Origin: a virus | Lineage: Duplodnaviria; Heunggongvirae; Uroviricota; Caudoviricetes | Virus record (IMG/VR): IMGVR_UViG_3300042474_001151 | Coordinates: 112,431 to 176,430 of that record | Reading direction: 5' to 3' (one strand) | DNA length: 64,000 bases | In this document: positions 1-64,000 of the stretch, piece after piece | Numbering within the stretch: position 1 is the first letter of the stretch | How the letters are laid out: the number at the start of each line of letters is the position of its first letter | Notes under the pieces: generated by a model | Databases searched by the model: none | Seen by the model: the letters and a program-made list of their open reading frames with translations, nothing else | What the model was told of the DNA's origin: nothing | Position numbers and translations under genes: made by a program

Positions 1-211
1 TGCAAACATAATCAATAATGATTTGACATTAGGGGTTTCTCACATGTTTAGGTATAACGACTTCGATGGTGGATCACAAGAATGGTACCTTGGGCCACTT
101 TTACAATATCGTTTTAATAACAAAGGTTATTTGAATATTGAGCATATGCCAGGTTTAAATCAGGACGCTTATAAATCAAGAACCACAATCATATTCGCAT
201 GGAGATTTTAA
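1..211 (+). CDS. C-terminal fragment of a possible outer-membrane beta-barrel protein. The gene begins before the window.
   Basis: The ORF is open to the window start. Alternating aromatic and hydrophilic residues end in ...AWRF with a terminal Phe, as in OMP C-termini. Confidence 0.3.
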   Translation, partial: ANIINNDLTLGVSHMFRYNDFDGGSQEWYLGPLLQYRFNNKGYLNIEHMPGLNQDAYKSRTTIIFAWRF

Positions 212-1206
212 TCAAGGGGCAAGAGTTTCTTGTCTATTTAATATTCATTATGTTCGTAACTGGTATCCTCAAAGAAAGAGGATACCTTATGGACATCTTC
301 AGACTACTTGAACAAAAAGTTAAGTCTAAAAGAATGGTGGTATTTTTGGTGTCACTCTTTGGTGGTATCTTACCTATTCCTGGACGTGTTGCGTTATCAG
401 CATCTATGTTGAATAGTATTGCACCTATAGATAATAAGAAACGTAAGAAGTTTGGTATCATCGATTATCTTGCAACACATCACTACTATCTATGGTCACC
501 ATTAGAGAAGACTGTCATTATTCCAATGGCGGTATTGAGTTTATCTTATATGCAATTCATGTCATATATCTGGCCGTTACTTTTAATTTCAGTCTTGTAT
601 GTAACCTATTACATTTTATCATTAGAAGATGATGAGATTGATATCGAAGTTAAGGATGGACCAATTAATATGCAAAATATAACTATGGTGGTTATACCAT
701 TTTTAGTAACCATATTAATGTGTGTATTCCTTACCCAATACTATTTTGGTTTCTTTACTGGATTTACAGTATGGTTAGTATATTACTCTAAGAGTTGGAA
801 TAAAATATTAGGGTATATTGATTGGGAATTGATATGGATAGTTGCGTTGGTTATTATTCTTGGTAACTTGGTTGGTTCATATTATAATGTAATTGAAGGG
901 TACATTAAACAATATAGTAAACCTGAACACATTCTAGTTGTTGCGATGATATCATTTCTATCATCATTTATGTTGGGATCTTCCGCAAAATACGCTAGTA
1001 TTGTTAGCTTACTAACAAGCGTGTTTGGTATGCAGTACTTCGTTCTATTCTTTACATTGGAATATTCAGCATATTTGATTTCACCATCTCATAAGTGTTT
1101 ACCTATTGGTCAGAAGTATTTTCATACTGGATTTATGACCTACTTGAAGGCTTTAATTGTGTGGATATCTATTATGATTACTTATGCCTTATTGACAATA
1201 ATTTAA
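199..1206 (+). CDS. Polytopic integral membrane protein of unknown function
   Basis: 335 aa with eight or more hydrophobic segments. No diagnostic catalytic motif. Confidence 0.5.
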   Translation: MEILIKGQEFLVYLIFIMFVTGILKERGYLMDIFRLLEQKVKSKRMVVFLVSLFGGILPIPGRVALSASMLNSIAPIDNKKRKKFGIIDYLATHHYYLWSPLEKTVIIPMAVLSLSYMQFMSYIWPLLLISVLYVTYYILSLEDDEIDIEVKDGPINMQNITMVVIPFLVTILMCVFLTQYYFGFFTGFTVWLVYYSKSWNKILGYIDWELIWIVALVIILGNLVGSYYNVIEGYIKQYSKPEHILVVAMISFLSSFMLGSSAKYASIVSLLTSVFGMQYFVLFFTLEYSAYLISPSHKCLPIGQKYFHTGFMTYLKALIVWISIMITYALLTII

Positions 1207-1257
1207 TCTTTACATTTTTAAAATTAAGATATATATTATAAAATAGAATTAAAAAAT

Positions 1258-1728
1258 ATGGAAAAAATCACATTAAAATTAGGGGACGTTCTACAATTAG
1301 AAAGTGAAATAAACGGATACATTGAACCACAAACCGGAGAACAAGTGTTTGAGGGATTCAGTAAACAAAACCTATCAATCATTTTGAAATATGAATTGAG
1401 CGACTTCTCAACAGAACTTAAAGGTGAGAGAACTAAGGTTGAAGCGTTAAGAGATGAGTTAATCAAAAAATATGGTGAAGAAGATGGTAAGGGTGGAGTC
1501 TTAGTTAAAATGTATAATGAATTGAAAGATGAGGAGGGTAATGTAACTGGTAAAGTTATTAACCCACAATACATCGAATTTGATAATGAATATGGTGTAC
1601 TTTTAAATCAAGAAATTGAAATCGAATACCCTGAAATTACCAAAGAAGATTTAAAGGATGCGGGTAAAACGAAAGACAAATATCAGGTCTTATTTAAATT
1701 AATCAAAAAAGAAAAAGGGACTTTATAG
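1258..1728 (+). CDS. Acidic hypothetical protein
   Basis: Clean ORF ending inside the hairpin plus T-run terminator at 1717..1741. Confidence 0.5.
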   Translation: MEKITLKLGDVLQLESEINGYIEPQTGEQVFEGFSKQNLSIILKYELSDFSTELKGERTKVEALRDELIKKYGEEDGKGGVLVKMYNELKDEEGNVTGKVINPQYIEFDNEYGVLLNQEIEIEYPEITKEDLKDAGKTKDKYQVLFKLIKKEKGTL

Positions 1729-1741
1729 TCCCTTTTTTTTA
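1717..1741. terminator. Bidirectional intrinsic terminator between convergent genes
   Basis: GGGACT-TTAT-AGTCCC stem-loop with an A-run before and T8 after. The stop codons of both convergent ORFs lie inside the hairpin. Confidence 0.75.
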
Positions 1742-2571
1742 TACTCATCTATATAATCATATAGATTTACGATTGGTACCCAATCTAAAATTAATCTAGC
1801 TAATGTACTTTCACATAAAGTTTCTTGAGCTTCTCCTGGTTTATCTTCCATATAAACTCTATCTTTTTTAAACATATCAGCAACCTCATTCAGCGAGAAA
1901 TTTTGACCTCTACCCAATTCAAATGTGTGCCCCCACACTTGTTTATCACATATCTTAATTAACGCATTAACAATATCATTAACGTGTGTGAAGTCCCTCC
2001 TCTTAGAACCATCACCATATATGGTTAAAGGGTCACCATCATCATATTGTTTCTCCCATCTACCAATAACTGTACTATAACCACCATCTTTTAAATGGTA
2101 AGGACCATATACATTATAAAAACGAGTTATTGATGATTTTAAACCAAAATGTTCCTGATAAAGTTTAACTATTTCCTCACCAATATCTTTACTAAAAGTG
2201 TATGGATTTTTAAACTTACCACTATGATGTGAACTACTTCCACCATAAATTAGTGGTATATTATTCTTAACACAGTATTGTACGACGTTCAATGTACCAT
2301 TTGTATTTGTTTGAAAATATTCAACAGGGTGTTTGAATGATGGTTGTATTCTTGCGATGGCCGCTAAATGAAATACAATATCATATTTCACATCATCTAA
2401 TATCGATAAGTTTCTAACATCACCACATATATAATTTGCACCATCTTGGTGATTAGAACTAAAACCACTTAAGTAGTTATCTAACGATGTTACATCGTGA
2501 CCATCTTTTAAAAGTCTTTTAACTAAATTGGTACCTATGAATCCAGCTCCTCCGGTTACAAGTATATTCAT
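1723..2571 (-). CDS. NAD-dependent sugar epimerase/dehydratase (extended SDR)
   Basis: N-terminal MNILVTGGAGFIGTNLVKRL Rossmann GxxGxxG motif; HLAA downstream and a YxxxK region. Confidence 0.8.
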   Translation of the reverse strand: MNILVTGGAGFIGTNLVKRLLKDGHDVTSLDNYLSGFSSNHQDGANYICGDVRNLSILDDVKYDIVFHLAAIARIQPSFKHPVEYFQTNTNGTLNVVQYCVKNNIPLIYGGSSSHHSGKFKNPYTFSKDIGEEIVKLYQEHFGLKSSITRFYNVYGPYHLKDGGYSTVIGRWEKQYDDGDPLTIYGDGSKRRDFTHVNDIVNALIKICDKQVWGHTFELGRGQNFSLNEVADMFKKDRVYMEDKPGEAQETLCESTLARLILDWVPIVNLYDYIDEYKKKGL

Positions 2572-3680
2572 TAAATAGTTTTTTTAATAACTATCATCAT
2601 ATTTCCTATTTGGTATTCACCAGACTCATAGTAAGGTATCGATAACCTTATTTTATGTAAAGTTCTAATGTCGTCATCTGTGAATTGATTAACCTCCGTA
2701 ATCATCACATCAACCGTATCTGTAAGGGTAAATTTCGACCTTAAATCGTATCGTGTATTCTTTTGTTCATTTTCAATATAAGTCTCAGGAATCTCCCCTA
2801 AATCGATTTTATCGAAGAATGGTTCTACTTCCATTAATCTATTTCTATTACGAGTAGTTAAACCCATATTAAAAGTCTTATAAGTAAAATTATCTTCTTC
2901 CCAATACCTAAGTTCATTGAATGCTGAGATTGGTACTCCCCACTTTCTAACAAAGTTTCTGTTAGATGAAACCTCATATAACATTCTATCTTTTTTGTAA
3001 TCATCACTAAATCTTGATGTCTGCGAAACAAAATGATAGGTGATTGCAGAATCACACGTTTTTAAATTATAACCTTTTAGTTTCGCACGGATTAAGAAAT
3101 CATCATCCTCACAAAATGCGGGTACAAAACTGAAACCATCAAACCCACCAATATCATCAAACATCTTTTTAAATCCTGACATAAAGAACACCGCACCATT
3201 GTATAGGTTCTTACTATCTTTCCATTGGTCCACATAAGCATTAAAATTATATTGGTCAAAGTTATCAAACCCCGAACCCAAATCTAATAATACTTTACCT
3301 GCTCTTTGATGACCTCTAAAAATTGGGGGTTCAATTGTTGTATAGGATAATAATGTATTTGGATTCTCATCTAATAATCTATCTAAGTTCTCTAAAAACT
3401 GTTCACCAATTACCATATCGTTGTGAATCAACACAAGTTTTTCAGTATCAACAAGTTTGATTGCCGCATTATATGTTTCAGAAAATGTCAACCTATCATC
3501 ATCATGAATAAAAGAAAGGTTCTTATCTTCCAATGATTCCAACCATTCTTTGGTTCCATCATATGAACCACCACTACTAATCACCAAAGGTGCTGTTGGG
3601 TATATGTTACGTAAACGATTATAACATTCTGTTGTTAAATCTATTTTATTGTAAACTGCTAATACAAAGGTTATATTCAT
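2571..3680 (-). CDS. Family-2 glycosyltransferase (GT-A fold)
   Basis: N-terminal FVLAVYNK...SSGGSYDGT pattern, with acidic DxD-like residues later. Confidence 0.6.
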   Translation of the reverse strand: MNITFVLAVYNKIDLTTECYNRLRNIYPTAPLVISSGGSYDGTKEWLESLEDKNLSFIHDDDRLTFSETYNAAIKLVDTEKLVLIHNDMVIGEQFLENLDRLLDENPNTLLSYTTIEPPIFRGHQRAGKVLLDLGSGFDNFDQYNFNAYVDQWKDSKNLYNGAVFFMSGFKKMFDDIGGFDGFSFVPAFCEDDDFLIRAKLKGYNLKTCDSAITYHFVSQTSRFSDDYKKDRMLYEVSSNRNFVRKWGVPISAFNELRYWEEDNFTYKTFNMGLTTRNRNRLMEVEPFFDKIDLGEIPETYIENEQKNTRYDLRSKFTLTDTVDVMITEVNQFTDDDIRTLHKIRLSIPYYESGEYQIGNMMIVIKKTI

Positions 3681-4441
3681 CGGTAAATTTTTGAGAATGT
3701 TTCTATTGAGGGAATCAAATCAATAGATTTCATTACCTCATATGTTATAGTTTTATTGTATTCTGAATTCTTAATTGTTTTAGAAAAGTTTATATGAAAC
3801 TCATCTTCTTTAATCACCACTAACTTTGGTTCAGATACATGTATATGTTCAATATAATTAAAATACTCCACAAGTTCAACATTAGGGTCTATATTCTCCA
3901 ATATAGAGTTGTGGGTATCAATCATTGTCCTAACGTTTTTTAGGTTGTTAGAATCGATAAAATTAACAATATCACTAACCGTATGAAAGAACTCTCCTCC
4001 ATATGACGACGTATTAGGTTCGATTAATACTTTAATATCACTATCAACTAATATCTTATCTACATAGGTAAAGATTTCAATTAAGGAATTTTCCCATCCA
4101 TTAGTTTTCTTTCTTAATCCTGGCGAACCAAACACCAACACCTTAACACCCAATAATTTAGAATAATAAATTAACTTATCAAAATGTGATTTAATAATAT
4201 TAACATCGGTGATATCAGTACATTTAACACCATAGAATAGTGATTGAATGGAGTACGGAATAATACCGTTATCATCCAAATATTTTTTATAACTAATGAT
4301 GTCTTTGGTTTCTAATTCAGACCAGTCTTTAATTTTAGTTAAAACTGATTCGATATTATTAATACCATTCTCTTTTAAAGATTTAAATATAGTTTCGGAA
4401 TATTGGTTATCCCAAGCAAAATTACTTAACGCTAAATTCAT
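3677..4441 (-). CDS. Possible sugar-phosphate isomerase/epimerase-like (TIM-barrel) protein
   Basis: Weak resemblance to xylose-isomerase-like TIM-barrel proteins. Sits in the glycan cluster. Confidence 0.35.
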   Translation of the reverse strand: MNLALSNFAWDNQYSETIFKSLKENGINNIESVLTKIKDWSELETKDIISYKKYLDDNGIIPYSIQSLFYGVKCTDITDVNIIKSHFDKLIYYSKLLGVKVLVFGSPGLRKKTNGWENSLIEIFTYVDKILVDSDIKVLIEPNTSSYGGEFFHTVSDIVNFIDSNNLKNVRTMIDTHNSILENIDPNVELVEYFNYIEHIHVSEPKLVVIKEDEFHINFSKTIKNSEYNKTITYEVMKSIDLIPSIETFSKIYR

Positions 4442-5198
4442 TGATAAATTGTTTTATTTCTTTTAATACGTTATGTTTATTTGAAATGTACCCACCAAAT
4501 TTAGTGTGGTAATCGTATGTTACTTTATTTCCATTTTGAACTTTGTCAATATATTCAGAAAATAATTCAACAATATCTGATGTGTGTATCGGTTCCGTAA
4601 ATAAATTGAATACTACTTCCTCAGGGTACTCTTTTGAAAACTTATCTATATCAGATTTTAGATTATCTAAATTATACCATTGGAAAAATGAATTTTGATT
4701 AATTTGTTCCACGTTATTATTGTGTATTAAATCATATAAAACATTTTTCTTTATATTTTTATTAAACAATGCAGGTAACCTGAATATTTTTAAGTCATCA
4801 GTTCTAACATATTCCCTAACCAATAATTCAAAGATGTAACGGTTATTACCATAACTCAATTTACTGATGTTAGGTGAATATGTTTCATCCGAAAAAAGAG
4901 GAGAATCATTATAAACATCAATTGTTGAAATGAGAGTTACTTTAGAATATTTTAATACCGATATCGTCTCAATTATTTTATGAATATTATTCATATCATC
5001 CTTTAGATTCTTATTCACCATCCACTTCGTTGCAGGTAGACAAGTTAAGAACAACTCATCTCCGTTTTGTGCAAAGTCCGTAAATGTATCTAAATTTTTA
5101 CTGTTAAAAGTGTAGTCGTATGATTCACTTTCTAAAATAGTGGATCCCACAAGACCCGTGTTACCAATTAATAATTTCATTTTGTATGTGTTTTTCAA
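4422..5198 (-). CDS. NAD(P)-binding Rossmann protein, reductase-like (RmlD-like?)
   Basis: LIGNTGLVGS glycine-rich N-terminus; glycan-cluster context. Confidence 0.4.
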   Translation of the reverse strand: MKNTYKMKLLIGNTGLVGSTILESESYDYTFNSKNLDTFTDFAQNGDELFLTCLPATKWMVNKNLKDDMNNIHKIIETISVLKYSKVTLISTIDVYNDSPLFSDETYSPNISKLSYGNNRYIFELLVREYVRTDDLKIFRLPALFNKNIKKNVLYDLIHNNNVEQINQNSFFQWYNLDNLKSDIDKFSKEYPEEVVFNLFTEPIHTSDIVELFSEYIDKVQNGNKVTYDYHTKFGGYISNKHNVLKEIKQFINEFSVK

Positions 5199-6186
5199 TT
5201 ATATAAATTCCTTGTATTTTACCCGTGAAGCAGTTTATTATGTTACCGTCCTTGGAAATCACTGGATATCTTTCATCAGAGGTACTAACAATTTTAGATT
5301 TTGTTGATAAGAAATAACCATTGTACTTGTAATGTAGTAAAAAATCAGGTAGATAGTGTTTAACTTTTTTTTCCATTGAAATCAATTTTTTATTAACTAA
5401 ATCTTGATTGATGGTTTTTATATAATTTTTTAATTTTCTAACACTACTAAATTTTTTTATCGGGGTATGTTCCACATCAGTTAGTGTGTATATATCGTCT
5501 TTATATGGATATATTGAAAAAAACTCACCATCTACCATGGTCAATGCATCAAAATTAGTGTTTTTTATTTTCTTATATAATAAAGAAATTGTTAACTCAT
5601 AAAAAGAATTTTTACAAGTAGAATGTTTAATGTGATTATTTGTTGCGTTAATAACTAAATCATATTCTTTGGATATTCTATCCAACTCCTTTTTATCAAT
5701 ATTAATATTAGTTGTTATACTTTTTAATTCATTATTAAAAAACTTACTAGCTTTATCGAAATCAATATGTCTCTCGTCTGTATTCACACAACCCTCAACA
5801 TCTTCAAATTTTATATCGGTTAATTCTTTGTCAAATTCACGAAAAATTTCAAGGTAGGTAACATAATCAATAACTGATTTGGTGTTAGGTACACAATACA
5901 AATTATTTGAAACCTTCTTTGTTAAAAAACCATAATCGTTCATAAACTCACTAAACGTGTCTTTACACATTTGTCTTGTTTTATGGTTTCTAGCATAGTG
6001 AAATCCTAAATGTAATCTATTTTGATTATTATAAGAAGTTTCAGTAAATAATAAATTATTTTTTTCGAATAAAGTTATATTATGATTACCTTTTAACTTA
6101 TACGCTAAATGACACCCAACCCAACCACCACCGATTATAGCAATTTTCATTAAATTGTTCTTTTTAATATCGGTGATTGACCCCAA
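5161..6186 (-). CDS. FAD/NAD(P)-binding oxidoreductase
   Basis: KIAIIGGGWVGCHLAYKL dinucleotide-binding motif at the N-terminus. Confidence 0.5.
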   Translation of the reverse strand: MGSITDIKKNNLMKIAIIGGGWVGCHLAYKLKGNHNITLFEKNNLLFTETSYNNQNRLHLGFHYARNHKTRQMCKDTFSEFMNDYGFLTKKVSNNLYCVPNTKSVIDYVTYLEIFREFDKELTDIKFEDVEGCVNTDERHIDFDKASKFFNNELKSITTNINIDKKELDRISKEYDLVINATNNHIKHSTCKNSFYELTISLLYKKIKNTNFDALTMVDGEFFSIYPYKDDIYTLTDVEHTPIKKFSSVRKLKNYIKTINQDLVNKKLISMEKKVKHYLPDFLLHYKYNGYFLSTKSKIVSTSDERYPVISKDGNIINCFTGKIQGIYIIEKHIQNEIINW

Positions 6187-6806
6187 TTAGATTTATTTTT
6201 ATATAGGTCTAATGAAAAGTAATATTCAGTTCTTCTTTGTGTATTAGTACCAAACCAATTATCATTATCAGCAACCTCCCATCTAGCATCATCATTATAA
6301 ATTAGTGGTCTTGGTTCTGTCATCCACATAATATAATCTTCATTTGGTACACCCCAAATTTTCCAATGATTCATTGACTCTTCAGAATAATCGGTATTTC
6401 TAATGGACATTATTTTTTCTTTAACCGACAATAGGTAATCATACTTATATGTACCCATAGTCATTGCCGGTTTATTATTTAAAGAAAGTTTAATAGCACC
6501 TTCAGGAATGTTATATAATAATTTTTTAAAATTCGGTCCAAATTTACACGTGTCATGTACAAGGAACCAATATTCAGATTCCAATTGCTTATCAACAATT
6601 TCAATAAGTGGACTATACTCATATGAATTGTGATCTAATCTATGGTAATGAATCCCATCAATTACTTGGTAATCATAACTATCAAAACCAGCATTAAACA
6701 CATGTATATTGTCACGTTCAATACCCTGCTCAATTAAAGATGAGATTACAATTGGTAATGTTGATTTATAAAAATTTATATTTGTTGCTATGGCTACTTT
6801 AATCAT
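6150..6806 (-). CDS. Hypothetical protein in the glycan-synthesis cluster
   Basis: ORF co-oriented with, and overlapping, the neighbouring genes. Confidence 0.45.
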   Translation of the reverse strand: MIKVAIATNINFYKSTLPIVISSLIEQGIERDNIHVFNAGFDSYDYQVIDGIHYHRLDHNSYEYSPLIEIVDKQLESEYWFLVHDTCKFGPNFKKLLYNIPEGAIKLSLNNKPAMTMGTYKYDYLLSVKEKIMSIRNTDYSEESMNHWKIWGVPNEDYIMWMTEPRPLIYNDDARWEVADNDNWFGTNTQRRTEYYFSLDLYKNKSNWGQSPILKRTI

Positions 6807-6811
6807 TTTTT

Positions 6812-7393
6812 TTAATTATGTACGTATAATGGTTTTTTTATATATTTTAATTTACCTGTTGGGAACTTTTTCAAATATTCATCAACAAATAAAAAGTCAG
6901 CATGTACTATTTTGGTCTGTAAAGGTATTTGTTTTGCTAATTCAGTTCTAGATGCAAAATTACCGATATCAATTCTACCATATACTGGTTCGGCAGGGAT
7001 ATAAGCATATTCAGAATTAACCCAATTGTGAATCATATCACAATAAATAAAATGTGTGTCATTTGTTACCTCAGCCAAAAAATGATCAACAAAAACCGGT
7101 ACATAATAATTATCCTCACCAGTCATTACAACCCAATCTTCCGTTGCCATTTGGACCCCGATGTTTCTTGGTGTGTGACCCCAATCATTGTAACGTTTAT
7201 CAGTTATGGTAAATTTAATTCTATCATCACCCTCAAAGTATTTCATTACTTTATTTAATTGACCTTCTGGTGGACAATCTGCCACCACATGTATTTTCCA
7301 TTTGTCACTTCTTTGTGCGTAAATGGAATTTATAATACACATTAAGTGGTCTGTTCTTTCATATGTTGGAATAACAAATTCTATTTTACTCAT
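6812..7393 (-). CDS. Short GT2-like glycosyltransferase
   Basis: EFVIPTYERTDHL resembles the GT2 N-terminal nucleotide-binding motif. Confidence 0.5.
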   Translation of the reverse strand: MSKIEFVIPTYERTDHLMCIINSIYAQRSDKWKIHVVADCPPEGQLNKVMKYFEGDDRIKFTITDKRYNDWGHTPRNIGVQMATEDWVVMTGEDNYYVPVFVDHFLAEVTNDTHFIYCDMIHNWVNSEYAYIPAEPVYGRIDIGNFASRTELAKQIPLQTKIVHADFLFVDEYLKKFPTGKLKYIKKPLYVHN

Positions 7394-7451
7394 TTTTTTT
7401 TATTTAATATAGTTATTTTTTCTGACAATTTATAATGTTTAATAATAATTT

Positions 7452-8333
7452 TTATTTAGTATTATTTATAAAATTAATTATACTTTGCCAAGCCTTATCT
7501 TCGTATAATTTATATACATTATCATTTTTTTGATTTTTTGTTCCTATTCTTTTTCTAGGGTGTACTTGATTATGTCCTTTTAATCTGGTATTAATATGAT
7601 ATTGAGGTACTCCTTTTTTTGAAAAAAACATTTCTAAACAATAATCTTCTCGAGCAAAATGAAGATCTAAAGGTAAAAATGGATATGGGAGATTTTGAGA
7701 TAGTGCAGTCATATTCCCATCTATTTTTAATTTTTTTAATTTAATTACAGTTGGTTCAAATTGTTCATTAAATTTATTTAATTCATCTAATGTTATGTAA
7801 TCAGCACAATTAAAAGGTTTAGGTGCTTGTTCTGGTCGGATAGGAGGACCATTTCTTGGAAATTGATGTACCCAAGGATGTTCAACCTCATCCCAAGTAT
7901 TATCCCACATTTTTCTAGTTGCTAATGATAGAAAATGAGGTTCTTCTATGACAATATTTGATAATAAATAAAAATAATCTTCAGGTACTAAACAATCACT
8001 TTCTCCCCATACAATATATTTGTAATCATATTCCGACCCGTATATATCTCTTCTCCAATCACCTATATTATAAAATGGATCTGAATCTTTTTTAGTTATT
8101 ATTTTGGATTTACTAATTAATGGATGTTGAAGGAAATGTTTAAACATTTTTTCAGGTTCAATTCCTTCATCTGGTTTTTCTATATATGTTTGAGAATTTA
8201 AACATATTATAATATCTACATCTAATTCACTATGTATAATAGATTCTTGTAATGAATCTAATGTTTCTAAAATCATTTCAGATTCATACCACATTATATG
8301 TAATGTATATAAAATTTTACCCATATTATTCAT
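7452..8333 (-). CDS. Hypothetical protein in the glycan-synthesis cluster
   Basis: 293-aa ORF in operon-like arrangement. Confidence 0.45.
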   Translation of the reverse strand: MNNMGKILYTLHIMWYESEMILETLDSLQESIIHSELDVDIIICLNSQTYIEKPDEGIEPEKMFKHFLQHPLISKSKIITKKDSDPFYNIGDWRRDIYGSEYDYKYIVWGESDCLVPEDYFYLLSNIVIEEPHFLSLATRKMWDNTWDEVEHPWVHQFPRNGPPIRPEQAPKPFNCADYITLDELNKFNEQFEPTVIKLKKLKIDGNMTALSQNLPYPFLPLDLHFAREDYCLEMFFSKKGVPQYHINTRLKGHNQVHPRKRIGTKNQKNDNVYKLYEDKAWQSIINFINNTK

Positions 8334-9201
8334 ATTTTAAAATTTGTTCTATTCTTTCTTCAAGAGTATATTTTGGTTTATAAATTGAAAGCATTAACTC
8401 AGGATTACAAACTCTATAAGATACCCCTATGGGTTTATTTGTTAAATGTAATATACCATTTTTAGGTTTCCAATCAGATATATCAAACATTGTTTTAGCT
8501 AACTCATTAAATGAAGTTGATATACCACTTCCTAAGTTTAGTGCATCTACTTGAATATCATCATTTACTACGGTCATTACCGCTTCAACAATATCTTCCA
8601 TATGGATAAAATCTCTAACTTGATTCCCATCCCCCCAAATTTCAAAAGTATTAACTTTTCTTTTAATACGATTTATAAAGGAAGGAAATGGATAAGTTAA
8701 ATCTTGGTCCGCTCCATAACCTGAAAATGGTCTAAAAACGTAAACTTTTGTTCCTTGTTCCCTAACAAATTTAGCTAAATATTCTCCTGTTAATTTAGAC
8801 CAGCCATAGGTATAATCAGGAAGTCTAATATCATTTAGATTAATATCAGATTCTTTTAAGTGATATTTTAATTCTGGTGTCTGTAAATGAATAGGGTAGG
8901 CTGCCGATGAACTAAAATATACTATTTTCGGTTGTTTTGTTTTTACAACCCAATTAAAAAATTCTGAATCGATTGATAAATCTGTTGCTACCGATAATGG
9001 TTCATTTTCAATTGTTTCTCTACCACCTACAATAGCTGCTAAATGAATAATTAAATCAAATTTTTCTACTGAGTGCTTAAAAAAATTTCTACAATCATTC
9101 CCTTCTTTTAAATCAATCCCTGTTATATCATGTTGATTTTTAAAGTATTTTAAAAAGGATCTACCAACAAATCCTAAATGTCCCGTTATTAAAATTGTCA
9201 T
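8326..9201 (-). CDS. NAD-dependent epimerase/dehydratase
   Basis: MTILITGHLGFVGRSF...HLAAIVGG; SDR-type Rossmann fold. Confidence 0.7.
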   Translation of the reverse strand: MTILITGHLGFVGRSFLKYFKNQHDITGIDLKEGNDCRNFFKHSVEKFDLIIHLAAIVGGRETIENEPLSVATDLSIDSEFFNWVVKTKQPKIVYFSSSAAYPIHLQTPELKYHLKESDINLNDIRLPDYTYGWSKLTGEYLAKFVREQGTKVYVFRPFSGYGADQDLTYPFPSFINRIKRKVNTFEIWGDGNQVRDFIHMEDIVEAVMTVVNDDIQVDALNLGSGISTSFNELAKTMFDISDWKPKNGILHLTNKPIGVSYRVCNPELMLSIYKPKYTLEERIEQILKYE

Positions 9202-9204
9202 AAA

Positions 9205-9843
9205 TTAAATTGATTTGTAAAAATTATTTTGTTTTTCTTGACGTTCTATCGTCTTATGGTGTTCTATACAGTATTCTTCGTCTAAAGGTAATGATGAGAA
9301 TTTTTGACCACCATAAACTTTCTCATGTACCTTACCATACCAACTCATTCCTTTCTTATATATTCTTCCTTGAGCATCCGGAAAATTTATCCATCCATTT
9401 TCATTAACTCCCCAACCCCACTTTTGAATATGTTCTTCGGTTATACCCTCCACAGTGTTAATCCTCGGTACAAAAATTAAATCAACATCTTTATTCATTT
9501 CCAATATTTGATGTAAATTTTTAACCATATACTCACTAATCATCTCATCTGCATCTAGTTGATAGATATAGTCACCTTTACAATAACCATTTAATATATT
9601 TTTAAAATCAGAGAAATTATTATTCCAATCGAAACATCTCCATGTTTGGACATTTGGAAATTTATTATACGGTAATAAAAAATCTAATACTTCGGGATTA
9701 CCATTTGTTTCATCATATAGAACTACAATTTCGTCTTGAGCTCTCTTGTGTTTCAGTAAGAAAGGTACTAATCTCTTTATCTCCTCCAATTCCTTGCAAA
9801 CTGTTATTGCAAAACTTATCTTCATATTTCTTTTTATTTTCAT
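9205..9843 (-). CDS. Family-2 glycosyltransferase
   Basis: SFAITVCKE...QLDADE (DxD) motif. The true start may be the Met at 9825. Confidence 0.65.
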   Translation of the reverse strand: MKIKRNMKISFAITVCKELEEIKRLVPFLLKHKRAQDEIVVLYDETNGNPEVLDFLLPYNKFPNVQTWRCFDWNNNFSDFKNILNGYCKGDYIYQLDADEMISEYMVKNLHQILEMNKDVDLIFVPRINTVEGITEEHIQKWGWGVNENGWINFPDAQGRIYKKGMSWYGKVHEKVYGGQKFSSLPLDEEYCIEHHKTIERQEKQNNFYKSI

Positions 9844-9912
9844 TTATTGTTAATTCCTCACATTTCCAACACCACTCTCTATCATCCGTGTCCCAACTAT
9901 GTCTTTCACATT

Positions 9913-10161
9913 TCATGCTCTATTTTCCCCCATTCTTAACCAATGGTTTAAATAATCAAAACCATGATTACCACCGCCGTTTATACTTCTTGTTATTACA
10001 TTAATAATTTCTTCATCAATACCTCTGGCAATTTCTTCTGACATCATTCTAGTTAATTCAGCCTCAGCATGTATACCATAATGCTCATGTTCTTGTGCTG
10101 ACCACGTTGCGGTTAACGTACTTCTAATTACCCCGTGAAAAAATTTAAAATTCTTAACCAT
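9913..10161 (-). CDS. Small protein with N-terminal MVKNFKFFHG motif (FKFFxG family)
   Basis: Taking the internal Met as start gives MVKNFKFFHG. This matches the N-termini of the 44.4-47.5 kb family. Confidence 0.4.
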   Translation of the reverse strand: MVKNFKFFHGVIRSTLTATWSAQEHEHYGIHAEAELTRMMSEEIARGIDEEIINVITRSINGGGNHGFDYLNHWLRMGENRA

Positions 10162-10390
10162 TTTGTATCTCCCTTGCAAATAATTTAAACTCTTTATCAT
10201 TGTCGGTGAACAACATACTGGTATCTGAAGTTGGACTTAATCGAATTGAACATTCATTTGGTCCTGTTGCAAATACAATAGGTTCATTGTTTCCGAACTG
10301 AAAACAAAACTCAACATTCTCTGGTGTAAATGTATGTGGTTGAAAAAGAAGTGTTGGTGTTTCATCACCTTTGAAAAATTTGAAGTTCAT
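10154..10390 (-). CDS. Small protein with N-terminal MNFKFFKGD motif (FKFFxG family)
   Basis: N-terminal motif; its C-terminus ...EFKLFAR is paralogous to that of the next gene. Confidence 0.45.
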   Translation of the reverse strand: MNFKFFKGDETPTLLFQPHTFTPENVEFCFQFGNNEPIVFATGPNECSIRLSPTSDTSMLFTDNDKEFKLFAREIQNG

Positions 10391-10392
10391 TA

Positions 10393-10668
10393 CTATTTTT
10401 TTGGTCTAGCAAATAATTTAAATGTTTTACCTGATGTCGGGTCGGTAAACTTAATATAACCCTCGTTAGTATTTTGTATCCTAATAATAACCTCAGGTGA
10501 TTCTACGGTTTCATCAGCTGTTGTGAATAATTGAGGTTCATCATTATCAAATTGAATCATCCATTCACATGGCATATAAATTTCAATTTTTGGCCCATCA
10601 TCAATTGTTAATTTGTCAATAACCGATTGTAATAATTCCTCCTTTATTTTTTTTCTACCTCTTGCCAT
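10393..10668 (-). CDS. Small hypothetical protein, paralog of 10154..10390
   Basis: Shared C-terminal ...TFKLFARPKK. Confidence 0.45.
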   Translation of the reverse strand: MARGRKKIKEELLQSVIDKLTIDDGPKIEIYMPCEWMIQFDNDEPQLFTTADETVESPEVIIRIQNTNEGYIKFTDPTSGKTFKLFARPKK

Positions 10669-10669
10669 A

Positions 10670-11917
10670 TTATTTAATTTTTGTTAATTTAGGTAAAATT
10701 AGTTTTTGTTCTTTTGGTTGTATTGAGAATGGATTGATGATGTCTTTAAACTTCTCTTTCATTTTTTCCATTGAGAATTTTTCTTTATTCTCATCACCCA
10801 ACATCATAGACTTTTCTAAAAACTTATCATAGTCTTTGTAAACCAATTTAAAAACTTCAGTCACTTCGTTGTAATTTGCGGTAAACCATTTAGAATCTTT
10901 TAATATGAAAGTATCGACTGCACTTTCGTGAACCTCAGTTAATTTTCCACCAATCATAATTGCTTTATCCATCGGTAAGAAATCCTTATGTCCCGACCAG
11001 TTTGATGCAATCACAGGTTTACCCGTCATCGTAAATTCTAATAAAGGTCTACCAAACCCTTCACCTTTTGTAATCGTAACCATTGATTTAACTTTAGGAT
11101 GATTATATAAATTGTTCATCTCATCATTAGTTAAATCACCAAACAACAAATAGATTGATGGTGGATTTTCATAACCACTTACTAACCCTTCTATCTTCTT
11201 TCTAAAACTTTCTCTTTCTTTGATTGAGAATGATGCTGATGATGTTTTAAGGATAAGTGCAGGTCTATCCTCAACACCCTTAAACGATTCGGCGAAACAT
11301 CTAATCAACATACCAACATCTTTTCTATCTTGACCTGTGTCACCCTTTAACCAATGACCAACAAACAAGTAAGCAAAATCTTCTTTGATGTCAATGTCAA
11401 TGTTGTTATAAACGTTGTTGTATATTTTGGTATCAACACCTTCGAATAGTACTTCTATCTGTCTTTCGATTTTGTGTTGTTTGATTAACTTACCCGTGTT
11501 TTGTTCATTCTCATTATAAACTGTTTGTAACAAAACATCTTTTGAAAACGTGGACGTTGTAATGATTAAATCCATTCTATTACAACCATCAATCCAATCC
11601 TTAGGTGCGATAGTTGTTTCAATACCAGCAGTAATTCCGATATTAAATTTACCAACTCTTTGGAATTCATTTGGAACGGTTACTTGAACGTAAATGTCTG
11701 GTGTCTTTTCTAACTGACTAACAATATTAGACTCAATCCATTTATGAAATAAATTATCTTCCAATGCTGTCATCGGGGTTGAACCCCACATACAACTATC
11801 AATCTTAATTTCAAACAAATCCATTTCATAAAGTGCTTGTAACAAATCTCTTGAGTGTGCACCGTATCCACTTCTTGTTTTAACTGGTCCCCTAAATAAT
11901 AAAAATGGTTTGTTCAT
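10670..11917 (-). CDS. GT-B (GT1/GT4-like) glycosyltransferase
   Basis: C-terminal GEGFGRPLLEFTMTGKPVIAS resembles the EX7E motif of retaining GT4 enzymes. Confidence 0.6.
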   Translation of the reverse strand: MNKPFLLFRGPVKTRSGYGAHSRDLLQALYEMDLFEIKIDSCMWGSTPMTALEDNLFHKWIESNIVSQLEKTPDIYVQVTVPNEFQRVGKFNIGITAGIETTIAPKDWIDGCNRMDLIITTSTFSKDVLLQTVYNENEQNTGKLIKQHKIERQIEVLFEGVDTKIYNNVYNNIDIDIKEDFAYLFVGHWLKGDTGQDRKDVGMLIRCFAESFKGVEDRPALILKTSSASFSIKERESFRKKIEGLVSGYENPPSIYLLFGDLTNDEMNNLYNHPKVKSMVTITKGEGFGRPLLEFTMTGKPVIASNWSGHKDFLPMDKAIMIGGKLTEVHESAVDTFILKDSKWFTANYNEVTEVFKLVYKDYDKFLEKSMMLGDENKEKFSMEKMKEKFKDIINPFSIQPKEQKLILPKLTKIK

Positions 11918-11918
11918 A

Positions 11919-13319
11919 TTATATAATCTTGTATAAATTAAATTTACTTCTCGGCTTAAAATTCTCTAAGGTTTGTTCGATACCCTCAATCATTTTATCA
12001 CACATTATTTTATTTGATAGATTGTTAATTACAAATTCTCTACCCTTTAATCCTTTTTCCTTTCTTTTCTTTTTACTTAGTTTGTACATTTTCATGATGG
12101 CGTTTGCAACATCATTATCATTAACTCTATCATCAAAGATATATGGTGTAGGAACTGAACCATTTAAATTAATTGCTGATGACCAAACAGGTTCAACCCA
12201 ATCACCATGATTTATATTACCATGTACTTCTTTATTGTGAAGTGTACCTACTTCGATATAGTCATCTGCACTAAAATCAAACCCACATTGGTCTTGTAAT
12301 CCACCAGTAACATTAACAATGATTGGTACACCTGCCATTAAACTCTCTGCGGTTGTTAAACCAAATCCTTCATTGTTTGCAATGTTAATTGTACAATCAA
12401 CACCGTTATAGATCTCATTTAACTTATCTTGTTCTAATTTTAAATTTGTAAACTTAACATCGTAATCTTTACAAACAGCATCAATTACGGCAGGTAAATC
12501 AGTACCATTCTCATCAACAGGATTTGTGTGCATTAATAACAAACACTTATCTGCTTTTTCTTTTGGTAACATATCACAGAACAATCTAAATGAATAAATC
12601 ACATCACTTGGTTGCTTCCTTCTAATATTTCTATTGTTGAAGAATAAAACAAAATCATATTTTTTATCTCCATGAATTAAATTATTAACGTCATCCGATA
12701 TTCTATCCAATGGTTTAAATAAATCAGGATTAATGCCGTGAGGAACATAACTAATTTGCCAATCTTTCAATGGATTGAAAGTTACTTTATCGGTTCTCTT
12801 ACCAACACGATGTACAATACCATACGTTTGTTTAGATATACAACCTAACCAATCGCAAGATTCAAAAACATCTCTATTATATTGTGGGTCTGGTAAATCA
12901 TCCCATATATGATAAAATAATATTGGAGTGTGTTGTCTTATTTCGTGTTCCACATCGTACAACCACTGCCAATAATGTGGGTCAGTAAAGTGTAAAATGG
13001 CGTCAGGTTTTTCTTCATCTATTAATTTACGAAGAATACCAACGTCACCATAACCATTATATGGAATAATTTTCAAATTAGCATCTTTAACACCAGTCCT
13101 TGTTCTAATATCGTCGTTAACATCAACAACTTTACCAAACTCTGGATGTTTAATTGCCGCACCTAATTGTACCCAATCATATTTGTGAATGGTACCCATC
13201 ACAATTTCTTTCGACATTGTGGCAATACCACTTGTCATTCTTAAATCATCAGATAGTAATAATATTTTTTTCTTCATATTAAAATTTGGATCCCCTAATC
13301 CCAAGAGTTTTATGGTCAT
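11919..13319 (-). CDS. GT-B (GT1/GT4-like) glycosyltransferase
   Basis: NNEGFGLTTAESLMAGVPIIV EX7E motif. Confidence 0.7.
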   Translation of the reverse strand: MTIKLLGLGDPNFNMKKKILLLSDDLRMTSGIATMSKEIVMGTIHKYDWVQLGAAIKHPEFGKVVDVNDDIRTRTGVKDANLKIIPYNGYGDVGILRKLIDEEKPDAILHFTDPHYWQWLYDVEHEIRQHTPILFYHIWDDLPDPQYNRDVFESCDWLGCISKQTYGIVHRVGKRTDKVTFNPLKDWQISYVPHGINPDLFKPLDRISDDVNNLIHGDKKYDFVLFFNNRNIRRKQPSDVIYSFRLFCDMLPKEKADKCLLLMHTNPVDENGTDLPAVIDAVCKDYDVKFTNLKLEQDKLNEIYNGVDCTINIANNEGFGLTTAESLMAGVPIIVNVTGGLQDQCGFDFSADDYIEVGTLHNKEVHGNINHGDWVEPVWSSAINLNGSVPTPYIFDDRVNDNDVANAIMKMYKLSKKKRKEKGLKGREFVINNLSNKIMCDKMIEGIEQTLENFKPRSKFNLYKII

Positions 13320-13476
13320 CTATTATTCCTTTGAACTTTTCATCTTTAGTATATAAATCAATACATCTATTTACTAATTTTTGTAAGTTCATATCAGTTT
13401 CAATAGTTGTTTTTTTAAATCCAACATAAACATCTTTCAATATGTTAACACTGGTTAATTTTACATCATTTTTCAT
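13279..13476 (-). CDS. Small hypothetical protein
   Basis: 65-aa ORF between the GT gene and the GIY-YIG gene, overlapping both ends. Confidence 0.3.
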   Translation of the reverse strand: MKNDVKLTSVNILKDVYVGFKKTTIETDMNLQKLVNRCIDLYTKDEKFKGIIDDHKTLGIRGSKF

Positions 13477-13790
13477 TTATTAAACATTTTATTTATTTTT
13501 AGATATGGGTCGAAAATAATTTTATCTCCTATGTTATGTTCTTTTAAAATGTAATCATTTTTTCTAACATTTAAAAGTTTATGACCCTCACTTATGTGTT
13601 TATTTATCGATTCATCTTCCCTGTCTATGAATTTATCTATTATTTCCATAAAGAATTTTACATTTATAAATTTGCCTACACACCTATGACCATAAAATCT
13701 TTTCTGTGGATCATTAGTTTTACCAACATAGAAAATATCATTTGTTTCTTCCCTTATTAGTTTATATAGATATGTATAGTTTATATTCAT
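13473..13790 (-). CDS. GIY-YIG nuclease-domain protein (short, domain only)
   Basis: YLYKLIREETNDIFYVGKTNDPQKRFYGH matches the GIY...YIG...R...H pattern. Confidence 0.5.
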   Translation of the reverse strand: MNINYTYLYKLIREETNDIFYVGKTNDPQKRFYGHRCVGKFINVKFFMEIIDKFIDREDESINKHISEGHKLLNVRKNDYILKEHNIGDKIIFDPYLKINKMFNK

Positions 13791-14125
13791 ATATAATAAA
13801 TATATACAAAACGATTAAAAAAATATCGTCAATTAAGACGATACTTCATTTAATCGTTAGTATAAACGATATTATTGATTATTTAAACGGTCGATAATTG
13901 CATCAACCCCCGTTTGATTTGTTGTCGGTGCAGGTGCTGGTTGTGTGACAACAGGTGTTCCCGTTTCGGTTAATGTTATGTTCGTCGGTTGAACAGGTTG
14001 TGAGTTAGAATTGTTTTTTTTGCATCCGCAGCCCATGGTATTTCTTTTTTTTATAAATATTTTGGTTTATTGTTTTTTATTTCCTATATTTTACTAAAGT
14101 ATACAAAAAAAATATCAAAAAACAA

Positions 14126-14839
14126 ATGGAAAAAGACTTTAAACCTGTAAAAAGTGTTTACAACAGTAACTACGACGCAATTAAAAACATTATGTTTCTC
14201 TATAATATCGAAAGATTCGATTTAGATTGTACATATTCAAAAGGTAATTTTTGGAAAGATTTACCATCACCGATTAATAAATCCGACATTTATCCTGTTA
14301 ATGATACGGTTGTGGAATGTAGTTCAGAGAATTTGTCGTTTGCAGACGGAACGATGAAAAGTATTATGTTTGACCCACCTTTTGTTATTGCTGGTAAGTC
14401 TTATCGTGATAATAAAGAGGGTAGTTCGATTATAGCAAAGAGATTTGAGGGTTATGAGTCATATAACCACCTAAAAAACCACTATTTTAACACATTGAAG
14501 GAATTGTACCGAGTTTGTGAGAAAGGTGGTTACGTAGTCTTTAAATGTCAAGACACGGTATCCGGAGGCAAGAATCATTTTTCTCACGTTATGGTTATGA
14601 ATATGGCACAGGAATTAGGATTCTATCCGAGAGACTTATTCATCCTCACATCAAACGTCCGTATTAATAGCTTTGGTACCAAGTGGACTAAACAAGAACA
14701 CGCTCGAAAATATCACAGTTATTTTTGGGTGTTTGAAAAGGTTAAACCAAGAGTGAAATACGATAGTCCTATCGAACAGGATTCTGAGGAGAACCAAGAT
14801 ACATTGCAACACGATCACCCACTTTCCAACCATCAGTAG
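14126..14839 (+). CDS. DNA methyltransferase, N6-adenine/N4-cytosine class (DPPF motif)
   Basis: SIMFDPPFV catalytic motif IV; SAM-dependent MTase architecture. Confidence 0.7.
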   Translation: MEKDFKPVKSVYNSNYDAIKNIMFLYNIERFDLDCTYSKGNFWKDLPSPINKSDIYPVNDTVVECSSENLSFADGTMKSIMFDPPFVIAGKSYRDNKEGSSIIAKRFEGYESYNHLKNHYFNTLKELYRVCEKGGYVVFKCQDTVSGGKNHFSHVMVMNMAQELGFYPRDLFILTSNVRINSFGTKWTKQEHARKYHSYFWVFEKVKPRVKYDSPIEQDSEENQDTLQHDHPLSNHQ

Positions 14840-15134
14840 TTCCTGCAGGAAATTCTATTACGTGGTCACCAATACCGGTGTAACGAGGTAGAGTCATCCT
14901 ATGTGAATCTTCAACAGGACAATTGGAATGAATACGATTGATACGGTTGTTAAGTACAAAGACAATATCAAGTGGGATTAGACAATTCTTCATCCAAAAT
15001 GAATGATGACCTTTTCCCATCTTAAAAACCATACAACCGTCTAACGACTTTCTACCCATCATACCACGACTTATGTCCTCTGGTTGGGATAGATATTCGG
15101 CATTAAAGGTTTTGTTGTTGATGTGAACTGACAT
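14769..15134 (-). CDS. DUF192-family protein
   Basis: GMMGRKSLDGCMVF...FWMKNCLIPLDIVF matches the DUF192 signature. Confidence 0.6.
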   Translation of the reverse strand: MSVHINNKTFNAEYLSQPEDISRGMMGRKSLDGCMVFKMGKGHHSFWMKNCLIPLDIVFVLNNRINRIHSNCPVEDSHRMTLPRYTGIGDHVIEFPAGTTDGWKVGDRVAMYLGSPQNPVR

Positions 15135-15174
15135 AACTATAATTATTTGGTTTTTTTAAAATAATTTATTATAT

Positions 15175-15447
15175 TTGAGCATGGAAAGAATTTTTGGTGG
15201 TTTAATAGAATTCGAAGATACGGAAGAATTTGACCGATTCGTACTGAATATTGATGAGGAATCCGCATTAACGATAATTGAAAAGGCTTTGGAGTTCTGT
15301 AATCAAAATAGAATGTTTAACTTAATGGAAGCCAATACGTTATATAAATGTTTAACTAAATTAAAAGAAAATGAAAATCAGATTAAAAGAAATCATCTAC
15401 ATAATGATGATAGTGACGGGGATATTAGTTCAGAAATACGGTCTTAA
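15175..15447 (+). CDS. Hypothetical protein
   Basis: ORF only. Confidence 0.4.
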   Translation: MSMERIFGGLIEFEDTEEFDRFVLNIDEESALTIIEKALEFCNQNRMFNLMEANTLYKCLTKLKENENQIKRNHLHNDDSDGDISSEIRS

Positions 15448-15551
15448 AGGTACCGACCCTGAATTAGTAAAATATTTTGGATGGGGAGTGATATCACTTG
15501 GTTCATTTAACTTAGTGTTAGATTATTTTAGAAAACCTAAAAAGAAATAAT

Positions 15552-16130
15552 ATGCCAAAACGTACTAAAAAATGGGAGAAAGACTTTGAGAAAAGATACT
15601 CCAACGCAATTAAAGAATTGCAATCATTAGAGAAAGAATACAAACAAATGAGAGAAGAAAATACCGATGGTTATTGGTTAGGTCTTTATCCGGGTGAATC
15701 GTTTGTAGACTTTGGGGATTGTGACAATTATAGTGTTAGTTATGTAAAGGAAAATCAATATAAAGAAAGTGATTCCGAACACGTATCAATTACTCTTAAT
15801 TCAGATTTAGGAAGTTTTAGTTTTGATTTCAATTCCTTAAAACAACTTAAATCATTTAGAAACGATATCATTGAAGAATGTGATAAAATGAGTAGAGAGG
15901 ATGTATCGGTAAGTATTGATACTGAGGAGTGTGAGGAAGAAGAAGGTTGGGAAGATAATGAAGAACAAGAGTACACAATCCAATGTTCAAGAACTGCAGT
16001 TCAAACTTGGACCCATACCGTAATGGCAAGAAGTACCTGTGAAGCATATAGAAAAGCTCAAGATGGCGAAGGTCACGATGAAAATGATGACTTTGATCAA
16101 TATGGTGATATCGATTGGGAAGAAATTTAA
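15552..16130 (+). CDS. Acidic hypothetical protein
   Basis: 192 aa, rich in D/E. Confidence 0.5.
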   Translation: MPKRTKKWEKDFEKRYSNAIKELQSLEKEYKQMREENTDGYWLGLYPGESFVDFGDCDNYSVSYVKENQYKESDSEHVSITLNSDLGSFSFDFNSLKQLKSFRNDIIEECDKMSREDVSVSIDTEECEEEEGWEDNEEQEYTIQCSRTAVQTWTHTVMARSTCEAYRKAQDGEGHDENDDFDQYGDIDWEEI

Positions 16131-16141
16131 ACAAATACAAT

Positions 16142-16345
16142 ATGCCAAAATTTATTATTATTGCTGAACGTTATGTGGAAGAGGCTTGGACCCTTCACGT
16201 TGAGGCTGAAACTGCAGAAGAAGCATTACAAAAAGTTGAAGATTGTCCTTGGGACGAATGTGATGATGTAGACCACCAACAAGATGTTACATCATATAGA
16301 GATGAGGTCGAGTACCGTTTTGATGGAGAAATTGAAGAAGAATAA
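16142..16345 (+). CDS. Acidic hypothetical protein
   Basis: Start chosen at MPKFII to avoid overlap. Its ATATGCCAAAA start context recurs at 15552 and 32165. Confidence 0.4.
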   Translation: MPKFIIIAERYVEEAWTLHVEAETAEEALQKVEDCPWDECDDVDHQQDVTSYRDEVEYRFDGEIEEE

Positions 16346-16438
16346 TGTACATTAAACAAACAATATTATATGTTTTCATTATAATGATATGTTCAATATG
16401 GATAACATATGATATTATAAAAAATAAAAAGAAATAGT

Positions 16439-16729
16439 ATGGACTTAACCGCAGAAATGGAAAATTACAACAAAGTTAAAGACATTGTACTAAGCAAATT
16501 AGTAAGTGAGGGACTATTAGACGAATCTGATTCAGAAGAATTTTCTGAAAGATGTCAAGTTTTAGCTTACAAAGGTAAATGGTTTAGTAAATGGTTTGAC
16601 AAGAATGTGAAATCAGAAAATTCTAAATCAGATCCTAACGGTTATTACATTCGTATAATTGAAATGAAGGAGAGGGAAGATGATGTTGATAAATTATTAA
16701 GAAGAACGACCGGCAACTACGATGAGTAA
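16439..16729 (+). CDS. Hypothetical protein
   Basis: ORF only. Confidence 0.45.
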   Translation: MDLTAEMENYNKVKDIVLSKLVSEGLLDESDSEEFSERCQVLAYKGKWFSKWFDKNVKSENSKSDPNGYYIRIIEMKEREDDVDKLLRRTTGNYDE

Positions 16730-17024
16730 TTATTTATTGATTTTAGTATTTCAAATTATGTTTAATATCTTCAAAGTTATGGAGATAAAATTTACATATG
16801 AGAATAACATTAAAAGTTTATTGGTTAATAGTTTTTGGATAAGTCTTGTCTCATTGGGTGCAACATACTACTCATTAGATGGATTATTCAAAGGAGATTA
16901 CTTAGGGGTTGTATTTTATATTGCCGGAAGTATTATTGGGAAATGGTTCGCAATGGTTCATTACGAAAAAATAAAAGATAAATTTAAACCATTCTTTAAA
17001 AAAAATGAAAAAGAAATATTATAA
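16722..17024 (+). CDS. Small membrane protein
   Basis: Two to three hydrophobic helices. Confidence 0.45.
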   Translation: MSNYLLILVFQIMFNIFKVMEIKFTYENNIKSLLVNSFWISLVSLGATYYSLDGLFKGDYLGVVFYIAGSIIGKWFAMVHYEKIKDKFKPFFKKNEKEIL

Positions 17025-17194
17025 AGATTTTTTTATCTATAAAAAGAGACATCATTGGTTCTTAATACCAACAATTGTTTTTTTTTACAATAAAACCGAG
17101 TTCCTTGAAACTGGTGTCCACACACCATCTTGGGGATTAACTGTTAGATGGTTACAATATATGGTTGGGGTTCAGATACAAAAAATTTATTAAT

Positions 17195-17563
17195 ATGAAA
17201 AATAAAGATACAAGTCTATTAGCATTCGGGGCGATTGTTTCCCTATTTGGGGTATTTGTTTCATTAATGTATTTTAATGATAAACCCACACCAGTTGTGA
17301 CAACAACAATCTGTAAGGAAGATTCATTACAAAACGTAATTAATGAATTACAAATGGATTTGAAAATGCAATCAGATGGTTTTGATTTCAAAGAAAGAAG
17401 ATATTCTGAAATTTTATTTGAATATGAATATGGGGTTGACCATTTAAAAAATTATCAACCACAAGCATATAGAGAGTTTCATAGAATTTTATCCCATAAG
17501 GAAAATTTTAGCAGACAAGACGAACAAGATAATATTAAAAGATTAGAAACACCAAAATGGTAA
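17195..17563 (+). CDS. Signal-anchored hypothetical protein
   Basis: Start chosen at MKNKDTSLLAFGAIVSLFGVFV, an N-terminal TM segment. Confidence 0.45.
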   Translation: MKNKDTSLLAFGAIVSLFGVFVSLMYFNDKPTPVVTTTICKEDSLQNVINELQMDLKMQSDGFDFKERRYSEILFEYEYGVDHLKNYQPQAYREFHRILSHKENFSRQDEQDNIKRLETPKW

Positions 17564-18708
17564 ACATGAATAGATTAGATAAAAGATATCAAGATTTATT
17601 ACAAGATATTTTAGATAATGGAGTCGTAAAAACGGACAGAACTGGTACAGGTACAATATCGGTATTTGGTAGACAAATTAAACATAAGATGTCACAAGGG
17701 TTTCCATTACTTACCACAAAGAAAATTGCGTGGAAAACAATGGTAACCGAGTTGTTATGGTTTCTACGAGGGGATACCAATATCAAATACCTTGTCGATA
17801 ATGGTTGTAACATTTGGAATGGTGATGCATTTAAGAACTACACTAAAAAAATTAATGATGTTATTGATGGATATAAGTGTGGTGACATAATGGGGATGCA
17901 ACCACACATGGAAGTGTGGTTTAGTGATTCTGATAAATTAACACCATTAACTCAAGAAGAGTTTATTGACAAAATAAAAACGAATGATGAGTTTGCTGAA
18001 CGATGGGGTGAGTTAGGACCAATATATGGTAAACAATGGAGAAGTTGGTTAAAAGTGGGTGAAGAGGTTGATCAAATTCAAAACCTAATTGATGAACTTA
18101 AAACAAATCCAGATAGTAGAAGACTAATGGTGTCCGCATGGAATGTCGGTGAGTTAAACCATATGATTCTTCCCCCTTGTCATTACGGGTTTCAAGTTTA
18201 TACCAGAGAATTAACCGGTGAAGAAAGATGGGACTTACTGAAGAAGAAGGTAGGTGAAGAAAGATTTCAATTAATGGTAGAAGATATTGTTCCATTTGGT
18301 GGTGGATTAAGTGAGGAGTTACAAGTATATAATATCCCTAAACGAGCAATATCATTAATGTGGAATCAAAGATCTGTGGATACATTCTTAGGATTACCAT
18401 TCAACATCGCATCATATGGTTTGTTATTGGAAATTTTTGCTAGAGAAGTGAACATGATTCCAGAAGATTTGATTGGTAATTTGGGAGATGTACACTTATA
18501 TAAAAATCACATCGAACAAGCTAAGGAACAAATTAATAGAGAACCATATAGGAATCTACCTAAATTGGGATTCAGTCCAATACCATTGGCACACTTTGAA
18601 CATCATGTGGATAGTTTTAATGATTTTGTAAATCGTTTACAACCACACCAATTCATTATTGACGAGTACGAAAGTCATCCACCAATAAAAGCCCCATTAA
18701 GTAATTAA
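17557..18708 (+). CDS. thyA: Thymidylate synthase (ThyA family) with two large insertions
   Basis: RTGTGTISVFG, GELGPIYGKQWR, PPCHYGFQVY and DLIGNLGDVHLY motifs. 383 aa, with inserts of about 50 aa each. Confidence 0.9.
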   Translation: MVNMNRLDKRYQDLLQDILDNGVVKTDRTGTGTISVFGRQIKHKMSQGFPLLTTKKIAWKTMVTELLWFLRGDTNIKYLVDNGCNIWNGDAFKNYTKKINDVIDGYKCGDIMGMQPHMEVWFSDSDKLTPLTQEEFIDKIKTNDEFAERWGELGPIYGKQWRSWLKVGEEVDQIQNLIDELKTNPDSRRLMVSAWNVGELNHMILPPCHYGFQVYTRELTGEERWDLLKKKVGEERFQLMVEDIVPFGGGLSEELQVYNIPKRAISLMWNQRSVDTFLGLPFNIASYGLLLEIFAREVNMIPEDLIGNLGDVHLYKNHIEQAKEQINREPYRNLPKLGFSPIPLAHFEHHVDSFNDFVNRLQPHQFIIDEYESHPPIKAPLSN

Positions 18709-18709
18709 T

Positions 18710-18958
18710 ATGTTTATCCATATTACACCAGACGAATTAGAAGAGGAATTTAGAGAGTCCTGGAAATTAGGACATATTATACACCCATCGATTGATTATG
18801 CTGATAATGCAATTTATGCCGTTTTTGAAGGTAAATTGGTAATAATATTCAGATTTAAGAAGTATGGGTGGATTAATGATAACCGACAGAATACTTACAA
18901 TGTGAGCGCGGGGTCCGCGGGGATAACAATTAACATAATAAAAAATGAAACAAATTAA
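18710..18958 (+). CDS. Hypothetical protein
   Basis: ORF only. Confidence 0.4.
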   Translation: MFIHITPDELEEEFRESWKLGHIIHPSIDYADNAIYAVFEGKLVIIFRFKKYGWINDNRQNTYNVSAGSAGITINIIKNETN

Positions 18959-19424
18959 AATTTTAATAATATTAATGTTCACATTGAATATTAATTCTAT
19001 GGCACAAAATCAGTTTTCAGATTATGTGACTCATTTAAAGAACGACACCTTAAATTTAAAACGATTAGAATCATTTGTTATGGAGTGGTATGGAATCAAA
19101 TATCAATTAGGTGGAAACACAAAAAACGGTATTGACTGTTCCCAATTTGCCAAAAAACTTTATTGGGAGGTATATGGTAAGAAACTAAATAACACTTGTG
19201 CGGAACAATGGAAACAAACAAATAGAATTAAAAAAGATAGTTTAATGGTTGGGGACATAGTCTTCTTTAGAAGTACTCAAAGTCCAAGTGGATGGCATTG
19301 TGGGGTGTATTTGGGTAGGGATACCTTTGTACATGCGGCAAATAAGAAAGAAGGGGTCAAGATAAGCAGCTTATCCGAACCCCGTTATCTTAGTTCATAT
19401 AAGGGTGCAGGACGTTTGAATTAA
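18945..19424 (+). CDS. Secreted NlpC/P60 (C40) cell-wall peptidase
   Basis: Signal peptide; YGIKYQLGG...GIDCSQF Cys motif; HCGVYLG His. Confidence 0.75.
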   Translation: MKQIKILIILMFTLNINSMAQNQFSDYVTHLKNDTLNLKRLESFVMEWYGIKYQLGGNTKNGIDCSQFAKKLYWEVYGKKLNNTCAEQWKQTNRIKKDSLMVGDIVFFRSTQSPSGWHCGVYLGRDTFVHAANKKEGVKISSLSEPRYLSSYKGAGRLN

Positions 19425-19549
19425 CGTCCCTGACCTTTGTATTTCTTTGGTTTTTGATCTTTAGGACCGTAAGATTTACGAGCTTTACCTGTTGTCTTTT
19501 TACCAAATGATACTTTCATTGCCGAAGAACTCCCTTTTGCCTTTGCCAT
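19421..19549 (-). CDS. Possible 42-aa highly basic small protein
   Basis: MAKAKGSSSAMKVSFGKKTTGKARKSYGPKDQKPKKYKGQGR. Not in the ORF track because it is under 60 aa. Convergent with the NlpC gene across an imperfect GGACGTT..AACGTCC hairpin. Confidence 0.3.
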   Translation of the reverse strand: MAKAKGSSSAMKVSFGKKTTGKARKSYGPKDQKPKKYKGQGR

Positions 19550-19619
19550 AATATATATTTTATATTAATAAGTATTTCTTAAATATTTTTTGTATATTTG
19601 TCTCGTAAACTATTGAACA

Positions 19620-21521
19620 ATGGAAGATATCATAACTCAAAAATTCACCTATGCAACCATTACGGTTTTCAAGGATTATTGTAAAATAATTGATAAGAAA
19701 GAATCATTAAGTTCAATGGGGGTTGATTTGGACTCACTTGACGATGGGGATGATGATATATTTGAAAGTGCCAAGAGTCTTATAAAATTCACAATCGATG
19801 ATATGAGAAGACCGACCGTTGGCCGAACAACGGAATTTCCCGAAAAGGTAGGAAAAAGAAAAACAAAATTTTTCTATGGTGAACCTGGCATAAATGAACG
19901 TACCATAATAAATTACGCAATTAGAAATTTCGAGACCAGGGACGATAGACACATTAAGAAATATTATGGTAGCCCGTTTAGTGAAATAACCGTTACCACA
20001 ATTGAACGTTCTATTAGGAGACACGGAAATAAAATAACAATTAAACTATATCGACACCATAGACACAGAGCGTTTAACAACATTTACTTTAAGAAATCAA
20101 CTGGTGTTGAGTCAGTAACGTTTAATGTTAATAATGGTAATTTTACCACACTTAGTATGAATAAAAGTGGTAGGAAAACAACTAAGACATTTAGAACCAA
20201 CAACTTCAACTTTTTGGAGATGCAATTCAAAGATGGTGGAATTTTAAACATGAGAAAGTGTTTAGATGACAACTCTGTTCTGTTGAAAGAGTATAATGAG
20301 ACATTTAATAATACGGATTTTATTTTTGAAATAGATAAGGTATTCAATCTAAATCAGAATTTTAGTTTTAATGGTACATGGTTCTGTCAATTAATGTTAG
20401 AACGATTTGTTGAATTGAAAAAGATTAAAGTATCTAACGATTACGGTATATGGATTAAAAAGTATTATCCCACTGAAAAGTTTTTAAAGAAAAACGACAG
20501 AAAATTAATTGCTTCGATTTTGGATATGTTTCAAATCAAATCTAAAATTACAATTAAAATAATGCATGAAAATACTAAAATAGATATACATGCATTATCT
20601 CGTTTATGTTATTTTTTCGGTGATAATTTTTCAAAATATATTGGTAGTATCGATTTGGTACATTTTATGAATTCAACATACGAAGACACCGTTGATATTG
20701 GTTACCCTAAATTTAAATTTGCGGAAGAATTAAAAAAAGAAAAGTTCCTAATAACAAATATCGAAAAGGAAAATATCGTTAAAATCATTAATAATTTAAA
20801 CAACGAAATACGAGGATATCAAAGATTAACCAATAAGAAAGAGACATTGATTAACCATAGATTTATCGGTGATTTAAATGATCATTTTAAGATGATTGAT
20901 AAATTACGTAAATTCATACCTGATTTATATTTAAAATCTAAAAACATAGATGATTTTGATAAAGAACATTTGGAATTATCTAAAATGATGAAATTCATTA
21001 AAAAGGGATATGTTATTGAATATCAATTTGTTGATAAGATGGTTAACGATGTAGAATCACCAATTAAAGTTAAGATTAATTTAAGTGATGATGAGTCAAA
21101 TCCCGAATGGGTCACTCCCGAATTCTATCCTTATATCTTAAAACGAGAAGAGGATTATGATGAGGAAGGTAATTTCATGCACCATTGTGTGGCATCATAT
21201 TCGGATAAAGAAAAATCGATTATTGTTTCGGTAAGAACTGAAGATAAAAAAGATAGGGTTACTTGTGAATTTGATTGTCAAACAGGTACTCTAATTCAAG
21301 CGAGACACTTTTGTAATAAACAACCTCCTGCTGACATTGATTTAGCCGTCAATATCCTAAAAGAAAAAACTAAGCACTATGCTAGAATGGGTTTATTACA
21401 TTCTTTAGATAAAAAAAAGGTACCGGTTAAAATTAATGGAATAGAAATTATACCTGAAATTAAAGAACCAACACGAATATCTGATGTGTTATTTGATATG
21501 AGGCGTGAACCTGCATTTTAA
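19620..21521 (+). CDS. Large hypothetical protein with a C-terminal PcfJ-like motif (HHCVASY)
   Basis: FMHHCVASYSDKEKSIIVSVR resembles the PcfJ-domain signature. Paralogous to the next gene. Confidence 0.55.
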   Translation: MEDIITQKFTYATITVFKDYCKIIDKKESLSSMGVDLDSLDDGDDDIFESAKSLIKFTIDDMRRPTVGRTTEFPEKVGKRKTKFFYGEPGINERTIINYAIRNFETRDDRHIKKYYGSPFSEITVTTIERSIRRHGNKITIKLYRHHRHRAFNNIYFKKSTGVESVTFNVNNGNFTTLSMNKSGRKTTKTFRTNNFNFLEMQFKDGGILNMRKCLDDNSVLLKEYNETFNNTDFIFEIDKVFNLNQNFSFNGTWFCQLMLERFVELKKIKVSNDYGIWIKKYYPTEKFLKKNDRKLIASILDMFQIKSKITIKIMHENTKIDIHALSRLCYFFGDNFSKYIGSIDLVHFMNSTYEDTVDIGYPKFKFAEELKKEKFLITNIEKENIVKIINNLNNEIRGYQRLTNKKETLINHRFIGDLNDHFKMIDKLRKFIPDLYLKSKNIDDFDKEHLELSKMMKFIKKGYVIEYQFVDKMVNDVESPIKVKINLSDDESNPEWVTPEFYPYILKREEDYDEEGNFMHHCVASYSDKEKSIIVSVRTEDKKDRVTCEFDCQTGTLIQARHFCNKQPPADIDLAVNILKEKTKHYARMGLLHSLDKKKVPVKINGIEIIPEIKEPTRISDVLFDMRREPAF

Positions 21522-21551
21522 CTACACAATTCAAATAAATCCATATATATT

Positions 21552-22970
21552 TTGTATATGGATTTATTATTTATACACAACCAAGAGAAGAAAGACAAGA
21601 AAAGTAAATCATTATCAACGTGTGATTTAAAGTTATATAATGACGATGATGATATTGTTTACAAATCTACATTTGATTTTGATTACCAAAGATATGGTAA
21701 AAATAAAAAAGTTCTTTTTGAACATGAACTGGTTTTAAATAAAAAAACCGGAGACATCTTTATAACGTATAAAATTGTTAATGATGGTTTAACAGACATG
21801 AAAATGTTTAGAACCACCACCAAACAAAAAAAGAATAACTTTAGTTTATTATTAGATTTAACTGAGAATGGTTTTGAGAGGGGAGAAAAGAGAATTGGGT
21901 TTTGGGGAGTGAAGTATTCAAGAGCAACTAATAAAATAATAGAATTAATTTATAATTTAATCAAAGATAATTTCAAATCAGAATTTATCATTCAAAAAAT
22001 TAATAAGGGTGAGTGTGAAATAAACTTTCTTTATGATATGGTTGTTGATTTTCATTTAGAAATGAAGGGTATTAAAGGACACGACAGTGTTTATTATGAT
22101 ATACAACATGATTACCCCAAAAAGAAATGGTTAGAGAAAAACGATTATAAATTTCTACCGTCGGTGTTAGACCACTATGGAATCAAATCAAAATATCTTA
22201 TTGGTGAATTGAATAAACAGAATTCCCATAAGAGTATTAAGTTAGATTCTTTAAACTATATCTGTAAATTATTTGGTGACAATTACATAGATTATTTAAA
22301 GAAAATAAAATGGGAGAAACATTGTTTTGATTATACACCCAACAAAAAATTACACGTATTAAAAAATGATACGGAAAAAAACTGTATGGTTAGTGTTATT
22401 AATAAGTGGGAGAGTGATTCTTTAAAAACAGATTCATTAGTTTATTTGGTCAATAAGTTATTATCAATTAGAGAGTTACTTGAAGCTAGAGGAGTTGAAT
22501 TAAAATTTAAAGCTAAGAACGATAATGAATTTGATAATTTATTGGAGATGTGGTCAGGAATTAAATTTCATTTCGCTCGAGGTTATAAAGTTAGATATGA
22601 TTTACCAAAAGAATTTATGGATGAGATTGAGGAAGATATTATAGTTGGTGGGGAATCATTTAAACCCAAAGTTTTGGTGACAGAAGAGGATTTTAGAATT
22701 GAAGGGTTTAATATGAAAAACTGTATGTCTAAACAATTTCCACACGGATCAATATACATTTATGTTGGGTTACAATGTAAACGAAAAAGGATAAACCTAC
22801 AATATCGTAAGGGAGGTTTGGTACAATCATATGGTAAAGCTAACACACCAACATTGGAGATGTTCAACGATGCGATAACCATATTAACCCAAAGGTTTAA
22901 AAAATACACATATCTTGAATGGAAAAAGGAAAAATACGACTTCCTAACTAACTCATTATCAATACTTTAA
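21552..22970 (+). CDS. Large hypothetical protein, tandem paralog of 19620..21521
   Basis: Shared K[FW]L[KE]KND.K...LD..IKSK...L..C..FGDN block and a degenerate C-terminal motif. Confidence 0.55.
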   Translation: MYMDLLFIHNQEKKDKKSKSLSTCDLKLYNDDDDIVYKSTFDFDYQRYGKNKKVLFEHELVLNKKTGDIFITYKIVNDGLTDMKMFRTTTKQKKNNFSLLLDLTENGFERGEKRIGFWGVKYSRATNKIIELIYNLIKDNFKSEFIIQKINKGECEINFLYDMVVDFHLEMKGIKGHDSVYYDIQHDYPKKKWLEKNDYKFLPSVLDHYGIKSKYLIGELNKQNSHKSIKLDSLNYICKLFGDNYIDYLKKIKWEKHCFDYTPNKKLHVLKNDTEKNCMVSVINKWESDSLKTDSLVYLVNKLLSIRELLEARGVELKFKAKNDNEFDNLLEMWSGIKFHFARGYKVRYDLPKEFMDEIEEDIIVGGESFKPKVLVTEEDFRIEGFNMKNCMSKQFPHGSIYIYVGLQCKRKRINLQYRKGGLVQSYGKANTPTLEMFNDAITILTQRFKKYTYLEWKKEKYDFLTNSLSIL

Positions 22971-23053
22971 GAATAATTTAAAAAATATTCTAAAATTTTT
23001 TTTGTATTTCATAAAATATACATAACTTTGTTTCATCATTAAACAAAACAGGT

Positions 23054-24028
23054 ATGAAATATTTCTCAGTATGTAGTGGAATCGAGGCCGCAACAGTGGC
23101 TTGGTCCCCATTGAATTGGAAATGTGAAGGGTTATGTGACTTCGCATCTTTCCCACAAAAAGTATTATCACATCACTATCCAACAACCCCATTATTTTCA
23201 GACTTAACAAAATTAAACGAACATGAAAGTTACAGAAACATCAGCTTCGACCTATTGGTCGGAGGAACGCCTTGTCAATCTTTTTCCGATGCAGGACTCA
23301 ACAAAGGAATGGATGATGTCCGTGGTCAACTCTCCCTTGAGTATGGAAGAATTCTTAAAGAAAAACGACCAAGATGGTTCATTTGGGAAAATGTCGAAGG
23401 CGTTTTTAAAAGCAAACACAGAAAAGCGTTATGTGAAATCATCTCCTCTTTCACAGGTACTAACTTCAAAGCAGAAGACCTCGACAAACAAGGTGTTGTC
23501 CAAGGAGAAGAATACTCCATCGCTTATAGGGTTTTCGACAGCCAATACTTCGGAGTTCCCCAACGACGCAAAAGAATCTTCATTGTTGGATATCGTGGAA
23601 ACAATTGGAAAGTCCCATTCTCCGTATTATTTGAAGAAGGATGTTTTGAAAGCGTTAAAGAGAAGAATCGAATCAAGAGGGATGAGTACGCCAGAAATGT
23701 TCTTGGAGAAATTAAACTCGCAGGTACAGTAACAAAATCACACGCATCTACATTGGTTGATGGGTTTGGTAAAGTATCTACGTCTAACTATTGGATTGAT
23801 AACAATAGTATTAGAATCTTCACAGAAAGAGAATTAGAGAGACTCCAAGGGTTTCCCGATGGTTATCTTGATTTTGAAATTGGTGGTAAAAAACCAAGTT
23901 ATTCAAATGTTAAAGGTGCAATAGGTAACTCTATGACTGTCAATGTAATGTATTGGATTGGTCAACGAATTAATTTTATTGACAATTATATTCAATCTAA
24001 AAATATTTTGAAATCCGAGAAAATTTAA
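23054..24028 (+). CDS. dcm: DNA (cytosine-5)-methyltransferase
   Basis: Motif I FSVCSGIEA, motif IV GGTPCQSFSDAG, motif VI IWENVEG, QRRKR, and C-terminal GNSM. Confidence 0.9.
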   Translation: MKYFSVCSGIEAATVAWSPLNWKCEGLCDFASFPQKVLSHHYPTTPLFSDLTKLNEHESYRNISFDLLVGGTPCQSFSDAGLNKGMDDVRGQLSLEYGRILKEKRPRWFIWENVEGVFKSKHRKALCEIISSFTGTNFKAEDLDKQGVVQGEEYSIAYRVFDSQYFGVPQRRKRIFIVGYRGNNWKVPFSVLFEEGCFESVKEKNRIKRDEYARNVLGEIKLAGTVTKSHASTLVDGFGKVSTSNYWIDNNSIRIFTERELERLQGFPDGYLDFEIGGKKPSYSNVKGAIGNSMTVNVMYWIGQRINFIDNYIQSKNILKSEKI

Positions 24029-24040
24029 CTATATTAGAAT

Positions 24041-24205
24041 ATGCAAGAAAAAGAATCAAAAACAAACAGTCACTTCTGGATAAGTTTTATTAAATCCGTT
24101 ATCAGATTTGTGGCTTGTTATTTCTTATTTAATGGTGATTTTAGAAGTTCGGCTTTGTTATTTGCATTAGCTGAAGGTTTGGGTATTGCCGAAGAAATAT
24201 TTTAA
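24041..24205 (+). CDS. Possible 54-aa small membrane protein
   Basis: Hydrophobic ORF under 60 aa in the gap after the C5-MTase gene. Confidence 0.3.
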   Translation: MQEKESKTNSHFWISFIKSVIRFVACYFLFNGDFRSSALLFALAEGLGIAEEIF

Positions 24206-24250
24206 CTATGAATTTTTATTTAATACAATCATTCGTAAAAAAACTAAAAG

Positions 24251-24550
24251 ATGAACGAAACAAGAAGACCAACCAACAACTTAGACACGATAGTGTTCGA
24301 AGAATTGAACTTTCAACCACATCCGGCGGGAATGGGACAACAGTGCATAGTTCAATTCTCAAACGGATACGGGGCTAGTATAGTTCAAGGACCACACACC
24401 TACGGAGGTAAAGATGGTTTATATGAAATTGCCGTCTTTGGTAAAGATGGTGAAATATCCTACTCCACTCCAATTACGGACGATGTACTTGGTTATCTAT
24501 CGGAAGAAGAGGTAGAAAAAACATTAACTGATATTAAAAATTTAGATTAA
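24251..24550 (+). CDS. Hypothetical protein
   Basis: ORF only. Confidence 0.45.
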   Translation: MNETRRPTNNLDTIVFEELNFQPHPAGMGQQCIVQFSNGYGASIVQGPHTYGGKDGLYEIAVFGKDGEISYSTPITDDVLGYLSEEEVEKTLTDIKNLD

Positions 24551-24843
24551 TGACAACTGAAACTAAATTTAGAGCAGGAATTGCAACTTCTTTATTAGGG
24601 TTGGTGATGATGACATTTGCCTATCTTGAAAAAGATAGGAAGTACAATGAAACCTATGATAAATTAACCCATACACGGGATAGTTTATCTACTCAAAAAA
24701 CATTGTCAGATAGTTTACACGATGAATTATTCATTTCAAAGGTTGAAAATGGTAGACACGAGTTTACCAGAGAATACTTCTTTGGTAAACACCCAAAACT
24801 ACAATTAGAATACGAAAATTATTTACATCACGAAACGGAATAA
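24550..24843 (+). CDS. Hypothetical protein
   Basis: ORF with ATGA start/stop overlap. Confidence 0.45.
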   Translation: MTTETKFRAGIATSLLGLVMMTFAYLEKDRKYNETYDKLTHTRDSLSTQKTLSDSLHDELFISKVENGRHEFTREYFFGKHPKLQLEYENYLHHETE

Positions 24844-24846
24844 AAC

Positions 24847-25170
24847 ATGTCAGATGAAGAATTTAGAAAACATATTAGTGGTGACCTAAATTTAGGTGGA
24901 ACAAAATACTTAAACATAAAGGCCAGTACTATTATTAGTATGAACGAACAATTTACAGTTTATACAGAAGATGGACCAAAGTATTTAAATGTTAATATAA
25001 GTGCGGATTTTGATGAAATACCAAAAAAATATCATGAGGTATTTTTAAATGTATTGACTTCAAAATATTCAAACTCGGTTTCATTTGGGAATAATCCATT
25101 TTCGGAATGTAAACCAGTTCAAAAAAAGAAGTGGTGGCAGTTTTGGAAAACAGAATATTTCACAATTTAA
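24847..25170 (+). CDS. Hypothetical protein
   Basis: ORF only. Confidence 0.45.
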   Translation: MSDEEFRKHISGDLNLGGTKYLNIKASTIISMNEQFTVYTEDGPKYLNVNISADFDEIPKKYHEVFLNVLTSKYSNSVSFGNNPFSECKPVQKKKWWQFWKTEYFTI

Positions 25171-25180
25171 AAATATACAC

Positions 25181-25333
25181 ATGAAGTACGCAGCATTATT
25201 GATGTTTGTTACGGGTTTATGGATTGCTTATGAGATTTGGAGAGCACCATTACTTGAAGAAACTGAAAATGGTAATTATAAAACTAAGAGACCAACTAAA
25301 AAACTAAGTGACTTATGGCGAAAGCGAAACTAG
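25181..25333 (+). CDS. Small single-TM protein
   Basis: MKYAALLMFVTGLWIAYEIW; start chosen to avoid overlap. Confidence 0.35.
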   Translation: MKYAALLMFVTGLWIAYEIWRAPLLEETENGNYKTKRPTKKLSDLWRKRN

Positions 25334-25560
25334 TATACGATTTAAACGAACCAGATGATGTAATGGCACATAAAAGAGCCGTTAAATCATTGGATTTAGC
25401 ATTAGCACTATGGACCATAACTCATAACACTAAGAAAGGGTTGGAGTGGTCTATGGAGGGAAAAGAGATAGACAAATACGACGCTCTTGAGTTGGTGTTT
25501 GAAAAGATACATGAAATCATATCCGAACATAATATCGATTTAGACGATCTAATTTTATGA
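25315..25560 (+). CDS. Hypothetical protein
   Basis: ORF only. Confidence 0.4.
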   Translation: MAKAKLVYDLNEPDDVMAHKRAVKSLDLALALWTITHNTKKGLEWSMEGKEIDKYDALELVFEKIHEIISEHNIDLDDLIL

Positions 25561-25583
25561 TATTTATCATATAAACAAATACT

Positions 25584-25994
25584 ATGGCATACTCAGATAA
25601 GGTCTTAGACCACTACTCAAACCCTAAAAACGTGGGGACATTGGACAAATCTAAATCAAATGTCGGTACTGGATTAGTCGGTGCTCCTGAATGTGGTGAC
25701 GTAATGAGATTACAAATAGAGGTGGTTAACGATATCATTGTTGACGCTAAATTTAAAACTTTTGGATGTGGTTCAGCTATCGCATCTTCTTCAGTTGCAA
25801 CCGAATGGTTGAAAGGTAAGAGTTTAGATGAGGCGGTGACAATTGATAATATGGATTTGGTAGAGGAGTTAAATCTTCCTCCAGTTAAAATACATTGTTC
25901 AGTATTGGCGGAAGATGCTATCAAATCAGCAATAAACGATTATAGAAAAAAACAAGGATTAGAGGAAATAATCTTTGAGGAAACTCACATTTAA
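25584..25994 (+). CDS. iscU: Fe-S cluster assembly scaffold IscU/NifU-like
   Basis: GAPECGDVMRLQI, FKTFGCGSAIASSS and LPPVKIHCSVLAEDAIKSA, the three conserved Cys regions. Confidence 0.9.
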   Translation: MAYSDKVLDHYSNPKNVGTLDKSKSNVGTGLVGAPECGDVMRLQIEVVNDIIVDAKFKTFGCGSAIASSSVATEWLKGKSLDEAVTIDNMDLVEELNLPPVKIHCSVLAEDAIKSAINDYRKKQGLEEIIFEETHI

Positions 25995-26317
25995 TGGTAA
26001 CAGTATCAGAAAAAGCAGCAATTAAATTAAATTCACTTATTGAAGAAAGTGGGTTTCAAACTCCCTTTGTTAGAGTGGCTGTTAAAGGTGGTGGGTGCAG
26101 TGGATTATCATATGACCTTTCATTTGATACCGAGCAACAACCTGCCGATACTCTTGCAGAAAACAATGGAGTAAAAATTTTAATAGACAACAAATCATTA
26201 CTATATCTTTTTGGAACCGAATTAGATTTCTCTGATGGACTTAACGGTAAGGGATTTCAATTTATTAACCCAAATGCATCTCGTACTTGTGGATGTGGGG
26301 AAAGTTTCGCTCTTTAA
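25994..26317 (+). CDS. iscA: A-type Fe-S carrier (IscA/HesB/SufA)
   Basis: GGGCSG...CGCGESF motif; the start overlaps the iscU stop. Confidence 0.9.
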   Translation: MVTVSEKAAIKLNSLIEESGFQTPFVRVAVKGGGCSGLSYDLSFDTEQQPADTLAENNGVKILIDNKSLLYLFGTELDFSDGLNGKGFQFINPNASRTCGCGESFAL

Positions 26318-26366
26318 TTTTTTTATGTGAATAATTTTTTGTATATTTTATATATAAATTTTATTC

Positions 26367-26903
26367 ATGGTTACAGAAGAAGAAATTATCGAACATGTAA
26401 AAAGTTTATCTTATCAAGATAAAATAAAACTAATCAATAAAATTACCCCATTAAAAGATTTCAATAATCAAAAATATAGGGATAAGATTATGAGAGAGAT
26501 GTTTGATATTCCAGAAACAAAGGGGTATTATGGTCCTGATTCAGAAACCACATCCCTTAAATCCGTTTCAATAACCCCAACCAAAAATAAAACATATAAT
26601 ATTACTAAAGGAAAAACTTTAGGTATATTGGGTAGAATTGATAAGGTCAGTACACATGACAATTCAGACACCATATTTGGTTTATTTAGTGAGGAAGGGG
26701 AAATTAAATTTGTTGTATTAGTTCATAGTGATGAGAATCTAGATAATCTTTTTAAAATGGAAAGAGAAATTAAACAAAAGAAGATGGAAAACGCTAAGAA
26801 CAAATATGACGGGGTTACAATTAATTTCAAAGTCATTTTAAAATATAATTTATCATATAAAATTTTATATAAAAGTGACGATATTATATTAAAACACATT
26901 TAA
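26367..26903 (+). CDS. Hypothetical protein
   Basis: ORF only. Confidence 0.5.
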   Translation: MVTEEEIIEHVKSLSYQDKIKLINKITPLKDFNNQKYRDKIMREMFDIPETKGYYGPDSETTSLKSVSITPTKNKTYNITKGKTLGILGRIDKVSTHDNSDTIFGLFSEEGEIKFVVLVHSDENLDNLFKMEREIKQKKMENAKNKYDGVTINFKVILKYNLSYKILYKSDDIILKHI

Positions 26904-26913
26904 ATTTAAAACT

Positions 26914-27195
26914 ATGCCAGAATTTACATCAGAAGTAGACATCGACCCAAGTGAATTTATTGAGTCTTGTAGTAAGAAAGAAAAAGACAGATTAGTTGAA
27001 ATCCTTATTGAGGATGGATACATTCAATCAGACCAAGAAACTAAGAGTACTAACAATGGTGTCCGTAGACCGAACATTAATGACCAAACATTTTGGGAAA
27101 GTTTAGAACGTCTTGCAAAGTGTAGGCATTTATTATCCATCGAAGAAGAGAACTTCATCAATAACCTATCTAACAAGTTCAAATACATACGTTAA
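26914..27195 (+). CDS. Hypothetical protein
   Basis: ORF only. Confidence 0.45.
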   Translation: MPEFTSEVDIDPSEFIESCSKKEKDRLVEILIEDGYIQSDQETKSTNNGVRRPNINDQTFWESLERLAKCRHLLSIEEENFINNLSNKFKYIR

Positions 27196-27809
27196 TGAAA
27201 GTACTTGAGTTATTTGCGGGTAGTCGTTCAGTAGGAAAGATTGCAGAAGAATTAGGAATGGAAGTATTTTCATCTGATTTAATTGAATTTGAGGGTATTC
27301 ATTACCCAATTAGTATATTAGATTTTGATGTATCTAAAGTTCCGTTTCAACCCGATGTAATTTGGGCATCTCCACCATGTACTGGTTTCAGTGTTGCAGC
27401 AATCGGTCACCACTGGTCAGGAGGTAAAGGTGCTTATATACCTAAAACAGAAACCGCAAAGTTGGGTATTGAATTAGTTAGAAAGACATTAGAAATTATT
27501 AATCACTTCCAACCAACATATTGGTTTATGGAAAACCCACGAGGTGTTCTTCGTAAGTTAGATGTTGTTAAAGGATTGAAAAAGAATTCTGTAACTTATT
27601 GCCAATATGGTGACGAGAGAATGAAACCAACTGACATATGGACTAACAGTGATGTGTGGACTCCAAAACCAATGTGTAAGAATGGTGACCCATGTCACGT
27701 TGCCGCACCAAGAGGTAGTAGAACAGGAACACAAGGTCGAGCCAACGCTTACGAAAGAAGTAAGATACCGGCAGATTTATGTTTAGAAATATTAAAAAGT
27801 TGTTTATGA
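27195..27809 (+). CDS. Short C5-MTase-like methyltransferase (FxGxG, PC, ENP motifs)
   Basis: LELFAGSRS (motif I), SPPCTGFS (PC motif), MENPRG (ENV-like). Confidence 0.5.
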   Translation: MKVLELFAGSRSVGKIAEELGMEVFSSDLIEFEGIHYPISILDFDVSKVPFQPDVIWASPPCTGFSVAAIGHHWSGGKGAYIPKTETAKLGIELVRKTLEIINHFQPTYWFMENPRGVLRKLDVVKGLKKNSVTYCQYGDERMKPTDIWTNSDVWTPKPMCKNGDPCHVAAPRGSRTGTQGRANAYERSKIPADLCLEILKSCL

Positions 27810-28036
27810 TAGATTTAGTAGGGTGGGCGGCATCCTTTGTTGTTTTAGTGTCTATGACATTTAAAACAATGTGGAAATTAAGATTGGTGAACTTAGTTGC
27901 GTGTGTTATGTGGATAGTGTATGGATATCTTATATCAAATAACCCAACCATATTTGTAAATTTTGCAATATTGGTTACGCACATAATTTGGTTTATTAAA
28001 AACAAAGTACATGAAAATCAAACACCCGTTAGTTAA
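27779..28036 (+). CDS. Small membrane protein
   Basis: Two or three hydrophobic helices. Confidence 0.4.
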   Translation: MFRNIKKLFMIDLVGWAASFVVLVSMTFKTMWKLRLVNLVACVMWIVYGYLISNNPTIFVNFAILVTHIIWFIKNKVHENQTPVS

Positions 28037-28688
28037 AGGTGTGGTTAAAGAAGTGGCACCTCGAATATATTGTGTAACTATTGATGATGATTATGATAGA
28101 GCAATGTTATTCTGCCGATACCAAGAATTTTACGAGTCTCCATATAAAAAGTTCAGAGGTAAACCATTCACTTGGATGGAGTACATGAGACATTATAAAA
28201 CCGTTTGGAAGAAAGGAGTATTCACTTATCCCGAAGATTGGTCAGGTTATAATATTCCATGTAACATGATACAACAAGCACATCATATATTTTGTGGTGA
28301 AACTGAGTACGATAATATAATGAATGACATTTATTGGCATTGTGAAAAGGATTCAATGGAAAAAAATGACGGTAGACAAACTGATTGGTATTTGATTGGT
28401 GCAAGTAGTAAAGACTTAAAGACAATGGACCACGAGATTGCACATGGTTTATATTTCACCAATAATGAATACAAAAAATTAGTTAGTAAACTCATAAAAC
28501 AAATCAAACCAACTCATTATGAGAAGTTAAAAAAGAAACTAATCAAGATGGGATATGTGGACGATAAAAAGATTATTGATGATGAGATTCAAGCATTTAT
28601 GTCGACCGGATTATATAATGGTTTAGACACGAAGGAGTTAAAAAAGTACGAAAAAGATTTTGAAAAGAACTTTAAGAAATTCATATAA
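28011..28688 (+). CDS. Hypothetical protein with HExxH motif
   Basis: MDHEIAHGLYF; possibly a zinc-dependent hydrolase. Confidence 0.4.
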   Translation: MKIKHPLVKGVVKEVAPRIYCVTIDDDYDRAMLFCRYQEFYESPYKKFRGKPFTWMEYMRHYKTVWKKGVFTYPEDWSGYNIPCNMIQQAHHIFCGETEYDNIMNDIYWHCEKDSMEKNDGRQTDWYLIGASSKDLKTMDHEIAHGLYFTNNEYKKLVSKLIKQIKPTHYEKLKKKLIKMGYVDDKKIIDDEIQAFMSTGLYNGLDTKELKKYEKDFEKNFKKFI

Positions 28689-28730
28689 AATACCATTTTA
28701 AAGATATATATGTAATGTAAAAAAACATAT

Positions 28731-29156
28731 ATGATTGAAAAATTTGATCCATATCATCAACACCTTTTAATGAAAATTTGGATTAACCACCCACCAAAAG
28801 AGGTTGAGACTTTAAATAAATGGTTTGTTGATTTAGTTCACAAAGTAAAAATGGAAGTAGTCGGTGGTCCAACGAGTGTTTATGTGGACTATCCAGGTAA
28901 TGAGGGTTTAACGGGGACAGTTACTCTTGCGACCTCACACTCATCAATACACATATGGGACCAAGACCAACCGGCGATGGCTCAATTTGACATTTATAGT
29001 TGTAAATGTTTCTCATTGTCAGATGTGTTAGAACAATTTGAACCTTGGGGTATTGTTAATGCGGAGTGGGTAATGATTGATAGAAATAGTAAACCAACGG
29101 TAATATCCGAAGGTACTTGGTCTCCACAAATTGAATATATTAACGAAAACTCTTAA
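28731..29156 (+). CDS. S-adenosylmethionine decarboxylase-like (small pyruvoyl-dependent class) protein
   Basis: GLTGTVTLATSHSSIHIWDQ...DIYSCK parallels the prokaryotic AdoMetDC ESHISIHTWPE region. Confidence 0.45.
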   Translation: MIEKFDPYHQHLLMKIWINHPPKEVETLNKWFVDLVHKVKMEVVGGPTSVYVDYPGNEGLTGTVTLATSHSSIHIWDQDQPAMAQFDIYSCKCFSLSDVLEQFEPWGIVNAEWVMIDRNSKPTVISEGTWSPQIEYINENS

Positions 29157-29202
29157 TATAATTAAAAATATTTCATATATTTGTATAGGTTAATAACATT
29201 AT

Positions 29203-29793
29203 ATGAAAGTAATATTTTTAGATCACGACGGAGTGATTTGTCTATCAACGGAATGGGGTGGTAGACACAAAAAACAAAAAAAATTAGGACGTAAGTTAAG
29301 TCAATCGGTAGAATCTTTACCGGTTGACGCGCGCTTTGACAATTTTAATAAGAAAGCAATTGGAATACTAAATGAAATATTGGAAGAAACTGATGCTGAA
29401 ATCGTTGTCTCATCTGATTGGAAAAGATGGGCCACTGTTGAGGAGATGGGTGAATATTATGAGTTACAGGGAATCAAAAAGAAACCCATAGCATTCACAA
29501 AGAAACTAATTGATAGTGACGTACCTCAAAATTTTGTATGGTCACCAAGATGGGAATTAGAACAAGAACGTTCAATCGAGATTAACCAATACCTACAAGA
29601 CCACCCTGAGATTACTCATTGGGTTGCGGTAGACGACCTGAATATGGGTATACCTCAAACACATAATAGTTGGGGTGACATGGTAATGGAGTGGGGATTG
29701 ACTAACTTTGTTTTAACACCAAAGAGTATTGAGGGTATTAAACAAACAGGAATTAAAGAGAAAATTTTAAAATACTTAACTGATGATTTATAG
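29203..29793 (+). CDS. HAD-superfamily phosphatase-like protein
   Basis: IFLDHDGVI resembles HAD motif I (DxDG). Confidence 0.5.
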   Translation: MKVIFLDHDGVICLSTEWGGRHKKQKKLGRKLSQSVESLPVDARFDNFNKKAIGILNEILEETDAEIVVSSDWKRWATVEEMGEYYELQGIKKKPIAFTKKLIDSDVPQNFVWSPRWELEQERSIEINQYLQDHPEITHWVAVDDLNMGIPQTHNSWGDMVMEWGLTNFVLTPKSIEGIKQTGIKEKILKYLTDDL

Positions 29794-30145
29794 GACTAGA
29801 AAGTTGATTAAACCAGGTGACTTAAACCCAAGAGGAACTTTATTTGGTGGTCAATTATTAAAATGGATTGATGAGGAGGCGGCAATCTTTGCCATTTGTC
29901 AGTTAGGTAGTCCTAATATCGTAACTAAAGCAATGTCTGAGATTGATTTTGTAACTACCGCAAAGCTCGGAGATGTTATTGAATTTGGTATGGACTTAGT
30001 TAAATTTGGAACAACATCGGTTACGTTATGTTGTGATGTTAGAAACAAAAACACTAAACAATCAATCATTAAAATAGATAAAATCATTTTCGTTCTATTA
30101 GATGAAAATGGTAAACCTAAAGCACACAATAAAAAGAATAAATAA
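29783..30145 (+). CDS. Hotdog-fold acyl-CoA thioesterase
   Basis: NPRGTLFGGQLLKWIDEEAA, a YciA/4HBT-like signature. Confidence 0.6.
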   Translation: MIYRTRKLIKPGDLNPRGTLFGGQLLKWIDEEAAIFAICQLGSPNIVTKAMSEIDFVTTAKLGDVIEFGMDLVKFGTTSVTLCCDVRNKNTKQSIIKIDKIIFVLLDENGKPKAHNKKNK

Positions 30146-30146
30146 T

Positions 30147-30317
30147 ATGGAATACTTAATTTTATTTTTGGTCATATTCATTGTTATTGGATTTATTTCA
30201 TGGAGGTGGGTTGTTGGTATTGATTACATGCAAAAAAATCATCCCGATTACAAAGGTGATGATTTTCTTAATTGGGGTGATGAAGACAACCAAGATGATA
30301 AAAATCAAATCATGTAA
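30147..30317 (+). CDS. Small membrane protein
   Basis: MEYLILFLVIFIVIGFISW. Confidence 0.35.
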   Translation: MEYLILFLVIFIVIGFISWRWVVGIDYMQKNHPDYKGDDFLNWGDEDNQDDKNQIM

Positions 30318-30712
30318 TGGCAAAAAAGAAACCTGATTTAGTTGTATGGGACGAAGAAAAAGGATATTATCAAAGGGAATTAACTTATGGTAGTAATCAG
30401 GGTGCGCCTGCGATTAAATTGGAGGATGTTGGTGGTTGGAAACAAATGCAAGCGGGAATTGCCAACAAACAATTTAAATCAAGATACGATGAGTTAAAGG
30501 AAGAGTTTCAAAAGTTAATTGATGAAGTTAATTGGAATGAATTAGTTTATCAATCATCTTACTCATTCATACCGGTTATGGGTGAAACTTATCACTTATA
30601 TGTTAGGGAAGATGAGTCAACATTTCTATCCTTAATTCACCCCACACAATGGAATAAAAAATATGTCGGGTCCTTCAAACTAGACTCAACACAAAAATGG
30701 ATAAAAGTATAG
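30317..30712 (+). CDS. Hypothetical protein
   Basis: ORF only. Confidence 0.45.
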   Translation: MAKKKPDLVVWDEEKGYYQRELTYGSNQGAPAIKLEDVGGWKQMQAGIANKQFKSRYDELKEEFQKLIDEVNWNELVYQSSYSFIPVMGETYHLYVREDESTFLSLIHPTQWNKKYVGSFKLDSTQKWIKV

Positions 30713-30733
30713 GTTTGTTATATTTATATTGAT

Positions 30734-32089
30734 ATGAAGAAGAATTTAATCGAACAGCTGGAAAGAATCCACAGACTTAACTATGGTAAAGAAGCCATCA
30801 AAGAAGGGTTTTTAGATAATATCCTTAAGGCTGTCGGTGTTAAAAAGACTGACAATCCTAAGAAAGCTGATTTAGTCTCTGACGACGTTGAGTCATTTTA
30901 TAGTACGTTAGAAGATGCCGCTAATTCTGGTGGTTTGTCACAACAACAAAAGGGTTCGATGAATTTCCAAAAGAATGTTGAATCGATGCAAATTGGTTTA
31001 AAACTATTGGGTTATGAATTACCAAGATATGGTGTTGATGGTCTTTTTGGACCTGAAACTGCATCCGCGGTTGGTAAGTTTACAAGTGAAAAAGTAAGTG
31101 GTGATACTAAAACCGCAATTAATGAGGCGTTTGTTCGATTGGGTGATACGAGTTATTCTAACGTAAAATTTGACGGTGATGGGACTCAAAATGACCAAAT
31201 AAATCAACCACTATTGGATGATTTACAGACGGCAGCATCTAATGCGGGTGTGACTGTTACAATAACAACTGCAAAATCTGGACACGGAAATTTAACAATA
31301 AATGGAAGACCGAGTAGACACGCCACAAATACTGCTGTTGATATTGCAATATTAGATGGTATTGGTGCGGGTGGAGCATCAAACAAATCCAATGGTAACC
31401 CAAAATTTAGAGAATTAGGTAATAGAGTAAAGAACGAGTTAATTAATATAGGTTATTCATTAAACGCCGAGGGTGGTAATCAAAAAGCGGTATTATGGCA
31501 AACAGACATCGGAGGCAATCACTATAATCATTTACACGTATCTAATAAAGAAGGAGTTTCAGGTTCTGCACCATCAGAAACGATGGCTAAAGCAACACCC
31601 GAAATGCTTAAAAAATTAATTGAATTATTAAAAGAAAAAGGAGTTACTTCTGAAGATTTAAAAAAGAATATTGACACAATAAATGTTGATGATTTGGCAG
31701 ATAAGAACTTCTACGCTAAGTTACTAGAAAACTTAGGAGCACCGATTAGTGATGAAAATATGAAATTCATGTACGCTTGGAGACAAGCTGAAGGTAGAGG
31801 AGGTACATACAATCCATTCAACACAACGTGGAATCTACCAAATTCAACCACGATGAATAGTGCAGGTGTTAGAAATTACACATCGTTAGAAGATGGAATG
31901 GTTGCAACTGTTAAAACCCTAAAAAATGGTAGATACGATTGTATTGTTAACGGACTAAAGAATGATATCGGAGCATCCAACATTGCAAGATGTGAATCCC
32001 TTAAAACTTGGGGTACGGGTGATTTAGTTGCCAAAGTTGTTAATAGTTATAACAACGGAGCAAATCCCAAAATATCCGGTTTAGCGTAA
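30734..32089 (+). CDS. Peptidoglycan-binding domain plus peptidase M15 (LAS)-like lytic enzyme
   Basis: LGYELPRYGVDGLFGPETASAVGKF is a PG_binding_1 motif. SRHATNTAVD and HLHVS match the M15 H...D and HxH motifs. Confidence 0.6.
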   Translation: MKKNLIEQLERIHRLNYGKEAIKEGFLDNILKAVGVKKTDNPKKADLVSDDVESFYSTLEDAANSGGLSQQQKGSMNFQKNVESMQIGLKLLGYELPRYGVDGLFGPETASAVGKFTSEKVSGDTKTAINEAFVRLGDTSYSNVKFDGDGTQNDQINQPLLDDLQTAASNAGVTVTITTAKSGHGNLTINGRPSRHATNTAVDIAILDGIGAGGASNKSNGNPKFRELGNRVKNELINIGYSLNAEGGNQKAVLWQTDIGGNHYNHLHVSNKEGVSGSAPSETMAKATPEMLKKLIELLKEKGVTSEDLKKNIDTINVDDLADKNFYAKLLENLGAPISDENMKFMYAWRQAEGRGGTYNPFNTTWNLPNSTTMNSAGVRNYTSLEDGMVATVKTLKNGRYDCIVNGLKNDIGASNIARCESLKTWGTGDLVAKVVNSYNNGANPKISGLA

Positions 32090-32164
32090 ATTTATATAAT
32101 TTTATTAGTATTTTCTTGGATTTATCAAATATAATCGGTATTTTAGTATTCTAAAACCTATTAT

Positions 32165-32404
32165 ATGCCAAAAGAAACATGTATCTTGTGTGGTAAAGAA
32201 ACACACGAAGAAATAACAACACACGTGGATTTCAGAACTGGTTATGTCGATGGAGCGGGACAATTATGTATTGAATGTTATCGAAAAGGTAACTCATCAA
32301 GTAGAAATCACATAATGATACCAGAGGATTATATAAGCGATTACCCTAACGATATGGAGTTAGGTTCAAAAGTTAGAGAATTTTATCACAACTCATATAA
32401 GTAA
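32165..32404 (+). CDS. Small zinc-ribbon protein
   Basis: CILCG...CIECY. Confidence 0.45.
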   Translation: MPKETCILCGKETHEEITTHVDFRTGYVDGAGQLCIECYRKGNSSSRNHIMIPEDYISDYPNDMELGSKVREFYHNSYK

Positions 32405-32405
32405 C

Positions 32406-32873
32406 ATGAACATTTTCTTTTTAGATTGGAACCCAAAAAAATGTGCAGAATACCATAACGATAAACACGTCGTCAAAATGATATTAGAAACTGCCCAATT
32501 ACTTTGTGGTGCACATTGGGCAACCGGTGGAGAGGCTCCTTATAAGTTATCCCACAAGAATCATCCTTGTTCTGTGTGGGTTAGAGAGGATTTACAGAAT
32601 TATATTTGGTTAGTTGACTTAGGGTTCAACCTATGTCAAGAATATACATATCGATACGGAAAACGTCATAAAACACAGGATATTATTGAGTGGTGTGCTT
32701 ATCACAGACCAAAAATTAAGGATTTAGAATTCACGCCACCAGCACTTGCAATGCCCGATAATTATAAAGTGTACGATGACACCATCCAATCTTATAGAAA
32801 TTATTATCTTGGAGATAAAAAGGAATTTTGTAAATGGAAAGGTAGAGAAACTCCAGAATGGTTCCAATTGTAA
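32406..32873 (+). CDS. Hypothetical protein
   Basis: ORF only. Confidence 0.45.
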   Translation: MNIFFLDWNPKKCAEYHNDKHVVKMILETAQLLCGAHWATGGEAPYKLSHKNHPCSVWVREDLQNYIWLVDLGFNLCQEYTYRYGKRHKTQDIIEWCAYHRPKIKDLEFTPPALAMPDNYKVYDDTIQSYRNYYLGDKKEFCKWKGRETPEWFQL

Positions 32874-32914
32874 TAATCCGAGTATTTATATAGATATAAG
32901 AAATCTACAACCAA

Positions 32915-34249
32915 ATGAAAGAAATATTAAAAAAAGATTTACTAGCTAAATTGAACGAATCATCCCTTGAAATGGATGAAATGTCAAAATATAATCCAGG
33001 TAGAGAAGAAAAGAATCCATGGGATGAAACTCCTGAAGAAAGAGAAGAAAGACAAAGATTTGAGAAAAGATCTGTAACAAAGTCTTATCGTTTTCAGAAA
33101 CCTCCGATTGGTACAAGACCAGAAGATATGCCACCGGTTGATATTTGGATTTATAATCCAACAAAAGACCCACAAGGTGAGAAAACTGCAGTTATACCAA
33201 CAGGTTTAGAACCAATTACTGAAGAGCAATTAAAGGCGGCAAACCCTAAGTTTTTTGAATGGGCTCAAAAAGAAATGGGAGATAGAATTCATATCATTCG
33301 AATGAAAAAAGTTCATCATGACCCTCTTGAGCCAGGTAAAGCTAAACCCTCACCTAAAGCACTTGGTCTTAGACAAAAAACTAATTTAAGTTTTGAAACT
33401 AAAGATTCTGGCCCAACGAGTGAAAGAGAAAAAATATTAAGAAGTTTTAACCCAATTGTTAGTAGAGTATTAATTAATCAAGAAGTAAACGATAAGTTAA
33501 TCGAATCTGGATTCCCTCCGTTAAAAATGCCTGACCAAATGTTTAAAGGTCAAAAGGCGGCAATTGATAGACATAGTACAATTGGTAATAGTGAAATTAA
33601 TTTTGGCGGACACAACTATGATTTCTATTTAAACATTGCGGATTTTGCACAAGCGAATGAAGATAGATTATATGGAGATGCTCCAAGTGTTGATATTTTA
33701 ACCACTCACATGCCTCGTCAATACAATCCAGGTGCTAACTGGGATGCATTAAGACCTACCGAGAATATGGATTTAAATTATAAAAATGATCCATTAACTC
33801 CATTGTTAAAATTAGCGAAGAGAGGATATCGTCCTGAAGATAGAGATGTTGCCGTTTCAAGTAGTATCTCAATTAGAGGTATTGAAAGAATACAAAATGA
33901 TGGTAATTCAATATTTGAATGGACCGTTGATTTCAGTACATTAATTGGTAAGAAATTAAAAGACCAAATGAGAATTGCTGGTAATAATAGACAAAAAGAT
34001 AAAAACTTTACATGTACGGAATCATCTGTACCATTTTTATGTGCGGGTAATCCATTACAATATAGTGAATGTGTTGAGGCTTTAGTTAAATGTTTAAATA
34101 AAGTTAAGGGTGACATCTTATCAATGGATGTTACTGCGGAATTAGAATCAAGAAGTGTTGTTGATAGAAGTGATATCACACAAAGAATGAATGAAGATAC
34201 CATATCTAAGTTAGTATCGAACATTATGAAACAAATAAAAAGAAATTAA
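32915..34249 (+). CDS. Large hypothetical protein
   Basis: 444 aa, followed by the strong terminator at 34299..34327. Confidence 0.5.
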   Translation: MKEILKKDLLAKLNESSLEMDEMSKYNPGREEKNPWDETPEEREERQRFEKRSVTKSYRFQKPPIGTRPEDMPPVDIWIYNPTKDPQGEKTAVIPTGLEPITEEQLKAANPKFFEWAQKEMGDRIHIIRMKKVHHDPLEPGKAKPSPKALGLRQKTNLSFETKDSGPTSEREKILRSFNPIVSRVLINQEVNDKLIESGFPPLKMPDQMFKGQKAAIDRHSTIGNSEINFGGHNYDFYLNIADFAQANEDRLYGDAPSVDILTTHMPRQYNPGANWDALRPTENMDLNYKNDPLTPLLKLAKRGYRPEDRDVAVSSSISIRGIERIQNDGNSIFEWTVDFSTLIGKKLKDQMRIAGNNRQKDKNFTCTESSVPFLCAGNPLQYSECVEALVKCLNKVKGDILSMDVTAELESRSVVDRSDITQRMNEDTISKLVSNIMKQIKRN

Positions 34250-34298
34250 CCTCTCCTTGGTAATTTCCAAGGACTGACCTACGTAGGGTTTCAGTTAG

Positions 34299-34327
34299 TC
34301 CCCCAAAGAAATTTGGGGGATTTTTTT
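34299..34327 (+). terminator. Intrinsic terminator
   Basis: TCCCCCAAA-GAAA-TTTGGGGGA followed by T7. Confidence 0.75.
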
Positions 34328-34334
34328 GCAATAT

Positions 34335-34365
34335 TTTGGAATATCAATAATAATATTTATTTTTG
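34335..34365 (+). promoter_or_regulatory. Bacteroidetes-type promoter, class A (TTTGGAATAT...TATTTTTG)
   Basis: TTTG, 19 nt, then TATTTTTG, about 20 nt upstream of the ATG at 34385. Confidence 0.55.
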
Positions 34366-34384
34366 TGTTATAAACTAACTCACA

Positions 34385-34885
34385 ATGAGCACAAACTACT
34401 ACAGAATACCAACACACGAAGAGATGTTGAAAAGACAACAAACTCTAATTCAACAAGTTACAACAATGGACATGTCAATAGAAAACCTCGAAAGGGGAAT
34501 GAAGTATATCTCACCAACAAAAGATTGGGAATGGTTTTCACCTTGGGAAATGTTTATCGATGGAACAAACATTCATTTAGGTAAACGAAGTGTGGGTTGG
34601 AAATTCTGTTGGAATTTCCATAAGGACAAATACTACGACAGTAAAGAAAGTCTATTAGATTTTATTCGTTCGGGTAGAGTTGTTAATGAATATGGTGAAG
34701 AACAAGATATTGAGGAGTTCATCATAATGGCACTCGAATGGGGTGAACCTGACGGTTGGGTTGTAAATGCGGAGTATCGAAAAGAACAACGTCAGAAAGG
34801 TGTGGGTTCTTTCTTTGATAAATCAGAATATGATGATAAGATTGTAGACGGATTAAGAGTTTCATCAGCGACAGATTTTTGTTAA
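34385..34885 (+). CDS. Hypothetical protein
   Basis: ORF only. Confidence 0.5.
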   Translation: MSTNYYRIPTHEEMLKRQQTLIQQVTTMDMSIENLERGMKYISPTKDWEWFSPWEMFIDGTNIHLGKRSVGWKFCWNFHKDKYYDSKESLLDFIRSGRVVNEYGEEQDIEEFIIMALEWGEPDGWVVNAEYRKEQRQKGVGSFFDKSEYDDKIVDGLRVSSATDFC

Positions 34886-34886
34886 T

Positions 34887-35540
34887 ATGATTAAGATAGA
34901 AAATAATAGAAAGGTTTGGATAACATCCGATACACATTATAACCACACAAACATATGTCGTGGTGTAACTAAATGGAGAATGTTAGATGGTTCTGTACCT
35001 GAAGCACAAACTAGGGATTTCATGAATTTAGATAAAATGAATTCGGCAATTGTAAATAACATAAATGAGTTTGTTGGTCAAGACGATGTGCTGATTCATT
35101 TGGGTGATTGGTCGTTTGGTGGGTTTGAACAAATAGAAGAGTTTCGTAATAGAATTATCTGTAAAGAGATTCATTTAACTTTTGGTAATCATGACCACCA
35201 TATTGAAAGGAACCGTGAGGATTGCCAAAGACATTTTGCATCATCACAATGGTTCCTACAATTAAATTATTTGGGTGAGACGCTTGAGTTGATGCACTAT
35301 CCAATTGCTTCGTGGAATGGACTGAATAAGGGACGTATTCATCTTCATGGACATTGTCACCTACCTAACAATAAAAAGTTCGGTAATGGTCGTAGAATGG
35401 ACGTTGGTATGGATGGGAATCTTGACTTTGCACCATATAATTTAAGAGACATAGTTAACTCAATGAAGAATAGACCAGTTGGTTCTGAACTTGGGGTTGA
35501 TGATCATCACATTGATGAATTAAAAAATGTTGACCGATAA
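34887..35540 (+). CDS. Calcineurin-like metallophosphoesterase
   Basis: SDTHYNH, HLGDW and GNHDHH motifs. Confidence 0.8.
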   Translation: MIKIENNRKVWITSDTHYNHTNICRGVTKWRMLDGSVPEAQTRDFMNLDKMNSAIVNNINEFVGQDDVLIHLGDWSFGGFEQIEEFRNRIICKEIHLTFGNHDHHIERNREDCQRHFASSQWFLQLNYLGETLELMHYPIASWNGLNKGRIHLHGHCHLPNNKKFGNGRRMDVGMDGNLDFAPYNLRDIVNSMKNRPVGSELGVDDHHIDELKNVDR

Positions 35541-35590
35541 TTTTTTTATTCCGAAAATAATTCATATATTTTTATAAACACAAACCACAC

Positions 35591-35998
35591 ATGAAAGAAA
35601 CATTAAAAAAAGTATTTGACAAGCGCATTTTGGCTCTTGTTGGATTAATATTTGGTATCGGTCTAACTTTTCAATTTATCGTATTTCCAGGTTTAACCAC
35701 CGCGGATACCGTTTTAAACATCCTATCGATATTTGTGGGGATGTTCTCACTTTTATTTGCGTTCTATTTTATACAATCGAAAGATTTATTTAATTTTTCA
35801 TCAGATAAAGATGAAATTATCCTACCAGGAGAAACAGAATACGATTACATCCCAAAGGACAAGATTGTTAAAAAGAAAAGAAATCCAAAACAATTTACTG
35901 AAGTTAAAAGTGAAGAACCTTTCGTGAAAACCAGAAAGAAAAACAAACCTGAGTTCCCAATGAAACCTCACCACACAACAATTAATAAAACAAAATAA
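35591..35998 (+). CDS. Membrane protein with basic tail
   Basis: Two TM helices. Confidence 0.45.
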   Translation: MKETLKKVFDKRILALVGLIFGIGLTFQFIVFPGLTTADTVLNILSIFVGMFSLLFAFYFIQSKDLFNFSSDKDEIILPGETEYDYIPKDKIVKKKRNPKQFTEVKSEEPFVKTRKKNKPEFPMKPHHTTINKTK

Positions 35999-35999
35999 T

Positions 36000-36266
36000 A
36001 TGGCAAAATTTAGAAAAAAACCCGTAGTAATAACCGCGGTACAATACGATGGTAATTTTAGATGTTTAGACTGCTTCTCAATTAGTGAAGTGTCACATTT
36101 TATTGTTTCAAAAGATTCGGAGGGTAATCAATGTATTAAGATACCAACCTTAGAAGGTGAAATGATTGCATCAATTGGGGATTATATCATTAGAGGAGTA
36201 CAAGGTGAGTACTATCCGTGCAAACCTGATATTTTTGAAATGACTTATGAAATGGTAGAAAATTAA
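36000..36266 (+). CDS. Hypothetical protein
   Basis: Its start context AAATAATATGGCAAAATTTAG is identical to that of the next gene. Confidence 0.45.
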   Translation: MAKFRKKPVVITAVQYDGNFRCLDCFSISEVSHFIVSKDSEGNQCIKIPTLEGEMIASIGDYIIRGVQGEYYPCKPDIFEMTYEMVEN

Positions 36267-36278
36267 TAACAAAATAAT

Positions 36279-37235
36279 ATGGCAAAATTTAGTAGATACG
36301 ACTATCGTTATGATAATCATGGTAATCGTAGGTCAGAGGAAGAACTTGACCGTTTAGAAACACAATTTAATAATGAACAACAATTAAAACTAAAAAAAAT
36401 GATTAAGGCAATCGGAGCAAGCGTTATAGGATTTTTCCTATTAGTGGTATTATTCAATTCGTGTGAGAGAATTGATGCAGGTTATGTGGGTGTTAAAGTA
36501 AACCAATATGGTGATAACAAAGGTGTGGACGATGTAGTAGCAGTTACCGGTATGGTATTCTATAACCCACTTACTACAAAAGTATATGAGTTCCCTACGT
36601 TCATTCAACACAAAGAATATAAAAAAACAGAGGATGCTGATAATTCATTCATTGTAAATTCAAAGGATGGTTCGGAATTTTCCGTTTCACCAATCATGAA
36701 CTATTCAGTTCAAAGAGATAAAGTACCTGCAATTTTTAGTAAGTATCGTAGACCTTTGGAAGATATTGAGGAGGGATTCTTGAAGACATCAGTATACGAT
36801 GCGTTCAGATTAGCAACTAACAAATATACGGCTGATGAATTAATTAGTAATAGAGCAGTATTTGAGGTTGAAGTTCGTAGATTATTAGACGCTCAGTTAT
36901 TAAAAGAGGGATTCGTTATCAATCAATTCACATCAAATTTAATTTATCCTGAAACATTTAAGAAGTCTATTGAGGCTAAGAACAACGCAGTTCAGGCGGC
37001 ATTGAGAGCGGAGAATGAAGTTAAAACTGCAGAAGCTCAGGCGAAGATTAAAGTAGCAACTGCGGAAGGTAATGCTCAAGCGATGTTAACATCAGCTAAG
37101 GCGGAATCCGAGGCAAATAGAATGAAACAACAAACTCTTACACCGTTATTATTACAATTAGAGTATATCAACAAATGGGATGGTAAGTTACCAGTATATG
37201 GAACAGTTCCACAGATGTTCAAAAATATTCAATAA
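36279..37235 (+). CDS. SPFH/band-7 (stomatin/prohibitin-like) membrane protein
   Basis: N-terminal TM segment, SPFH-like core, then an A/E/K-rich coiled tail. Confidence 0.6.
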   Translation: MAKFSRYDYRYDNHGNRRSEEELDRLETQFNNEQQLKLKKMIKAIGASVIGFFLLVVLFNSCERIDAGYVGVKVNQYGDNKGVDDVVAVTGMVFYNPLTTKVYEFPTFIQHKEYKKTEDADNSFIVNSKDGSEFSVSPIMNYSVQRDKVPAIFSKYRRPLEDIEEGFLKTSVYDAFRLATNKYTADELISNRAVFEVEVRRLLDAQLLKEGFVINQFTSNLIYPETFKKSIEAKNNAVQAALRAENEVKTAEAQAKIKVATAEGNAQAMLTSAKAESEANRMKQQTLTPLLLQLEYINKWDGKLPVYGTVPQMFKNIQ

Positions 37236-37774
37236 TGAAATTTACCGAAACAGAAATAGAAGGTTGTTACATAATAACCTACGATACGTTTCATGACGAA
37301 CGTGGTTACTTCGCCGTACCATATAATAAAGATATATTCAATAATAATGTGGGGTATGAAGTGGAGTTCATTCAGGATAATATGTCATATTCTCATTTAG
37401 GGACCATTAGAGGACTTCATTTCCAAACAGGTGAGTACGAACAGGCCAAACTTGTTACGTGTATCACCGGACGAGTATTGGATGTTATCGTTGATATTAG
37501 AAAGGAATCCCCAAGTTATGGTAAGGTTGTTGAGGTTGAACTTGGTTGGAAAAAAAACAAACAAGTGTTCATACCAAGAGGATGTGCTCACGGATTCTCG
37601 GCGTTAAGTGATAATACAATATTTCAATATAAAGTTGATAACCCATACAACAAAGAAAGTGAAGGTGGGATTATATACAACGACCCAACTTTGAATATCA
37701 ATTGGAGAGTGAGTGGTTACTTAGAAAGAATATCTGAAAAGGATTTAGAACTACCAACTTTCTTATCTTTATAG
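37235..37774 (+). CDS. rmlC: dTDP-4-dehydrorhamnose 3,5-epimerase
   Basis: RGLHFQ...QAKLVTCITGRVLDVIVDIR...IPRGCAHGF and YNDP motifs. Confidence 0.85.
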   Translation: MKFTETEIEGCYIITYDTFHDERGYFAVPYNKDIFNNNVGYEVEFIQDNMSYSHLGTIRGLHFQTGEYEQAKLVTCITGRVLDVIVDIRKESPSYGKVVEVELGWKKNKQVFIPRGCAHGFSALSDNTIFQYKVDNPYNKESEGGIIYNDPTLNINWRVSGYLERISEKDLELPTFLSL

Positions 37775-37827
37775 TGTATTTATAAGAATAAAACCTAATA
37801 ACAAGTATTTATATATAAAATAGAATT

Positions 37828-38052
37828 ATGTCAAAAGTTATTAAATTAAAACAATCTGATATTGAAAGAATTGTTTCAAATATAGTTAACGAGCAAGAAA
37901 TGGGGGATGTAAATCCTGATAGTATTGCTCACGAAGAAGAAATAGATGAGGAAATGGGTGGTGGAGACATCGACGTTTATCCCGCTAAAGATGCAAAAGG
38001 TAACTTGTTTTTAGTCAACGCAAGGACTGGCCAAATTGTGGCTAAGGACTAA
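37828..38052 (+). CDS. Acidic hypothetical protein
   Basis: ORF followed by a terminator. Confidence 0.45.
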   Translation: MSKVIKLKQSDIERIVSNIVNEQEMGDVNPDSIAHEEEIDEEMGGGDIDVYPAKDAKGNLFLVNARTGQIVAKD

Positions 38053-38062
38053 TATATTCTAA

Positions 38063-38089
38063 CCCTCACAGAAAATGTGAGGGTTTTTT
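38063..38089 (+). terminator. Intrinsic terminator
   Basis: CCCTCACA-GAAAA-TGTGAGGG followed by T6. Confidence 0.75.
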
Positions 38090-38098
38090 ATGCTATTT

Positions 38099-38130
38099 TT
38101 TGGAATATTCAAAAATTTTATTTATCTTTG
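38099..38130 (+). promoter_or_regulatory. Bacteroidetes-type promoter, class A
   Basis: TTTGGAATATTC, 20 nt, then TATCTTTG, 5 nt before the ATG at 38135 (short or no leader). Confidence 0.55.
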
Positions 38131-38134
38131 TTAT

Positions 38135-38611
38135 ATGAAAAACACAGAGTACAAGATATATTGTGACATGGACGGAGTCTTGGTTGACTTTGATAAAGGT
38201 TACAAAGAATTAACCGGTGAGGATTTAACCCCTGGTGTGCATAGAAATGACACAGACTTTTGGGACCCGATTAATAAAGCCGGTTATGATTTCTGGATTA
38301 AATTGGGTTGGATGAAAGATGGTAAAAGATTATGGAATTATATTGAAAAATATAAACCAGAAATATTATCTGCACCATCTAGACAAAACGATTCAAGAGT
38401 TGCAAAACATGATTGGGTTGAAAGAGAACTACCCGACACACATTTAATTCTTAGAAGTGCAAAACATAAGAAAGATTTTGCAACACCAACATCAATTCTA
38501 ATTGACGACAGGTTGGATAATATTCAAGGATGGAGAGATGCCGGTGGTATTGGTATTCATCATGTTAATACTAAACATACCATTGACCAATTAAAAGTTT
38601 TAGGATTATAA
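38135..38611 (+). CDS. 5'(3')-deoxyribonucleotidase-like HAD protein (NT5C family)
   Basis: IYCDMDGVLVDF matches the NT5C motif I. The start was moved from 38090 to the Met at 38135. Confidence 0.6.
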   Translation: MKNTEYKIYCDMDGVLVDFDKGYKELTGEDLTPGVHRNDTDFWDPINKAGYDFWIKLGWMKDGKRLWNYIEKYKPEILSAPSRQNDSRVAKHDWVERELPDTHLILRSAKHKKDFATPTSILIDDRLDNIQGWRDAGGIGIHHVNTKHTIDQLKVLGL

Positions 38612-38621
38612 AATATAATTT

Positions 38622-38864
38622 ATGCTATTCAAATATACTATTAGTTTGGAAGTTGAGGTTGAATTCGAGGCACCATTGTTAGGTGCCGACAACACCAAAC
38701 ACAAAAGAAAGTATGCTGGGTCAATTGCAAAAAAAACACTTCAAGAGATGGTAAGTCTTAATAGTACTTCATTAATTGTTGATAGAAATATTGAAGAGGA
38801 CAACTTTAATGGAACAATTAAAGGTCGTGCACATTTAGGTAAATCACTAAAAAACAAATATTAA
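38622..38864 (+). CDS. Hypothetical protein
   Basis: ORF only. Confidence 0.4.
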   Translation: MLFKYTISLEVEVEFEAPLLGADNTKHKRKYAGSIAKKTLQEMVSLNSTSLIVDRNIEEDNFNGTIKGRAHLGKSLKNKY

Positions 38865-38865
38865 A

Positions 38866-39150
38866 ATGAAAAAGTTAATTATATTAATAATGTTGTTGGG
38901 AGTGACAACATTAGAGGCGAAGCCGAAATATCGTATTGAAACTTGGTTTCAAGACGAGTACCAATATTTTTTACCACAAAAAAAAGTATGGTATAAAACA
39001 AATTATTTTCCGTTGCCGTTTAAAGTATGGATATCTGGAGATTATCCATTTCAAAATAAAGACCAAGCGGAAGAAATAATTAAAAATTGGAATCAATCGG
39101 ATATTGATAGAAAAAAATATAAAAAATCAGAATTTATTTATATAAAATAA
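38866..39150 (+). CDS. Small secreted protein
   Basis: N-terminal signal peptide MKKLIILIMLLGVTTLEA. Confidence 0.45.
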   Translation: MKKLIILIMLLGVTTLEAKPKYRIETWFQDEYQYFLPQKKVWYKTNYFPLPFKVWISGDYPFQNKDQAEEIIKNWNQSDIDRKKYKKSEFIYIK

Positions 39151-39166
39151 AATAAAATACAAAATA

Positions 39167-40288
39167 ATGTCAAAAATTAAAGAATTAAAAACCAATCCTG
39201 ATAACAGTTTAAATTTGGTTACTGTACTTGAATTATTTAGTCCCGAGGGAAAATCTAAGTACACGGATTTGTTACTTAAATTAATGAAAGGCACGCCAAA
39301 TTTAAAAGAACATACTAAAGAAATTAAAGAGACACTAACTAATGAATTTACATTTATCAGTATAGAAAAGTTGAATGGATTTAGTGAGATTCAATTAATG
39401 TTGTTGTATAAATTTGTTGATAGTTTTTTTAACGTTCAAGATTTGGTAAATTTTAAAAAATTCTGTGATTACAATGAGAGATGTCTTATTGACCAAAACG
39501 ATTTAAGTAGATACAAAAAGTTTGAGGACATTGTTAATGCGGTTAGTATAGCCGACATGAAGGTAGAGACTAAGGATATGGAAAACCAAATCATTAAAGT
39601 TTACGAAGATGATGAGTGGTTATTACTTAGACCATTAACATACTTAGCATCCAAAAAATATGGTTCTAACACAAAATGGTGTACAACCCAATCAAACAAT
39701 TCCGAATATTTTATTAAGTATAGTTCTAAAGGTGTTTTAATTTATTGTATTAATAAAAAGACAGGGTATAAAGTTGCCAGTTTTTATTCATTAGATAAAA
39801 ATGACCAAGAGTTTTCATTTTGGAATCAAAAAGATACTCGTGTTGATTCATTACAAACTGAATTAAACGATGAGTTAAGAAAAATAATTAGTGAGACATC
39901 TATGGCTAAAAATGCCAAAACAAATAGATACCTATTAGATGATGACCAAAGAACTAAAGAAGATATTCTTTTAAAACATAATGGGTTATTTAAGAGTGGA
40001 GCACTTTATGAACCAACGGAACAACCCGAAAGACGATTGAGTGACAGGATTGGTGCCGCTATCAGAAGAGAAAACGAACCAACAGAAGAAATGTTAGAAG
40101 AAAGATCTGAAGAAGCGGAATATGAGGATAGTGAAAATGCTCAGGAACCACAAGAAGATTCGATATTGACTAGAATGATGTGGAATTCCACTGGAGAAAC
40201 TAACTCAATCCCCGAAACTATTGAACATAACAGAGAAAGTTATTATATTAGAAATGGAGGACCAAGTACAGAAACACCAAGAGGGTAA
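39167..40288 (+). CDS. Hypothetical protein with PcfJ-like motif and acidic tail
   Basis: SNTKWCTTQSNNSEYFIKYSSKGVLIYCI resembles the 19620 and 21552 C-termini. Confidence 0.45.
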   Translation: MSKIKELKTNPDNSLNLVTVLELFSPEGKSKYTDLLLKLMKGTPNLKEHTKEIKETLTNEFTFISIEKLNGFSEIQLMLLYKFVDSFFNVQDLVNFKKFCDYNERCLIDQNDLSRYKKFEDIVNAVSIADMKVETKDMENQIIKVYEDDEWLLLRPLTYLASKKYGSNTKWCTTQSNNSEYFIKYSSKGVLIYCINKKTGYKVASFYSLDKNDQEFSFWNQKDTRVDSLQTELNDELRKIISETSMAKNAKTNRYLLDDDQRTKEDILLKHNGLFKSGALYEPTEQPERRLSDRIGAAIRRENEPTEEMLEERSEEAEYEDSENAQEPQEDSILTRMMWNSTGETNSIPETIEHNRESYYIRNGGPSTETPRG

Positions 40289-40299
40289 TATTTATAAGT

Positions 40300-40536
40300 A
40301 TGAAAGTAATTGTAACAGAATCCCAATATCAAAGAGTTGTTTCAGAAGGGTTTTATGAATCTGAAAAACTATACCCAAGAGACTATATCGTTGGTAGATT
40401 AAACAGAGCTCCAAAATATATGAGAGAATATATTAAAAATTTACCTCATATCGAATGTACTGACAATCAAGGTATACAATCTATTTGTACCAAAATCCCC
40501 GAAGTGGTTTACCAATTTTTATTTGGGAATTTCTAA
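40300..40536 (+). CDS. Hypothetical protein
   Basis: ORF only. Confidence 0.4.
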   Translation: MKVIVTESQYQRVVSEGFYESEKLYPRDYIVGRLNRAPKYMREYIKNLPHIECTDNQGIQSICTKIPEVVYQFLFGNF

Positions 40537-40542
40537 AATATT

Positions 40543-40574
40543 TTTGGAATATTCTAAAAATTAGAATATATTTG
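40543..40574 (+). promoter_or_regulatory. Bacteroidetes-type promoter, class A
   Basis: TTTGGAATATTC, 20 nt, then TATATTTG, 19 nt upstream of the ATG at 40594. Confidence 0.6.
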
Positions 40575-40593
40575 TAATCTAAAACAATAAAAC

Positions 40594-40971
40594 ATGTTAG
40601 AGAACATCAGTCCCTACGTTTATCCCGGTATTAAAAATAACGAGGAGTATAAAAAATTAAGAAGGTTTAAAAGGGATAGAATTACAAAAGAGGAAATACT
40701 TGATATAGTTGCTAAGAATTGCTGCGTCACTGCCTCCCAAATACTATCAAGAGTTAGAGATAGAGAAGTAATCGACGCCAGATTTATTTTTGTTGCGGTT
40801 ATGAAAAGAGAGTTTGGTCACACCTTAAAACACATCGGTAAAATTTTAAACAGAGACCACACAACTATCATTCATTCATTGGAAACATTTGCCGATAGAT
40901 ACAAACAGTATGATGAATATAGAGAAGTTGCAGATGGGGTATTCGAAGAAATCAAATCAAAAATAGAGTAA
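40594..40971 (+). CDS. DnaA C-terminal (domain IV) HTH-like protein
   Basis: ARFIFVAVMKREFGHTLKHIGKILNRDHTTIIHS matches Bac_DnaA_C. Confidence 0.6.
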   Translation: MLENISPYVYPGIKNNEEYKKLRRFKRDRITKEEILDIVAKNCCVTASQILSRVRDREVIDARFIFVAVMKREFGHTLKHIGKILNRDHTTIIHSLETFADRYKQYDEYREVADGVFEEIKSKIE

Positions 40972-41528
40972 TGAAAACTTTAATAGTACATCCGGCCGAT
41001 GAGTCCACTACGTTTCTTGACATAGTTTATAGGGACATCCCAAATAAAACTGTTGTTAAAGGTGGTTGTAGTAAGATGGACGTTATGAATCTTATAAAAG
41101 AACATGACCGAGTTATGATGATGGGACACGGCAGTCCTGGAGGTTTATTTTCAATAGGTCAATTTGATAACTGTGGTGCAAAATACGGTGGTTATATTAT
41201 TGACCAATCAACGGTATCACTTTTAAAAGAAAAGGACAACAGTGTCTTTATTTGGTGTAATGCCGATAAGTTTGTTAATGTGTTCGGATTGAAGGGATTC
41301 TATTCTGGAATGTTCATCAGCGAAGTTGGTGAAGCGTTATATTGTGGATTACCCGGTACACAACAAGATGAAGTTGATGAATCAAACTATGGTTTTGTAA
41401 ACATCATTGGTAAGTACATTAATGAAGATAAGAACGTCATATATGAAAATGTGATGAAAGAATATGGAATTATTGCGGAGGAAAACCCTGTTGCATTATA
41501 CAATCACAATAGACTTTATAAATCATGA
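40971..41528 (+). CDS. Hypothetical protein
   Basis: ORF only. Confidence 0.45.
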   Translation: MKTLIVHPADESTTFLDIVYRDIPNKTVVKGGCSKMDVMNLIKEHDRVMMMGHGSPGGLFSIGQFDNCGAKYGGYIIDQSTVSLLKEKDNSVFIWCNADKFVNVFGLKGFYSGMFISEVGEALYCGLPGTQQDEVDESNYGFVNIIGKYINEDKNVIYENVMKEYGIIAEENPVALYNHNRLYKS

Positions 41529-42037
41529 TAACAAACAAACAATACAAAGTAGAACTCTTAGATGGTAGAATACCCGATAAGATATTCGAAACAAGACAAG
41601 AGGCGGTTAGAGAATACCGTGGTAACATTAGTAAATTAATCGAGTATCTCCCAAGAGAAATTAAAAAGACAGTCGACACATCTGGTGACCAACTTGCAAT
41701 ATTAATTAGTGCAAGAAGTAACGAAGATTTAGACATATCTTTAGATTGTAGTTATGCAGTAATGTATAATTGTCCTAAAAGAGATAAGATATATCCTGGT
41801 ATGAAATACTTGGAGGTGTCGGATGAATATGTTTTGGAGGCGGTAATCGATAAGTTAGAAAAATATGAGAAAGGTGCACATCCACATTGGAAAGGACCGG
41901 GTTATAAACCCACCAAAGAATGGAAATGGGCTATCTATCACAAGAATGGTAAGTTAATTAGAAGGGACAACGCAGAACAAAAATATAGCAACTCCTTGAA
42001 GGGAACTCAAGGAGGAATTAGTTACATCAAAATTTAA
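41525..42037 (+). CDS. Hypothetical protein
   Basis: ORF only. Confidence 0.45.
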   Translation: MITNKQYKVELLDGRIPDKIFETRQEAVREYRGNISKLIEYLPREIKKTVDTSGDQLAILISARSNEDLDISLDCSYAVMYNCPKRDKIYPGMKYLEVSDEYVLEAVIDKLEKYEKGAHPHWKGPGYKPTKEWKWAIYHKNGKLIRRDNAEQKYSNSLKGTQGGISYIKI

Positions 42038-42040
42038 ATC

Positions 42041-42526
42041 ATGTCTAAAAAACCAACACAATACCCATTGGTGATTAGAGAATTAAGAGACTATATGAAC
42101 GCCGAAGATTTGATTATTACATTATCATTTGGTAGAAAATGCTTAAGTGAAACACTTTATGTAAGTGGTGAATGGGAGGGTAAAGATTATTCACTTACCG
42201 CAGACATCAATTGGAGAAGTGGGGAACTTAAAACAACCGAAATGGACGTTTTTCAATTGGTTAAACTATTGAAAACCAAGAACATTTCGGAGATGAATCA
42301 TAAAGATTTTAATGGTTTGGAATTAATTGAAACAAGAGACGGAGATACAAGTTTTTATGATTTGGAATGGAGTGAACCTTTAACTGAAGAAGAGGAAGAA
42401 GTGGCACCAAGTGAATGGGATATGTACAATGACGGAGACATAAACGATGCTTGGTACGAATTCGATGGAGGTATCGATAAATTAGAAATAAGAGTTGGTG
42501 ATTACGCAACCGAAATAACAGAATAA
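42041..42526 (+). CDS. Acidic hypothetical protein
   Basis: ORF only. Confidence 0.45.
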   Translation: MSKKPTQYPLVIRELRDYMNAEDLIITLSFGRKCLSETLYVSGEWEGKDYSLTADINWRSGELKTTEMDVFQLVKLLKTKNISEMNHKDFNGLELIETRDGDTSFYDLEWSEPLTEEEEEVAPSEWDMYNDGDINDAWYEFDGGIDKLEIRVGDYATEITE

Positions 42527-42702
42527 TATGGATAGATTTCCCAAAGGATTTGCAAGATTTTTAAGTTTAATGTCAGCCCTTATTTTAGGATCTTACATTA
42601 CCCAACAGTTTAAATTTAATCAACCTGTTGAATTTTATAGATATTTTTTAACCTTTATGTTTGGTTTGATATTCTATATTCACGGAAATTCAAAAGATTA
42701 AT

Positions 42703-42924
42703 ATGAAAAGATATAATTGTTTTTTAATTATCGGTAGTGAATTAAGAGAAGTAACGGTTCTTGCTGATACGGTACACCCCGATTCCACATGTGCGACTAG
42801 ATTTCATAAGAAAGTAAATGTAATTGGGGAGTATGGATCACGAGAAACTCATTTTGAACTTGTGGCTCAGTACCCATCTGATAGATTGGTTATAGAATCG
42901 ATTGAAGATTTAACCATTGAGTAG
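42703..42924 (+). CDS. Hypothetical protein
   Basis: ORF only. Confidence 0.4.
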   Translation: MKRYNCFLIIGSELREVTVLADTVHPDSTCATRFHKKVNVIGEYGSRETHFELVAQYPSDRLVIESIEDLTIE

Positions 42925-42935
42925 TATTTATTAAT

Positions 42936-43454
42936 ATGAAAAAGGTTATTTTAACAGAAGCACAGTTTAGTAAATTGGTTGAACAAACCGTATTTTATGA
43001 TTTGAGTGAACTACCATCTCATATTGAGTCTATAACGAAAGATGTTATCGAGGGTAAGAAATCTATGAGTAAACTAATTGGTTTTTTAAAAACAATCAAT
43101 ATTGGTAATATTCTTGAAGAACCTGCAAAGTATTCTAAAATCGTTCAAGATTGTTCTAAACTACATGAAGTTTATAGAGCAAAAAATAACAAATATTGGG
43201 ATATTAGAGATTCGTTCGACGAACAGGAATATGAGAATGGTGGACGTTATAGTGACGAATTTTACAAATTTGACCACTTAGTAAATGATATAGATAATTT
43301 ACAAACAGATTTAGATAACTTACATGACATGTATAATGATATTATTGAACCATTTGTTGAATATGGTAAAGTGTCTGAAAGAATGTCATATTTTGAAAAA
43401 GAATATCCACCTGAAACAATTAATATTAAACCAATAGATAACAACCCTGAATAA
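42936..43454 (+). CDS. Hypothetical protein
   Basis: ORF followed by a terminator. Confidence 0.5.
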   Translation: MKKVILTEAQFSKLVEQTVFYDLSELPSHIESITKDVIEGKKSMSKLIGFLKTINIGNILEEPAKYSKIVQDCSKLHEVYRAKNNKYWDIRDSFDEQEYENGGRYSDEFYKFDHLVNDIDNLQTDLDNLHDMYNDIIEPFVEYGKVSERMSYFEKEYPPETINIKPIDNNPE

Positions 43455-43472
43455 ATTTCAGGGTTTTTTTTT
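43445..43472 (+). terminator. Intrinsic terminator
   Basis: CCCTGAA-TAAA-TTTCAGGG followed by T9. Confidence 0.8.
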
Positions 43473-43501
43473 GGAATATACAAAATATTATTGTATATTT
43501 G
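43470..43501 (+). promoter_or_regulatory. Bacteroidetes-type promoter, class A
   Basis: TTTGGAATATAC, 20 nt, then TATATTTG, upstream of 43523. It abuts the terminator T-run. Confidence 0.6.
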
Positions 43502-43522
43502 CATGTAAACAAAATATAAAAG

Positions 43523-43996
43523 ATGAACAAACATTTTGAATTTAGTGAAGAAGATTTTAATGACCCTAAAAAGTTTATGAAAAAATTTAGGGCTATGTTA
43601 AAAGATATGAGGGAGGGGTTAAGTGATGATAGAAGAAAAGAATTGGATGATTTTATGAAGAAAAGTAGAGTTAAAACTGATATGTTTGAAGTTCGTAATG
43701 TTAGAGGTGTGAGGTCGTTTGGTTTATTTGAAGAGGTTATGAATATTACTGAGTTCATGATAACAAACGGAATCGAGAGTTTCTTTTCTATTCCAAGAAG
43801 ACCAGGTAAAACTTATGACGAACACATTGACGCCGTTTATGAACATTACGTTAATGTTGAGCAGTTAGAATTTGACGAAACATTTATTAGTAACGTTAAT
43901 TACCTTCTTGAATATTATGTTGAGGATGAACAATACGAAAAATGTGTTTATCTCCAATGGTTGAAGGAACAATACACAGAGTACATTTCAAAGTAA
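43523..43996 (+). CDS. Hypothetical protein
   Basis: ORF only. Confidence 0.5.
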   Translation: MNKHFEFSEEDFNDPKKFMKKFRAMLKDMREGLSDDRRKELDDFMKKSRVKTDMFEVRNVRGVRSFGLFEEVMNITEFMITNGIESFFSIPRRPGKTYDEHIDAVYEHYVNVEQLEFDETFISNVNYLLEYYVEDEQYEKCVYLQWLKEQYTEYISK

Positions 43997-44002
43997 TTTA
44001 AA

Positions 44003-44227
44003 ATGGAACAATGTCAAAAAATAAAATTTGGAAAAAAGGAAGTTAAGACGGTCTTAAACTACATTCGTTTTAAACAAAGTAAACGATGGAGAAAAGAAGT
44101 ACGATACTACCATTGTTCAGATTGTAACCATTGGCATTTAACATCTTGGGACAATTATGATGAAGAACCAATAGACATCCAAATAGATTATTCTAAATGG
44201 GAAAAATTATTAAAACAAGAATTATAA
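44003..44227 (+). CDS. Small C2H2-like zinc-binding protein
   Basis: YHCSDCNHWH. Confidence 0.4.
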   Translation: MEQCQKIKFGKKEVKTVLNYIRFKQSKRWRKEVRYYHCSDCNHWHLTSWDNYDEEPIDIQIDYSKWEKLLKQEL

Positions 44228-44230
44228 AAC

Positions 44231-44413
44231 ATGGAAATTAAAATTAAAATTAAATATCATATCGAAGTTGGTGAAGAAATTATTGAGTGTGAAACTTTAG
44301 AACAAGCCGAAAAAAAGATGAAGAATTTAAGATCTTCTGAATCTGAATTTTATCTTTATCGCACAGAATTAAAAGGTAAATCAATTAAAGAAATCTATTT
44401 AATCGGTAATTAA
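44231..44413 (+). CDS. Small hypothetical protein
   Basis: ORF only. Confidence 0.35.
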   Translation: MEIKIKIKYHIEVGEEIIECETLEQAEKKMKNLRSSESEFYLYRTELKGKSIKEIYLIGN

Positions 44414-44418
44414 TTCAT

Positions 44419-44754
44419 ATGGTTAAATCGTTTAAATTTTTTGTTGGTAATGAAGAGGACGAAGATTATCCAATCGAAGATATGGATATCGAAACCTTAG
44501 ATGATGATAGTCCTTCTTGGTCATGGACATGTATGTTACCATTAGATGGTTACACATACGATATTGTCGAAACCCAAAGCAATGGGATACATGAATTCTT
44601 AAGTAGATTCCCAAACAGATTTTGTGTTCCTGTGTTATCGATAACCGGACCAAACGGAAGATTTCATGATACTAACACACAATATGATGATGGTTGGGGA
44701 TTTGATATCACATCCGATTTACTTACAATAAGATTTTTAAGATTTGAATCTTAG
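44419..44754 (+). CDS. FKFFxG-family small acidic protein
   Basis: N-terminal MVKSFKFFVGN. Confidence 0.5.
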   Translation: MVKSFKFFVGNEEDEDYPIEDMDIETLDDDSPSWSWTCMLPLDGYTYDIVETQSNGIHEFLSRFPNRFCVPVLSITGPNGRFHDTNTQYDDGWGFDITSDLLTIRFLRFES

Positions 44755-44778
44755 TTTCTTAAAAATAATAGTAATATT

Positions 44779-44810
44779 TTTGGATATTCAAAATATAATT
44801 CGTATATTTG
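44779..44810 (+). promoter_or_regulatory. Bacteroidetes-type promoter, class A
   Basis: TTTGGATATTC, 20 nt, then TATATTTG, 4 nt before the ATG at 44815 (leaderless). Confidence 0.55.
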
Positions 44811-44814
44811 TGGT

Positions 44815-45240
44815 ATGAATACATCAATATTGACCTTTTTATTATCAATGTCACCATTGGTTATAAAAACTGCAGAAGCTCCAAGTAGATTTAATTATCC
44901 GATAAAGATAACTAAATCAATTAGTTATGAGACAGTTACCCTTACAACCTATTCTGCAAGCGTAGGAGAAACTGACTCAACTCCTCACATAACAGCATCG
45001 GGATTTAAGATTGATACTGCTAATCCAAAAAAACACAGAATCATTGCGGTTTCAAGGGATTTAAAAAAGAAATGGCCGTTTGGTACTAAGGTTAGAATTA
45101 AAAGTGCGGGAAAATATAACGGAGTTTATACCGTTAAAGATGTAATGAACAAAAGGTATAAGAATAGAGTAGATATATTAATTGGTGAGGATGATAGACA
45201 AACCACCATGAACAACGTAAGAATTACTAAAATTAAATAA
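44815..45240 (+). CDS. Secreted 3D-domain (MltA/YuiC-like) cell-wall-binding/lytic protein
   Basis: Signal peptide, then TTYSASVGETDSTPHITASG...IIAVSRDL...GVYTVKDVM...RVDIL, the 3D-domain pattern. Confidence 0.55.
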   Translation: MNTSILTFLLSMSPLVIKTAEAPSRFNYPIKITKSISYETVTLTTYSASVGETDSTPHITASGFKIDTANPKKHRIIAVSRDLKKKWPFGTKVRIKSAGKYNGVYTVKDVMNKRYKNRVDILIGEDDRQTTMNNVRITKIK

Positions 45241-45241
45241 A

Positions 45242-45688
45242 ATGACTCCTGATTTCACAGTTAGACCATCCCAATTAATAAACATTCTTTGGGTATTTAT
45301 TGGTGGATTTGCAGTATCTGCCGCAGTATCAACAGAATTTTATTGGATTGCACTTGTTGCACTAATACCAATCTATAAGATTTTAGATTATGCATGTTGG
45401 ACCTACGATATCTATGACGACCGTATTGTAGAAAGTCGTGGTGTATTTTCTGTTACCACAAGAGAAGTGTATTTCCATAGAATTAAATCTGTAATGATGG
45501 AAAGACCTTTTTGGATGAGAATTCTTGGTGTTGGTAGTGTTATGGTTAGAAGTTCTGACCAATTCACCAGTTACTTTGTAATCTATGGTATCGATGACGT
45601 TGAGGAATTTGAAGAAGATTTTCAAGATGTTATTCAAGATAAAAGAAAGGAAAATGGAATGAAAGAACATGAAATATTTCAAATGTAA
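45242..45688 (+). CDS. Membrane protein with bacterial PH (bPH_2)-like domain
   Basis: Two TM helices, then a SRGVFSVTTREVYFHRIKSV block. Confidence 0.45.
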   Translation: MTPDFTVRPSQLINILWVFIGGFAVSAAVSTEFYWIALVALIPIYKILDYACWTYDIYDDRIVESRGVFSVTTREVYFHRIKSVMMERPFWMRILGVGSVMVRSSDQFTSYFVIYGIDDVEEFEEDFQDVIQDKRKENGMKEHEIFQM

Positions 45689-45950
45689 AATATAAAACAA
45701 TTAATATGACATCAAAATTTTTTGGTTCACCAAAACCAAACCAAGTGAAGAAAGGAGATAAAAAAACTCCAACCACACAACCTAAACCAGTGAAGACCAC
45801 TCAGATTAAAAAAAATAATAGAGGTAAATAATATGAACAAGTTAATAATTAAATTTAAAAAAATCCTACAAGAAATCTTGTTGGGGTTTAAAATTGCTGA
45901 AGAGAATAAACATAAATCCCAATGGGGTAAGTTTTAAATTAAAAAAATGT

Positions 45951-46313
45951 ATGAGAGAATTCAAATTTTTCAGAGGGTACGTTGATAACCAATCGATAGG
46001 AATTAATTGGGATGAAATCAATAGAATAAATGAAATAAATAGATTACCAACTTGGAGTGGTACTAACTACCAACCAACATGGATTACTAATCCGGGTTAT
46101 ATTGTTCCACAACCATATACTATAACAACAACACCGGGTACTGGCACATATACGATTCCATTCAGTGGAACAATTAGTGGTTCATCAACGGGTTTTAGTT
46201 TAACAACATCAAATCCAAACGGAATAACTTATACTACGGGTGGTATGGGTGGAACTTTTACAACGACAGGTACAGTATCTACAAATACATTTTATACTTC
46301 AAATATTAAGTAA
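45951..46313 (+). CDS. FKFFxG-family protein with Gly/Thr-rich low-complexity tail
   Basis: Start moved to the in-frame Met, giving MREFKFFRGYV. Confidence 0.45.
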   Translation: MREFKFFRGYVDNQSIGINWDEINRINEINRLPTWSGTNYQPTWITNPGYIVPQPYTITTTPGTGTYTIPFSGTISGSSTGFSLTTSNPNGITYTTGGMGGTFTTTGTVSTNTFYTSNIK

Positions 46314-46750
46314 TGACTAAGTTCGTTTTTTTCAGGGGTTATGTTGGAACATTAAATGTAATGGATGGAGAAACTTATGCCACCGCATCACTCAATGACG
46401 ATACTCCCGAAGGTCATATGAATAGAAGAATGTTATATCACACAAATCATAATCTTCTTGATAATGTTAGAAGGGAAATACCAAGAGGTCGGTTTGGCAC
46501 GCCCGAGAGACACCAAGATATCCTAAGAAGACTACAAATGACTAACGATTTAAGAGATCTAAATGATAACCCTATAAGATTATTCCAAACAACATCAGTA
46601 ACAACAGTTAACCCGAAGTGGTGGATGAAGATAAAGATGTTTTTTCAAGAGGCTAATTTTAATGGTGAAATCTTAGGTATTATTTTTATTGCTGGTTCAT
46701 TAACTATTGGTGTAATTCTCGGAATTGCTAAATTATTAAATGCATGGTAA
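46313..46750 (+). CDS. FKFFxG-family protein with C-terminal TM anchor
   Basis: MTKFVFFRGYVG; C-terminal ILGIIFIAGSLTIGVILGIA. Confidence 0.45.
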   Translation: MTKFVFFRGYVGTLNVMDGETYATASLNDDTPEGHMNRRMLYHTNHNLLDNVRREIPRGRFGTPERHQDILRRLQMTNDLRDLNDNPIRLFQTTSVTTVNPKWWMKIKMFFQEANFNGEILGIIFIAGSLTIGVILGIAKLLNAW

Positions 46751-46968
46751 GCGAGTTTAAGTTCTTTCAAAAGAACAAATATAAAGATAGATGTCGATTA
46801 CAGATTGGTTCCTCATTTATTTTACGTGGATATTATTGTACCGTAACAAGAATGTTTGCAAACCATTTTGAATATTGGGTACAAGAAACGGAATTTACCA
46901 TTGCTATGAGTTATAAAGATTATCTAGCCACACCATCGGCTGCAGGTAGACAATTAAATAGTATATGA
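46744..46968 (+). CDS. FKFFxG-family small protein
   Basis: MVSEFKFFQK. Confidence 0.4.
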   Translation: MVSEFKFFQKNKYKDRCRLQIGSSFILRGYYCTVTRMFANHFEYWVQETEFTIAMSYKDYLATPSAAGRQLNSI

Positions 46969-47459
46969 TAAAACCTTTTAAACTACTTAAAGGATACACA
47001 TACAGTGATGAGTATACATTACCAACACAACAAAATCCACCATTCAATTTATCACATCGTCATTGGAATTTGTTACCTCAAGATTTGAGAGGTGCGACAT
47101 TACAAGAAATGGAATGTTATATTCGTGGATGGGAAGATGCTCGTAGTAATGTTACGGTAAATCCATATATTGATAGAATAAGACGTAGTTTGTGGAATAG
47201 GGGGTTTCTAAGGTGGAGGGGTAGAGTAGGAATGAATTATCGTAATGTAAATCCTAACCTACCAATAGACGAAAGTTACCCTGAATATTATAACACAGAT
47301 GATTTTGTTTTCTCTGATGTGTCCTCAATTATGTTTGACCCAATTAGTTCTCAACCATACAAACATATGATGTTTAGACATATTGAGGATGGAGATACGG
47401 TAGAAGGTAATAGAATATTTCCCGACCACCCAATGTGGAACTTCCTTGATATAATATAA
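46965..47459 (+). CDS. FKFFxG-family (variant FKLLKGY) protein
   Basis: MIKPFKLLKGYTY. Confidence 0.45.
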   Translation: MIKPFKLLKGYTYSDEYTLPTQQNPPFNLSHRHWNLLPQDLRGATLQEMECYIRGWEDARSNVTVNPYIDRIRRSLWNRGFLRWRGRVGMNYRNVNPNLPIDESYPEYYNTDDFVFSDVSSIMFDPISSQPYKHMMFRHIEDGDTVEGNRIFPDHPMWNFLDII

Positions 47460-47460
47460 A

Positions 47461-47529
47461 TGACAAAGTCGGAAGTAAAAACGTGACAATCTCGGAAGTA
47501 AAAACGTGACAATCTCGGAAGTTAAGGAT
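47461..47529. repeat. Three tandem 23-bp direct repeats (TGACAA[AG/TC]TCGGAAGTAAAAACG)
   Basis: Copies at 47461-83, 47484-506 and 47507-29 (the third degenerate), directly upstream of 47541. Confidence 0.85.
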
Positions 47530-47540
47530 AATTATTATTT

Positions 47541-47729
47541 ATGAGAGAAAGAATTATAGGACCTTATTTGGTTCAACAACAAATTGTATTAGATCCAGAG
47601 GGAGAAGTCATTTTTTATAAAATTGACTCACCATTATTTAATGGGGTAAAATTAACGGTTATGTCTGAAAGTGATTTAACTGAGGAAGTAATTGAACAAC
47701 ACTTACGGGTTCTGAATATAATGGTTTGA
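47541..47729 (+). CDS. Hypothetical protein
   Basis: ORF only. Confidence 0.4.
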   Translation: MRERIIGPYLVQQQIVLDPEGEVIFYKIDSPLFNGVKLTVMSESDLTEEVIEQHLRVLNIMV

Positions 47730-47760
47730 TAATCAAAGTTATGGTTCTAAAGAACTATTT

Positions 47761-48450
47761 ATGAGGATGAAAATACAAGCATTATTTATCTCAGATGTTC
47801 ATCTGGGTTCAAAAGGTTCCAACGCAAATGAGGTCCTAAACATTCTCAAACAATACCAACCCGAATATCTATTCTTAGTTGGGGATATAATTGACGGATG
47901 GTTACTGAAAAGGAAGTTCCGTTGGCCCCAATCACATACCAATGTGTTAAGAAAGATATTATCACATTCAAAGAATGGGACAAAGGTAATATACATACCG
48001 GGGAATCATGATGAATTTCTAAGGGAATATGGTGAATTCTCTTTTGGAAACGTGGAGATTCATAATGAGTATGTATGGAAGAATACCTTTATTACTCATG
48101 GTGATTTATATGATGGTGTGGTTAAATTGAAATGGTTGGGTATTCTTGGGTCGGTTGGATATGACGCAGCAATATCCATTGATAGATTTTTAAAGAAGTT
48201 GGGGATGAAGAGATCACTATCCAAGTTTTTAAAGAATAAGGTTAAGGAGGCGGTAAAGTTTATCACACAATATGAGGTGGAGTTAACCAGACAAGCCAAG
48301 AAACATCGATGCACAACCGTGATATCTGGACACATTCACCATCCTGAGGATAGAATGATTGATGGTATAAGATACATGAACTGCGGGGATTGGATTGAAA
48401 ACAATAGTTATATAATATACAACAACGATGAATATACGGTCATTAAGTAA
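47761..48450 (+). CDS. Metallophosphoesterase, LpxH-like
   Basis: ALFISDVHLGS, FLVGDIIDGW and GNHDEF motifs. Confidence 0.65.
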   Translation: MRMKIQALFISDVHLGSKGSNANEVLNILKQYQPEYLFLVGDIIDGWLLKRKFRWPQSHTNVLRKILSHSKNGTKVIYIPGNHDEFLREYGEFSFGNVEIHNEYVWKNTFITHGDLYDGVVKLKWLGILGSVGYDAAISIDRFLKKLGMKRSLSKFLKNKVKEAVKFITQYEVELTRQAKKHRCTTVISGHIHHPEDRMIDGIRYMNCGDWIENNSYIIYNNDEYTVIK

Positions 48451-49144
48451 GAGGTTAACAATAGTCATTCCATCCAAGAATGAGGGGATAGTATTATATA
48501 ACTGCATTCAATACATATCAAGACAGAACCATATCGATGGGGTAAGAGTAATCATTGCAGATGTATCGGATGATAATGACTCCATAATATGGATTAAGAA
48601 AGCACAATTAGAGTTCAAACACTTATTAAAGATTACGGTAATCAAGGGAGGATATCCGGCAGAAGGAAGATTAAATGGAAGTATGTTGGTAACGACTCCG
48701 TATATGTTATTCTTGGATGCGGACATCTTATTAACCAATCCAAAGATTATTGAGGAGTGTTTATCTCATAAGAAGGATTTGGTAACGGTACTGTTCCATA
48801 CGGACAAACCCTACAGATGGGTATTCAGGGTATTTGATATGTTTCAATCTCTATCTACTTTAATCGGTTCACCATTCGCCGTGGGAGGATTCCAACTATG
48901 GAAGACGGAATCCTATTGGGAAGTTGGGGGATATAACCCACAAGAACTATTCGCCGAGGATTATTCAATATCACAGAAGGTAAAATCAAAAAACTTTAAG
49001 GTGGTAAACATAGAAGGAACATATACGTCATCCAGAAGATTTAAATCTAAAGGGGTATTATGGATGTTCAAGATAATGATTAAGAGTTACATAAACAGAA
49101 AGAACCCAGAGTTCTTCAGACATCATCACAACTACTGGAATTAA
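48428..49144 (+). CDS. Family-2 glycosyltransferase
   Basis: TIVIPSKNEG...LFLDADILL (DxD). Confidence 0.65.
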   Translation: MNIRSLSKRLTIVIPSKNEGIVLYNCIQYISRQNHIDGVRVIIADVSDDNDSIIWIKKAQLEFKHLLKITVIKGGYPAEGRLNGSMLVTTPYMLFLDADILLTNPKIIEECLSHKKDLVTVLFHTDKPYRWVFRVFDMFQSLSTLIGSPFAVGGFQLWKTESYWEVGGYNPQELFAEDYSISQKVKSKNFKVVNIEGTYTSSRRFKSKGVLWMFKIMIKSYINRKNPEFFRHHHNYWN

Positions 49145-49250
49145 TATGGGAACAATATTTCCTGTCATGATATCATTTACAATTGTAATAGGATTGACTA
49201 TTATTGTAATGATAATCGACCACATCACAAAAAAGAGATAAAAAAATTAT

Positions 49251-49937
49251 ATGAAAATTCTAATAATTGCAAAGGGGAGATGTGGTTCACATTCATTAAT
49301 AGATTGGTTAGGTGAGGAATTTAACTTAAAAACCATTTACGAAAATGAAAATAAGGACACTTCGGTGGTCGATGACTATATTATTAAAAGACACCCATCA
49401 TCTATTAAAGGAGATTTATCATCAGATTTTATCACCGATGGATACGATTACGTAATAAGGTTAATTAGGGAAAATACAATACTAACCGCTGAGAGTAATG
49501 TGTGGGCAGAAGAAAAACAAAAATATCACCCGAAGGGTAAGGAAAAATATATTATAGATGAAGCCTTTTTGAGAAAACACCATAGAGAAATTTGGAGTAA
49601 AAAAATAGGTTATGATGAATCCAACGACGTAATAAGGAATATAGGTGTTGGTATATTAGTTACATATGAAGAATTATTTTTATATGGGACAGGTCAGGAA
49701 AAGATAGAGAAGTATATGGGTTTTAAATCTACTTCAAAATTAAATACTGACCTCAAGAAAAGTAGATTTCACATAATGGATAAAACAGTATATACCACAT
49801 ATGATTTAGCATATAATAAAACCACTATCTTAGAAGAAATTATTAAACAAAAAGATTTAGTTATCGATAATTTAAACGAAAAGATTAAAAATTTAAACGA
49901 AACAATTGTAGATTTGGTATCATCAAAAAATAGATAA
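49251..49937 (+). CDS. Sulfotransferase-like protein, paralog of 50257
   Basis: MKILIIAKGRCGSHSL parallels MKICIISSIGRSGTTSL. Confidence 0.4.
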   Translation: MKILIIAKGRCGSHSLIDWLGEEFNLKTIYENENKDTSVVDDYIIKRHPSSIKGDLSSDFITDGYDYVIRLIRENTILTAESNVWAEEKQKYHPKGKEKYIIDEAFLRKHHREIWSKKIGYDESNDVIRNIGVGILVTYEELFLYGTGQEKIEKYMGFKSTSKLNTDLKKSRFHIMDKTVYTTYDLAYNKTTILEEIIKQKDLVIDNLNEKIKNLNETIVDLVSSKNR

Positions 49938-50260
49938 TGATTAAAAGAAAGAAACCCTTTGCAAAGATTGTAAAGGAATGGAATGAGGCATCCACCATGG
50001 AAGTATGGGAAGGAGTAAGGGATAACTTTATATTTGGATTCCTTGGTGCAACCATTGTGGTATTCATCGCAACTAGAGCCGACCTCATGGTATTATTTGG
50101 ATATCTGATATACTATTTCTTCATGGGGAGGATTGTCAATAGACCAAAATACGTCACGGACTTAGGTAAACTCATAGTGTTCCCCATCCCATCAGCACTT
50201 GGTGCATTCGCAGGATATAAGTTCTCGTACATTCTACAAGAGTTAACCCAACGTATATGA
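49937..50260 (+). CDS. Small membrane protein
   Basis: Two TM helices. Confidence 0.4.
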   Translation: MIKRKKPFAKIVKEWNEASTMEVWEGVRDNFIFGFLGATIVVFIATRADLMVLFGYLIYYFFMGRIVNRPKYVTDLGKLIVFPIPSALGAFAGYKFSYILQELTQRI

Positions 50261-50838
50261 AGATATGTATAATATCATCCATAGGTAGATCTGGAACAAC
50301 CTCACTATTTGATATGATGAGTTTATGTCTACCAAGATACTACACATGTTTAAATGAACCATTCGGTCGATTTCAAAGAGGGCATGAGATGAATCTTATT
50401 GAAAACGCCCCCAATGTTCTTGTAAAGGAGTTATTAAATAATACGGTTAACCATAAGGTTTTCCCATATGATTGGGTGTATCAGACCTTTGATAAGGTTA
50501 TTGTGATGGATAGAAGAAATAAGTGGGAACAGGCGGAGAGTCACGCAGCACATTCATATAAAGGGGATAACTTTAAAAGTTGGCACAATAGAAGGGAATA
50601 CGACTTAACAAACATACCCACGGAGTATATTAAGGCATTAGCAGACCAATCGGAGGATTTAATGCAATATCATAGGGGTAAGATTTACTATTACGAGGAT
50701 GTGTTTATGGAACATAACTTGGATTTGTTAATGGAGATTATGAATTCTGTGGGGATAACAGAAATACCCAATCAAATACTAAAGGATTATTTCTATAGTC
50801 CCAAGAAGAAGGTAAGAATAGTAAAGACCCTAATTTAA
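50257..50838 (+). CDS. Sulfotransferase-like protein
   Basis: IGRSGTTSL resembles the PAPS-binding [KR]SGTT motif. Confidence 0.5.
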   Translation: MKICIISSIGRSGTTSLFDMMSLCLPRYYTCLNEPFGRFQRGHEMNLIENAPNVLVKELLNNTVNHKVFPYDWVYQTFDKVIVMDRRNKWEQAESHAAHSYKGDNFKSWHNRREYDLTNIPTEYIKALADQSEDLMQYHRGKIYYYEDVFMEHNLDLLMEIMNSVGITEIPNQILKDYFYSPKKKVRIVKTLI

Positions 50839-50898
50839 GAGTGTCCAATTTAAAATATAACTGCGAACGGGGATTCCGGAGGTCTAATTTAAAATATA

Positions 50899-50930
50899 TT
50901 TGGAATATACTAGAATATAACATATATTTG
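50899..50930 (+). promoter_or_regulatory. Bacteroidetes-type promoter, class A
   Basis: TTTGGAATATAC, 20 nt, then TATATTTG, 4 nt before the ATG at 50935. Confidence 0.55.
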
Positions 50931-50934
50931 TGGT

Positions 50935-51195
50935 ATGAGAAGAAAGAAACCATTCATGGATGATATCCATAAGACCACACCTGTAACCATCACCTATAAG
51001 TTCTATAATGACACGGTGATTATGAAGAGAGACGTATATGATTTAACAATTAGGGACCTAATGGAGTTAAATCGGTCCATGGTGGTGAATGTCTTTGATG
51101 AACAACTCTATCAGGAGTATATTATTCAATTAGCAGGGGAGTTAACAAAGAAAAAGAATCCAATTAAGAACTTTATTGAAAGAATATTAAGATAA
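50935..51195 (+). CDS. Hypothetical protein
   Basis: ORF only. Confidence 0.45.
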   Translation: MRRKKPFMDDIHKTTPVTITYKFYNDTVIMKRDVYDLTIRDLMELNRSMVVNVFDEQLYQEYIIQLAGELTKKKNPIKNFIERILR

Positions 51196-51435
51196 GTTTG
51201 GAATTGTAATAAAGATATCTTATCTTTGTAAAAGAAATTAGTTCATTGACATTATTGGAAATATTATTTCATCTTCTTAATAGAAGATGGTGCCAGTTGT
51301 TTGGCACATAGTGAATTCTGAATAAACAGAATGTGGATTTATCCGTGGAGATTAATTTCTCACTCACTCAATACCTTTTATTTTTTAAAAATATTGTTCA
51401 CAACTCATTGTAACATAGAAGGTTGTATATGGATA

Positions 51436-51724
51436 GGTTGTGAATACCATTACTTTGAAAGGTTTATACAACAGAGTGACTGTCTAAATGACTACGACCC
51501 GGTTGTGAATACCCCTACTTTAAAAGGTATATACAACCGGTATAGCTCTCATGTCATTAATGATTTGGTTGTGAATACCATTACTTTGAAAGGTTTATAC
51601 AACAAACGATTGAAAGGTATATACAACCACCACATAAATGAAGATATATACAACATCCCATTCCATACTTTACATATTAAGGTATAAACAACGAATTGGT
51701 TATTAAAAGGTAATATACAACACG
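51436..51724 (+). repeat. Array of three 38-bp imperfect-palindromic direct repeats (GGTTGTGAATACCATTACTTTGAAAGGTTTATACAACA) with 27/28-bp spacers, then four decaying partial copies
   Basis: Copy 1 (51436-73) and copy 3 (51567-604) are identical. Copy 2 (51501-38) has five mismatches. The truncated copies keep AAAGGT[AT]TATACAAC at 51611, 51643, 51677 and 51705. The track ORF 51331..51687 is an artefact of reading through the repeats. Confidence 0.85.
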
Positions 51725-51775
51725 AAGTCTCACGACTTAAAGATTATTATTTCCAATAATATAAACAAAATAACC

Positions 51776-53143
51776 ATGTCCATTAAAACAAGGAAGATTA
51801 AATTGATTGCGGTTGGTGAAACTGCAAAGGATAGAACAAAGGTCTACAACTACATTAAGAAGGTTGCAGATGATTTGACCCAAGTGGGAAATGAGGTTAT
51901 AAGACTTCATGTGTGCAATCAATATGAAATTGACAGGTTAAAGGGTACAAATAATATTTCCAAGGGTGATGCAATTAAGATACTACAAGATTCACTTGGT
52001 ACATCCATAAGGAATTCGGGGTATCAACTACTAACAAAATTCCCATATATATCTTCTCAAGTAAGGACATGTTTCAATTCTGTTATATATAAGACCATAA
52101 GTGATAACTTCTATGATATCCTTAAAGGGAAAGTATCCATTCCATCATTTAGAAAATCTAATCTATCCATTCCATTTTCAGCCAATAATGATAAAGAAAC
52201 TGGTATAACGAACGCAATATACGCCGAGGGAGATAGATACTACATACAATTCCCATTATCGGGGGAAGAAAGAAAGATACATAAAAAAGTTGAATTATCC
52301 TTATTCTTCGGAAAAGATAGAAGTAATAATAGAATTATTGTAGATAGAATACTCAATAGTGAATATAAACTATGTGATAGTAACTTCAAAATAGAAGATA
52401 ATGATTTATATCTATTGATTACCTATAAACAACCAGATAGTATTAAACCCGAAATGGATGTTAATAAGGTAATGGGTATAGACTTAGGTATTAATAGACC
52501 CGTATCCATTTATATTTCCAATGAAAAACATCAACCACGACAGATTAATATAGGATTAAAGATACAACATGAAAGGATGAAATTCTATAAACATAGAAAA
52601 TCCCTACAGGAATCTTTAAAGTATTCTAAAGGTGGTCACGGTAGAAATAGAAAGTTGAAGTCTTTGGAAGATTTAAGAGATAAGGAAAAGAATTGGAGTC
52701 AATTAATAAATCATACTATCTCTCGAGAAGTTATCAGGATTGCTAACGAGTATAATGTTGGTGTTATCCATATGGAAGATTTAACAGGAATAACAACTAA
52801 CTCTAAGGATTACTTCATGAAGAGTTGGGCATACTACCAACTACAAACTTATATAGTATATAAAGCAAAAGAACTTGGGATAACCATATTATGGGTAGAC
52901 CCTAAGAATACTTCTAATACCTGTCCCACTTGTAAGGTTTCTGAACCATTGAATAGAAACGATAAAGATAAAACAAAATTCAGATGTATTAATTTGAATT
53001 GTAAGGACTTTGATATGGATAGAGATGCTGATATTGTAGGAGCATTTAATATAACACATACCTTAGGATTAGATGTAAAGTCTAATAGTAAAGAAGGTAG
53101 AATGAAAAAAGGTAAGGAGAAAAAATTTATGGAACAAGTATAA
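51776..53143 (+). CDS. tnpB: TnpB-like RNA-guided RuvC nuclease (IS200/IS605 OrfB/Cas12-like). No tnpA is nearby.
   Basis: RuvC-I MGIDLGINRP, RuvC-II VIHMEDLTGI, RuvC-III DMDRDADIVGAFNI, and zinc finger CPTC...FRCINLNC. Confidence 0.85.
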   Translation: MSIKTRKIKLIAVGETAKDRTKVYNYIKKVADDLTQVGNEVIRLHVCNQYEIDRLKGTNNISKGDAIKILQDSLGTSIRNSGYQLLTKFPYISSQVRTCFNSVIYKTISDNFYDILKGKVSIPSFRKSNLSIPFSANNDKETGITNAIYAEGDRYYIQFPLSGEERKIHKKVELSLFFGKDRSNNRIIVDRILNSEYKLCDSNFKIEDNDLYLLITYKQPDSIKPEMDVNKVMGIDLGINRPVSIYISNEKHQPRQINIGLKIQHERMKFYKHRKSLQESLKYSKGGHGRNRKLKSLEDLRDKEKNWSQLINHTISREVIRIANEYNVGVIHMEDLTGITTNSKDYFMKSWAYYQLQTYIVYKAKELGITILWVDPKNTSNTCPTCKVSEPLNRNDKDKTKFRCINLNCKDFDMDRDADIVGAFNITHTLGLDVKSNSKEGRMKKGKEKKFMEQV

Positions 53144-54018
53144 TATGTTCACTAATCTCTACCGTTCACGGAACGTGAACATAGGTATTTTGTGAACACT
53201 TTTACCCTGAAGGGAGGAGACGAGAGTCTCCGACCGTACAATTACCCCCTATAAAATTACCCCTCAGAACCCCTCCATAGGGGTTTTATTTTACCCCGAA
53301 TTTTTTCCTGTTTATACCACTAAAAACCCCACTTTTTCCTGTCTGTTTTATCGTGATCAATTAATATATCTAAAACTATCTTTTTCTATCCCATATTTGG
53401 GTTCTAGTATAATTTATCCACAATTCCCCACTTTCTCCCACTTACTAGGAATATACCCTGGGATTGACCCGTGAGCGAATCACAGACCATTTTATTTTTT
53501 CTACCAGAATATACCCCTAATATCATTATATTATTACGGTCGGACTCTTCGAGTCCTCCCTTCAGGATGTCATACAAGTGTCTTAGTATAACCCTTTATA
53601 TATTATATTAATCTGTCATACATTAGGTTCCACGTGGAACCCTGAAGGGGGACCGAAGGTCCCCCGTATAATGAAACATTCGTAATACGGGATGAAGGGG
53701 ACCGAAGGTCCCCGAGTATACTTATAATACTTTTATACGGTCCTGATGTGATACGTCTATAATCCCTGAACCGTAATACAAACATTACTGGGGTGAAGTA
53801 GAAAATGGTTTGCCAAACAACATTAACATTACTGGGGAGACCAATATTGTTTGGCAGATTATACGGGGACCTTCGGTCCCCTTCAGGAGAATCTTAGAAT
53901 AATCCTATGGAAATTAAAAAAACCCTTAGGGATTTTCCGAAGGGTTCTTAGTATAGTACAATATATGTCTTACAAGGAAAGGATGAAGGGGGACCGAAGG
54001 TCCCCCGTAAGTAATACT
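53144..54018. repeat. GC-rich structured non-coding region with nested palindromic repeats. A TnpB-associated ncRNA/right end or a MITE-like insertion is possible.
   Basis: Four hairpin units (GGGGGACC-GAAG-GGTCCCCC) at 53647-65, 53697-713, 53865-81 (inverted) and 53988-54006. Perfect palindrome GGTTCCACGTGGAACC at 53639. Imperfect 34-bp inverted repeats at 53205..53238 and 53535..53566. A 26-nt partial copy of the upstream array repeat at 53185-53210. AACATTACTGGGG motifs at 53784 and 53824. Confidence 0.8.
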
Positions 54019-54903
54019 CTATGTCCATTTAAAAATAAAGTTGAACTTATCTAAGTTACTTGAAAAACGAACAGGAACTAAATCATTTGATTTAAGTATG
54101 TATTTTATTCTTTCTGTTAATAGTGTTTCTAATAGTTCTTTTTTAGGTACTGCATAATCTTCAGAAAGTTTTGGGTACTCTATATAGATTGGCATAAAAT
54201 CGAAGTCTACTTCCCCAGTAATCTTGTTGTGGCTTCTTGCATCACATTTGAAATTAAGTTTAACATTTTTGGGGAATTTATAATATACCTTGATTTGTTT
54301 TAATTCACCATCATCTCCCATACTCGTATTGATTTCATCTGGTATTGTAAAGGTTCCCTCCTCGACGAAGTCAAGATGAACCTGAAGGTTATGTGGAGTA
54401 TTCTTTTGGGATTGGAGTTGTCTCAGACCTCTATTAATTCTTTCCAAGGTGGTGTCGTCGAGTTCCATTACAGATCTAAATCCCACGGGGTCCTTAAGAA
54501 ACGTCATCAGAGTCTTTACTTTACGAACTTCTTTTGTCCATTGAAGTATCTCCACGGGTAATACAGTGTCCATTGCACTGTTTAAGTTAAATCCAATGAA
54601 TTCATTCATTCCCCCAGTAAATAATAGGTCACTGATCCTCACCGTGGTTTCACCCATCTCATTACTATTCCCATCCATGTACTCGTCATACATGGGCTTG
54701 AACTTCTCCGCGATTTCGGTCATCAACTTGAATATTATATCTGGTTGGACCTGAGTCTCACGTATTACGATGTTCAAGTAAGCACCAAATGTACTGAAAG
54801 TTTCAGGTAATGTATAATAAATCTCACCGTTTATTGTGTTCAACGGACCCCTCAGAGACTTTACGAATCTCTCGAAATCTGATTTGTCTAATATTTTTCC
54901 CAT
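54019..54903 (-). CDS. Hypothetical protein
   Basis: 294-aa ORF. A hairpin plus T-run on the minus strand at about 53915-53950 lies downstream. Confidence 0.5.
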   Translation of the reverse strand: MGKILDKSDFERFVKSLRGPLNTINGEIYYTLPETFSTFGAYLNIVIRETQVQPDIIFKLMTEIAEKFKPMYDEYMDGNSNEMGETTVRISDLLFTGGMNEFIGFNLNSAMDTVLPVEILQWTKEVRKVKTLMTFLKDPVGFRSVMELDDTTLERINRGLRQLQSQKNTPHNLQVHLDFVEEGTFTIPDEINTSMGDDGELKQIKVYYKFPKNVKLNFKCDARSHNKITGEVDFDFMPIYIEYPKLSEDYAVPKKELLETLLTERIKYILKSNDLVPVRFSSNLDKFNFIFKWT

Positions 54904-54915
54904 AGATATAAATAT

Positions 54916-54944
54916 AAAAAAAAAGGTTCCATGGTGGTGGAACC
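54916..54944 (-). terminator. Intrinsic terminator (minus strand)
   Basis: GGTTCCA-CCACCA-TGGAACC hairpin followed by T9 on the minus strand. Confidence 0.55.
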
Positions 54945-54969
54945 TCTTAGTAATACATGTGTAATAAGA

Positions 54970-55149
54970 CTATCGTCCCATTAACTCGTTACGGAACTGT
55001 ACGGCCTTTCTCTTACTAGAGAAATTCTTAGAGTACTTAGTACCATTAACACTTACACGTACACGGTAAGATGAACCATCATGATAGATGTTGTCGGCGA
55101 CAGGAACATACGTAGTTACTGTGGTGCGACGGGATGTTGTTTTTTTCAT
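54970..55149 (-). CDS. Possible 59-aa AP2-like DNA-binding domain protein
   Basis: SSYRVRVSVNGTKYSKNFSSKRKAVQFRNE resembles the AP2/integrase-arm DNA-binding fold. Below the track size cutoff. Confidence 0.35.
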   Translation of the reverse strand: MKKTTSRRTTVTTYVPVADNIYHDGSSYRVRVSVNGTKYSKNFSSKRKAVQFRNELMGR

Positions 55150-55419
55150 TTGCGACTATTTTAAGTTTATATATAAAATATAACAAATAATATCCAAATA
55201 AAAAAATCCTGTCAAAAAAATATTTTATCCCAGTAATGTTCCGAGTCCCTGATCAGGTCCCACTGTTGAGATATCTATCTCCCCACTTCTTGGTCATATA
55301 GGCATCATACCTATGTACCTTGTTCGGGTTGAACAGGAATATCACGAAGTAGTAATCCCACTTCCACTCTAAATCTTTTAAAAACTTCTTCATATGATGT
55401 TGTTTATTCCCCAGTAATG

Positions 55420-55686
55420 TTATCCCATCTTCTCCTTCCTGAGGATGTCGGTCAGAAGATTTTTGTGATTTTGGAGGATTACACCGTGCTGTTTCTTAAG
55501 AGCTTCGTCCAAAGACATTCTTTTGTGTGTAATCCTCCAATTGATTCTGTCGGTCGACTCCCATCGTTCCCAATGTTTACCACTAGGTGATAATTGAATT
55601 CTACTGTGAATCTTTTTCATTTGCTTTTTATTTGATAATTCCGCAAAGGTACGGTGTTTAAGGGTTAATAACAAACCCTTAAACAA
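55420..55686 (-). CDS. Hypothetical basic protein
   Basis: ORF only. Its stop overlaps a CCCCAGTAATGTT motif. Confidence 0.4.
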   Translation of the reverse strand: MFKGLLLTLKHRTFAELSNKKQMKKIHSRIQLSPSGKHWERWESTDRINWRITHKRMSLDEALKKQHGVILQNHKNLLTDILRKEKMG

Positions 55687-56245
55687 ATTCTTCAGTTTTA
55701 ATCATATTGAAGTCAATTGACTTCAGTTTGAATATTAAGTAATCGATAGCTATTCCCACTATCTTTCCATTGTGCTTAGCCACAAGAAGTCGGTAGGAAC
55801 CATCTCCATAACCTGAAGACGATACTACCCCAGTATTATATGAACCCCACTGTTGGCTTGACAAGGTTAATCTGCACATCTTCTCATACCACTTATCTCC
55901 CTCACCCTCACACGGTAACATAAAGTCCATCTTAGGTGCTGTTATCTCATCAGCAATGGAATCATTCCTATAGGACTCCATATCAAATATCCCACACTGA
56001 CCTGAGTCAACACCGATATCTGCTGCGGTAACTGTTCTCCAAGACAAATCGTCCTCCACATAATCCTTGTGGACAGCAACAAGTGCTGCACATCTTGTAC
56101 CCCAACCACCGGTCTCATCCGATTTGAATGCTGTGGAGGAATACTCACCAGGTAATACATCTGTCAACTTATGCTGACACCAGGTAGGGACAGTGTAACA
56201 AGGGTCCGATACCATAACTTCCGAGCCTAAATAAATTTTTTCCAT
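55679..56245 (-). CDS. Hypothetical protein
   Basis: 188-aa ORF, GC-richer than its surroundings. Confidence 0.5.
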   Translation of the reverse strand: MEKIYLGSEVMVSDPCYTVPTWCQHKLTDVLPGEYSSTAFKSDETGGWGTRCAALVAVHKDYVEDDLSWRTVTAADIGVDSGQCGIFDMESYRNDSIADEITAPKMDFMLPCEGEGDKWYEKMCRLTLSSQQWGSYNTGVVSSSGYGDGSYRLLVAKHNGKIVGIAIDYLIFKLKSIDFNMIKTEEFV

Positions 56246-56246
56246 T

Positions 56247-56570
56247 TTAAATTACATTTATTGTGAATGATTCTGTTTCGATTTGTCTGTGTAAATAAAC
56301 TAAGTGTTCCATTGTAAGGTCGTTATAACCTAAGTCGTGGTAACCATCTCCTGTAATACCTTTGGTGATTAACTCACCTGTGGTTCCACATATTCCAATA
56401 ACAACTACTTTAACTTGGTAGTCGTCGTCGAAGTTTTGGGTAAACCACACTGAGAATGGGCTGGTTAATTCTAATTCAAAATCATCCCCTCCGTTAAGTT
56501 TAACGGTTCTGTGGACGATATCTCGGTGAATACTATCACGGAGTTTTAATAATTCTTGACCATAGTTCAT
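56247..56570 (-). CDS. Hypothetical protein
   Basis: ORF preceded by a class-A-like promoter. Confidence 0.45.
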   Translation of the reverse strand: MNYGQELLKLRDSIHRDIVHRTVKLNGGDDFELELTSPFSVWFTQNFDDDYQVKVVVIGICGTTGELITKGITGDGYHDLGYNDLTMEHLVYLHRQIETESFTINVI

Positions 56571-56594
56571 ATGATTAATAGTTTTAGTGTAATA

Positions 56595-56626
56595 CGAAAT
56601 TAGATATTATTTTCGAATATTCCAAA
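56595..56626 (-). promoter_or_regulatory. Probable class A promoter (minus strand)
   Basis: Minus strand reads TTTGGAATATTCG, 20 nt, then TAATTTCG (imperfect -7 box), upstream of the ATG at 56570. Confidence 0.4.
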
Positions 56627-57109
56627 TTATCCTAGAATATTTTTTAGAACTTTAACATTCTCGTTAATCTCAAGGTCCATCACTTTAAGTAACTTCTCCT
56701 TAGCTAACTCCATAAACTCTACACTGTTACCCAGTAAATCAATGTCCGTCCCGTGCACATCCGTCTTCCCGACGATGACCCTGATGTCCTTAGTGCCTTT
56801 ACCCTCTCTATAGAATAGAGCTCGAGCGTAGATGTACTCACGAACCAAAGACAGTTTGATTTCATCAGCAACCGATTCCTTAGAACGGAGTTGCATAATG
56901 ATTTCTTCTAACTTGGCTAACATCTCGAAGTTGGTCTTCATCATACGGATGCTGTTCTTATACTGATTACAGTACTTCACCAGCTCATCAGTGTGAGGAA
57001 TACTTAAATCGATGTCCACATTAAGGAACCGATCGTACGAACTAATTCTATCTCGGGTACCCACTATCTCGGTGAATACTCCTCCCGTTAAACGATTTTC
57101 TCTACCCAT
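56627..57109 (-). CDS. Hypothetical protein
   Basis: ORF only. Confidence 0.45.
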   Translation of the reverse strand: MGRENRLTGGVFTEIVGTRDRISSYDRFLNVDIDLSIPHTDELVKYCNQYKNSIRMMKTNFEMLAKLEEIIMQLRSKESVADEIKLSLVREYIYARALFYREGKGTKDIRVIVGKTDVHGTDIDLLGNSVEFMELAKEKLLKVMDLEINENVKVLKNILG

Positions 57110-57333
57110 TTTATTTTTGTTTTTAATTTGTTTAAAATCCCAGTAAACTTGTCCCCATCCTGGCTCACCTCAGGTGCGAACTCATATCTCGTGTTCATTG
57201 TACTTCCCAAATAACCAGTAAAGTATTTGGTTGGTTCAACATATTGGCTTGATACTCTATATCTTTCCACCCACTCATTAAATGATAATGGGGTTTGGAA
57301 TGTGCTCATCTTACATTTCAGTTTCTTTTCCAT
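57088..57333 (-). CDS. Hypothetical protein
   Basis: ORF only. Confidence 0.4.
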   Translation of the reverse strand: MEKKLKCKMSTFQTPLSFNEWVERYRVSSQYVEPTKYFTGYLGSTMNTRYEFAPEVSQDGDKFTGILNKLKTKIKWVEKIV

Positions 57334-57970
57334 ATATCTCTTTTACTTCGTTAAAAATTTCTTCTAATGTTTTAAGGTCTTCCTCCCCAGTAATAAAATG
57401 GAACATTTCCTTCACCGACTCGAAGGTTACATCTTCATCACTCTCGAACAAATAGTCAATGTCGCCGTCGATAGATTCAAAGAAGTTCTCCTTGTCGAAA
57501 AGATATCTACCCTCATTGTATGAATAATCTTCTTCGGTTAATCCATTCTCATTGTCAAAATAAGATTTACCACAGAAGTCACAACCTGGTTCTTCATAAT
57601 ATAACTCACACTTCACATTGAATAACCTACCCAAGTGTTGAATGAAGTTTATTGGTGGTGACCAAGCTGAATCGAACGACATTGTTATTGATTCGTCATC
57701 ATAAGTGATATTAGCTTCGTTGTATGACACATCCCACTTACAACCCCAGTAATTAATGTTGGCATCGTACCATCCTCCGTGTTCGTATTCATTTAACTCA
57801 ATAGATTTGTCACGACCAACAAGAGCCATAAAAATGCCAGGGGATGTGTTATCCTTACTCTCGATATCTTCGAGATAAAATTTAATTCTGTCCAAGTTTT
57901 CGTTATCACCTGTAATAGTAAGGTGATTGTTGCACCAATTTGGCATAGTTGTATGATTTATGTTTAACAA
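57311..57970 (-). CDS. Acidic hypothetical protein
   Basis: ORF only. Confidence 0.5.
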   Translation of the reverse strand: MLNINHTTMPNWCNNHLTITGDNENLDRIKFYLEDIESKDNTSPGIFMALVGRDKSIELNEYEHGGWYDANINYWGCKWDVSYNEANITYDDESITMSFDSAWSPPINFIQHLGRLFNVKCELYYEEPGCDFCGKSYFDNENGLTEEDYSYNEGRYLFDKENFFESIDGDIDYLFESDEDVTFESVKEMFHFITGEEDLKTLEEIFNEVKEIYGKETEM

Positions 57971-58020
57971 AGATATAACAGGGATATCATTATTCCAAAT
58001 AATATCCCCGTTATTTTATT

Positions 58021-58503
58021 TTACCAAGAAGCTCTGTATTCAAAGTCACCAGAGTACAATCCGTGTTCTTTGGATTGTTCGTGTTCTTCTAATAACTCCT
58101 CAATGATTTTGATAGTTGAGTTTACATCTTCTTTGTAATACTCATCAATTTCATCACCACCGAAAAAGAAACCCTGTACTGGTGGAAGAAGTTCTTTAGC
58201 CTTATCAAAGTTGGAACTAACTTCTTTTAGTGTTTCAAATAACTCTTTCAGCTTGTCCTCATCAACATTGATGTTTTGACATTCATCAATACCACCACCA
58301 CAATTCTCAACGAACCATCCGTGAAGTGCATTGAACTTTCTCCAATACGCCACCTGTTCGGTGATGTAACAAATACGATTTGGTTTAATGTCGTTACGAA
58401 CTACACCATTCTTTTTAACTTCGATTTGGTGTTGTTGTTCAGGTGGGTTGTGTTCCCAATTTTGTACATAAGTTCTTTTGTACAGATACATGTCTAGTCC
58501 CAT
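58021..58503 (-). CDS. Hypothetical protein
   Basis: ORF only. Confidence 0.5.
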   Translation of the reverse strand: MGLDMYLYKRTYVQNWEHNPPEQQHQIEVKKNGVVRNDIKPNRICYITEQVAYWRKFNALHGWFVENCGGGIDECQNINVDEDKLKELFETLKEVSSNFDKAKELLPPVQGFFFGGDEIDEYYKEDVNSTIKIIEELLEEHEQSKEHGLYSGDFEYRASW

Positions 58504-58566
58504 GATTTTTTAGTTTAAGTGTTAATTAATAATGTAAAGGTATTACAATAATTTTATTATACCAAA

Positions 58567-58890
58567 TTATTTTATGAAAAGTTTACTATCGATTGTAAAT
58601 AATTCTTTGTACTCACTTCCGTCAGCATTCTGTCCGTTTAAATTCCAGAATGGCAATACTCTTGGATTGTATTTTAAATGTGCGGTAGTTTCAGGAACAA
58701 AATCTTCTGTAAGGATTTCTATTTCTTTACAAAGAACATATGCACAAACGACTTTGGTGGTTTCCCCAGTAAATATTTTCTGCGCTGCTGTCCTGTTGTT
58801 TTTCAGAACGCAATCAGTTAGTATTAACTGAACTTCAGCTGGGTGATAATATTTCACCCAGCCGTTGTTATATTCAATTTTCCATTTCAT
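58567..58890 (-). CDS. Hypothetical protein (start trimmed to MKWKIEYNNGW)
   Basis: The track ORF 58567..59130 overlaps the upstream gene by 205 nt. The internal Met removes that overlap. Confidence 0.4.
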   Translation of the reverse strand: MKWKIEYNNGWVKYYHPAEVQLILTDCVLKNNRTAAQKIFTGETTKVVCAYVLCKEIEILTEDFVPETTAHLKYNPRVLPFWNLNGQNADGSEYKELFTIDSKLFIK

Positions 58891-58924
58891 ATAGTTCTCT
58901 CCCTTTCCGAGATTAAACCTAACT

Positions 58925-59377
58925 TTATGCTTTTTCAACTTCTTCCTTTTTATATTTTTTAACAAATTGGGATGGAGTACCACGAAACAATTCAGTTTTA
59001 TTTCCGTCGTTCTCATAACAAACAAACTCAATGGAGTAATCTTCTTTAACGATAACATCATAAAGATAATCTTCCCAAGAATTTCCACGACTTGACAAAG
59101 ATTGTACATAGGTGTTTCCTGTTTCGCCACCTTTTAATTTCCAAATGAGTTGAGCGGCTAAACAACCAGCTCCGTTGAATACTAATTTCTTTTCGTTGGC
59201 ACCATACCCATTAACGACTTTTCCTGTTGATAACCATTCAGCGGTTTCAAGTGGATGACCTGTTGGGTATCCATCATACTGACGATAGATTAAACAGATT
59301 TCATTCTGTTTTACTTTTTTTACTTTTTTACCTGTTGAGTATTCCTCAATGATGCGGTAAGTTGAACGAGTTCCCAT
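58925..59377 (-). CDS. Hypothetical protein (start trimmed to MGTRSTYRII)
   Basis: The conserved class B promoter lies at 59411..59441. The longer track ORF would begin inside the promoter/repeat region. Confidence 0.45.
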   Translation of the reverse strand: MGTRSTYRIIEEYSTGKKVKKVKQNEICLIYRQYDGYPTGHPLETAEWLSTGKVVNGYGANEKKLVFNGAGCLAAQLIWKLKGGETGNTYVQSLSSRGNSWEDYLYDVIVKEDYSIEFVCYENDGNKTELFRGTPSQFVKKYKKEEVEKA

Positions 59378-59410
59378 AATAGATTTTTTTTTGTGATTAA
59401 TATTATAGTA

Positions 59411-59441
59411 CAAAGATAATACTTTTTTATTACCTGCCAAA
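59411..59441 (-). promoter_or_regulatory. Bacteroidetes-type promoter, class B (AAAATAAATTTGG-N19-TATCTTTG)
   Basis: Minus strand reads AAAATAAATTTGGCAGG..., 19 nt, then TATCTTTG, 33 nt upstream of the ATG at 59377. Confidence 0.6.
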
Positions 59442-59482
59442 TTTATTTTCAACTTTTTTAAAAAAATATTTGCCGGCGTCAT

Positions 59483-59612
59483 GCATAATCCTAAACATTA
59501 CTGGGGTGTAATACGGATCTGATCGGCGCACGATCTGCAAAACTGGCTAAACATTACTGGGATTTACCCCAGTAAACTTTCGCCTCAGGCCTGTGCAGGT
59601 ACAGTGCACAGC
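59483..59612. repeat. GC-rich intergenic repeat element R1 (AACATTACTGGGGTGTAATAC; hairpin TTACTGGG-ATTTAC-CCCAGTAA; CAGTGCACAG)
   Basis: Motif at 59494-59516. Perfect 8-bp-stem hairpin at 59554-59575. GATCGGCGCACGATC palindrome. Homologous to R2-R5. Confidence 0.8.
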
Positions 59613-59639
59613 AAAAAAAATCCCCACCTTTCGGTGAGG
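59613..59639 (-). terminator. Intrinsic terminator (minus strand) for 59648..60448
   Basis: Minus strand reads CCTCACC-GAAA-GGTGGGG followed by T8. Confidence 0.75.
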
Positions 59640-59647
59640 ACATTAAA

Positions 59648-60448
59648 TTAAAGTTGTATGACAAACTTATTCTTTGTTAACTTATTTCGAACTCGTTTAT
59701 ATTTTAGTCCGACAATTACATTCTTTTTATCTTTATACCTCATATCGTATAAATCCCCATCGATTACTTTCCTATCCCAAAATGTTTTAGGTACTTTATT
59801 AAAAACAACCGCCACCCTTACATTCTTATTTAACATTGAGTGACACTCATTTAAATTGTGACCGCTATAAGAGAAAGTTAAATCGTAGTTCTTATATTTT
59901 TTAAGTAGTTCGATTCTTTTAGGAACCTTTGTATAATCGTAGAATTGGATGTGTTGAAAGTATTGTAAAATATTAACGGGTTTATCATTTACATGAATAT
60001 AAAATGATTCGGGCGTTATATCTGATGTGTTATTCAAACGAACCGAAAATTTATAACCTAACTTCTTAGCTTTTAATTCTGTGGACTTAATTTCATCAAA
60101 CATCCAATTAACAAAAAATTCCCTGTGTTCAAAAAACAATTTAGTTTTTGCAATTCGTGAACGATTAATTTTATCGTCCTCCATGTTCATCGTGTTCATC
60201 CCTGATTCATTCAAACATAACTTTGTACATTCTTTTGTTCTCATAGGGCAAACCTCGTAACCGCTCATTTTTGCAGGAGCTAAGTACAAACTATATGTTA
60301 ATTCATCGTACTTGAATGCCTTCTGATGTTTCGTCGTCATATTAACGGAACCTAAATAAGATATCCCTGTTAATCTTTTTGCTTGAGCCTTAGTAGTGTA
60401 AATCATTTGTTTATTTTTTAGTGTAGTGAGTAATTGTTGTTTCTTCAT
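59648..60448 (-). CDS. Hypothetical protein with Cys cluster (CPMRTKECTKLC)
   Basis: 266-aa ORF. Confidence 0.5.
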   Translation of the reverse strand: MKKQQLLTTLKNKQMIYTTKAQAKRLTGISYLGSVNMTTKHQKAFKYDELTYSLYLAPAKMSGYEVCPMRTKECTKLCLNESGMNTMNMEDDKINRSRIAKTKLFFEHREFFVNWMFDEIKSTELKAKKLGYKFSVRLNNTSDITPESFYIHVNDKPVNILQYFQHIQFYDYTKVPKRIELLKKYKNYDLTFSYSGHNLNECHSMLNKNVRVAVVFNKVPKTFWDRKVIDGDLYDMRYKDKKNVIVGLKYKRVRNKLTKNKFVIQL

Positions 60449-60596
60449 CCACCGACTCTGTCACCAAATCAAAATTGTTTTTTTTACACAATTTTTCCAA
60501 TGCAGGTAGGCACGCATCGTAGGTTTCTTCATCGTCGAAGATTGCTACCAGTTCAGCATATTTGCCATTATCCAATTCGAAATAAACTTTTACCAT
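60411..60596 (-). CDS. Small acidic hypothetical protein
   Basis: ORF overlapping the start of the downstream gene. Class B promoter upstream. Confidence 0.4.
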   Translation of the reverse strand: MVKVYFELDNGKYAELVAIFDDEETYDACLPALEKLCKKNNFDLVTESVDEETTITHYTKK

Positions 60597-60618
60597 AGTG
60601 TTGTTTTTTTAGTGTACA

Positions 60619-60650
60619 CAAATATACAACTAATACTTTTATAATCCAAA
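60619..60650 (-). promoter_or_regulatory. Bacteroidetes-type promoter, class B
   Basis: Minus strand reads AAAATAAATTTGGATTATAAAAG..., 20 nt, then TATATTTG, 23 nt upstream of the ATG at 60596. Confidence 0.6.
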
Positions 60651-60820
60651 TTTATTTTTAAATATTTTTTTGAGTTAGCGCATGCGCGCAGCACTGGTCT
60701 AACTTTACTGGGGTAATACAACAGCAGATTACGCTGCAGATCATAGCTCCAATAATTACTGGGATTCCCCAGTAAACTTCAGCGCTGGTCCGGGCTGTGT
60801 TTGCGCTGAAAGTAATACGC
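60651..60820. repeat. GC-rich intergenic repeat element R2
   Basis: GCGCATGCGCGC palindrome. AACTTTACTGGGGTAATACAAC at 60701-22. Hairpin TTACTGGG-ATTC-CCCAGTAA at 60756-75. TTCAGCGCTG. The track ORF 60658..60852 is an artefact of this element. Confidence 0.8.
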
Positions 60821-60850
60821 AAAAAAAAGGGTGAACATTTCTGTCCACCC
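60821..60850 (-). terminator. Intrinsic terminator (minus strand) for 60872..61186
   Basis: Minus strand reads GGGUGGACA-GAAA-UGUUCACCC (with one G-U pair) followed by U8. Confidence 0.7.
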
Positions 60851-60871
60851 AATCGTTCACACTAATAAACA

Positions 60872-61186
60872 CTAATCACTAATTCGTTTTTCTGTTCTAA
60901 TACACTCAGCTTCCCACTGCTCACATAGAAGTAATACATCTTCCAACACATTCTCATTCAACTCCCAATAACTTTCTTCGTAGGTGTCGATAGCGTCAGA
61001 ACTACTTGAACGAGGTTCGTACACATTTACTTCGATATAATCTTCTGTGAAATATTCACCAAGCCCAACATAGTTACCTAATGTTCCGATAAGAATACTA
61101 TTCTCACCTTCTAATTCTCCAATACTAAAACATCCGTTGACTTTTAGTATGTCTGTAATACGATTAATGATTTCTGAATTTTCCAT
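60872..61186 (-). CDS. Acidic hypothetical protein
   Basis: ORF only. Confidence 0.45.
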   Translation of the reverse strand: MENSEIINRITDILKVNGCFSIGELEGENSILIGTLGNYVGLGEYFTEDYIEVNVYEPRSSSSDAIDTYEESYWELNENVLEDVLLLCEQWEAECIRTEKRISD

Positions 61187-61188
61187 TT

Positions 61189-61500
61189 TTAAATTGATTT
61201 AGTATTATCCCAAATTATATTACCTTCCTCGTCATACAACTCCTCCGTAGGTTCTCCACCATTTTCTTCGGGTATTAAACCTTCAAGAGTTTCGTCAATA
61301 TGTTCCCACGGCAATTCCGTGTTATCTCCTCTTTCACGGAACTCGATTGCCAATTTCTTAGCCTCCTCCAATGAGTTAGCCTCTATTTCAAATTCTGTAC
61401 GATACCAAGTCGTAACCTTTGTGTCTAAATGAAAATTAAATGTTGTTAGGGTCTGTTCCATTTTCCATTGATTTTTTAATTGATATAATAAGTAATACAA
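61189..61500 (-). CDS. Acidic hypothetical protein
   Basis: ORF only. Confidence 0.45.
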   Translation of the reverse strand: MYYLLYQLKNQWKMEQTLTTFNFHLDTKVTTWYRTEFEIEANSLEEAKKLAIEFRERGDNTELPWEHIDETLEGLIPEENGGEPTEELYDEEGNIIWDNTKSI

Positions 61501-61572
61501 CCATTACCGAAAACAATACAATAACTCCGAATCCTAAAAGTAGGCAATATAAGACATTCATAGTTTTAATTT

Positions 61573-61770
61573 TTAAAGTTCACGAATATACATATAATCT
61601 TCTAATTCTTCCAAAGGAATTCTTCCGTTGTTTGAGGAATAATATCCTTGTCTTCGATATCGTTCTTTCCACTTGTCAAATGCCTCAAATGCTTTTTCCT
61701 TTGAGGTGTAGTAAGGTCTATCGAATTCAATCGTAAACCCGTCGGGTGATAATACTTCGTACCTTGTCAT
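61573..61770 (-). CDS. Small hypothetical protein
   Basis: ORF only. Confidence 0.4.
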   Translation of the reverse strand: MTRYEVLSPDGFTIEFDRPYYTSKEKAFEAFDKWKERYRRQGYYSSNNGRIPLEELEDYMYIREL

Positions 61771-61771
61771 A

Positions 61772-61969
61772 TTAATCTTGTTTAATTAAAGTTTGAGAAT
61801 ACTCTTGTGTAATAAGTGTGTCCATGTGTTGTGAACCACTATAACGATTTACTTCTCGTTGGGTTACAACTTGATGAGAACCGACGGGAATAAACCCTTC
61901 GTTAATGTACTTGTTTACTTTTTCGGTTAATCCTTCGGGGGATGAACTTGTTAATACTTTGTACTCCAT
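61772..61969 (-). CDS. DUF1737-like small protein (start trimmed to MEYKVLTS)
   Basis: MEYKVLTSSSPEGLTEKVNKYINEGFIPVG resembles the DUF1737 signature. The promoter at 61992..62023 fits this start. Confidence 0.45.
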   Translation of the reverse strand: MEYKVLTSSSPEGLTEKVNKYINEGFIPVGSHQVVTQREVNRYSGSQHMDTLITQEYSQTLIKQD

Positions 61970-61991
61970 ATCTTTTTGTTTTAGTGTAAGA

Positions 61992-62023
61992 CAAAGATAA
62001 AACAATAATATTATTTTACCAAA
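61992..62023 (-). promoter_or_regulatory. Bacteroidetes-type promoter, class B
   Basis: Minus strand reads AAAATAAATTTGGTAAAATAAT..., 20 nt, then TATCTTTG, 23 nt upstream of the ATG at 61969. Confidence 0.6.
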
Positions 62024-62294
62024 TTTATTTTGAAGAATTTTCTCCAGCCCGATCATCCCTAAACATTACTGGGTTGAATTGTTAGCCAGCGCAAATTTCC
62101 TGATCAGCGCGCGCAAATCTGGCTAATGTTTACTGGGGTAATACAAATAACTCATGGACCAGGCATTGTGCGCAGGTGAAAATTACTGGGATGTCCCCAG
62201 TAAAATTCAGCGCTGTTTCTATGCAGCTACAGTGCACAGGTAATACACCCAGTAAACTTGTGACCCATCGCACAGTGTGACGGGGTTCCCCAAA
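62024..62294. repeat. GC-rich intergenic repeat element R3 (the longest copy)
   Basis: AAACATTACTGGGTTG at 62061. TGTTTACTGGGGTAATACAAAT at 62127-48. Hairpin TTACTGGG-ATGT-CCCCAGTAA at 62183-203. TTCAGCGCTG, CTACAGTGCACAGG and GGGGTTCCCC. Confidence 0.8.
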
Positions 62295-62323
62295 CAAAAA
62301 ACCCCCGAACTAAAAGTCCGAGG
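62295..62323 (-). terminator. Intrinsic terminator (minus strand) for 62354..63214
   Basis: Minus strand reads CCCUCGGAC-UUUUA-GUUCGGGGG (two G-U pairs) followed by U6. Confidence 0.65.
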
Positions 62324-62353
62324 GTTTCACCAATATAATCTTTAACCTATGTC

Positions 62354-63214
62354 TTACACTAAATGTACAAGTTCCTTAAAGATTTGTCTTTCACGATTTC
62401 CGTAAGTTCCAAACATCTTATTTTCAGAATTGTCACCTTTACCCATACTATGAGTTGTGTATTTTGTTACACCACTAAATAAACCCCAAATGTTATCACC
62501 CTTTTCGTTAATCTCACCATTAAGGTCAACATAGAATCTACTTAATTTATTTTGTGTCACGGTAGATAATGAATCAACATCCTTAATATCAACATTCTTT
62601 TCGATATTGAATAACGATTTGATTACTCTATCCTTGATAATATCATCGAAACGAGTTTCACTCATTTTAACGATAGAACCGAACACATTCTTTTCTTCTT
62701 GTACTACACCCTCAATTTGTCGACAGATATCTTCTATCTTTAATTCCATATTCTTTGTATGACGTACCTTTGAATCTAAATCCTTGTACACACCAAAGAA
62801 CGTGTTTTGACAACTGATAGTTTTAGAACTAGGTCCGAACGATAATGAAGTCGAACCATCAAAAGAATTAATCCCAGTAACATAACCCTCGATTCTATCC
62901 GTCCCCAAAGTTAAGTCGTTTGATTTTAATTGAACGAATACTTTTCGTCCACCACCGAACAAACCACCTCTATGAACATCAAGTCCAGTTTGTTGGGATA
63001 CTTTGAATAATAGTTCCATCATTTGGTCATTCTGATATGGCACATAACCATTCGAGTGAATACCCAAGATTGTACTATCATCCTCACGAACGATACCAAT
63101 TTTATCAGGGATAATAATTCCTGACGAAGTTTGAAGTCCTTCGGTACGGACTTTCCAATTTAAACCAGTTCTATCCAAGAACTGATTAACCCGATTGTTT
63201 TCTACGATTTCCAT
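62354..63214 (-). CDS. DUF932-family phage/plasmid-associated protein
   Basis: YVTGINSFDGSTSLSFGPSSKTISCQNT resembles the DUF932 signature (NS.DGS...C.NT). Confidence 0.55.
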   Translation of the reverse strand: MEIVENNRVNQFLDRTGLNWKVRTEGLQTSSGIIIPDKIGIVREDDSTILGIHSNGYVPYQNDQMMELLFKVSQQTGLDVHRGGLFGGGRKVFVQLKSNDLTLGTDRIEGYVTGINSFDGSTSLSFGPSSKTISCQNTFFGVYKDLDSKVRHTKNMELKIEDICRQIEGVVQEEKNVFGSIVKMSETRFDDIIKDRVIKSLFNIEKNVDIKDVDSLSTVTQNKLSRFYVDLNGEINEKGDNIWGLFSGVTKYTTHSMGKGDNSENKMFGTYGNRERQIFKELVHLV

Positions 63215-63251
63215 CTGTTTAATTTTTATGGTTTAATAAATGATTGTATGA

Positions 63252-63283
63252 CAAAGATAAATTAATCTGGGATATAATCCAAA
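63252..63283 (-). promoter_or_regulatory. Bacteroidetes-type promoter, class B
   Basis: Minus strand reads AAAATAAATTTGGATTATATCCC..., 20 nt, then TATCTTTG, 38 nt upstream of the ATG at 63214. Confidence 0.6.
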
Positions 63284-63419
63284 TTTATTTTTAAGAAATA
63301 TTAATTATTTTTTTCCTCCTAATCCACCTGTGATCAGAGCTCCCAATATTACTGGGTAATACTTGACGATACCCCAGTAATTTTACGGGACGATCAGGTC
63401 GAGAAAAATTCTTGGACAT
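63284..63419. repeat. GC-rich intergenic repeat element R4
   Basis: TGATCAGAGCTCCC. AATATTACTGGGTAATACTTGACG at 63345-68 pairs with CCCCAGTAAT at 63372-81. Confidence 0.75.
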
Positions 63420-63445
63420 AAAAAAACCCCCGACAGAATCGGAGG
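63420..63445 (-). terminator. Intrinsic terminator (minus strand) for 63469..63789
   Basis: Minus strand reads CCUCCGA-UUCUG-UCGGGGG followed by U7. Confidence 0.7.
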
Positions 63446-63468
63446 TCTTATTAAAGTAGGTGGTTTTA

Positions 63469-63789
63469 TTACACCAACAAATCTTGTACTGAATGTTCGG
63501 AAGTTTTTTCATCCCACACATCATCATTCCAATCTTCACCGACTTGGGTACAAGTCTTGTAGAAAATTTCAACAACACCATTCTCGATGGTGACAACTCC
63601 TTCGGTTCTCTCGTTGATAGGAATCAAATCCTTTTCAACAAGAAACAAAAGTACGAGTTCGTACTCCAAAAATTGGTCGGTGTTCTCCGACTCAATGTAT
63701 TCAACTTGTCCTTGGAAATCCAAGGAGAACTCAAACTCCACATTAGAGTTTAGAGTTTTTTCGATTTGGGAAGTGAACAAAGTGTCCAT
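63469..63789 (-). CDS. Acidic hypothetical protein
   Basis: ORF only. The TATATTTG box lies about 35 nt upstream. Confidence 0.45.
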   Translation of the reverse strand: MDTLFTSQIEKTLNSNVEFEFSLDFQGQVEYIESENTDQFLEYELVLLFLVEKDLIPINERTEGVVTIENGVVEIFYKTCTQVGEDWNDDVWDEKTSEHSVQDLLV

Positions 63790-63894
63790 AGTGTGTAGGT
63801 CTATTGGTTAGTAGACAATACAAATATAAAAAAGAAATTCCGTTTTACAATACATTTATGAAAAATTATTTTACTTTTTTTCTGACCCTGGTAA

Positions 63895-64000
63895 TCCAAA
63901 TATATTACTGGGTAATACAAGAATTCCAGTTCGGGGACCTACTGGAAATTATTACTGGGATGTCAAGTTTTCAAATCAATAAACTTGACACATGTTGTAA
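63895..64000. repeat. GC-rich intergenic repeat element R5 (partial; runs off the window)
   Basis: ATATATTACTGGGTAATACAAGAATTCC at 63901-28. ATTATTACTGGGATG at 63948. GTCAAGTTT...AAACTTGAC hairpin. Confidence 0.7.

Follow-up and report, generated by a model that had tools for sequence, protein, structure and literature searches.

Iron-sulfur (Fe-S) clusters are required by radical-SAM enzymes, ferredoxins and many enzymes of DNA metabolism. Genes for the cluster assembly scaffold IscU and for an A-type carrier are found in the iscS-iscU-iscA operons of Chitinophagaceae and other Bacteroidota and in the iscRSUA-hscBA-fdx operons of Proteobacteria. Viral copies have been described as well. In marine samples, 14 environmental viral genomes were found to encode an A-type carrier and six to encode IscU, the viral IscU copies grouping with gammaproteobacterial homologues, e.g., those of SAR86 (Nishimura et al. 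2017, PMC5332604), and HMO-2011-type phage genomes were reported to carry iscU together with erpA (Du et al. 2022, PMC9038755). In both studies the viral proteins were proposed to provide clusters for viral radical-SAM and other Fe-S proteins, a role that was also put forward for Nitrospirota viruses from Lake Baikal, which encode a ferredoxin and an iron-sulfur cluster assembly protein; here, the authors proposed that the assembly protein matures the viral ferredoxin (Coutinho et al. 2020, PMC7678222).

We analyzed an iscU-carrier pair located in a 64-kb stretch of viral DNA, hereafter referred to as the window. The pair comprises the same two families in the same order as the bacterial operons and has the ligand residues, the LPPVK motif and the Bacteroidota-type IscU tail in common with bacterial ISC systems, its IscU being 79–87% identical to homologues from Chitinophagaceae and 72% identical to that of Acinetobacter. 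Unlike a bacterial ISC operon, however, it lacks iscS, hscBA, fdx and iscR, its genes overlap where most host operons have a spacer of 23–210 nt, its composition is shifted to the low viral G+C, its carrier is far more diverged than its IscU (at most 69% identity to sampled host IscA) and it is preceded by a viral motif, ATATTTAT. With the marine cases it shares the presence of IscU and/or an A-type carrier in a virus of bacteria that lacks a desulfurase; judged by their published description, it differs from them as a Bacteroidota-derived, fixed overlapping pair that is often accompanied by a ferredoxin and is apparently of freshwater origin. The Lake Baikal viruses resemble this lineage in their freshwater habitat and in pairing an Fe-S assembly protein of host origin with a 4Fe-4S ferredoxin encoded by the virus, but differ in host phylum and in the genes involved; the ferredoxin is absent from the window and lies within the cassette in about 27 of 80 relatives. 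Since viral iscU and A-type carrier genes have already been published as auxiliary metabolic genes (PMC5332604, PMC9038755), the pair is a well-characterized further example and not a new kind, and the existing picture of such genes is unchanged. What it adds to the marine cases is a clear donor, namely an iscSUA operon of the Chitinophagaceae type, clean evidence that the desulfurase is never taken along, lasting purifying selection together with spread over several lake viral backbones, and physical linkage to virus-encoded Fe-S proteins.

In cultured phages, a comparable gene is present in phage C48C1 (Kyanoviridae, OQ984149, 156 kb), which encodes a "NifU-like Fe-S cluster assembly protein" with 71% identity to the window IscU over 121 aa. 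There, unlike in the window, IscU stands alone: the next gene encodes an unrelated hypothetical protein, and an A-type carrier was not detected. No match was returned when the 12 kb surrounding the cassette were compared by megablast with 50,697 phage records, so the genomes of the window and of C48C1 appear to be unrelated overall. Matches obtained by tblastn to "Acinetobacter phage MD-2021a" were discarded as phage evidence, as this record is a mislabelled Acinetobacter chromosome with iscRSUA-hscBA-fdx. The original prediction had called viral Fe-S assembly genes uncommon; this is true for cultured phages, with one convincing record in 50,697, but not for freshwater metagenomes, as detailed below.

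Identification of the IscU scaffold and the A-type carrier

The two genes lie on the plus strand at 25584..25994 (iscU, 136 aa) and 25994..26317 (A-type carrier, IscA/ErpA-like, 107 aa), where they had been predicted. The iscU product matched the NCBIfam model TIGR01999 over its full length with 211.9 bits (curated equivalog cut-off 192.4), Pfam PF01592 NifU_N over residues 2–124 (1.4e-50) and phrog_8429 (4.1e-40), and its nearest solved structures were bacterial and human IscU/ISCU (E about 1e-55 to 1e-59). The ligand set of IscU consists of three cysteines together with Asp39 and His105 (E. coli numbering), and LPPVK is the IscU motif bound by the Hsp70-type chaperone HscA. All of these elements are present in the viral protein (GAPEC37GD39, GC63GS, LPPVK, H105, C106), and Cys37, Asp39, Cys63, LPPVK, His105 and Cys106 were invariant in an alignment of 81 viral and 80 cellular homologues. 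The IscS-binding N-terminus of the viral protein is likewise fully conserved, and the C-terminal tail is of the Bacteroidota type that is common to viral and Bacteroidota copies. Judged by these matches and residues, ORF 25584..25994 is a bona fide IscU.

The second ORF scored 120 bits on TIGR00049 (curated subfamily cut-off 58.8) and matched Pfam PF01521 Fe-S_biosyn (2.8e-18) and phrog_17776 (8e-33), so that existing PHROG families take in both proteins of the pair; its nearest solved structures were E. coli IscA (YfhF) and relatives (about 1e-24). The cysteines C35 (GGGCSG), C99 and C101 (TCGCGESF) form the C-X(n)-C-G-C pattern and were invariant in the same 81 viral and 80 cellular sequences. 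Both identities proposed in the original prediction, as well as its statement that all conserved cysteines are kept, were thus borne out, and given the extreme E-values and the retention of the pair in hundreds of contigs, chance is not an issue. On the subclass equivalogs, the carrier remained below the cut-offs for both ErpA (NF010147, 108.8 versus 117) and IscA (TIGR02011, 96.4 versus 150.6). The same below-cut-off profile was obtained for IscA from Bacteroidota host operons; the NCBIfam ErpA and IscA models do not resolve this carrier lineage.

At the junction of the two genes (...cacatttaATGgta), the TAA stop codon of iscU and the ATG of the carrier gene share one base (TAATG, 1-nt overlap). 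In related viral loci the junction was TAATG in 33 and ATGA in 10 cases, i.e., it was squeezed to –1 or –4 nt in 43 viral loci, whereas the iscU-iscA spacer was positive in all 80 cellular loci inspected. Translational coupling through a 4-nt ATGA overlap had been predicted: the overlap itself is real, but it is of the 1-nt TAATG type. In view of this overlap and of the two junction types in related loci, translational coupling is still plausible.

Origin, conservation and spread of the pair

The best 80 cellular matches to IscU among GTDB genomes were all from Bacteroidota, mostly Chitinophagaceae, with the 79–87% identity given above, in agreement with the Bacteroidetes host that had been assumed. 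In these cellular loci, iscS was located directly upstream of iscU in 78 of 80 cases and iscA followed downstream in all of them. Homologues of IscS, HscA, HscB, the [2Fe-2S] ferredoxin Fdx and IscR were found neither in the window nor in any fetched viral locus, and genes for HscA and HscB were missing from the surroundings of the host operon as well. The missing iscS bears on operon context and not on the assignment of the viral protein to the IscU family. In a neighbor-joining tree, viral IscU sequences formed one clade that excluded the cellular sequences in 73 of 100 bootstraps, a moderate support obtained with 136 aa and a biased best-hit sampling. Most likely, the pair was captured once from a Chitinophagaceae-like Bacteroidota iscS-iscU-iscA operon, with iscS left out. 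Because the carrier is only 49–69% identical to sampled Bacteroidota IscA and the viral carriers, split into two viral lineages, fall outside the sampled Bacteroidota IscA clade, the joint capture of iscU and carrier is a parsimonious but unproven assumption. A host-derived IscU may also serve as a host-prediction marker for abundant, uncultured large freshwater viruses.

Close relatives of the viral IscU are carried by at least 584 IMG/VR viral contigs, the largest of which measure 238 and 334 kb, and the synteny of the window was found in about 47 of the 80 viral loci analyzed (IMG/VR contigs). Among viral copies, dN/dS amounted to 0.05 for IscU and 0.067 for the carrier at a dS of about 1.3–1.5, and the third-position G+C of the pair was shifted toward viral composition. 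Both genes are under strong purifying selection and have long resided in viruses. The cassette of ~770 bp also recurs in unrelated viral backbones, at least four to five of which could be distinguished (the window type, PolA-GroEL-RNR, PolB-GroEL-RNR and TBDR/GHMP-kinase types). Homology between these unrelated contexts was limited to about 25550–26317, with 78–86% nucleotide identity, its left border being located at about 25550–25560.

A promoter-like motif upstream of iscU

Near the left end of this shared segment lies the octamer ATATTTAT (25560..25567, plus strand), which precedes the iscU ATG by 24 nt, within the 23-nt spacer that follows the upstream ORF, and which is kept upstream of iscU across unrelated genomic contexts. 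The window contains only seven copies of ATATTTAT, each followed at a distance of 12–32 nt by the start of an ORF on the same strand. Of the 286 copies in 81 related viral loci, 52% were gene-proximal in the correct orientation compared with 3% in the opposite orientation; most control octamers of the same composition gave values of 3–9%, with higher values for those overlapping ATATTTAT. This distribution suggests that ATATTTAT is a promoter element, and as a candidate promoter it could help to define the transcription programme of these viruses. A 19-nt upstream element, TGATATTTATCATATAAAC, was rejected as a repeat because it occurs as a single copy in the window and only its ATATTTAT core recurs. 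General scans around the cassette were uninformative for sigma-70 promoters (11 promoter-like sites versus 12.3 expected) and returned no intrinsic terminators.

Candidate Fe-S clients and proposed role

The original prediction had anticipated an unseen phage-encoded Fe-S enzyme, either a radical-SAM protein or a ribonucleotide reductase, and had called for inspection of the remaining genome. In the window itself, no recognizable Fe-S client was present and a search for ferredoxins gave no match. However, a radical-SAM protein with a CxxxCxxC motif (36.5 bits on Pfam Radical_SAM against a cut-off of 29.5) is encoded on cassette-bearing contigs that match the left end of the window with 97.6% identity; by synteny with these near-identical contigs, and not in the window sequence, the gene is placed about 4.6 kb to the left of the first position of the window and about 30 kb from the cassette. 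When 10 kb on either side of the cassette in 80 viral loci were searched by regular expression for the radical-SAM CxxxCxxC motif, no hit was obtained. An FdxA-like ferredoxin of 102 aa was found between or beside iscU and the carrier gene in about 30 of 80 relatives, with the intervening position accounting for about 27. As the ribonucleotide reductase of related lineages is of class II (B12-type), it does not qualify as an Fe-S client. Of the anticipated clients, a radical-SAM enzyme was thus met with outside the window, on near-identical contigs, while the ribonucleotide reductase part of the proposal did not hold.

We consider it probable that the pair is a functional, virus-resident ISC scaffold and carrier which derives from a single capture without iscS from a Chitinophagaceae-like host and raises Fe-S supply during infection. 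The data show the identity of the genes, their intact ligand residues, the viral context, the host origin of IscU, the lack of iscS, the selection and the co-occurrence with viral Fe-S proteins; the biochemistry, the expression timing and the benefit to the virus are inferred. The viral IscU would dock on the host IscS, which would give the sulfur, and would build [2Fe-2S] or [4Fe-4S] clusters with host iron and electrons. Clusters would then go from IscU to the viral A-type carrier, which would load them into apo-proteins. The increased supply may serve host Fe-S enzymes needed by the virus as well as virus-encoded Fe-S proteins, candidates for the latter being the radical-SAM enzyme of near-identical genomes and the FdxA-like ferredoxin of many sister genomes. 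Possession of its own scaffold and carrier could thereby ease an Fe-S bottleneck in the infected cell, and the pair has been kept by strong purifying selection as a compact ~770-bp cassette with its own viral promoter-like motif.

A more far-reaching reading would regard the cassette as a self-promoted, horizontally exchanged Fe-S module, consisting of iscU, an optional FdxA-like ferredoxin and the A-type carrier, that moves among large freshwater phages with unrelated backbones. Electrons would come from the viral ferredoxin in place of the ISC [2Fe-2S] ferredoxin, giving a semi-autonomous assembly line short only of the desulfurase, and the ATATTTAT promoter class would drive the module together with late or lysis genes. 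The confinement of homology to the cassette, the number of distinct backbones and the motif data would fit this scenario, which, taken as a whole, appears doubtful to us, if conceivable. Quite unlikely, in our assessment, is the notion that the pair acts as a decoy or sink, with IscU titrating host IscS or the carrier sequestering iron or clusters, so as to starve or re-route host metabolism or to blunt oxidative or iron stress. In the absence of a viral desulfurase, the viral and the host IscU must indeed compete for the IscS of the host, and the conserved IscS-binding N-terminus and LPPVK would suit such competition; yet retention of all catalytic and ligand residues at a dN/dS of about 0.05 would be needless in a pure decoy, and the co-occurring viral ferredoxin and radical-SAM enzyme point to clients rather than sabotage.

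Viral context of the pair

The window holds 117 short, mostly orphan ORFs at 93% coding density, only about 35 of which gave Pfam matches. The cassette is flanked by 25 kb upstream and 38 kb downstream with viral genes on both sides and is not situated at a contig edge. Capsid, portal and terminase genes were detected by Pfam or PHROGs neither in the window nor along syntenic contigs, which were followed for ~47 kb (about 27 kb rightward and about 20 kb leftward, the contigs extending much further). The right walk yielded HNH and homing endonucleases, an esterase and orphans, and the left walk three tandem phrog_1417 paralogues, the radical-SAM gene, a methyltransferase and a 2033-aa ORF, with a structural annotation in none of them. 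Without capsid or terminase in the window and the walked sequence, the label "phage" rests on indirect evidence.

This gap, one related contig labelled as a giant-virus MAG, contig sizes of up to 238–334 kb and the GroEL, PolB and many sugar-modifying enzymes encoded by relatives would all suit another large mobile element or a eukaryotic giant virus with acquired bacterial genes, in place of a tailed phage. Such an element has a very low probability in our view: the tight, overlapping gene arrangement is bacterial in style, there are peptidoglycan-directed enzymes (NlpC/P60, PG_binding_1, M23-like lysin, GH19), relatives encode a TonB-dependent-receptor-like protein of Bacteroidota type, matches to PHROGs of prokaryotic viruses are numerous and the captured genes are of Bacteroidota origin.

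Practically negligible is the prospect that the region stems from a Bacteroidota chromosome, or from a host contig that was binned or assembled wrongly, and that the pair is the host's own iscU-iscA: in its favor are the similarity of IscU to Chitinophagaceae, the host-like gene order, metagenome sources that label some relatives as Bacteroidota or Planctomycetota MAG proteins and the missing virion hallmark gene, but against it stand the absence of iscS here and in all viral loci, the 1-nt overlap in place of the always positive cellular spacers, 64 kb of mostly orphan short ORFs without tRNA, rRNA or cellular core genes, a G+C content of 0.325 versus a median of 0.395 for cellular loci, a viral IscU clade that excludes every cellular sequence and the at least 584 IMG/VR contigs with relatives. 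The host-chromosome reading, named at the outset as the one that would overturn the prediction, is thus largely refuted. By its gene content, the context of the cassette is viral: phage-only PHROG families, homing endonucleases, TnpB and DUF932 occur in the window, the flanks of the cassette hold PHROG-only families, DUF932 and a GP88-like protein, and the latter is common to 264 phage records.

Identity of the iscU and carrier genes

Both genes of the predicted pair were confirmed exactly where they had been read from the sequence, with iscU at 25584–25994 (+, 136 aa) and the A-type Fe-S carrier gene at 25994–26317 (+, 107 aa). The IscU ORF matched Pfam NifU_N (1.4e-50) and scored 211.9 bits on the NCBIfam model TIGR01999 'Fe-S cluster assembly scaffold IscU' (curated cut-off 192.4), while its scores on the NifU and SufU models fell under their cut-offs; the nearest solved structures were bacterial and human IscU/ISCU (E ~1e-55 to 1e-59). 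The carrier ORF matched Pfam Fe-S_biosyn (2.8e-18) and scored 120 bits on TIGR00049 (cut-off 58.8), with E. coli IscA as the nearest solved structure (~1e-24). On the equivalog models it remained sub-threshold for both ErpA (108.8 vs 117) and IscA (96.4 vs 150.6), and host IscA and both viral carrier types gave an identical NCBIfam score profile. Existing PHROG families cover both proteins.

As the original prediction had claimed, all conserved cysteines are kept. The cluster-binding residues C37, D39, C63, H105 and C106 of IscU, together with its LPPVK motif, and C35, C99 and C101 of the carrier are all present, and all of them are invariant among 81 viral and 80 cellular homologues. The C-terminal tail of IscU (…KKQGLEEIIFEE…) is common to viral and Bacteroidota IscU. 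The ATGA overlap assumed for the two genes proved wrong for the window: the junction reads ...tttaATGgta, with one base common to the TAA stop and the ATG. Among related viral loci, both the –1 overlap (n = 33) and the –4 ATGA overlap (n = 10) occur.

Viral origin of the DNA

The window contains 117 ORFs of ≥45 aa (93% coding, G+C ~0.32) in long same-strand runs, and no tRNA, ribosomal or other core cellular gene was found in its 64 kb. Only ~35 of the 117 ORFs were recognisable by Pfam, and several matched prokaryotic-virus PHROG families and nothing else. Homologues of a GP88-like protein occur in 264 phage records, among them Pelagibacter phages and 300-kb jumbo phages. In IMG/VR, close relatives of the IscU turned up on at least 584 viral contigs; the best 80 of these were 86–99% identical, on contigs of up to 238 and 334 kb, and ~47 of the 80 have the same local gene order as the window. 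The numbering of samples and the names of MAGs (e.g. ME2004-05-19_3300042291) by themselves suggest metagenomes of Lake Mendota as the main source. Syntenic contigs were followed outward for ~27 kb on the right side and ~20 kb on the left. They encode homing endonucleases, an esterase, tandem phrog_1417 paralogues and a 2033-aa ORF, and neither there nor in the window did Pfam or PHROGs recognise a capsid, portal or terminase gene. Combining contig coordinates indicated a genome of at least 131 kb and probably >170 kb. The absence of core genes and tRNAs from the window, the PHROG-only families and the wealth of IMG/VR relatives all argue for viral rather than host-chromosomal DNA. Assignment to a virus of bacteria is thus well supported, and the element is a putative tailed phage.

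Probable capture from a Bacteroidota isc operon

A scan of GTDB species genomes with the window's IscU placed the best 80 cellular loci exclusively in Bacteroidota, mainly Chitinophagaceae (Sediminibacterium, Ilyomonas, Ferruginibacter), at 79–87% IscU identity; one gammaproteobacterial IscU was 72% identical. A neighbour-joining tree placed the 53 distinct viral IscU sequences in one clade without any cellular member (73/100 bootstraps), with a large Chitinophagaceae set as sister. Given the bias of best-hit sampling and the small size of the protein, a single capture of iscU is likely rather than certain. Gene neighbourhoods differed: iscS lies 5′ of iscU in 78 of the 80 cellular loci and in 0 of 80 viral loci, and homologues of HscA, HscB, [2Fe-2S] Fdx and IscR were found neither in the window nor in any fetched viral locus. 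The spacer between iscU and the carrier gene is always positive in cells (mostly 23–210 nt), whereas it is –1 or –4 nt in 43 viral loci.

The carrier follows iscU in all 80 cellular loci and in all viral loci but the five that are truncated where the contig stops. Two viral carrier lineages were distinguished, one 84–100% and the other 52–67% identical to the window's carrier. Both fall outside a monophyletic Bacteroidota IscA clade (36/40 bootstraps), and viral carriers are at most 69% identical to sampled host IscA. The simplest reading would be that the carrier gene was captured together with iscU and then diverged faster; replacement of the carrier from another source is conceivable as well.

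Constraint and spread of the cassette

Viral iscU copies showed a median dN/dS of 0.050 (dS 1.5), and window-type carriers among the viral copies 0.067 (dS 1.3). Third-position G+C of the viral pair (0.31 and 0.19) is shifted toward viral composition, compared with a median of 0.37 for cellular iscU. Judged from these sequences, both genes have long been resident in viruses and are strongly constrained; they are neither recent passengers nor pseudogenes. Furthermore, otherwise unrelated genomes exhibited 78–86% nucleotide homology to the window that is limited to ~25550–26317, that is, both genes plus ~30 nt 5′. At least four or five backbones carry this cassette: the window type, a PolA-GroEL-class II RNR type, a PolB-GroEL-RNR type and one with a TonB-dependent-receptor-like protein, a GHMP kinase and a cupin. 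Genes of the other backbones (L025:12141–13766, L069:2103–3953, L024:7661–9976, L069:11631–14207 and L071:12496–15783; L-numbers denote related viral loci) encode GroEL, class II (B12) ribonucleotide reductase, a DNA polymerase of family A or B, and the receptor-like outer-membrane barrel, a Bacteroidota-style protein with a CarboxypepD_reg domain.

In nearly all contexts a ATATTTAT core lies 10–25 nt 5′ of the iscU ATG. The octamer occurs seven times in the window, both strands counted, at 25560, 30720, 34353 and 40288 (+; genes starting at 25584, 30734, 34385 and 40300) and at 54915, 14060 and 13803 (–; genes starting at 54903, 14036 and 13790). All seven copies are 12–32 nt 5′ of a same-strand ORF start, zones that make up 3.5% of strand positions; the gene at 30734 encodes a peptidoglycan-binding, lysin-like protein. 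Related viral loci totalling 1.14 Mb contained 286 copies, of which 148 (52%) were gene-proximal in the correct orientation, by a motif-to-start distance window picked after data inspection, compared with 3% in the opposite orientation, 3–9% for most same-composition control octamers and 15–39% for octamers overlapping the motif (TATTTATA, ATTTATAT, TATATATT). ATATTTAT is therefore probably a viral promoter-like element and a candidate promoter class of this virus group. Its position presumably resembles that of T4 late promoters, which we regard as a lead rather than a test.

Proposed role and candidate clients

In the ISC pathway, IscS provides persulfide sulfur, IscU builds clusters on C37, C63 and C106, and A-type carriers take these over and deliver them. 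We infer, for every step of mechanism and benefit alike, that the viral pair would perform the second and third steps, with IscS, iron and reductant coming from the host. Viral IscU should dock on host IscS because no amino-acid difference is fixed between viral and host IscU. The likely benefit would be that viral and host Fe-S enzymes receive more clusters while host protein synthesis is redirected. A role as decoy or sink is less likely, since no catalytic residue has been lost and the cassette is linked to candidate clients. Reading the two genes as a viral Fe-S assembly pair is supported.

Candidate clients come from related sequences, as the window contains no recognisable Fe-S protein and no radical-SAM or RNR gene. 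A gene for a 102-aa ferredoxin separates iscU from the carrier gene in ~27 of 80 related viral loci; elsewhere it lies directly 3′ of the pair or no more than 10 kb away. This ferredoxin, with two Cys clusters, best matches 7Fe FdxA-type (7Fe/2x4Fe-4S) ferredoxins, under the equivalog cut-offs (L024:10422–10727, L048:10425–10727, L069:10422–10727 and ~27 other viral loci); a second type occurs at L005:14436–14732. Some ferredoxin-bearing loci have the window's backbone, and the gene is absent from the window and from host isc operon neighbourhoods.

The second candidate bears on the suggestion that the pair might support an as-yet unseen radical-SAM or ribonucleotide reductase enzyme of the phage. 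A radical-SAM protein of 333 aa (L196:5369–6367) is encoded, by synteny, ~4.6 kb left of window position 1, as L196 is 97.6% identical to the window (10007–13484 vs 205–3680). The contigs with this gene carry the cassette too (IscU 99% identical), and its presence in this very genome is inferred by synteny. The protein scored 36.5 bits on Pfam Radical_SAM (cut-off 29.5), has C9xxxC13xxC16 and a Cys-rich C-terminal segment, belongs to no assignable subfamily and is kept in 59 of 71 left-flank viral loci (69–100% identity). Its gene neighbours encode three tandem phrog_1417 paralogues, phrog_1458 proteins and a methyltransferase, with the 2033-aa ORF further left (L272:3880–9981). The ribonucleotide reductase of the other backbones is class II (B12-type), which is not an Fe-S client.

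Relation to known viral Fe-S genes

Viral Fe-S assembly genes have already been described in ocean viromes and in complete genomes of environmental viruses, of which 14 out of 16 have an A-type carrier and 6 have IscU; the IscU of these genomes groups with Gammaproteobacteria/SAR86, and radical-SAM genes occur alongside (PMC5332604). HMO-2011-type phages carry iscU and erpA (PMC9038755), an Fe-S assembly protein occurs together with a viral ferredoxin in viruses from Lake Baikal (PMC7678222), and phage C48C1 of the cultured collection has IscU alone. Given these precedents and the PHROG families, the pair belongs to a known kind. What may be new are the Bacteroidota donor operon, the loss of iscS in every case, a compact, self-promoted cassette that several backbones have in common, and the ferredoxin insertion. 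Two 'Acinetobacter phage MD-2021a' records of the phage collection (L009, CAKLQH020000011.1; CAKLQF020000009.1) were rejected as phage IscU: they are mislabelled bacterial chromosome, in which ppiD, hupB and mfd surround an ordinary iscRSUA-hscBA-fdx operon, and would inflate 'phage IscU' counts.

Other genes of the window

Two C5 cytosine DNA methyltransferase genes (23054–24028 and 27195–27809, +), one on either side of the cassette, are kept in 36–42 related loci. A PcfJ-like protein (19620–21521, +, 633 aa) and the adjoining 472-aa protein (21552–22970, +) look like tandem paralogues, since they share one similarity cluster; they are present in 38 related loci. The thymidylate synthase (17557–18708, +, 383 aa) aligns to its PHROG with a large gap, which suggests a ~100-aa insertion relative to typical ThyA, and a long form (median 371 aa) is kept in 20 related viral loci. 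Auxiliary-type genes, all on the + strand, encode an AdoMet-decarboxylase-like protein (28731–29156), a T4 endoV-like pyrimidine-dimer glycosylase (32406–32873), an SPFH/Band 7 protein (36279–37235) and a dTDP-4-dehydrorhamnose 3,5-epimerase (37235–37774). Pfam also recognised NlpC/P60, GP88 and DUF932 families. A TnpB/Cas12f1-like gene (51776–53143, +; IS605 OrfB and TNB domains, phrog_506 'transposase') sits where + strand genes give way to – strand genes. A 13-kb island (1723–13319, –) encodes NAD-dependent sugar epimerases, GT2/GT4 glycosyltransferases, a xylose-isomerase-like TIM barrel protein and an FAD oxidoreductase. The contig that is 97.6% identical up to 3680 diverges completely beyond this point, and the island therefore looks hypervariable among near-identical genomes.

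Follow-up and report, generated by a model that had tools for sequence, protein, structure and literature searches.

A nine-residue F-K-F-F peptide at the ends of dozens of otherwise unrelated small proteins in a phage lineage

Short shared peptides in described systems

The closest known analogue of the peptide described here is the capsid-targeting sequence (CTS) of bacteriophage T4, MKTYQEFIAE, known from the internal proteins IPI, IPII and IPIII of the hyperplastic ip locus of T-even phages. The CTS consists of about 10 N-terminal residues that are common to diverse small internal proteins (PMC3012670). In the phage lineage studied here, dozens of small proteins that are not otherwise related share a terminal peptide of ~9 residues, x-F-K-F-F-x-G, which we refer to as the tag. 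The two systems share variable loci, fast-evolving small proteins and gp23-type capsids. Unlike the CTS, the tag is not ended by a protease site, is encoded behind promoters that match a host-type rather than the T4 late consensus, is also used at the C-terminus and is present on membrane-anchored proteins. There is no sequence similarity between the tag (e.g., MKPFKFFKGY) and the CTS; the two agree only in the initial M-K and in a single aromatic residue.

Clamp-binding tails, PIP boxes and ssrA-like or other terminal degrons are, like the tag, short, unstructured, positioned at either terminus and carried by unrelated proteins. Such docking motifs and degrons are read by one hub protein, and we infer a single reader for the tag as well. 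In contrast to these motifs, the tag fits neither the clamp motif (QL[SD]LF) nor the PIP box (Qxx[LIM]xx[FY][FY]), as it has no Gln and the residue at hydrophobic position 4 of the PIP register is P, E, K, N or D. Among the 2,657 ORFs of related contigs it is also seen only on small proteins, and none of the 95 tagged members scanned matched a Pfam enzyme family.

Small orphan-gene arrays that differ between near-identical genomes and have repeats at their cassette boundaries are likewise a feature of T4-type hyperplastic regions, which Arbiol et al. are said to have described in 2010 as being shuffled via repeated junction sequences (PeSL cassettes). There the repeated unit combines a promoter with a stem-loop and is non-coding, whereas the repeat here is coding and selected as a peptide. 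RiPP precursor leaders and the N-terminal trafficking domains of polymorphic toxins also combine a conserved address module with hypervariable cargo in amplified arrays, but they are 20-150 residues long, compared to ~9 for the tag, and what they carry is a short peptide or a toxin domain. The tagged arrays are accompanied by no gene for a modifying enzyme, a secretion system or immunity.

The tag and the proteins that carry it

The window analyzed is a 64,000-nucleotide stretch of a Caudoviricetes genome (IMG/VR record IMGVR_UViG_3300042474_001151, positions 112,431 to 176,430). A preliminary description, made from the sequence alone, had noted five ORFs with a shared start at 44419-47459; all five are present there, begin as quoted and fit M-x(1-3)-F-K/V-F/L-F/L. 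The start codons hold as called: independent gene callers agreed on them in other assemblies, and for 45951 they too chose the internal ATG. The window has two more members on the minus strand (10390 and 10161) that had been missed. Within the 112 genes of the window, F[KV][FL][FL] occurs at residues 3-6 seven times, compared to 0.06 expected from the amino acid composition of the window (Poisson P ~5e-13). Among 2,657 distinct ORFs (521,612 residues) of related contigs, FK[FL][FL] was found 113 times at residues 3-7, 22 times in the last 10 residues and only 81 times elsewhere.

The consensus of the tag is [KR]-[PEDNKST]-F-K-F-[FL]-x-[GK], with M-x-x-F-K-F-F-x-G as its N-terminal form. The first Phe is present in 99 of 99 members and Phe makes up at least 94% at three tag positions; genome-wide, Leu, Ile and Val are each more common than Phe, and Tyr is about as common. 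The tag Lys is present in 97 of 99 members (strict [KV] census), with Arg variants being rare in broader scans, and the genome-wide Lys:Arg ratio is 2.1:1. As the preliminary description had proposed, the bodies that follow the tag are unrelated to each other, forming at least 15 separate blastp clusters. The size ceiling of tagged proteins among the 2,657 ORFs of related contigs is ~185 aa, and the tagged accessory set consists of small proteins of 40-165 aa. Several ORFs with a tag-like match were rejected as members. One is a glycosyltransferase at 11917 (MNKPFLLFRG), which merely resembles the tag, as its Phe varies freely among orthologues (F/T/V/S/K/I); the others are the DUF401 protein at 289 and a handful of long ORFs caught by a relaxed pattern.

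The earlier remark that the motif resembles no named one still holds: Pfam and PHROGs searches returned nothing on the tag itself and no family common to the tagged proteins, and full-text literature searches for the peptide gave no relevant match and no description of the tag. DNA and protein searches of cultured phage genomes gave no match to the array, its 164-aa protein, the gene pair near 10 kb or a 444-aa neighbour. In a degenerate DNA-pattern scan of viral contigs, the matches listed were mostly single chance ones, and only loci with clustered matches were informative. The tagged arrays have up to 16 genes per 10 kb and lie on related viral contigs of 30-35% GC and up to 335 kb. The lineage is one of uncultured, AT-rich giant phages with T4-type capsid genes, and its host is probably a member of the Bacteroidota.

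Tagged gene 1 (44419..44754, +) encodes 111 aa, in which MVKSFKFFVG is followed by an acidic linker of ~25 residues and a folded-looking body; its orthologues in contigs L006, L007, L009, L094 and L109 retain the tag, with body identities of 35-97%. Tagged gene 2 (45951..46313, +; 120 aa) starts with MREFKFFRGY and continues as a Gly/Thr-rich repetitive body. Among the PHROG tail-fibre families, two have a match to one tagged protein each, and the family of gene 2 is presumably the one concerned. Tagged gene 3 (46313..46750, +; 145 aa; MTKFVFFRGY) encodes a tail-anchored protein, and because its transmembrane helix is C-terminal the tag faces the cytoplasm; all of its orthologues (L007, L009, L011, L094, L109 and L113; 32-67% identity) retain the tag. 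Tagged gene 4 (46744..46968, +) encodes a basic protein of 74 aa (MVSEFKFFQK) with orthologues in L007, L009, L042, L094, L109 and L113. Tagged gene 5 (46965..47459, +; 164 aa; MIKPFKLLKGY) is a fusion protein whose two modules are encoded separately in L011, each with its own tag; L011_2035 matches residues 20-85 and L011_2330 residues 90-149. RMF chains were the top PDB profile matches of its N-terminal module with E-values of only 0.055-0.34, suggesting a weak resemblance to ribosome modulation factor.

The array also contains genes outside the tagged set. A basic ORF of 41 aa (45706..45831, +; MTSKFF), previously listed as a weaker member, is doubtful, as it is without the first Phe that is otherwise invariant, and its one divergent orthologue (L109) reads MSSKFF. 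Two untagged genes (44815..45688, +) encode a secreted, peptidoglycan-hydrolase-like protein (phrog_21574) and a membrane-flanked protein with a bacterial PH domain (bPH_2). Both were considered and rejected as universal partners of the tag; they are present only in close relatives and thus are not universal companions of the arrays.

The minus-strand pair near 10 kb represents two further families. Tagged gene 6 (10154..10390, -; 78 aa; MNFKFFKGDE...FKLFAREIQNG) is a core gene of the lineage. Its family comprises 273 clusters in the database, with lengths of 76-86 aa in the 120 that were listed, and F3, K4, F5 and F6 are invariant in an alignment of 43 sequences. An untagged paralogue (10393..10668, -; 91 aa) has a basic N-terminus in place of the tag and the same C-terminal strand (...KTFKLFARPKK). 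Tagged gene 7 (9913..10161, -; 82 aa) starts with MVKNFKFFHG and continues as a ‘mini-MCP’, a body that corresponds by homology to two elements of the T4 gp23-type major capsid protein, its P-domain strand and its spine helix (Pfam Gp23, E=6.9e-5). It is not a complete HK97-fold capsid protein (~400-600 aa), as only these two elements are present; for comparison, a full-length relative has 585 aa, and all 61 mini-MCP homologues in the database are 80-107 aa. Eleven tagged proteins in the 95-member census match Pfam Gp23 (best E-value 5.5e-16). Read from the sequence, an apparent 13-codon upstream extension of gene 7 is the C-terminus of the upstream gene in another reading frame.

Selection on the peptide, array variability and promoters

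The preliminary description had observed that codons differ between copies and had placed conservation at the protein level, and the broader data agree. The Phe residues of the tag are encoded ~70% by TTT and ~30% by TTC (TTT fraction 0.70-0.72, compared to 0.68 genome-wide), and where Leu replaces Phe the codon is often CTN. Synonymous codons are thus chosen in the tag as in the rest of the genome, which places selection on the peptide. The tag is also retained at the opposite end of a protein: in a family with an N-terminal membrane anchor, 119 of 120 database homologues have F-K-F-[FL]-R-G directly before the stop codon, whereas the 20-30 residues preceding the tag vary freely. Conservation at the C-terminus rules out explanations tied to the start codon. 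An RNA or DNA signal of the start region (translational operator, enhancer or recombination site) was rejected on both grounds, the background usage of synonymous codons and the conserved C-terminal copy.

Both membrane topologies place the tag in the cytoplasm: in one family the transmembrane helix is C-terminal, at the other end from the tag, and in another the tag comes after an N-terminal helix that has Lys-rich residues on the tag side. A secretion signal, one of the functions suggested earlier, is excluded for the Sec type, and likewise for lipoprotein signal peptides, because the residues after the tag are polar or acidic (x-G-[NYF]-[EVK]...) and form no hydrophobic core, which in such signals follows a basic n-region, spans 7-15 residues and precedes a cleavage site. 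In an AlphaFold model of the 78-aa gene 6 family (mean pLDDT 71), the body forms three strands (pLDDT 74-88), while residues 1-8 have pLDDT <50, no secondary structure and a position outside the body. This one model of moderate confidence suggests that the tag is unstructured and external to the fold of its carrier. In gene 1, the acidic linker likewise sets the tag apart from the body. A Foldseek search of the model against the PDB gave no match below E=1, and the mini-MCP model was unusable (pLDDT 52).

Orthologues across related contigs retain the tag, while the gene content of the arrays differs between flanks of 97-100% identity, with module fusion and fission and with deletion chimeras that carry two tags. 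Gene-junction overlaps of 1, 4, 8 and 14 nt dominate. At 13 of ~90 junctions the upstream stop codon is a TAA inside the TTTAAA of the tag, and some junctions have duplicated tag-coding DNA, in one case as tandem copies 24 nt apart. Given these stops and duplications, cassette mechanics at the DNA level may contribute to the tag.

Promoter patterns associate the arrays with host transcription. TTTG-N18-21-TAnnTTTG occurs 15 times in the window (3.0 expected; 0 of 100 shuffles reach 15), with all 15 matches co-oriented with genes and two directly ahead of the array. One (43470..43501, +; TTTG-N20-TATATTTG) precedes the operon that ends with tagged gene 1. The other (44779..44810, +), conserved in L007 and L009, precedes the operon 44815-47459 that contains tagged genes 2-5. 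The same pattern is present in L007, L009, L011 and L113, and TTTG-type promoters are the sigma-A consensus of Bacteroidota (PMC9723704). No Shine-Dalgarno sequence was found ahead of the tagged genes and their leaders are A-rich, both of which are typical of Bacteroidota (PMC6847099). A T4 late-promoter context was rejected for the arrays, at which TATAAATA is not enriched; this is the T4 consensus, and the lineage may have a late promoter of its own. No sigma-A-type promoter lies near the 10390/10161 pair. As sigma-A promoters are used by host RNA polymerase, these consensus matches suggest that the array proteins are probably early.

Possible functions of the tag

We favor, with a probability of about 0.55, the interpretation that the tag is a portable cytoplasmic docking peptide on fast-evolving, small, probably early accessory proteins. 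Host RNA polymerase would transcribe the tagged genes from sigma-A promoters, probably early in infection. The tag lies in the cytoplasm at either terminus, as a probably flexible peptide outside the fold of its carrier, and a single common partner, of phage or host origin, would bind it; we propose that this binding is the reason for its conservation. Binding would give many unrelated proteins one shared property, for example by bringing them to the same site or complex or by committing them to the same fate. Recombination at or close to the gene junctions that encode the tag would expand, contract and reshuffle the arrays. Regarding the outcome of docking, recruitment to a shared hub or membrane site is possible but doubtful, turnover by a host AAA+ protease is somewhat less probable, and packaging into the capsid is improbable.

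Other interpretations account for parts of the same evidence. Degradation and assembly signals, which the preliminary description had also suggested, are both possible roles. If the tag were simply a shared degron for a host AAA+ protease (Lon, ClpXP or FtsH), tagged proteins would have a short common lifetime or flood the protease. Lon and ClpX recognize aromatic or hydrophobic-basic peptides at protein termini, and degrons are unstructured, cytoplasmic and placed at either terminus, in agreement with the AlphaFold model, the C-terminal tag and the membrane topologies; early expression, as suggested by the promoters, would also fit. F-K-F-F is, however, conserved more strictly than most known degrons, and it is also present on core genes conserved throughout the lineage, making this an unlikely explanation of the tag. 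Membrane targeting or self-pairing appears considerably less probable. The tag might serve as an amphipathic anchor, being rich in Phe and Lys, terminal and followed by Gly, in resemblance to the N-terminus of MreB (MLKKFRGMF) and the C-terminus of MinD (KKGFLKRLFGG); alternatively, it might self-pair as a beta-strand, so that the C-tagged membrane protein, which adjoins tagged genes in L074, L109 and L113 and has the tag on its cytoplasmic end, gathers the N-tagged proteins. Leu, Ile, Trp and Arg are all tolerated in membrane-targeting sequences but not in the tag, and proteins that already have a transmembrane helix are also tagged. We consider it very unlikely that the peptide is an incidental by-product of cassette shuffling, with junction DNA conserved for microhomology or translational coupling. 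While the dominant overlaps, TTTAAA stops, tandem copies and deletion chimeras fit such shuffling, the background usage of synonymous codons, the changes from Phe to Leu via unrelated codons, the retention of the C-terminal tag and the invariant tag of core single-copy families all argue against it.

A capsid-targeting or propeptide role had been suggested in the preliminary description. In its T4-like form, the tag would bind the prohead scaffold, and the proteins would be packaged and injected with the DNA like T4 internal proteins. The resemblance to the T4 pattern of hypervariable, diverse small proteins with only ~10 N-terminal residues in common (PMC3012670) stands, and it is joined by the gp23-type capsid genes of the lineage and by a tagged family that is itself a capsid-protein fragment. 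The specific expectations of the idea fared poorly: only 8 of 136 members (6%, compared to 13% by chance) have an [LI]-x-E protease site in the 12 residues that follow the tag, and its position is not fixed; the arrays are behind matches to the host sigma-A consensus, with no enrichment of T4-type late promoters; some tagged proteins have membrane anchors; and another family has the tag under selection at its C-terminus, which is not known for the CTS. Head-gene neighbourhoods of AT-rich T4-like phages (~800 kb) contain essentially no tagged genes, but these were found via a full-length capsid protein, which returned only other AT-rich T4-like phages; as the loci are not shown to be of the tagged lineage, the absence is a weak point against packaging. 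Overall, we regard capsid targeting as improbable.

The invariance of the tag on dozens of unrelated proteins points to a single, so far undescribed molecular reader, and the biology of Bacteroidota phages is poorly known. As a bolder and tentative extension of the docking interpretation, to which we give somewhat less than even odds, the FKFF peptide could be a new universal addressing system, widespread in Bacteroidota jumbo phages, in which a tag at either end delivers an open-ended and quickly diversifying set of small host-takeover or anti-defence proteins to a single dedicated receptor, for example a platform for recruitment or a route to packaging or timed destruction; it could be moved to foreign cargo and would have no counterpart in characterised phage systems. 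As the T4 CTS did, the tag could also supply a minimal handle with which to steer foreign proteins in these hosts or phages, and it offers a simple searchable marker in metagenomes for the lineage and its variable arrays. Once found, the reader would place hundreds of orphan phage genes in a shared pathway and give a view of how jumbo phages manage their accessory arsenals.

Tagged genes in the window and in related contigs

The five ORFs of the preliminary description (starts 44419, 45951, 46313, 46744 and 46965, all on the plus strand) begin exactly with the residues quoted there. Scanning from each start codon in six frames across the whole window gave two extra members of the FKFF-tagged set, both on the minus strand: MNFKFFKGDE (start 10390, 78 aa) and MVKNFKFFHG (start 10161, 82 aa). 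The 112 window genes hold 7 N-terminal matches, with 0.06 expected from the window's amino-acid frequencies (P ~5e-13). The 41-aa ORF at 45706, proposed as a weaker member, is doubtful, its first Phe being absent. A glycosyltransferase start, MNKPFLLFRG, was rejected as a chance likeness because its Phe varies among orthologues. Two neighbouring paralogues, at 10393-10668 (-) and 10154-10390 (-), have one small beta domain in common and C-terminal ...FKLFAR; one carries the N-terminal tag and the other a basic N-terminus (MARGRKKIKEELL).

Relatives of the 164-aa protein (start 46965) occur on six viral contigs at 61-98% identity, with the tag retained by orthologous genes in all six. Locus L011, on a related viral contig, has 12 tagged genes within 7 kb. 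Many further loci came from scanning with a degenerate DNA pattern and from searching with the 82-aa family; all have 29-35% GC, and their contigs are as long as 335 kb. The largest array, in L109, has 16 tagged genes in 10 kb. A strict census gave the consensus M-[IV]?-[KR]-[PEKND]-F-K-F-[FL]-[KQRS]-[GK]-[NYF], with 1-3 residues before the first Phe and a core of Phe (99/99), Lys (97/99), Phe (93/99) and Phe/Leu (99/99); FRFF, FIFF, FNFF or a four-residue spacer are infrequent variants. The tagged proteins are invariably small (42-165 aa, median ~87). Across 2,657 distinct ORFs, FK[FL][FL] falls at residues 3-7 in 113 cases, near the C-terminus in 22 and elsewhere in 81. Full-text literature searches for the peptide returned nothing relevant, in agreement with the earlier statement that it matches no known named motif.

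The window is 32% GC with strand-consistent GC skew, and its small genes are densely packed, with frequent overlaps. Pfam and PHROG scans of 84 window ORFs found no complete structural genes, only phage accessory functions (thymidylate synthase, DNA methylases, primase, NifU/IscA, nucleotide-sugar enzymes, glycosyltransferases and TnpB). Genes for a NifU-like and an IscA-like protein of iron-sulphur cluster assembly are neighbours (25584-26317, +); as auxiliary metabolic genes they make an unusual pairing in phage. A TnpB/Cas12f-like protein (OrfB_IS605 + TNB domain; 51776-53143, +) lies shortly downstream of the array region, at a position occupied by other genes in relatives. Exact copies of window proteins were found only on metagenome contigs, and the cultured phage genomes searched gave no match.

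Variable bodies and array content

The bodies following the tag are unrelated, as had been claimed: once the tag is removed, proteins of four loci fall into at least 15 blastp clusters, and no common Pfam or PHROG family was found across 95 members scanned. Arrays differ in gene content between contigs whose flanking genes are 97-100% identical. Deletion chimeras with two tags within one protein occur at three loci, and the window's 164-aa protein corresponds to two separate tagged genes in L011, which indicates recombining modules. In L007 (6513-7658, -) and L009 (5467-6612, -) the first tagged gene is immediately followed by an inserted gene of 381 aa, which lies on the opposite strand, is absent in the window and may be a mobile element.

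Several tagged bodies have in common a G-W-x-x-[AC]-...-N-P-[YF]-...-W-x-x-G-[YWF] domain (window 46965-47200, +; L009:9702-10004; L074:2474-2761; L109:8116-8760). In PDB profile searches its best matches, at E-values of only 0.055-0.34, were three sequences of ribosome modulation factor, a hint of a ribosome-binding fold. Another conserved family, 80-107 aa long (window 9913-10161, -, alignment A3; L190:5309-5683), combines the tag with a piece of a T4 gp23-type major capsid protein that is limited to its P-domain strand and spine helix. In L190 the variant additionally has a conserved N-terminal capsid segment (FPMVRRVF...VQPLNGPTG) in permuted order; this segment corresponds to the T4 Gol region, which Lit protease senses. 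Possible roles for this capsid-fragment family are those of decoy, assembly modulator or weapon against phages that compete with this one.

Promoters and the putative host

The window has 15 matches to the Bacteroidota sigma-A consensus, TTTG-N18-21-TAnnTTTG (PMC9723704), compared with 3.0 expected, and 0/100 shuffles reach 15. All 15 share the orientation of the genes, with examples (TTTGGAATAT...TAnnTTTG) at 15146, 34335, 38099, 40543, 43470, 44779 and 50899 (+) and at 57999, 60650 and 63283 (-); those at 43470 and 44779 are directly upstream of the array, and related loci have such promoters likewise. The fifteen sites point to the host phylum and bound the transcription units. Starts are without Shine-Dalgarno sequences and leaders are A-rich, both described for Bacteroidota (PMC6847099). 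For one homologue the deposited source is a Bacteroidota MAG. The motif of T4 late promoters, TATAAATA, shows no enrichment. From these sequence features we infer that the host is probably a member of the Bacteroidota and that the arrays would be transcribed early by host polymerase.

Selection on the peptide and its possible role

Codons differ between tags and Phe codon usage is near background (TTT share 70-72% vs 68% genome-wide), which upholds the proposal of conservation at the protein level. Leu substitutions frequently use CTN codons. Lys is strongly favoured over Arg (genome ratio 2.1:1), and Phe is favoured in the tag while Leu, Ile and Val each outnumber it genome-wide and Tyr is about equally frequent. 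The decisive result on peptide versus nucleic acid comes from a family of ~150 aa with an N-terminal membrane anchor, which adjoins tagged genes in L074, L109 and L113: 119 of 120 database homologues end in F-K-F-[FL]-R-G-stop, behind a linker that varies freely. No signal that depends on the start codon, on initiation of translation or on processing of the N-terminus could account for this selected C-terminal copy. Junction mechanics may also play a part; gene-junction overlaps are mostly 1, 4, 8 or 14 nt. At 13 junctions (L011, L074, L094, L109, L113) the overlap is exactly 14 nt, with the upstream TAA stop inside the TTTAAA coding for Phe-Lys of the next tag (upstream C-termini, e.g., ...YETI*), and at one junction (L109:3600-3660) two tag-coding copies lie 24 nt apart.

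The most deeply sampled family spans 273 database clusters, with F3, K4, F5 and F6 invariant in a 43-sequence alignment. Its AlphaFold model has a three-strand body (pLDDT 74-88), of which the C-terminal FKLFARE is a core strand, and residues 1-8 lack secondary structure (pLDDT below 50); no PDB fold match to the model was found. In the 111-aa protein starting at 44419, an acidic stretch of ~25 residues lies between tag and body. The tail-anchored family carries tag and transmembrane helix at opposite ends, and the C-tagged family has the tag on the Lys-rich side of its helix. From this placement in both families, with topology assigned by the positive-inside rule, the tag would act in the cytoplasm.

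The earlier reading of the tag as a capsid-targeting leader, as in T4 internal proteins, draws on a real likeness: T4 CTS proteins show the same overall pattern of a tag on diverse small proteins, and gp23-type capsid genes are present in the tagged lineage. However, only 6% of members have a T4-type [LI]-x-E site after the tag vs 13% by chance, the array promoters look early, membrane proteins are among the members, and the tag works at a C-terminus. Capsid-gene surroundings in AT-rich T4-like phages, ~800 kb in all, contain essentially no tagged genes, though none of these loci is a proven member of the tagged lineage. None of these results is decisive; together they make capsid targeting disfavoured, while the shared short terminal tag on unrelated proteins stands. 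The evidence best supports a portable docking peptide, unstructured and cytoplasmic, that is read by one putative partner, which may recruit, degrade or package the proteins bearing it. The tag would mark small accessory proteins, probably made early, that form a hypervariable set.

What the first reader, a model, noticed from the sequence alone, without database searches (positions are those of the whole stretch)
51196..54018. TnpB/Cas12-like nuclease flanked by a CRISPR-like mini-array and an 875-bp structured GC-rich non-coding region
A 455-aa RuvC/zinc-finger nuclease (TnpB family) sits in a viral-looking genome with no tnpA partner. Immediately 5' is an array with CRISPR-like geometry: 38-bp hairpin-forming direct repeats and 27-28-bp unique spacers. 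Immediately 3' is a long non-coding tract of nested stable hairpins. This tract includes a 26-nt copy (about 20/26 identical) of the repeat's 5' half, in the same orientation, at 53185-53210. TnpB guide RNAs (omega/reRNA) and the tracr/crRNAs of compact type V systems are encoded in exactly these positions. The locus could therefore be a phage-borne RNA-guided nuclease system. It could also be an IS1341-like element whose hairpin-bearing end has been reiterated. Either option would be unusual for a phage.
Basis: partly seen in the sequence, partly recalled or inferred. Interest (0 to 1): 0.85.

Follow-up and report, generated by a model that had tools for sequence, protein, structure and literature searches.

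The report
Phage-borne miniature Cas12f CRISPR system
A large phage of Bacteroidota carries a 455-aa Cas12f-type RNA-guided nuclease with its own guide-RNA scaffold and a small, partly decayed CRISPR array, which makes it a new member of a known kind; the structured DNA tract after the gene is a separate element of the phage.

Summary
ORF 51776-53143 is a Cas12f-clade (formerly V-U3) TnpB derivative. It gives full-length matches to Cas12u3 and Cas12f profiles, and its nearest solved structures are Al3Cas12f and AsCas12f. The RuvC and zinc-finger residues are invariant.

The array has three 36-nt repeats, two spacers of 29 and 30 nt, and four 3'-half repeats. A sister strain (96% protein identity) keeps the leader and trailer but has different spacers. 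More distant homologues (38-70% identity), on viral contigs up to 311 kb, carry arrays with matching repeats.

The guide scaffold lies upstream of the array, at 51233-51380, behind a Bacteroidota-type promoter. It is not in the 3' tract. Its fold shows covariation, its anti-repeat covaries with the repeat, and it aligns with validated Al3Cas12f tracrRNAs. In relatives the same scaffold also sits at the gene's 3' end, fused to a guide, like an omega RNA.

The 3' tract (53206-54009) holds six conserved hairpin units. Sister phages keep it where an HNH gene replaces the Cas12f cassette, so it is independent of the nuclease. Its function is unknown. No spacer targets were found. Verdict: new member of a known kind, of moderate interest.

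The parts
51197..51228 (+). Bacteroidota-type promoter: -33 TTTG at 51197-51200 and -7 TAtcTTTG at 51221-51228. It is the likely start of the scaffold-array(-cas12f) transcript.
   Evidence: The pattern TTTG-N17-23-TAnnTTTG occurs 19 times in the window against 5.1 expected, and its strand follows gene orientation. This copy sits directly upstream of the scaffold. TAnnTTTG also precedes the scaffolds in relatives, read. Transcription itself is inferred.
51233..51380 (+). Guide-RNA scaffold (tracrRNA-like). It has a P1 hairpin at 51290-51307 with a GUUGU loop, a long-range stem AGUGA/UCACU that encloses two hairpins, and the CACUCAC motif.
   Evidence: nhmmer finds it in all family loci. In the 25-copy alignment A3, 97% of cells pair against 34-48% when slid, and 13 of 20 pairs show compensatory changes. 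The covariance model scores 100.6 bits, E about 1e-23, and this is the only copy in the window. It aligns colinearly with validated Al3Cas12f, Al1 and MG119-3 tracrRNAs. No Rfam family matches.
51370..51378 (+). Anti-repeat AAUACCUUU, complementary to AAAGGUAU in the 3' half of the repeat.
   Evidence: Across 20 scaffold/array pairs, 85.6% of cells pair against 31-59% when slid, and 6 of 8 pairs change on both sides. Examples are ACUAU/AUAGU in L084 and CAACC/GGUUG in L007 (on a hand-assembled alignment A5). The predicted duplex energy is -10.8 kcal/mol.
51381..51436 (+). Linker between the scaffold and the first repeat. It is U-rich at its start and contains GGUUGUAUAU (51424-51433), which is also complementary to the repeat's 3' end.
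   Evidence: Sequence reading and inverted repeat I13. It is conserved in the sister strain. Its role is not established.
51437..51603 (+). Intact part of the CRISPR array: R1 51437-51472, spacer 1 51473-51501 (29 nt), R2 51502-51537, spacer 2 51538-51567 (30 nt), R3 51568-51603.
   Evidence: the repeat finder family D1 and TRF period 66. Sister strain L001-L004 has a conserved leader and different spacers. Homologous arrays occur in L005-L009 and L097-L105.
51604..51721 (+). Degenerate distal array: 3'-half repeats at 51610-51627, 51641-51654, 51679-51692 and 51705-51721, with intervening stretches of 6, 13, 24 and 12 nt.
   Evidence: Comparison with L001 shows a repeat-to-repeat deletion, because GAATTGGTTATTAAAAGG and the terminal unit are shared. 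Arrays made only of such short repeats exist in L084, L101 and L102.
51722..51775 (+). Trailer. It is the last 'guide' position and also the 5' UTR of cas12f, and it is identical in the sister strain.
51776..53143 (+). cas12f-like gene, 455 aa. RuvC residues D236/E334/D419; zinc finger C383/C386/C404/C409.
   Evidence: PADLOC Cas12u3 1.1e-82 and Cas12f 9e-81, both full length. PDB profile search: Al3Cas12f 1.7e-78 and AsCas12f 5.5e-58. AF2 model with pLDDT 84; Foldseek top hits are all Cas12f, and TnpBs rank lower. Catalytic residues are invariant in 30 homologues. 509 homologues were found in metagenomes.
53144..53200 (+). It may be a vestige of a lost downstream scaffold (GTTCAC-ggaac-GTGAAC-ATAGGTA resembles P1 plus AUAGUGA).
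   Evidence: Absent in L001/L002. The match to the repeat is 18/26, which is not above chance. The covariance model gives no hit. The vestige reading is inference only.
53268..53292 (+). Intrinsic terminator for the cas12f transcript: AACCCCU-ccau-AGGGGUU followed by UUAUUUU.
   Evidence: Sequence reading. The scan flags an overlapping hairpin plus T-run at 53280-53297. It is conserved in L001 and L177.
53206..54009 (.). Conserved intergenic tract with six units 'yTGAA-[G/C stem]-GAA-[stem]-GTA'. Units on the + strand: 53206-38, 53641-68, 53691-718, 53982-54009. Units on the - strand: 53535-66, 53862-87. It is NOT part of the Cas12f system.
   Evidence: GGGACCNNNGGTCCC occurs 4 times here and nowhere else in 64 kb, against 0.03 expected. 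The stems change compensatorily among the window, L001, L177 and L005. The tract is present without cas12f in L177/L178. There is no Rfam hit and no scaffold hit.
53916..53946 (-). Intrinsic terminator for the converging minus-strand block: AACCCUU-loop-AAGGGUU followed by UUUUU.
   Evidence: Sequence reading. It is conserved in L001. The scan tool does not flag it because the loop exceeds 8 nt.

Best explanation
This is a type V-F-like (Cas12f clade, formerly V-U3) CRISPR-Cas module carried by a large phage (contig of at least 166 kb) of a Bacteroidota host.

Proposed mechanism, step by step:
1. A phage promoter at 51197-51228 drives one transcript. It runs through a roughly 150-nt structured scaffold, a short array and cas12f, and ends at the terminator at 53268-53292.
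2. The scaffold acts as the tracrRNA. Its anti-repeat AAUACCUUU pairs with AAAGGUAU in the 3' half of each repeat. Its P1 loop GUUGU probably pairs with the repeat's last bases ACAAC as a pseudoknot.
3. The 3' half of a repeat plus the spacer that follows is therefore the working guide unit. This explains why half repeats persist.
4. Cas12f, probably as a dimer like its solved relatives, uses the scaffold:crRNA duplex to cut PAM-flanked double-stranded DNA that matches the spacers. The most likely targets are competing phages or other mobile elements during co-infection.

What is shown: the identity of the protein, the scaffold fold with its covariation, the anti-repeat/repeat covariation, the spacer differences between strains, and the cassette's location in a variable hotspot.

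What is inferred: co-transcription, RNA processing, dimerisation, cleavage, the PAM and the targets.

The 3' hairpin tract is a separate conserved element of the phage, located between converging transcription blocks.
For: Protein:
- Full-length matches to Cas12u3 and Cas12f profiles.
- The best PDB relatives are Al3Cas12f, AsCas12f, SpCas12f, CnCas12f and OsCas12f, by sequence profile and by fold. TnpBs score much worse.
- The DED and CCCC residues are invariant.

Array:
- Repeats and spacers.
- The sister strain has different leader-proximal spacers while the flanks are conserved.
- Arrays of up to 12 repeats, with co-varying repeat sequence, occur in homologues of 38-70% identity.

Scaffold:
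- Present in every family locus on the gene's strand.
- Strong covariation.
- A single copy in the window, at 100.6 bits.
- Anti-repeat/repeat covariation.
- Colinear with experimentally validated Al3Cas12f, Al1 and MG119-3 tracrRNAs. The loop GUUGG paired to repeat end CCAAC in those RNAs becomes GUUGU paired to ACAAC here (PMC13186708).

Promoter.

Phage context:
- IMG/VR contigs of 52-311 kb.
- A source contig of 166 kb.
- PHROG hits in the window.

Hotspot: in L177/L178 an HNH-like ORF replaces the cassette between the same flanking genes.
Against: - No RNA data exist, so transcription, processing and the 3' end of the scaffold are unproven.
- The window's array is small and half decayed. 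Only two or three spacers have a usable length.
- The array is identical in four samples of the same strain, so there is no sign of ongoing acquisition.
- No protospacer was found: about 76 family spacers against 50,697 phage records, four exact 20-mers against IMG/VR, and no self-target or hit in sister phages.
- No cas1, cas2 or cas4 lies nearby.
- The anti-repeat test used an alignment assembled by hand.
- The curated NCBIfam Cas12f2 model is far below its cut-off (111.7 against 450).
Confidence: 0.8

Rival explanations
1. It is an ordinary IS200/IS605-family (IS1341-like) TnpB insertion. The 'array' is a reiterated transposon end, and any guide RNA serves transposon retention or homing rather than CRISPR-type targeting.
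For: - The protein passes the NCBIfam RNA-guided TnpB subfamily threshold, and PHROGs call it a transposase.
- In relatives the scaffold overlaps the gene's 3' end and runs into a single guide made of flanking DNA, as an omega RNA does (L006 5344-5470 and L097).
- The cassette is present or absent between sister phages, so it has moved or been exchanged at some time.
Against: - No tnpA or other recombinase lies within 5 kb.
- No IS ends or target duplication are evident at the cassette borders.
- There is a single copy in 64 kb.
- The window has no scaffold at the gene's 3' end.
- Repeats are regularly spaced with unrelated 29-30-nt spacers that differ between strains.
- Sequence and fold are closer to Cas12f than to solved TnpBs.
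Confidence: 0.06
2. It is a decaying remnant. The nuclease gene is intact, but the array in this strain is a fossil that no longer supplies useful guides. Alternatively the protein has a guide-independent or regulatory role.
For: - Four of the seven repeat units are half repeats, and three of the intervening stretches are only 6-13 nt.
- A repeat-to-repeat deletion is visible relative to L001.
- The array is identical across four samples.
- No targets were found.
- The downstream scaffold that relatives carry has been lost.
Against: - The catalytic and zinc residues are invariant.
- Scaffold, promoter and the first three repeats are intact and conserved.
- Lineages whose arrays consist only of short 3'-half repeats keep co-varying anti-repeats, so half repeats can be functional units.
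- Missing targets are expected for uncultured freshwater viromes.
Confidence: 0.1
3. The 875-nt 3' tract encodes the omega/tracr RNA of the nuclease, marked by a repeat-like copy at about 53185-53210.
For: - In many relatives a scaffold does lie immediately 3' of the gene.
- The tract is highly structured.
- An 18/26 match to the repeat's 5' half exists at 53188-53213.
Against: - The covariance model finds no scaffold there, even with filters off.
- 18/26 occurs by chance elsewhere in the window.
- Its 5' part is in a 57-nt indel that the sister strain lacks.
- The tract is conserved in phages that have no cas12f at this site, and in L005 it lies 1.8 kb away behind another gene.
- A terminator separates it from cas12f.
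Confidence: 0.02

Closest known systems
Type V-F CRISPR-Cas12f of the AsCas12f / Al3Cas12f / OsCas12f group (formerly V-U3)
   Same: - A miniature TnpB-derived effector with a RuvC domain and zinc finger. These proteins are its best sequence and fold relatives.
- An adjacent array without adaptation genes.
- A long tracrRNA whose layout aligns with the Al3Cas12f sgRNA: P1 hairpin, UAGU..GA, CACUCA, then the anti-repeat (PMC13186708).
   Different: - Only about 25-27% identical to those proteins.
- Phage-borne rather than chromosomal.
- The scaffold and array lie upstream of the gene and in the same orientation, whereas Cas12 arrays are usually downstream (PMC10691335).
- The array mixes full and half repeats.
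- Relatives also carry scaffold-guide fusions.
- There is no experimental data.
IS200/IS605 TnpB with omega RNA (e.g. ISDra2, ISFba1)
   Same: - The same protein superfamily.
- In relatives the scaffold overlaps the gene's 3' end and is fused to a 3' guide.
- The repeat's 3' end corresponds to the guide-adjacent end of the scaffold.
   Different: - No TnpA and no transposon ends.
- Multiple unrelated spacers.
- The window copy has no 3' scaffold.
- Structural similarity to solved TnpBs is weaker (E 1e-14 to 1e-10, against 1e-25 for Cas12f).
Bacteroidota dCas12f-sigmaE systems and the neighbouring Cas12f1 / V-U40-43 clade
   Same: - Bacteroidota setting.
- A solved dCas12f is a clear relative (9n9c, 4e-36).
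- Guide RNAs lie upstream of arrays, with half repeats fused to the scaffold and tandem guide-RNA arrays (compare L102). These features are described in PMC10691335 and PMC13472631.
   Different: - Here the nuclease residues are intact and the C-terminus is complete.
- There is no rpoE or HTH partner.
- The module is carried by a phage.
Phage-encoded compact type V effectors (Cas12j/CasPhi, Cas-lambda, Cas12p 'hacker', Cas12r)
   Same: A phage-borne single-effector system with a small array, no adaptation genes, and a presumed role in conflicts between mobile elements.
   Different: These are different protein families. Cas12p (9jfs) and Cas12j match only marginally by sequence (E 1e-3 to 1e-2). 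This protein is much smaller than the 700-900 aa of most of them.
TranC (transposon-CRISPR intermediates)
   Same: The family spans omega-like single guides, scaffold plus a few repeats, and full arrays. This is the kind of continuum proposed for the split of omega RNA into tracrRNA and crRNA.
   Different: The solved LaTranC is only a distant structural match (E 3.9e-8). The TranC paper was not read here, so the comparison rests on general knowledge.
Type VI-B (Cas13b) and II-C repeats of Bacteroidota
   Same: - 36-nt repeats with GUUGU...ACAAC ends and about 30-nt spacers.
- 21-23/36 identity to the PspCas13b repeat, a level that 0 of 20,000 shuffles reach.
- The same end-paired hairpin.
- Flavobacterium columnare II-C and VI-B repeats are 36 bp with GTTGT ends (PMC8092290).
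   Different: The associated effector here is Cas12f, and the repeat co-varies with the Cas12f scaffold. Only one Cas13b repeat was verified from text, and host arrays were not examined.

Membership tests
Type V-F CRISPR-Cas (Cas12f) | Miniature (about 400-700 aa) TnpB-derived effector with a tripartite RuvC (D-E-D) and a zinc-finger/TNB insertion, recognised by Cas12f profiles | tested here: met
   - 455 aa.
- PADLOC Cas12u3 1.1e-82 and Cas12f 9e-81, both over the full length.
- PDB profile hits to Al3Cas12f, AsCas12f, SpCas12f, CnCas12f and OsCas12f.
- The Foldseek top 22 hits are all Cas12f or dCas12f.
- D236/E334/D419 and four Cys are invariant.
Type V-F CRISPR-Cas (Cas12f) | Adjacent CRISPR array with unique spacers | tested here: met
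   - Three 36-nt repeats, four half repeats, and spacers of 29 and 30 nt.
- The spacers differ in the sister strain.
- Arrays are conserved across the family.
Type V-F CRISPR-Cas (Cas12f) | tracrRNA with an anti-repeat that pairs with the crRNA repeat | tested here: met
   - Scaffold at 51233-51380 with covariation.
- The anti-repeat co-varies with the repeat.
- It is colinear with validated Al3Cas12f, Al1 and MG119-3 tracrRNAs.
- This is met computationally. Expression has not been shown.
Type V-F CRISPR-Cas (Cas12f) | Curated equivalog threshold of the NCBIfam Cas12f2 model | tested here: not met
   111.7 bits against a cut-off of 450, and only the C-terminal half aligns. It is therefore not Cas12f2. 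The clade assignment rests on the other profiles.
Type V-F CRISPR-Cas (Cas12f) | RNA-guided, PAM-dependent dsDNA cleavage by an asymmetric homodimer on one guide RNA | not testable with these tools
   This needs biochemistry or cryo-EM. The idea rests only on similarity to dimeric relatives.
IS200/IS605 TnpB-omegaRNA transposon | TnpB-family protein | tested here: met
   NF040570 at 146.3 bits against a cut-off of 100. Pfam OrfB_IS605 is below its cut-off, at 28.1 against 30.5.
IS200/IS605 TnpB-omegaRNA transposon | Omega RNA scaffold that overlaps the 3' end of tnpB, with a guide taken from flanking DNA | tested here: not met
   There is no scaffold 3' of the gene in the window. The arrangement is present in relatives L006, L009, L097, L098, L084, L008 and L099-L105.
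IS200/IS605 TnpB-omegaRNA transposon | TnpA (Y1 or serine) partner and/or LE/RE ends | tested here: not met
   No such ORF lies within about 5 kb on either side. The cassette borders against L177 show no terminal structures. ORFs in the rest of the window were not all scanned.
IS200/IS605 TnpB-omegaRNA transposon | Multiple near-identical copies in one genome | tested here: inconclusive
   There is a single copy in the 64-kb window. The rest of the contig of at least 166 kb was not available.
Bacteroidota II-C/VI-B repeat class | 36-nt repeat with 5'-GTTGT and ACAAC-3' ends and about 30-nt spacers | tested here: met
   PMC8092290; the PspCas13b repeat from bioRxiv 10.1101/2023.03.10.532141. 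This is a resemblance only. No cas13b or cas9 was identified among the window proteins that were scanned.

The most novel reading that the evidence does not exclude
The phage's Cas12f array may belong to the same repeat class as its Bacteroidota host's II-C/VI-B arrays: 36 nt, GUUGU...ACAAC ends, and about 60% identity to a Cas13b repeat. If so, a phage with no cas1/cas2 could borrow the host's Cas1-Cas2 to load new spacers, or its transcripts could cross-talk with host Cas13b. That would be a phage-side adaptive system that parasitises host machinery. The same family also preserves, in living genomes, every stage between an omega-RNA single guide and a tracrRNA plus CRISPR array.
Probability: 0.15. 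Interest if true: 0.8.

Novelty: new member of a known kind. Interest (0 to 1): 0.45.

Why it matters
- It adds a large family to the Cas12f clade: 509 homologues at E <= 0.001 in the search. The nucleases are about 450 aa, phage-borne and apparently active. They come with a defined scaffold, anti-repeat and minimal repeat, so guide RNAs can be designed and tested directly.
- Relatives with naturally fused scaffold-guide units are ready-made single guides.
- The family shows omega-like single guides, tandem guide-RNA units, half-repeat arrays and full arrays around one protein. This is useful comparative material on how type V arrays arose from TnpB.
- The cassette sits in a hotspot that holds an HNH endonuclease in sister phages. 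This points to a role in phage-versus-phage competition.
- None of this overturns current views.

Tried and rejected
- blastn of the whole locus against 50,697 phage records gave no match.
- A first scan of viral contigs with the single protein found nothing. The alignment-based scan worked.
- Spacer targets were not found. Exact 20-mers of both window spacers and of two spacers from relatives gave no hit in IMG/VR, apart from an array's own contig. The two window spacers against phages gave only noise. About 76 concatenated family spacers against phages gave no match. All spacers against the window and all fetched loci gave no protospacer.
- Rfam scan of 50.5-54.5 kb gave only a sub-threshold miRNA chance hit.
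- The covariance model run on the 3' tract found nothing.
- A replication origin in the 3' tract: one perfect DnaA box (53414-53422), but no enrichment of DnaA-like boxes (31 found against 31 expected in the window). Dropped.
- The 3' units as a MITE with terminal inverted repeats: the 22-nt inverted pair in the window is not kept as a pair in L001. Only the local hairpins are conserved. Dropped.
- Fanzor or a giant-virus origin was considered early because of the AT-rich genome. It was rejected on the Bacteroidota promoters, the PHROG hits and the Cas12f affinity.
- Cas12p 'hacker' identity was rejected, because the match is only marginal.
- Literature text searches for two remembered Cas13b repeats found nothing. 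Only the PspCas13b repeat could be verified.

Full report
**What is in the sequence**

The region lies in a 32% G+C, tightly packed genome. The window carries phage-family proteins such as DNA methyltransferases and several PHROG families. It also has 19 Bacteroidota-type promoters (TTTG-N17-23-TAnnTTTG) against 5.1 expected, and their strand follows gene orientation. The exact protein occurs on a 166,073-bp JGI contig and in three further samples. Close homologues lie on IMG/VR viral contigs of 52-311 kb. The host is therefore most likely a member of the Bacteroidota, and the element is a large phage.

ORF 51776-53143 encodes 455 aa. Upstream lie three 36-nt repeats (51437-72, 51502-37, 51568-603) with spacers of 29 and 30 nt. 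Four copies of only the repeat's 3' half follow, at irregular short distances. Downstream is an 875-nt stretch without credible ORFs. It has 38-42% G+C and folds with z = -7.6.

**The protein**

The protein passes the NCBIfam RNA-guided TnpB threshold. More specific comparisons place it in the Cas12f clade:
- Full-length matches to PADLOC Cas12u3 (1.1e-82) and a Cas12f model (9e-81).
- A family profile finds Al3Cas12f (1.7e-78), AsCas12f (5.5e-58), CnCas12f, OsCas12f and SpCas12f as the best solved relatives.
- An AlphaFold model (pLDDT 84) retrieves the same Cas12f structures first (E about 1e-25). Solved TnpBs score 1e-14 to 1e-10, and Cas12p, Fanzor2 and TranC score lower still.

The RuvC D236/E334/D419 and the four zinc-finger cysteines are invariant in 30 homologues, so the enzyme is probably active. 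It is not Cas12f2 by NCBI's curated threshold. It is also not the phage 'Cas12 hacker' family.

**The array is a real CRISPR-type array**

- Four contigs encoding a 96%-identical protein keep the same neighbours, the same 240-nt leader and the same trailer. Their leader-proximal spacers are different, and they carry extra units. One junction shows that the window array lost units through repeat-to-repeat deletion.
- Homologues down to 38% identity all have arrays of the same repeat type, with up to 12 repeats. The arrays lie upstream, downstream or on both sides of the gene.
- Within the window's own strain the array is identical in four samples.
- No cas1, cas2 or cas4 is nearby. This is typical of the wider Cas12f branch (PMC10691335).

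**The guide scaffold**

What looked like a leader is a conserved structured RNA gene.
- nhmmer finds it in every family locus, always on the gene's strand.
- In an alignment of 25 copies, a four-helix structure is 97% paired, against 34-48% when the partners are slid. Thirteen of 20 pairs show compensatory changes.
- A covariance model scores the window copy (51266-51380) at 100.6 bits. It finds no other copy in 64 kb, and none in the 3' tract with filters off.
- Directly after the invariant CACUCAC lies AAUACCUUU, complementary to AAAGGUAU in the repeat's 3' half. Across 20 scaffold/array pairs this duplex is 85.6% paired, against 31-59% when slid. Six of its eight pairs change on both sides, for example ACUAU/AUAGU in L084 and CAACC/GGUUG in L007. 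That alignment was assembled by hand.
- The validated guide RNAs of Al3Cas12f, Al1Cas12f and MG119-3 align colinearly with the scaffold. The shared parts are the P1 hairpin, UAGU..GA, CACUCA and the anti-repeat (supplement of PMC13186708).
- In those RNAs the P1 loop is GUUGG and the repeat ends in CCAAC. Here the loop is GUUGU and the repeat ends in ACAAC. This compensatory difference suggests a pseudoknot between the loop and the repeat end (inference).
- The minimal guide unit would then be the repeat's 3' half plus the spacer. That fits the half repeats in the window and the lineages whose arrays consist only of 14-17-nt repeats (L084, L101, L102).

A Bacteroidota promoter lies just upstream of the scaffold. 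No clear terminator precedes cas12f, and a canonical one follows it at 53268-53292. A single transcript covering scaffold, array and gene is therefore the simplest reading (inference).

**Relation to TnpB**

In many relatives a second scaffold overlaps the 3' end of the ORF or follows it. That copy runs through a short loop straight into the repeat's 3' half and then a guide:
- one guide only in L006;
- one or two further repeats in L009 and L098;
- three to seven repeats in L007, L008, L100, L104 and L105;
- three tandem scaffold-guide units in L102.

This is the omega-RNA position and logic. It matches the published scenarios for the split of omega RNA into tracrRNA and crRNA and for their re-fusion (PMC10691335, PMC13472631).

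The window lineage has lost the downstream copy. The 57 nt at 53144-53200 may be its vestige. That stretch is absent from the sister strain, is invisible to the covariance model, and its 18/26 match to the repeat is at chance level.

**The 3' tract**

The tract contains six units of the form yTGAA-[6-8-bp G/C stem]-GAA-[stem]-GTA, in both orientations. The stems differ between the window, L001/L002, L177 and L005 but always pair, and the flanks are conserved.

The tract is conserved in sister phages L177 and L178. These phages have the same flanking genes (91% and 65% protein identity). At the cassette's site they carry a 72-aa ORF and a 184-aa HNH-like ORF instead of scaffold, array and cas12f. 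In L005 the tract lies 1.8 kb away, behind another gene. It is therefore independent of the nuclease.

It sits between a plus-strand and a minus-strand terminator, where two transcription blocks converge. It has no Rfam match and no enrichment of DnaA boxes. Its function remains unknown. The candidates are protein-binding hairpins or small RNAs.

**Targets**

No protospacer was found for the window spacers or for about 76 family spacers. By analogy with other phage-encoded CRISPR systems, and given the hotspot it shares with a homing endonuclease, targeting of competing phages or other mobile elements is the most likely role. This is inference.

**Seen in passing**

The family repeats are 21-23/36 identical, without gaps, to the PspCas13b (type VI-B) repeat, and they fold the same way. 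Flavobacterium II-C and VI-B repeats are also 36 bp with GTTGT ends, and those two systems share Cas1-Cas2 in trans (PMC8092290). The phage array may thus be of the host's repeat class. This leaves open the use of host adaptation machinery by the phage.

**Verdict**

The nuclease, the array and the structured tract are real, the geometry is corrected, and the repeat-like 3' copy is not supported.
It is a phage-borne RNA-guided nuclease system, but the scaffold is upstream and the 3' tract is unrelated.
- It is a new member of a known kind (Cas12f / type V-F, V-U3-like) with an instructive guide-RNA architecture.
- Interest is moderate.

Noticed in passing
window 51437-51603; L006, L007, L008, L105 arrays: The 36-nt repeats are 21-23/36 identical in ungapped register to the PspCas13b (type VI-B) direct repeat, and 0 of 20,000 shuffles reach that level. 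They share its end-paired hairpin. They have the same length and GTTGT ends as Flavobacterium II-C/VI-B repeats, which share Cas1-Cas2 in trans (PMC8092290).
   Followed up: partly
window 53206-54009 (units at 53206-38, 53535-66, 53641-68, 53691-718, 53862-87, 53982-54009): There are six syntenic 'yTGAA-GC hairpin-GTA' units. Their stems change compensatorily between strains, and they are conserved in sister phages that lack cas12f. Their function is unknown.
   Followed up: partly
L177 7319-8132 (IMG/VR contig 3300044846_003114, 131 kb); also L178: Sister phages carry a 72-aa ORF and a 184-aa HNH-like ORF at the site occupied by the scaffold-array-cas12f cassette in the window, between the same flanking genes. 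The site is a hotspot for selfish or accessory nucleases.
   Followed up: partly
L102 1694-1840, 1914-1994, 2137-2212: Three tandem copies of the whole scaffold, each fused to its own guide. This is a 'guide-RNA array' rather than a repeat-spacer array.
   Followed up: no
L105 3091-3118 and 3157-3184: Two neighbouring spacers differ at only 4 of 28 positions. They look like variants of one target or a duplicated unit.
   Followed up: no
window, 19 sites, e.g. 38099-38130, 40543-40574, 43470-43501, 50899-50930, 51197-51228: A recurrent promoter-like motif TTTGGAAT...TAnnTTTG (Bacteroidota -33/-7 type) lies in front of genes on the coding strand, with 19 found against 5.1 expected. This points to a Bacteroidota host.
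   Followed up: partly
window 53414-53422: A single perfect DnaA-box consensus, TTATCCACA, lies inside the 3' tract and is conserved in L001. There is no enrichment of near-matches, so there is no support for an origin.
   Followed up: yes
L009 about 2960-3090: The sequence upstream of the scaffold looks tRNA- or tmRNA-like by eye. It was not checked with ARAGORN.
   Followed up: no
L084 (contig CBFHJJ010000001.1, 248 kb, labelled a Flavobacteriaceae MAG): A family member with scaffolds on both sides of the gene lies on a 248-kb contig binned as Flavobacteriaceae. It may be a mis-binned large phage or a host hint.
   Followed up: no
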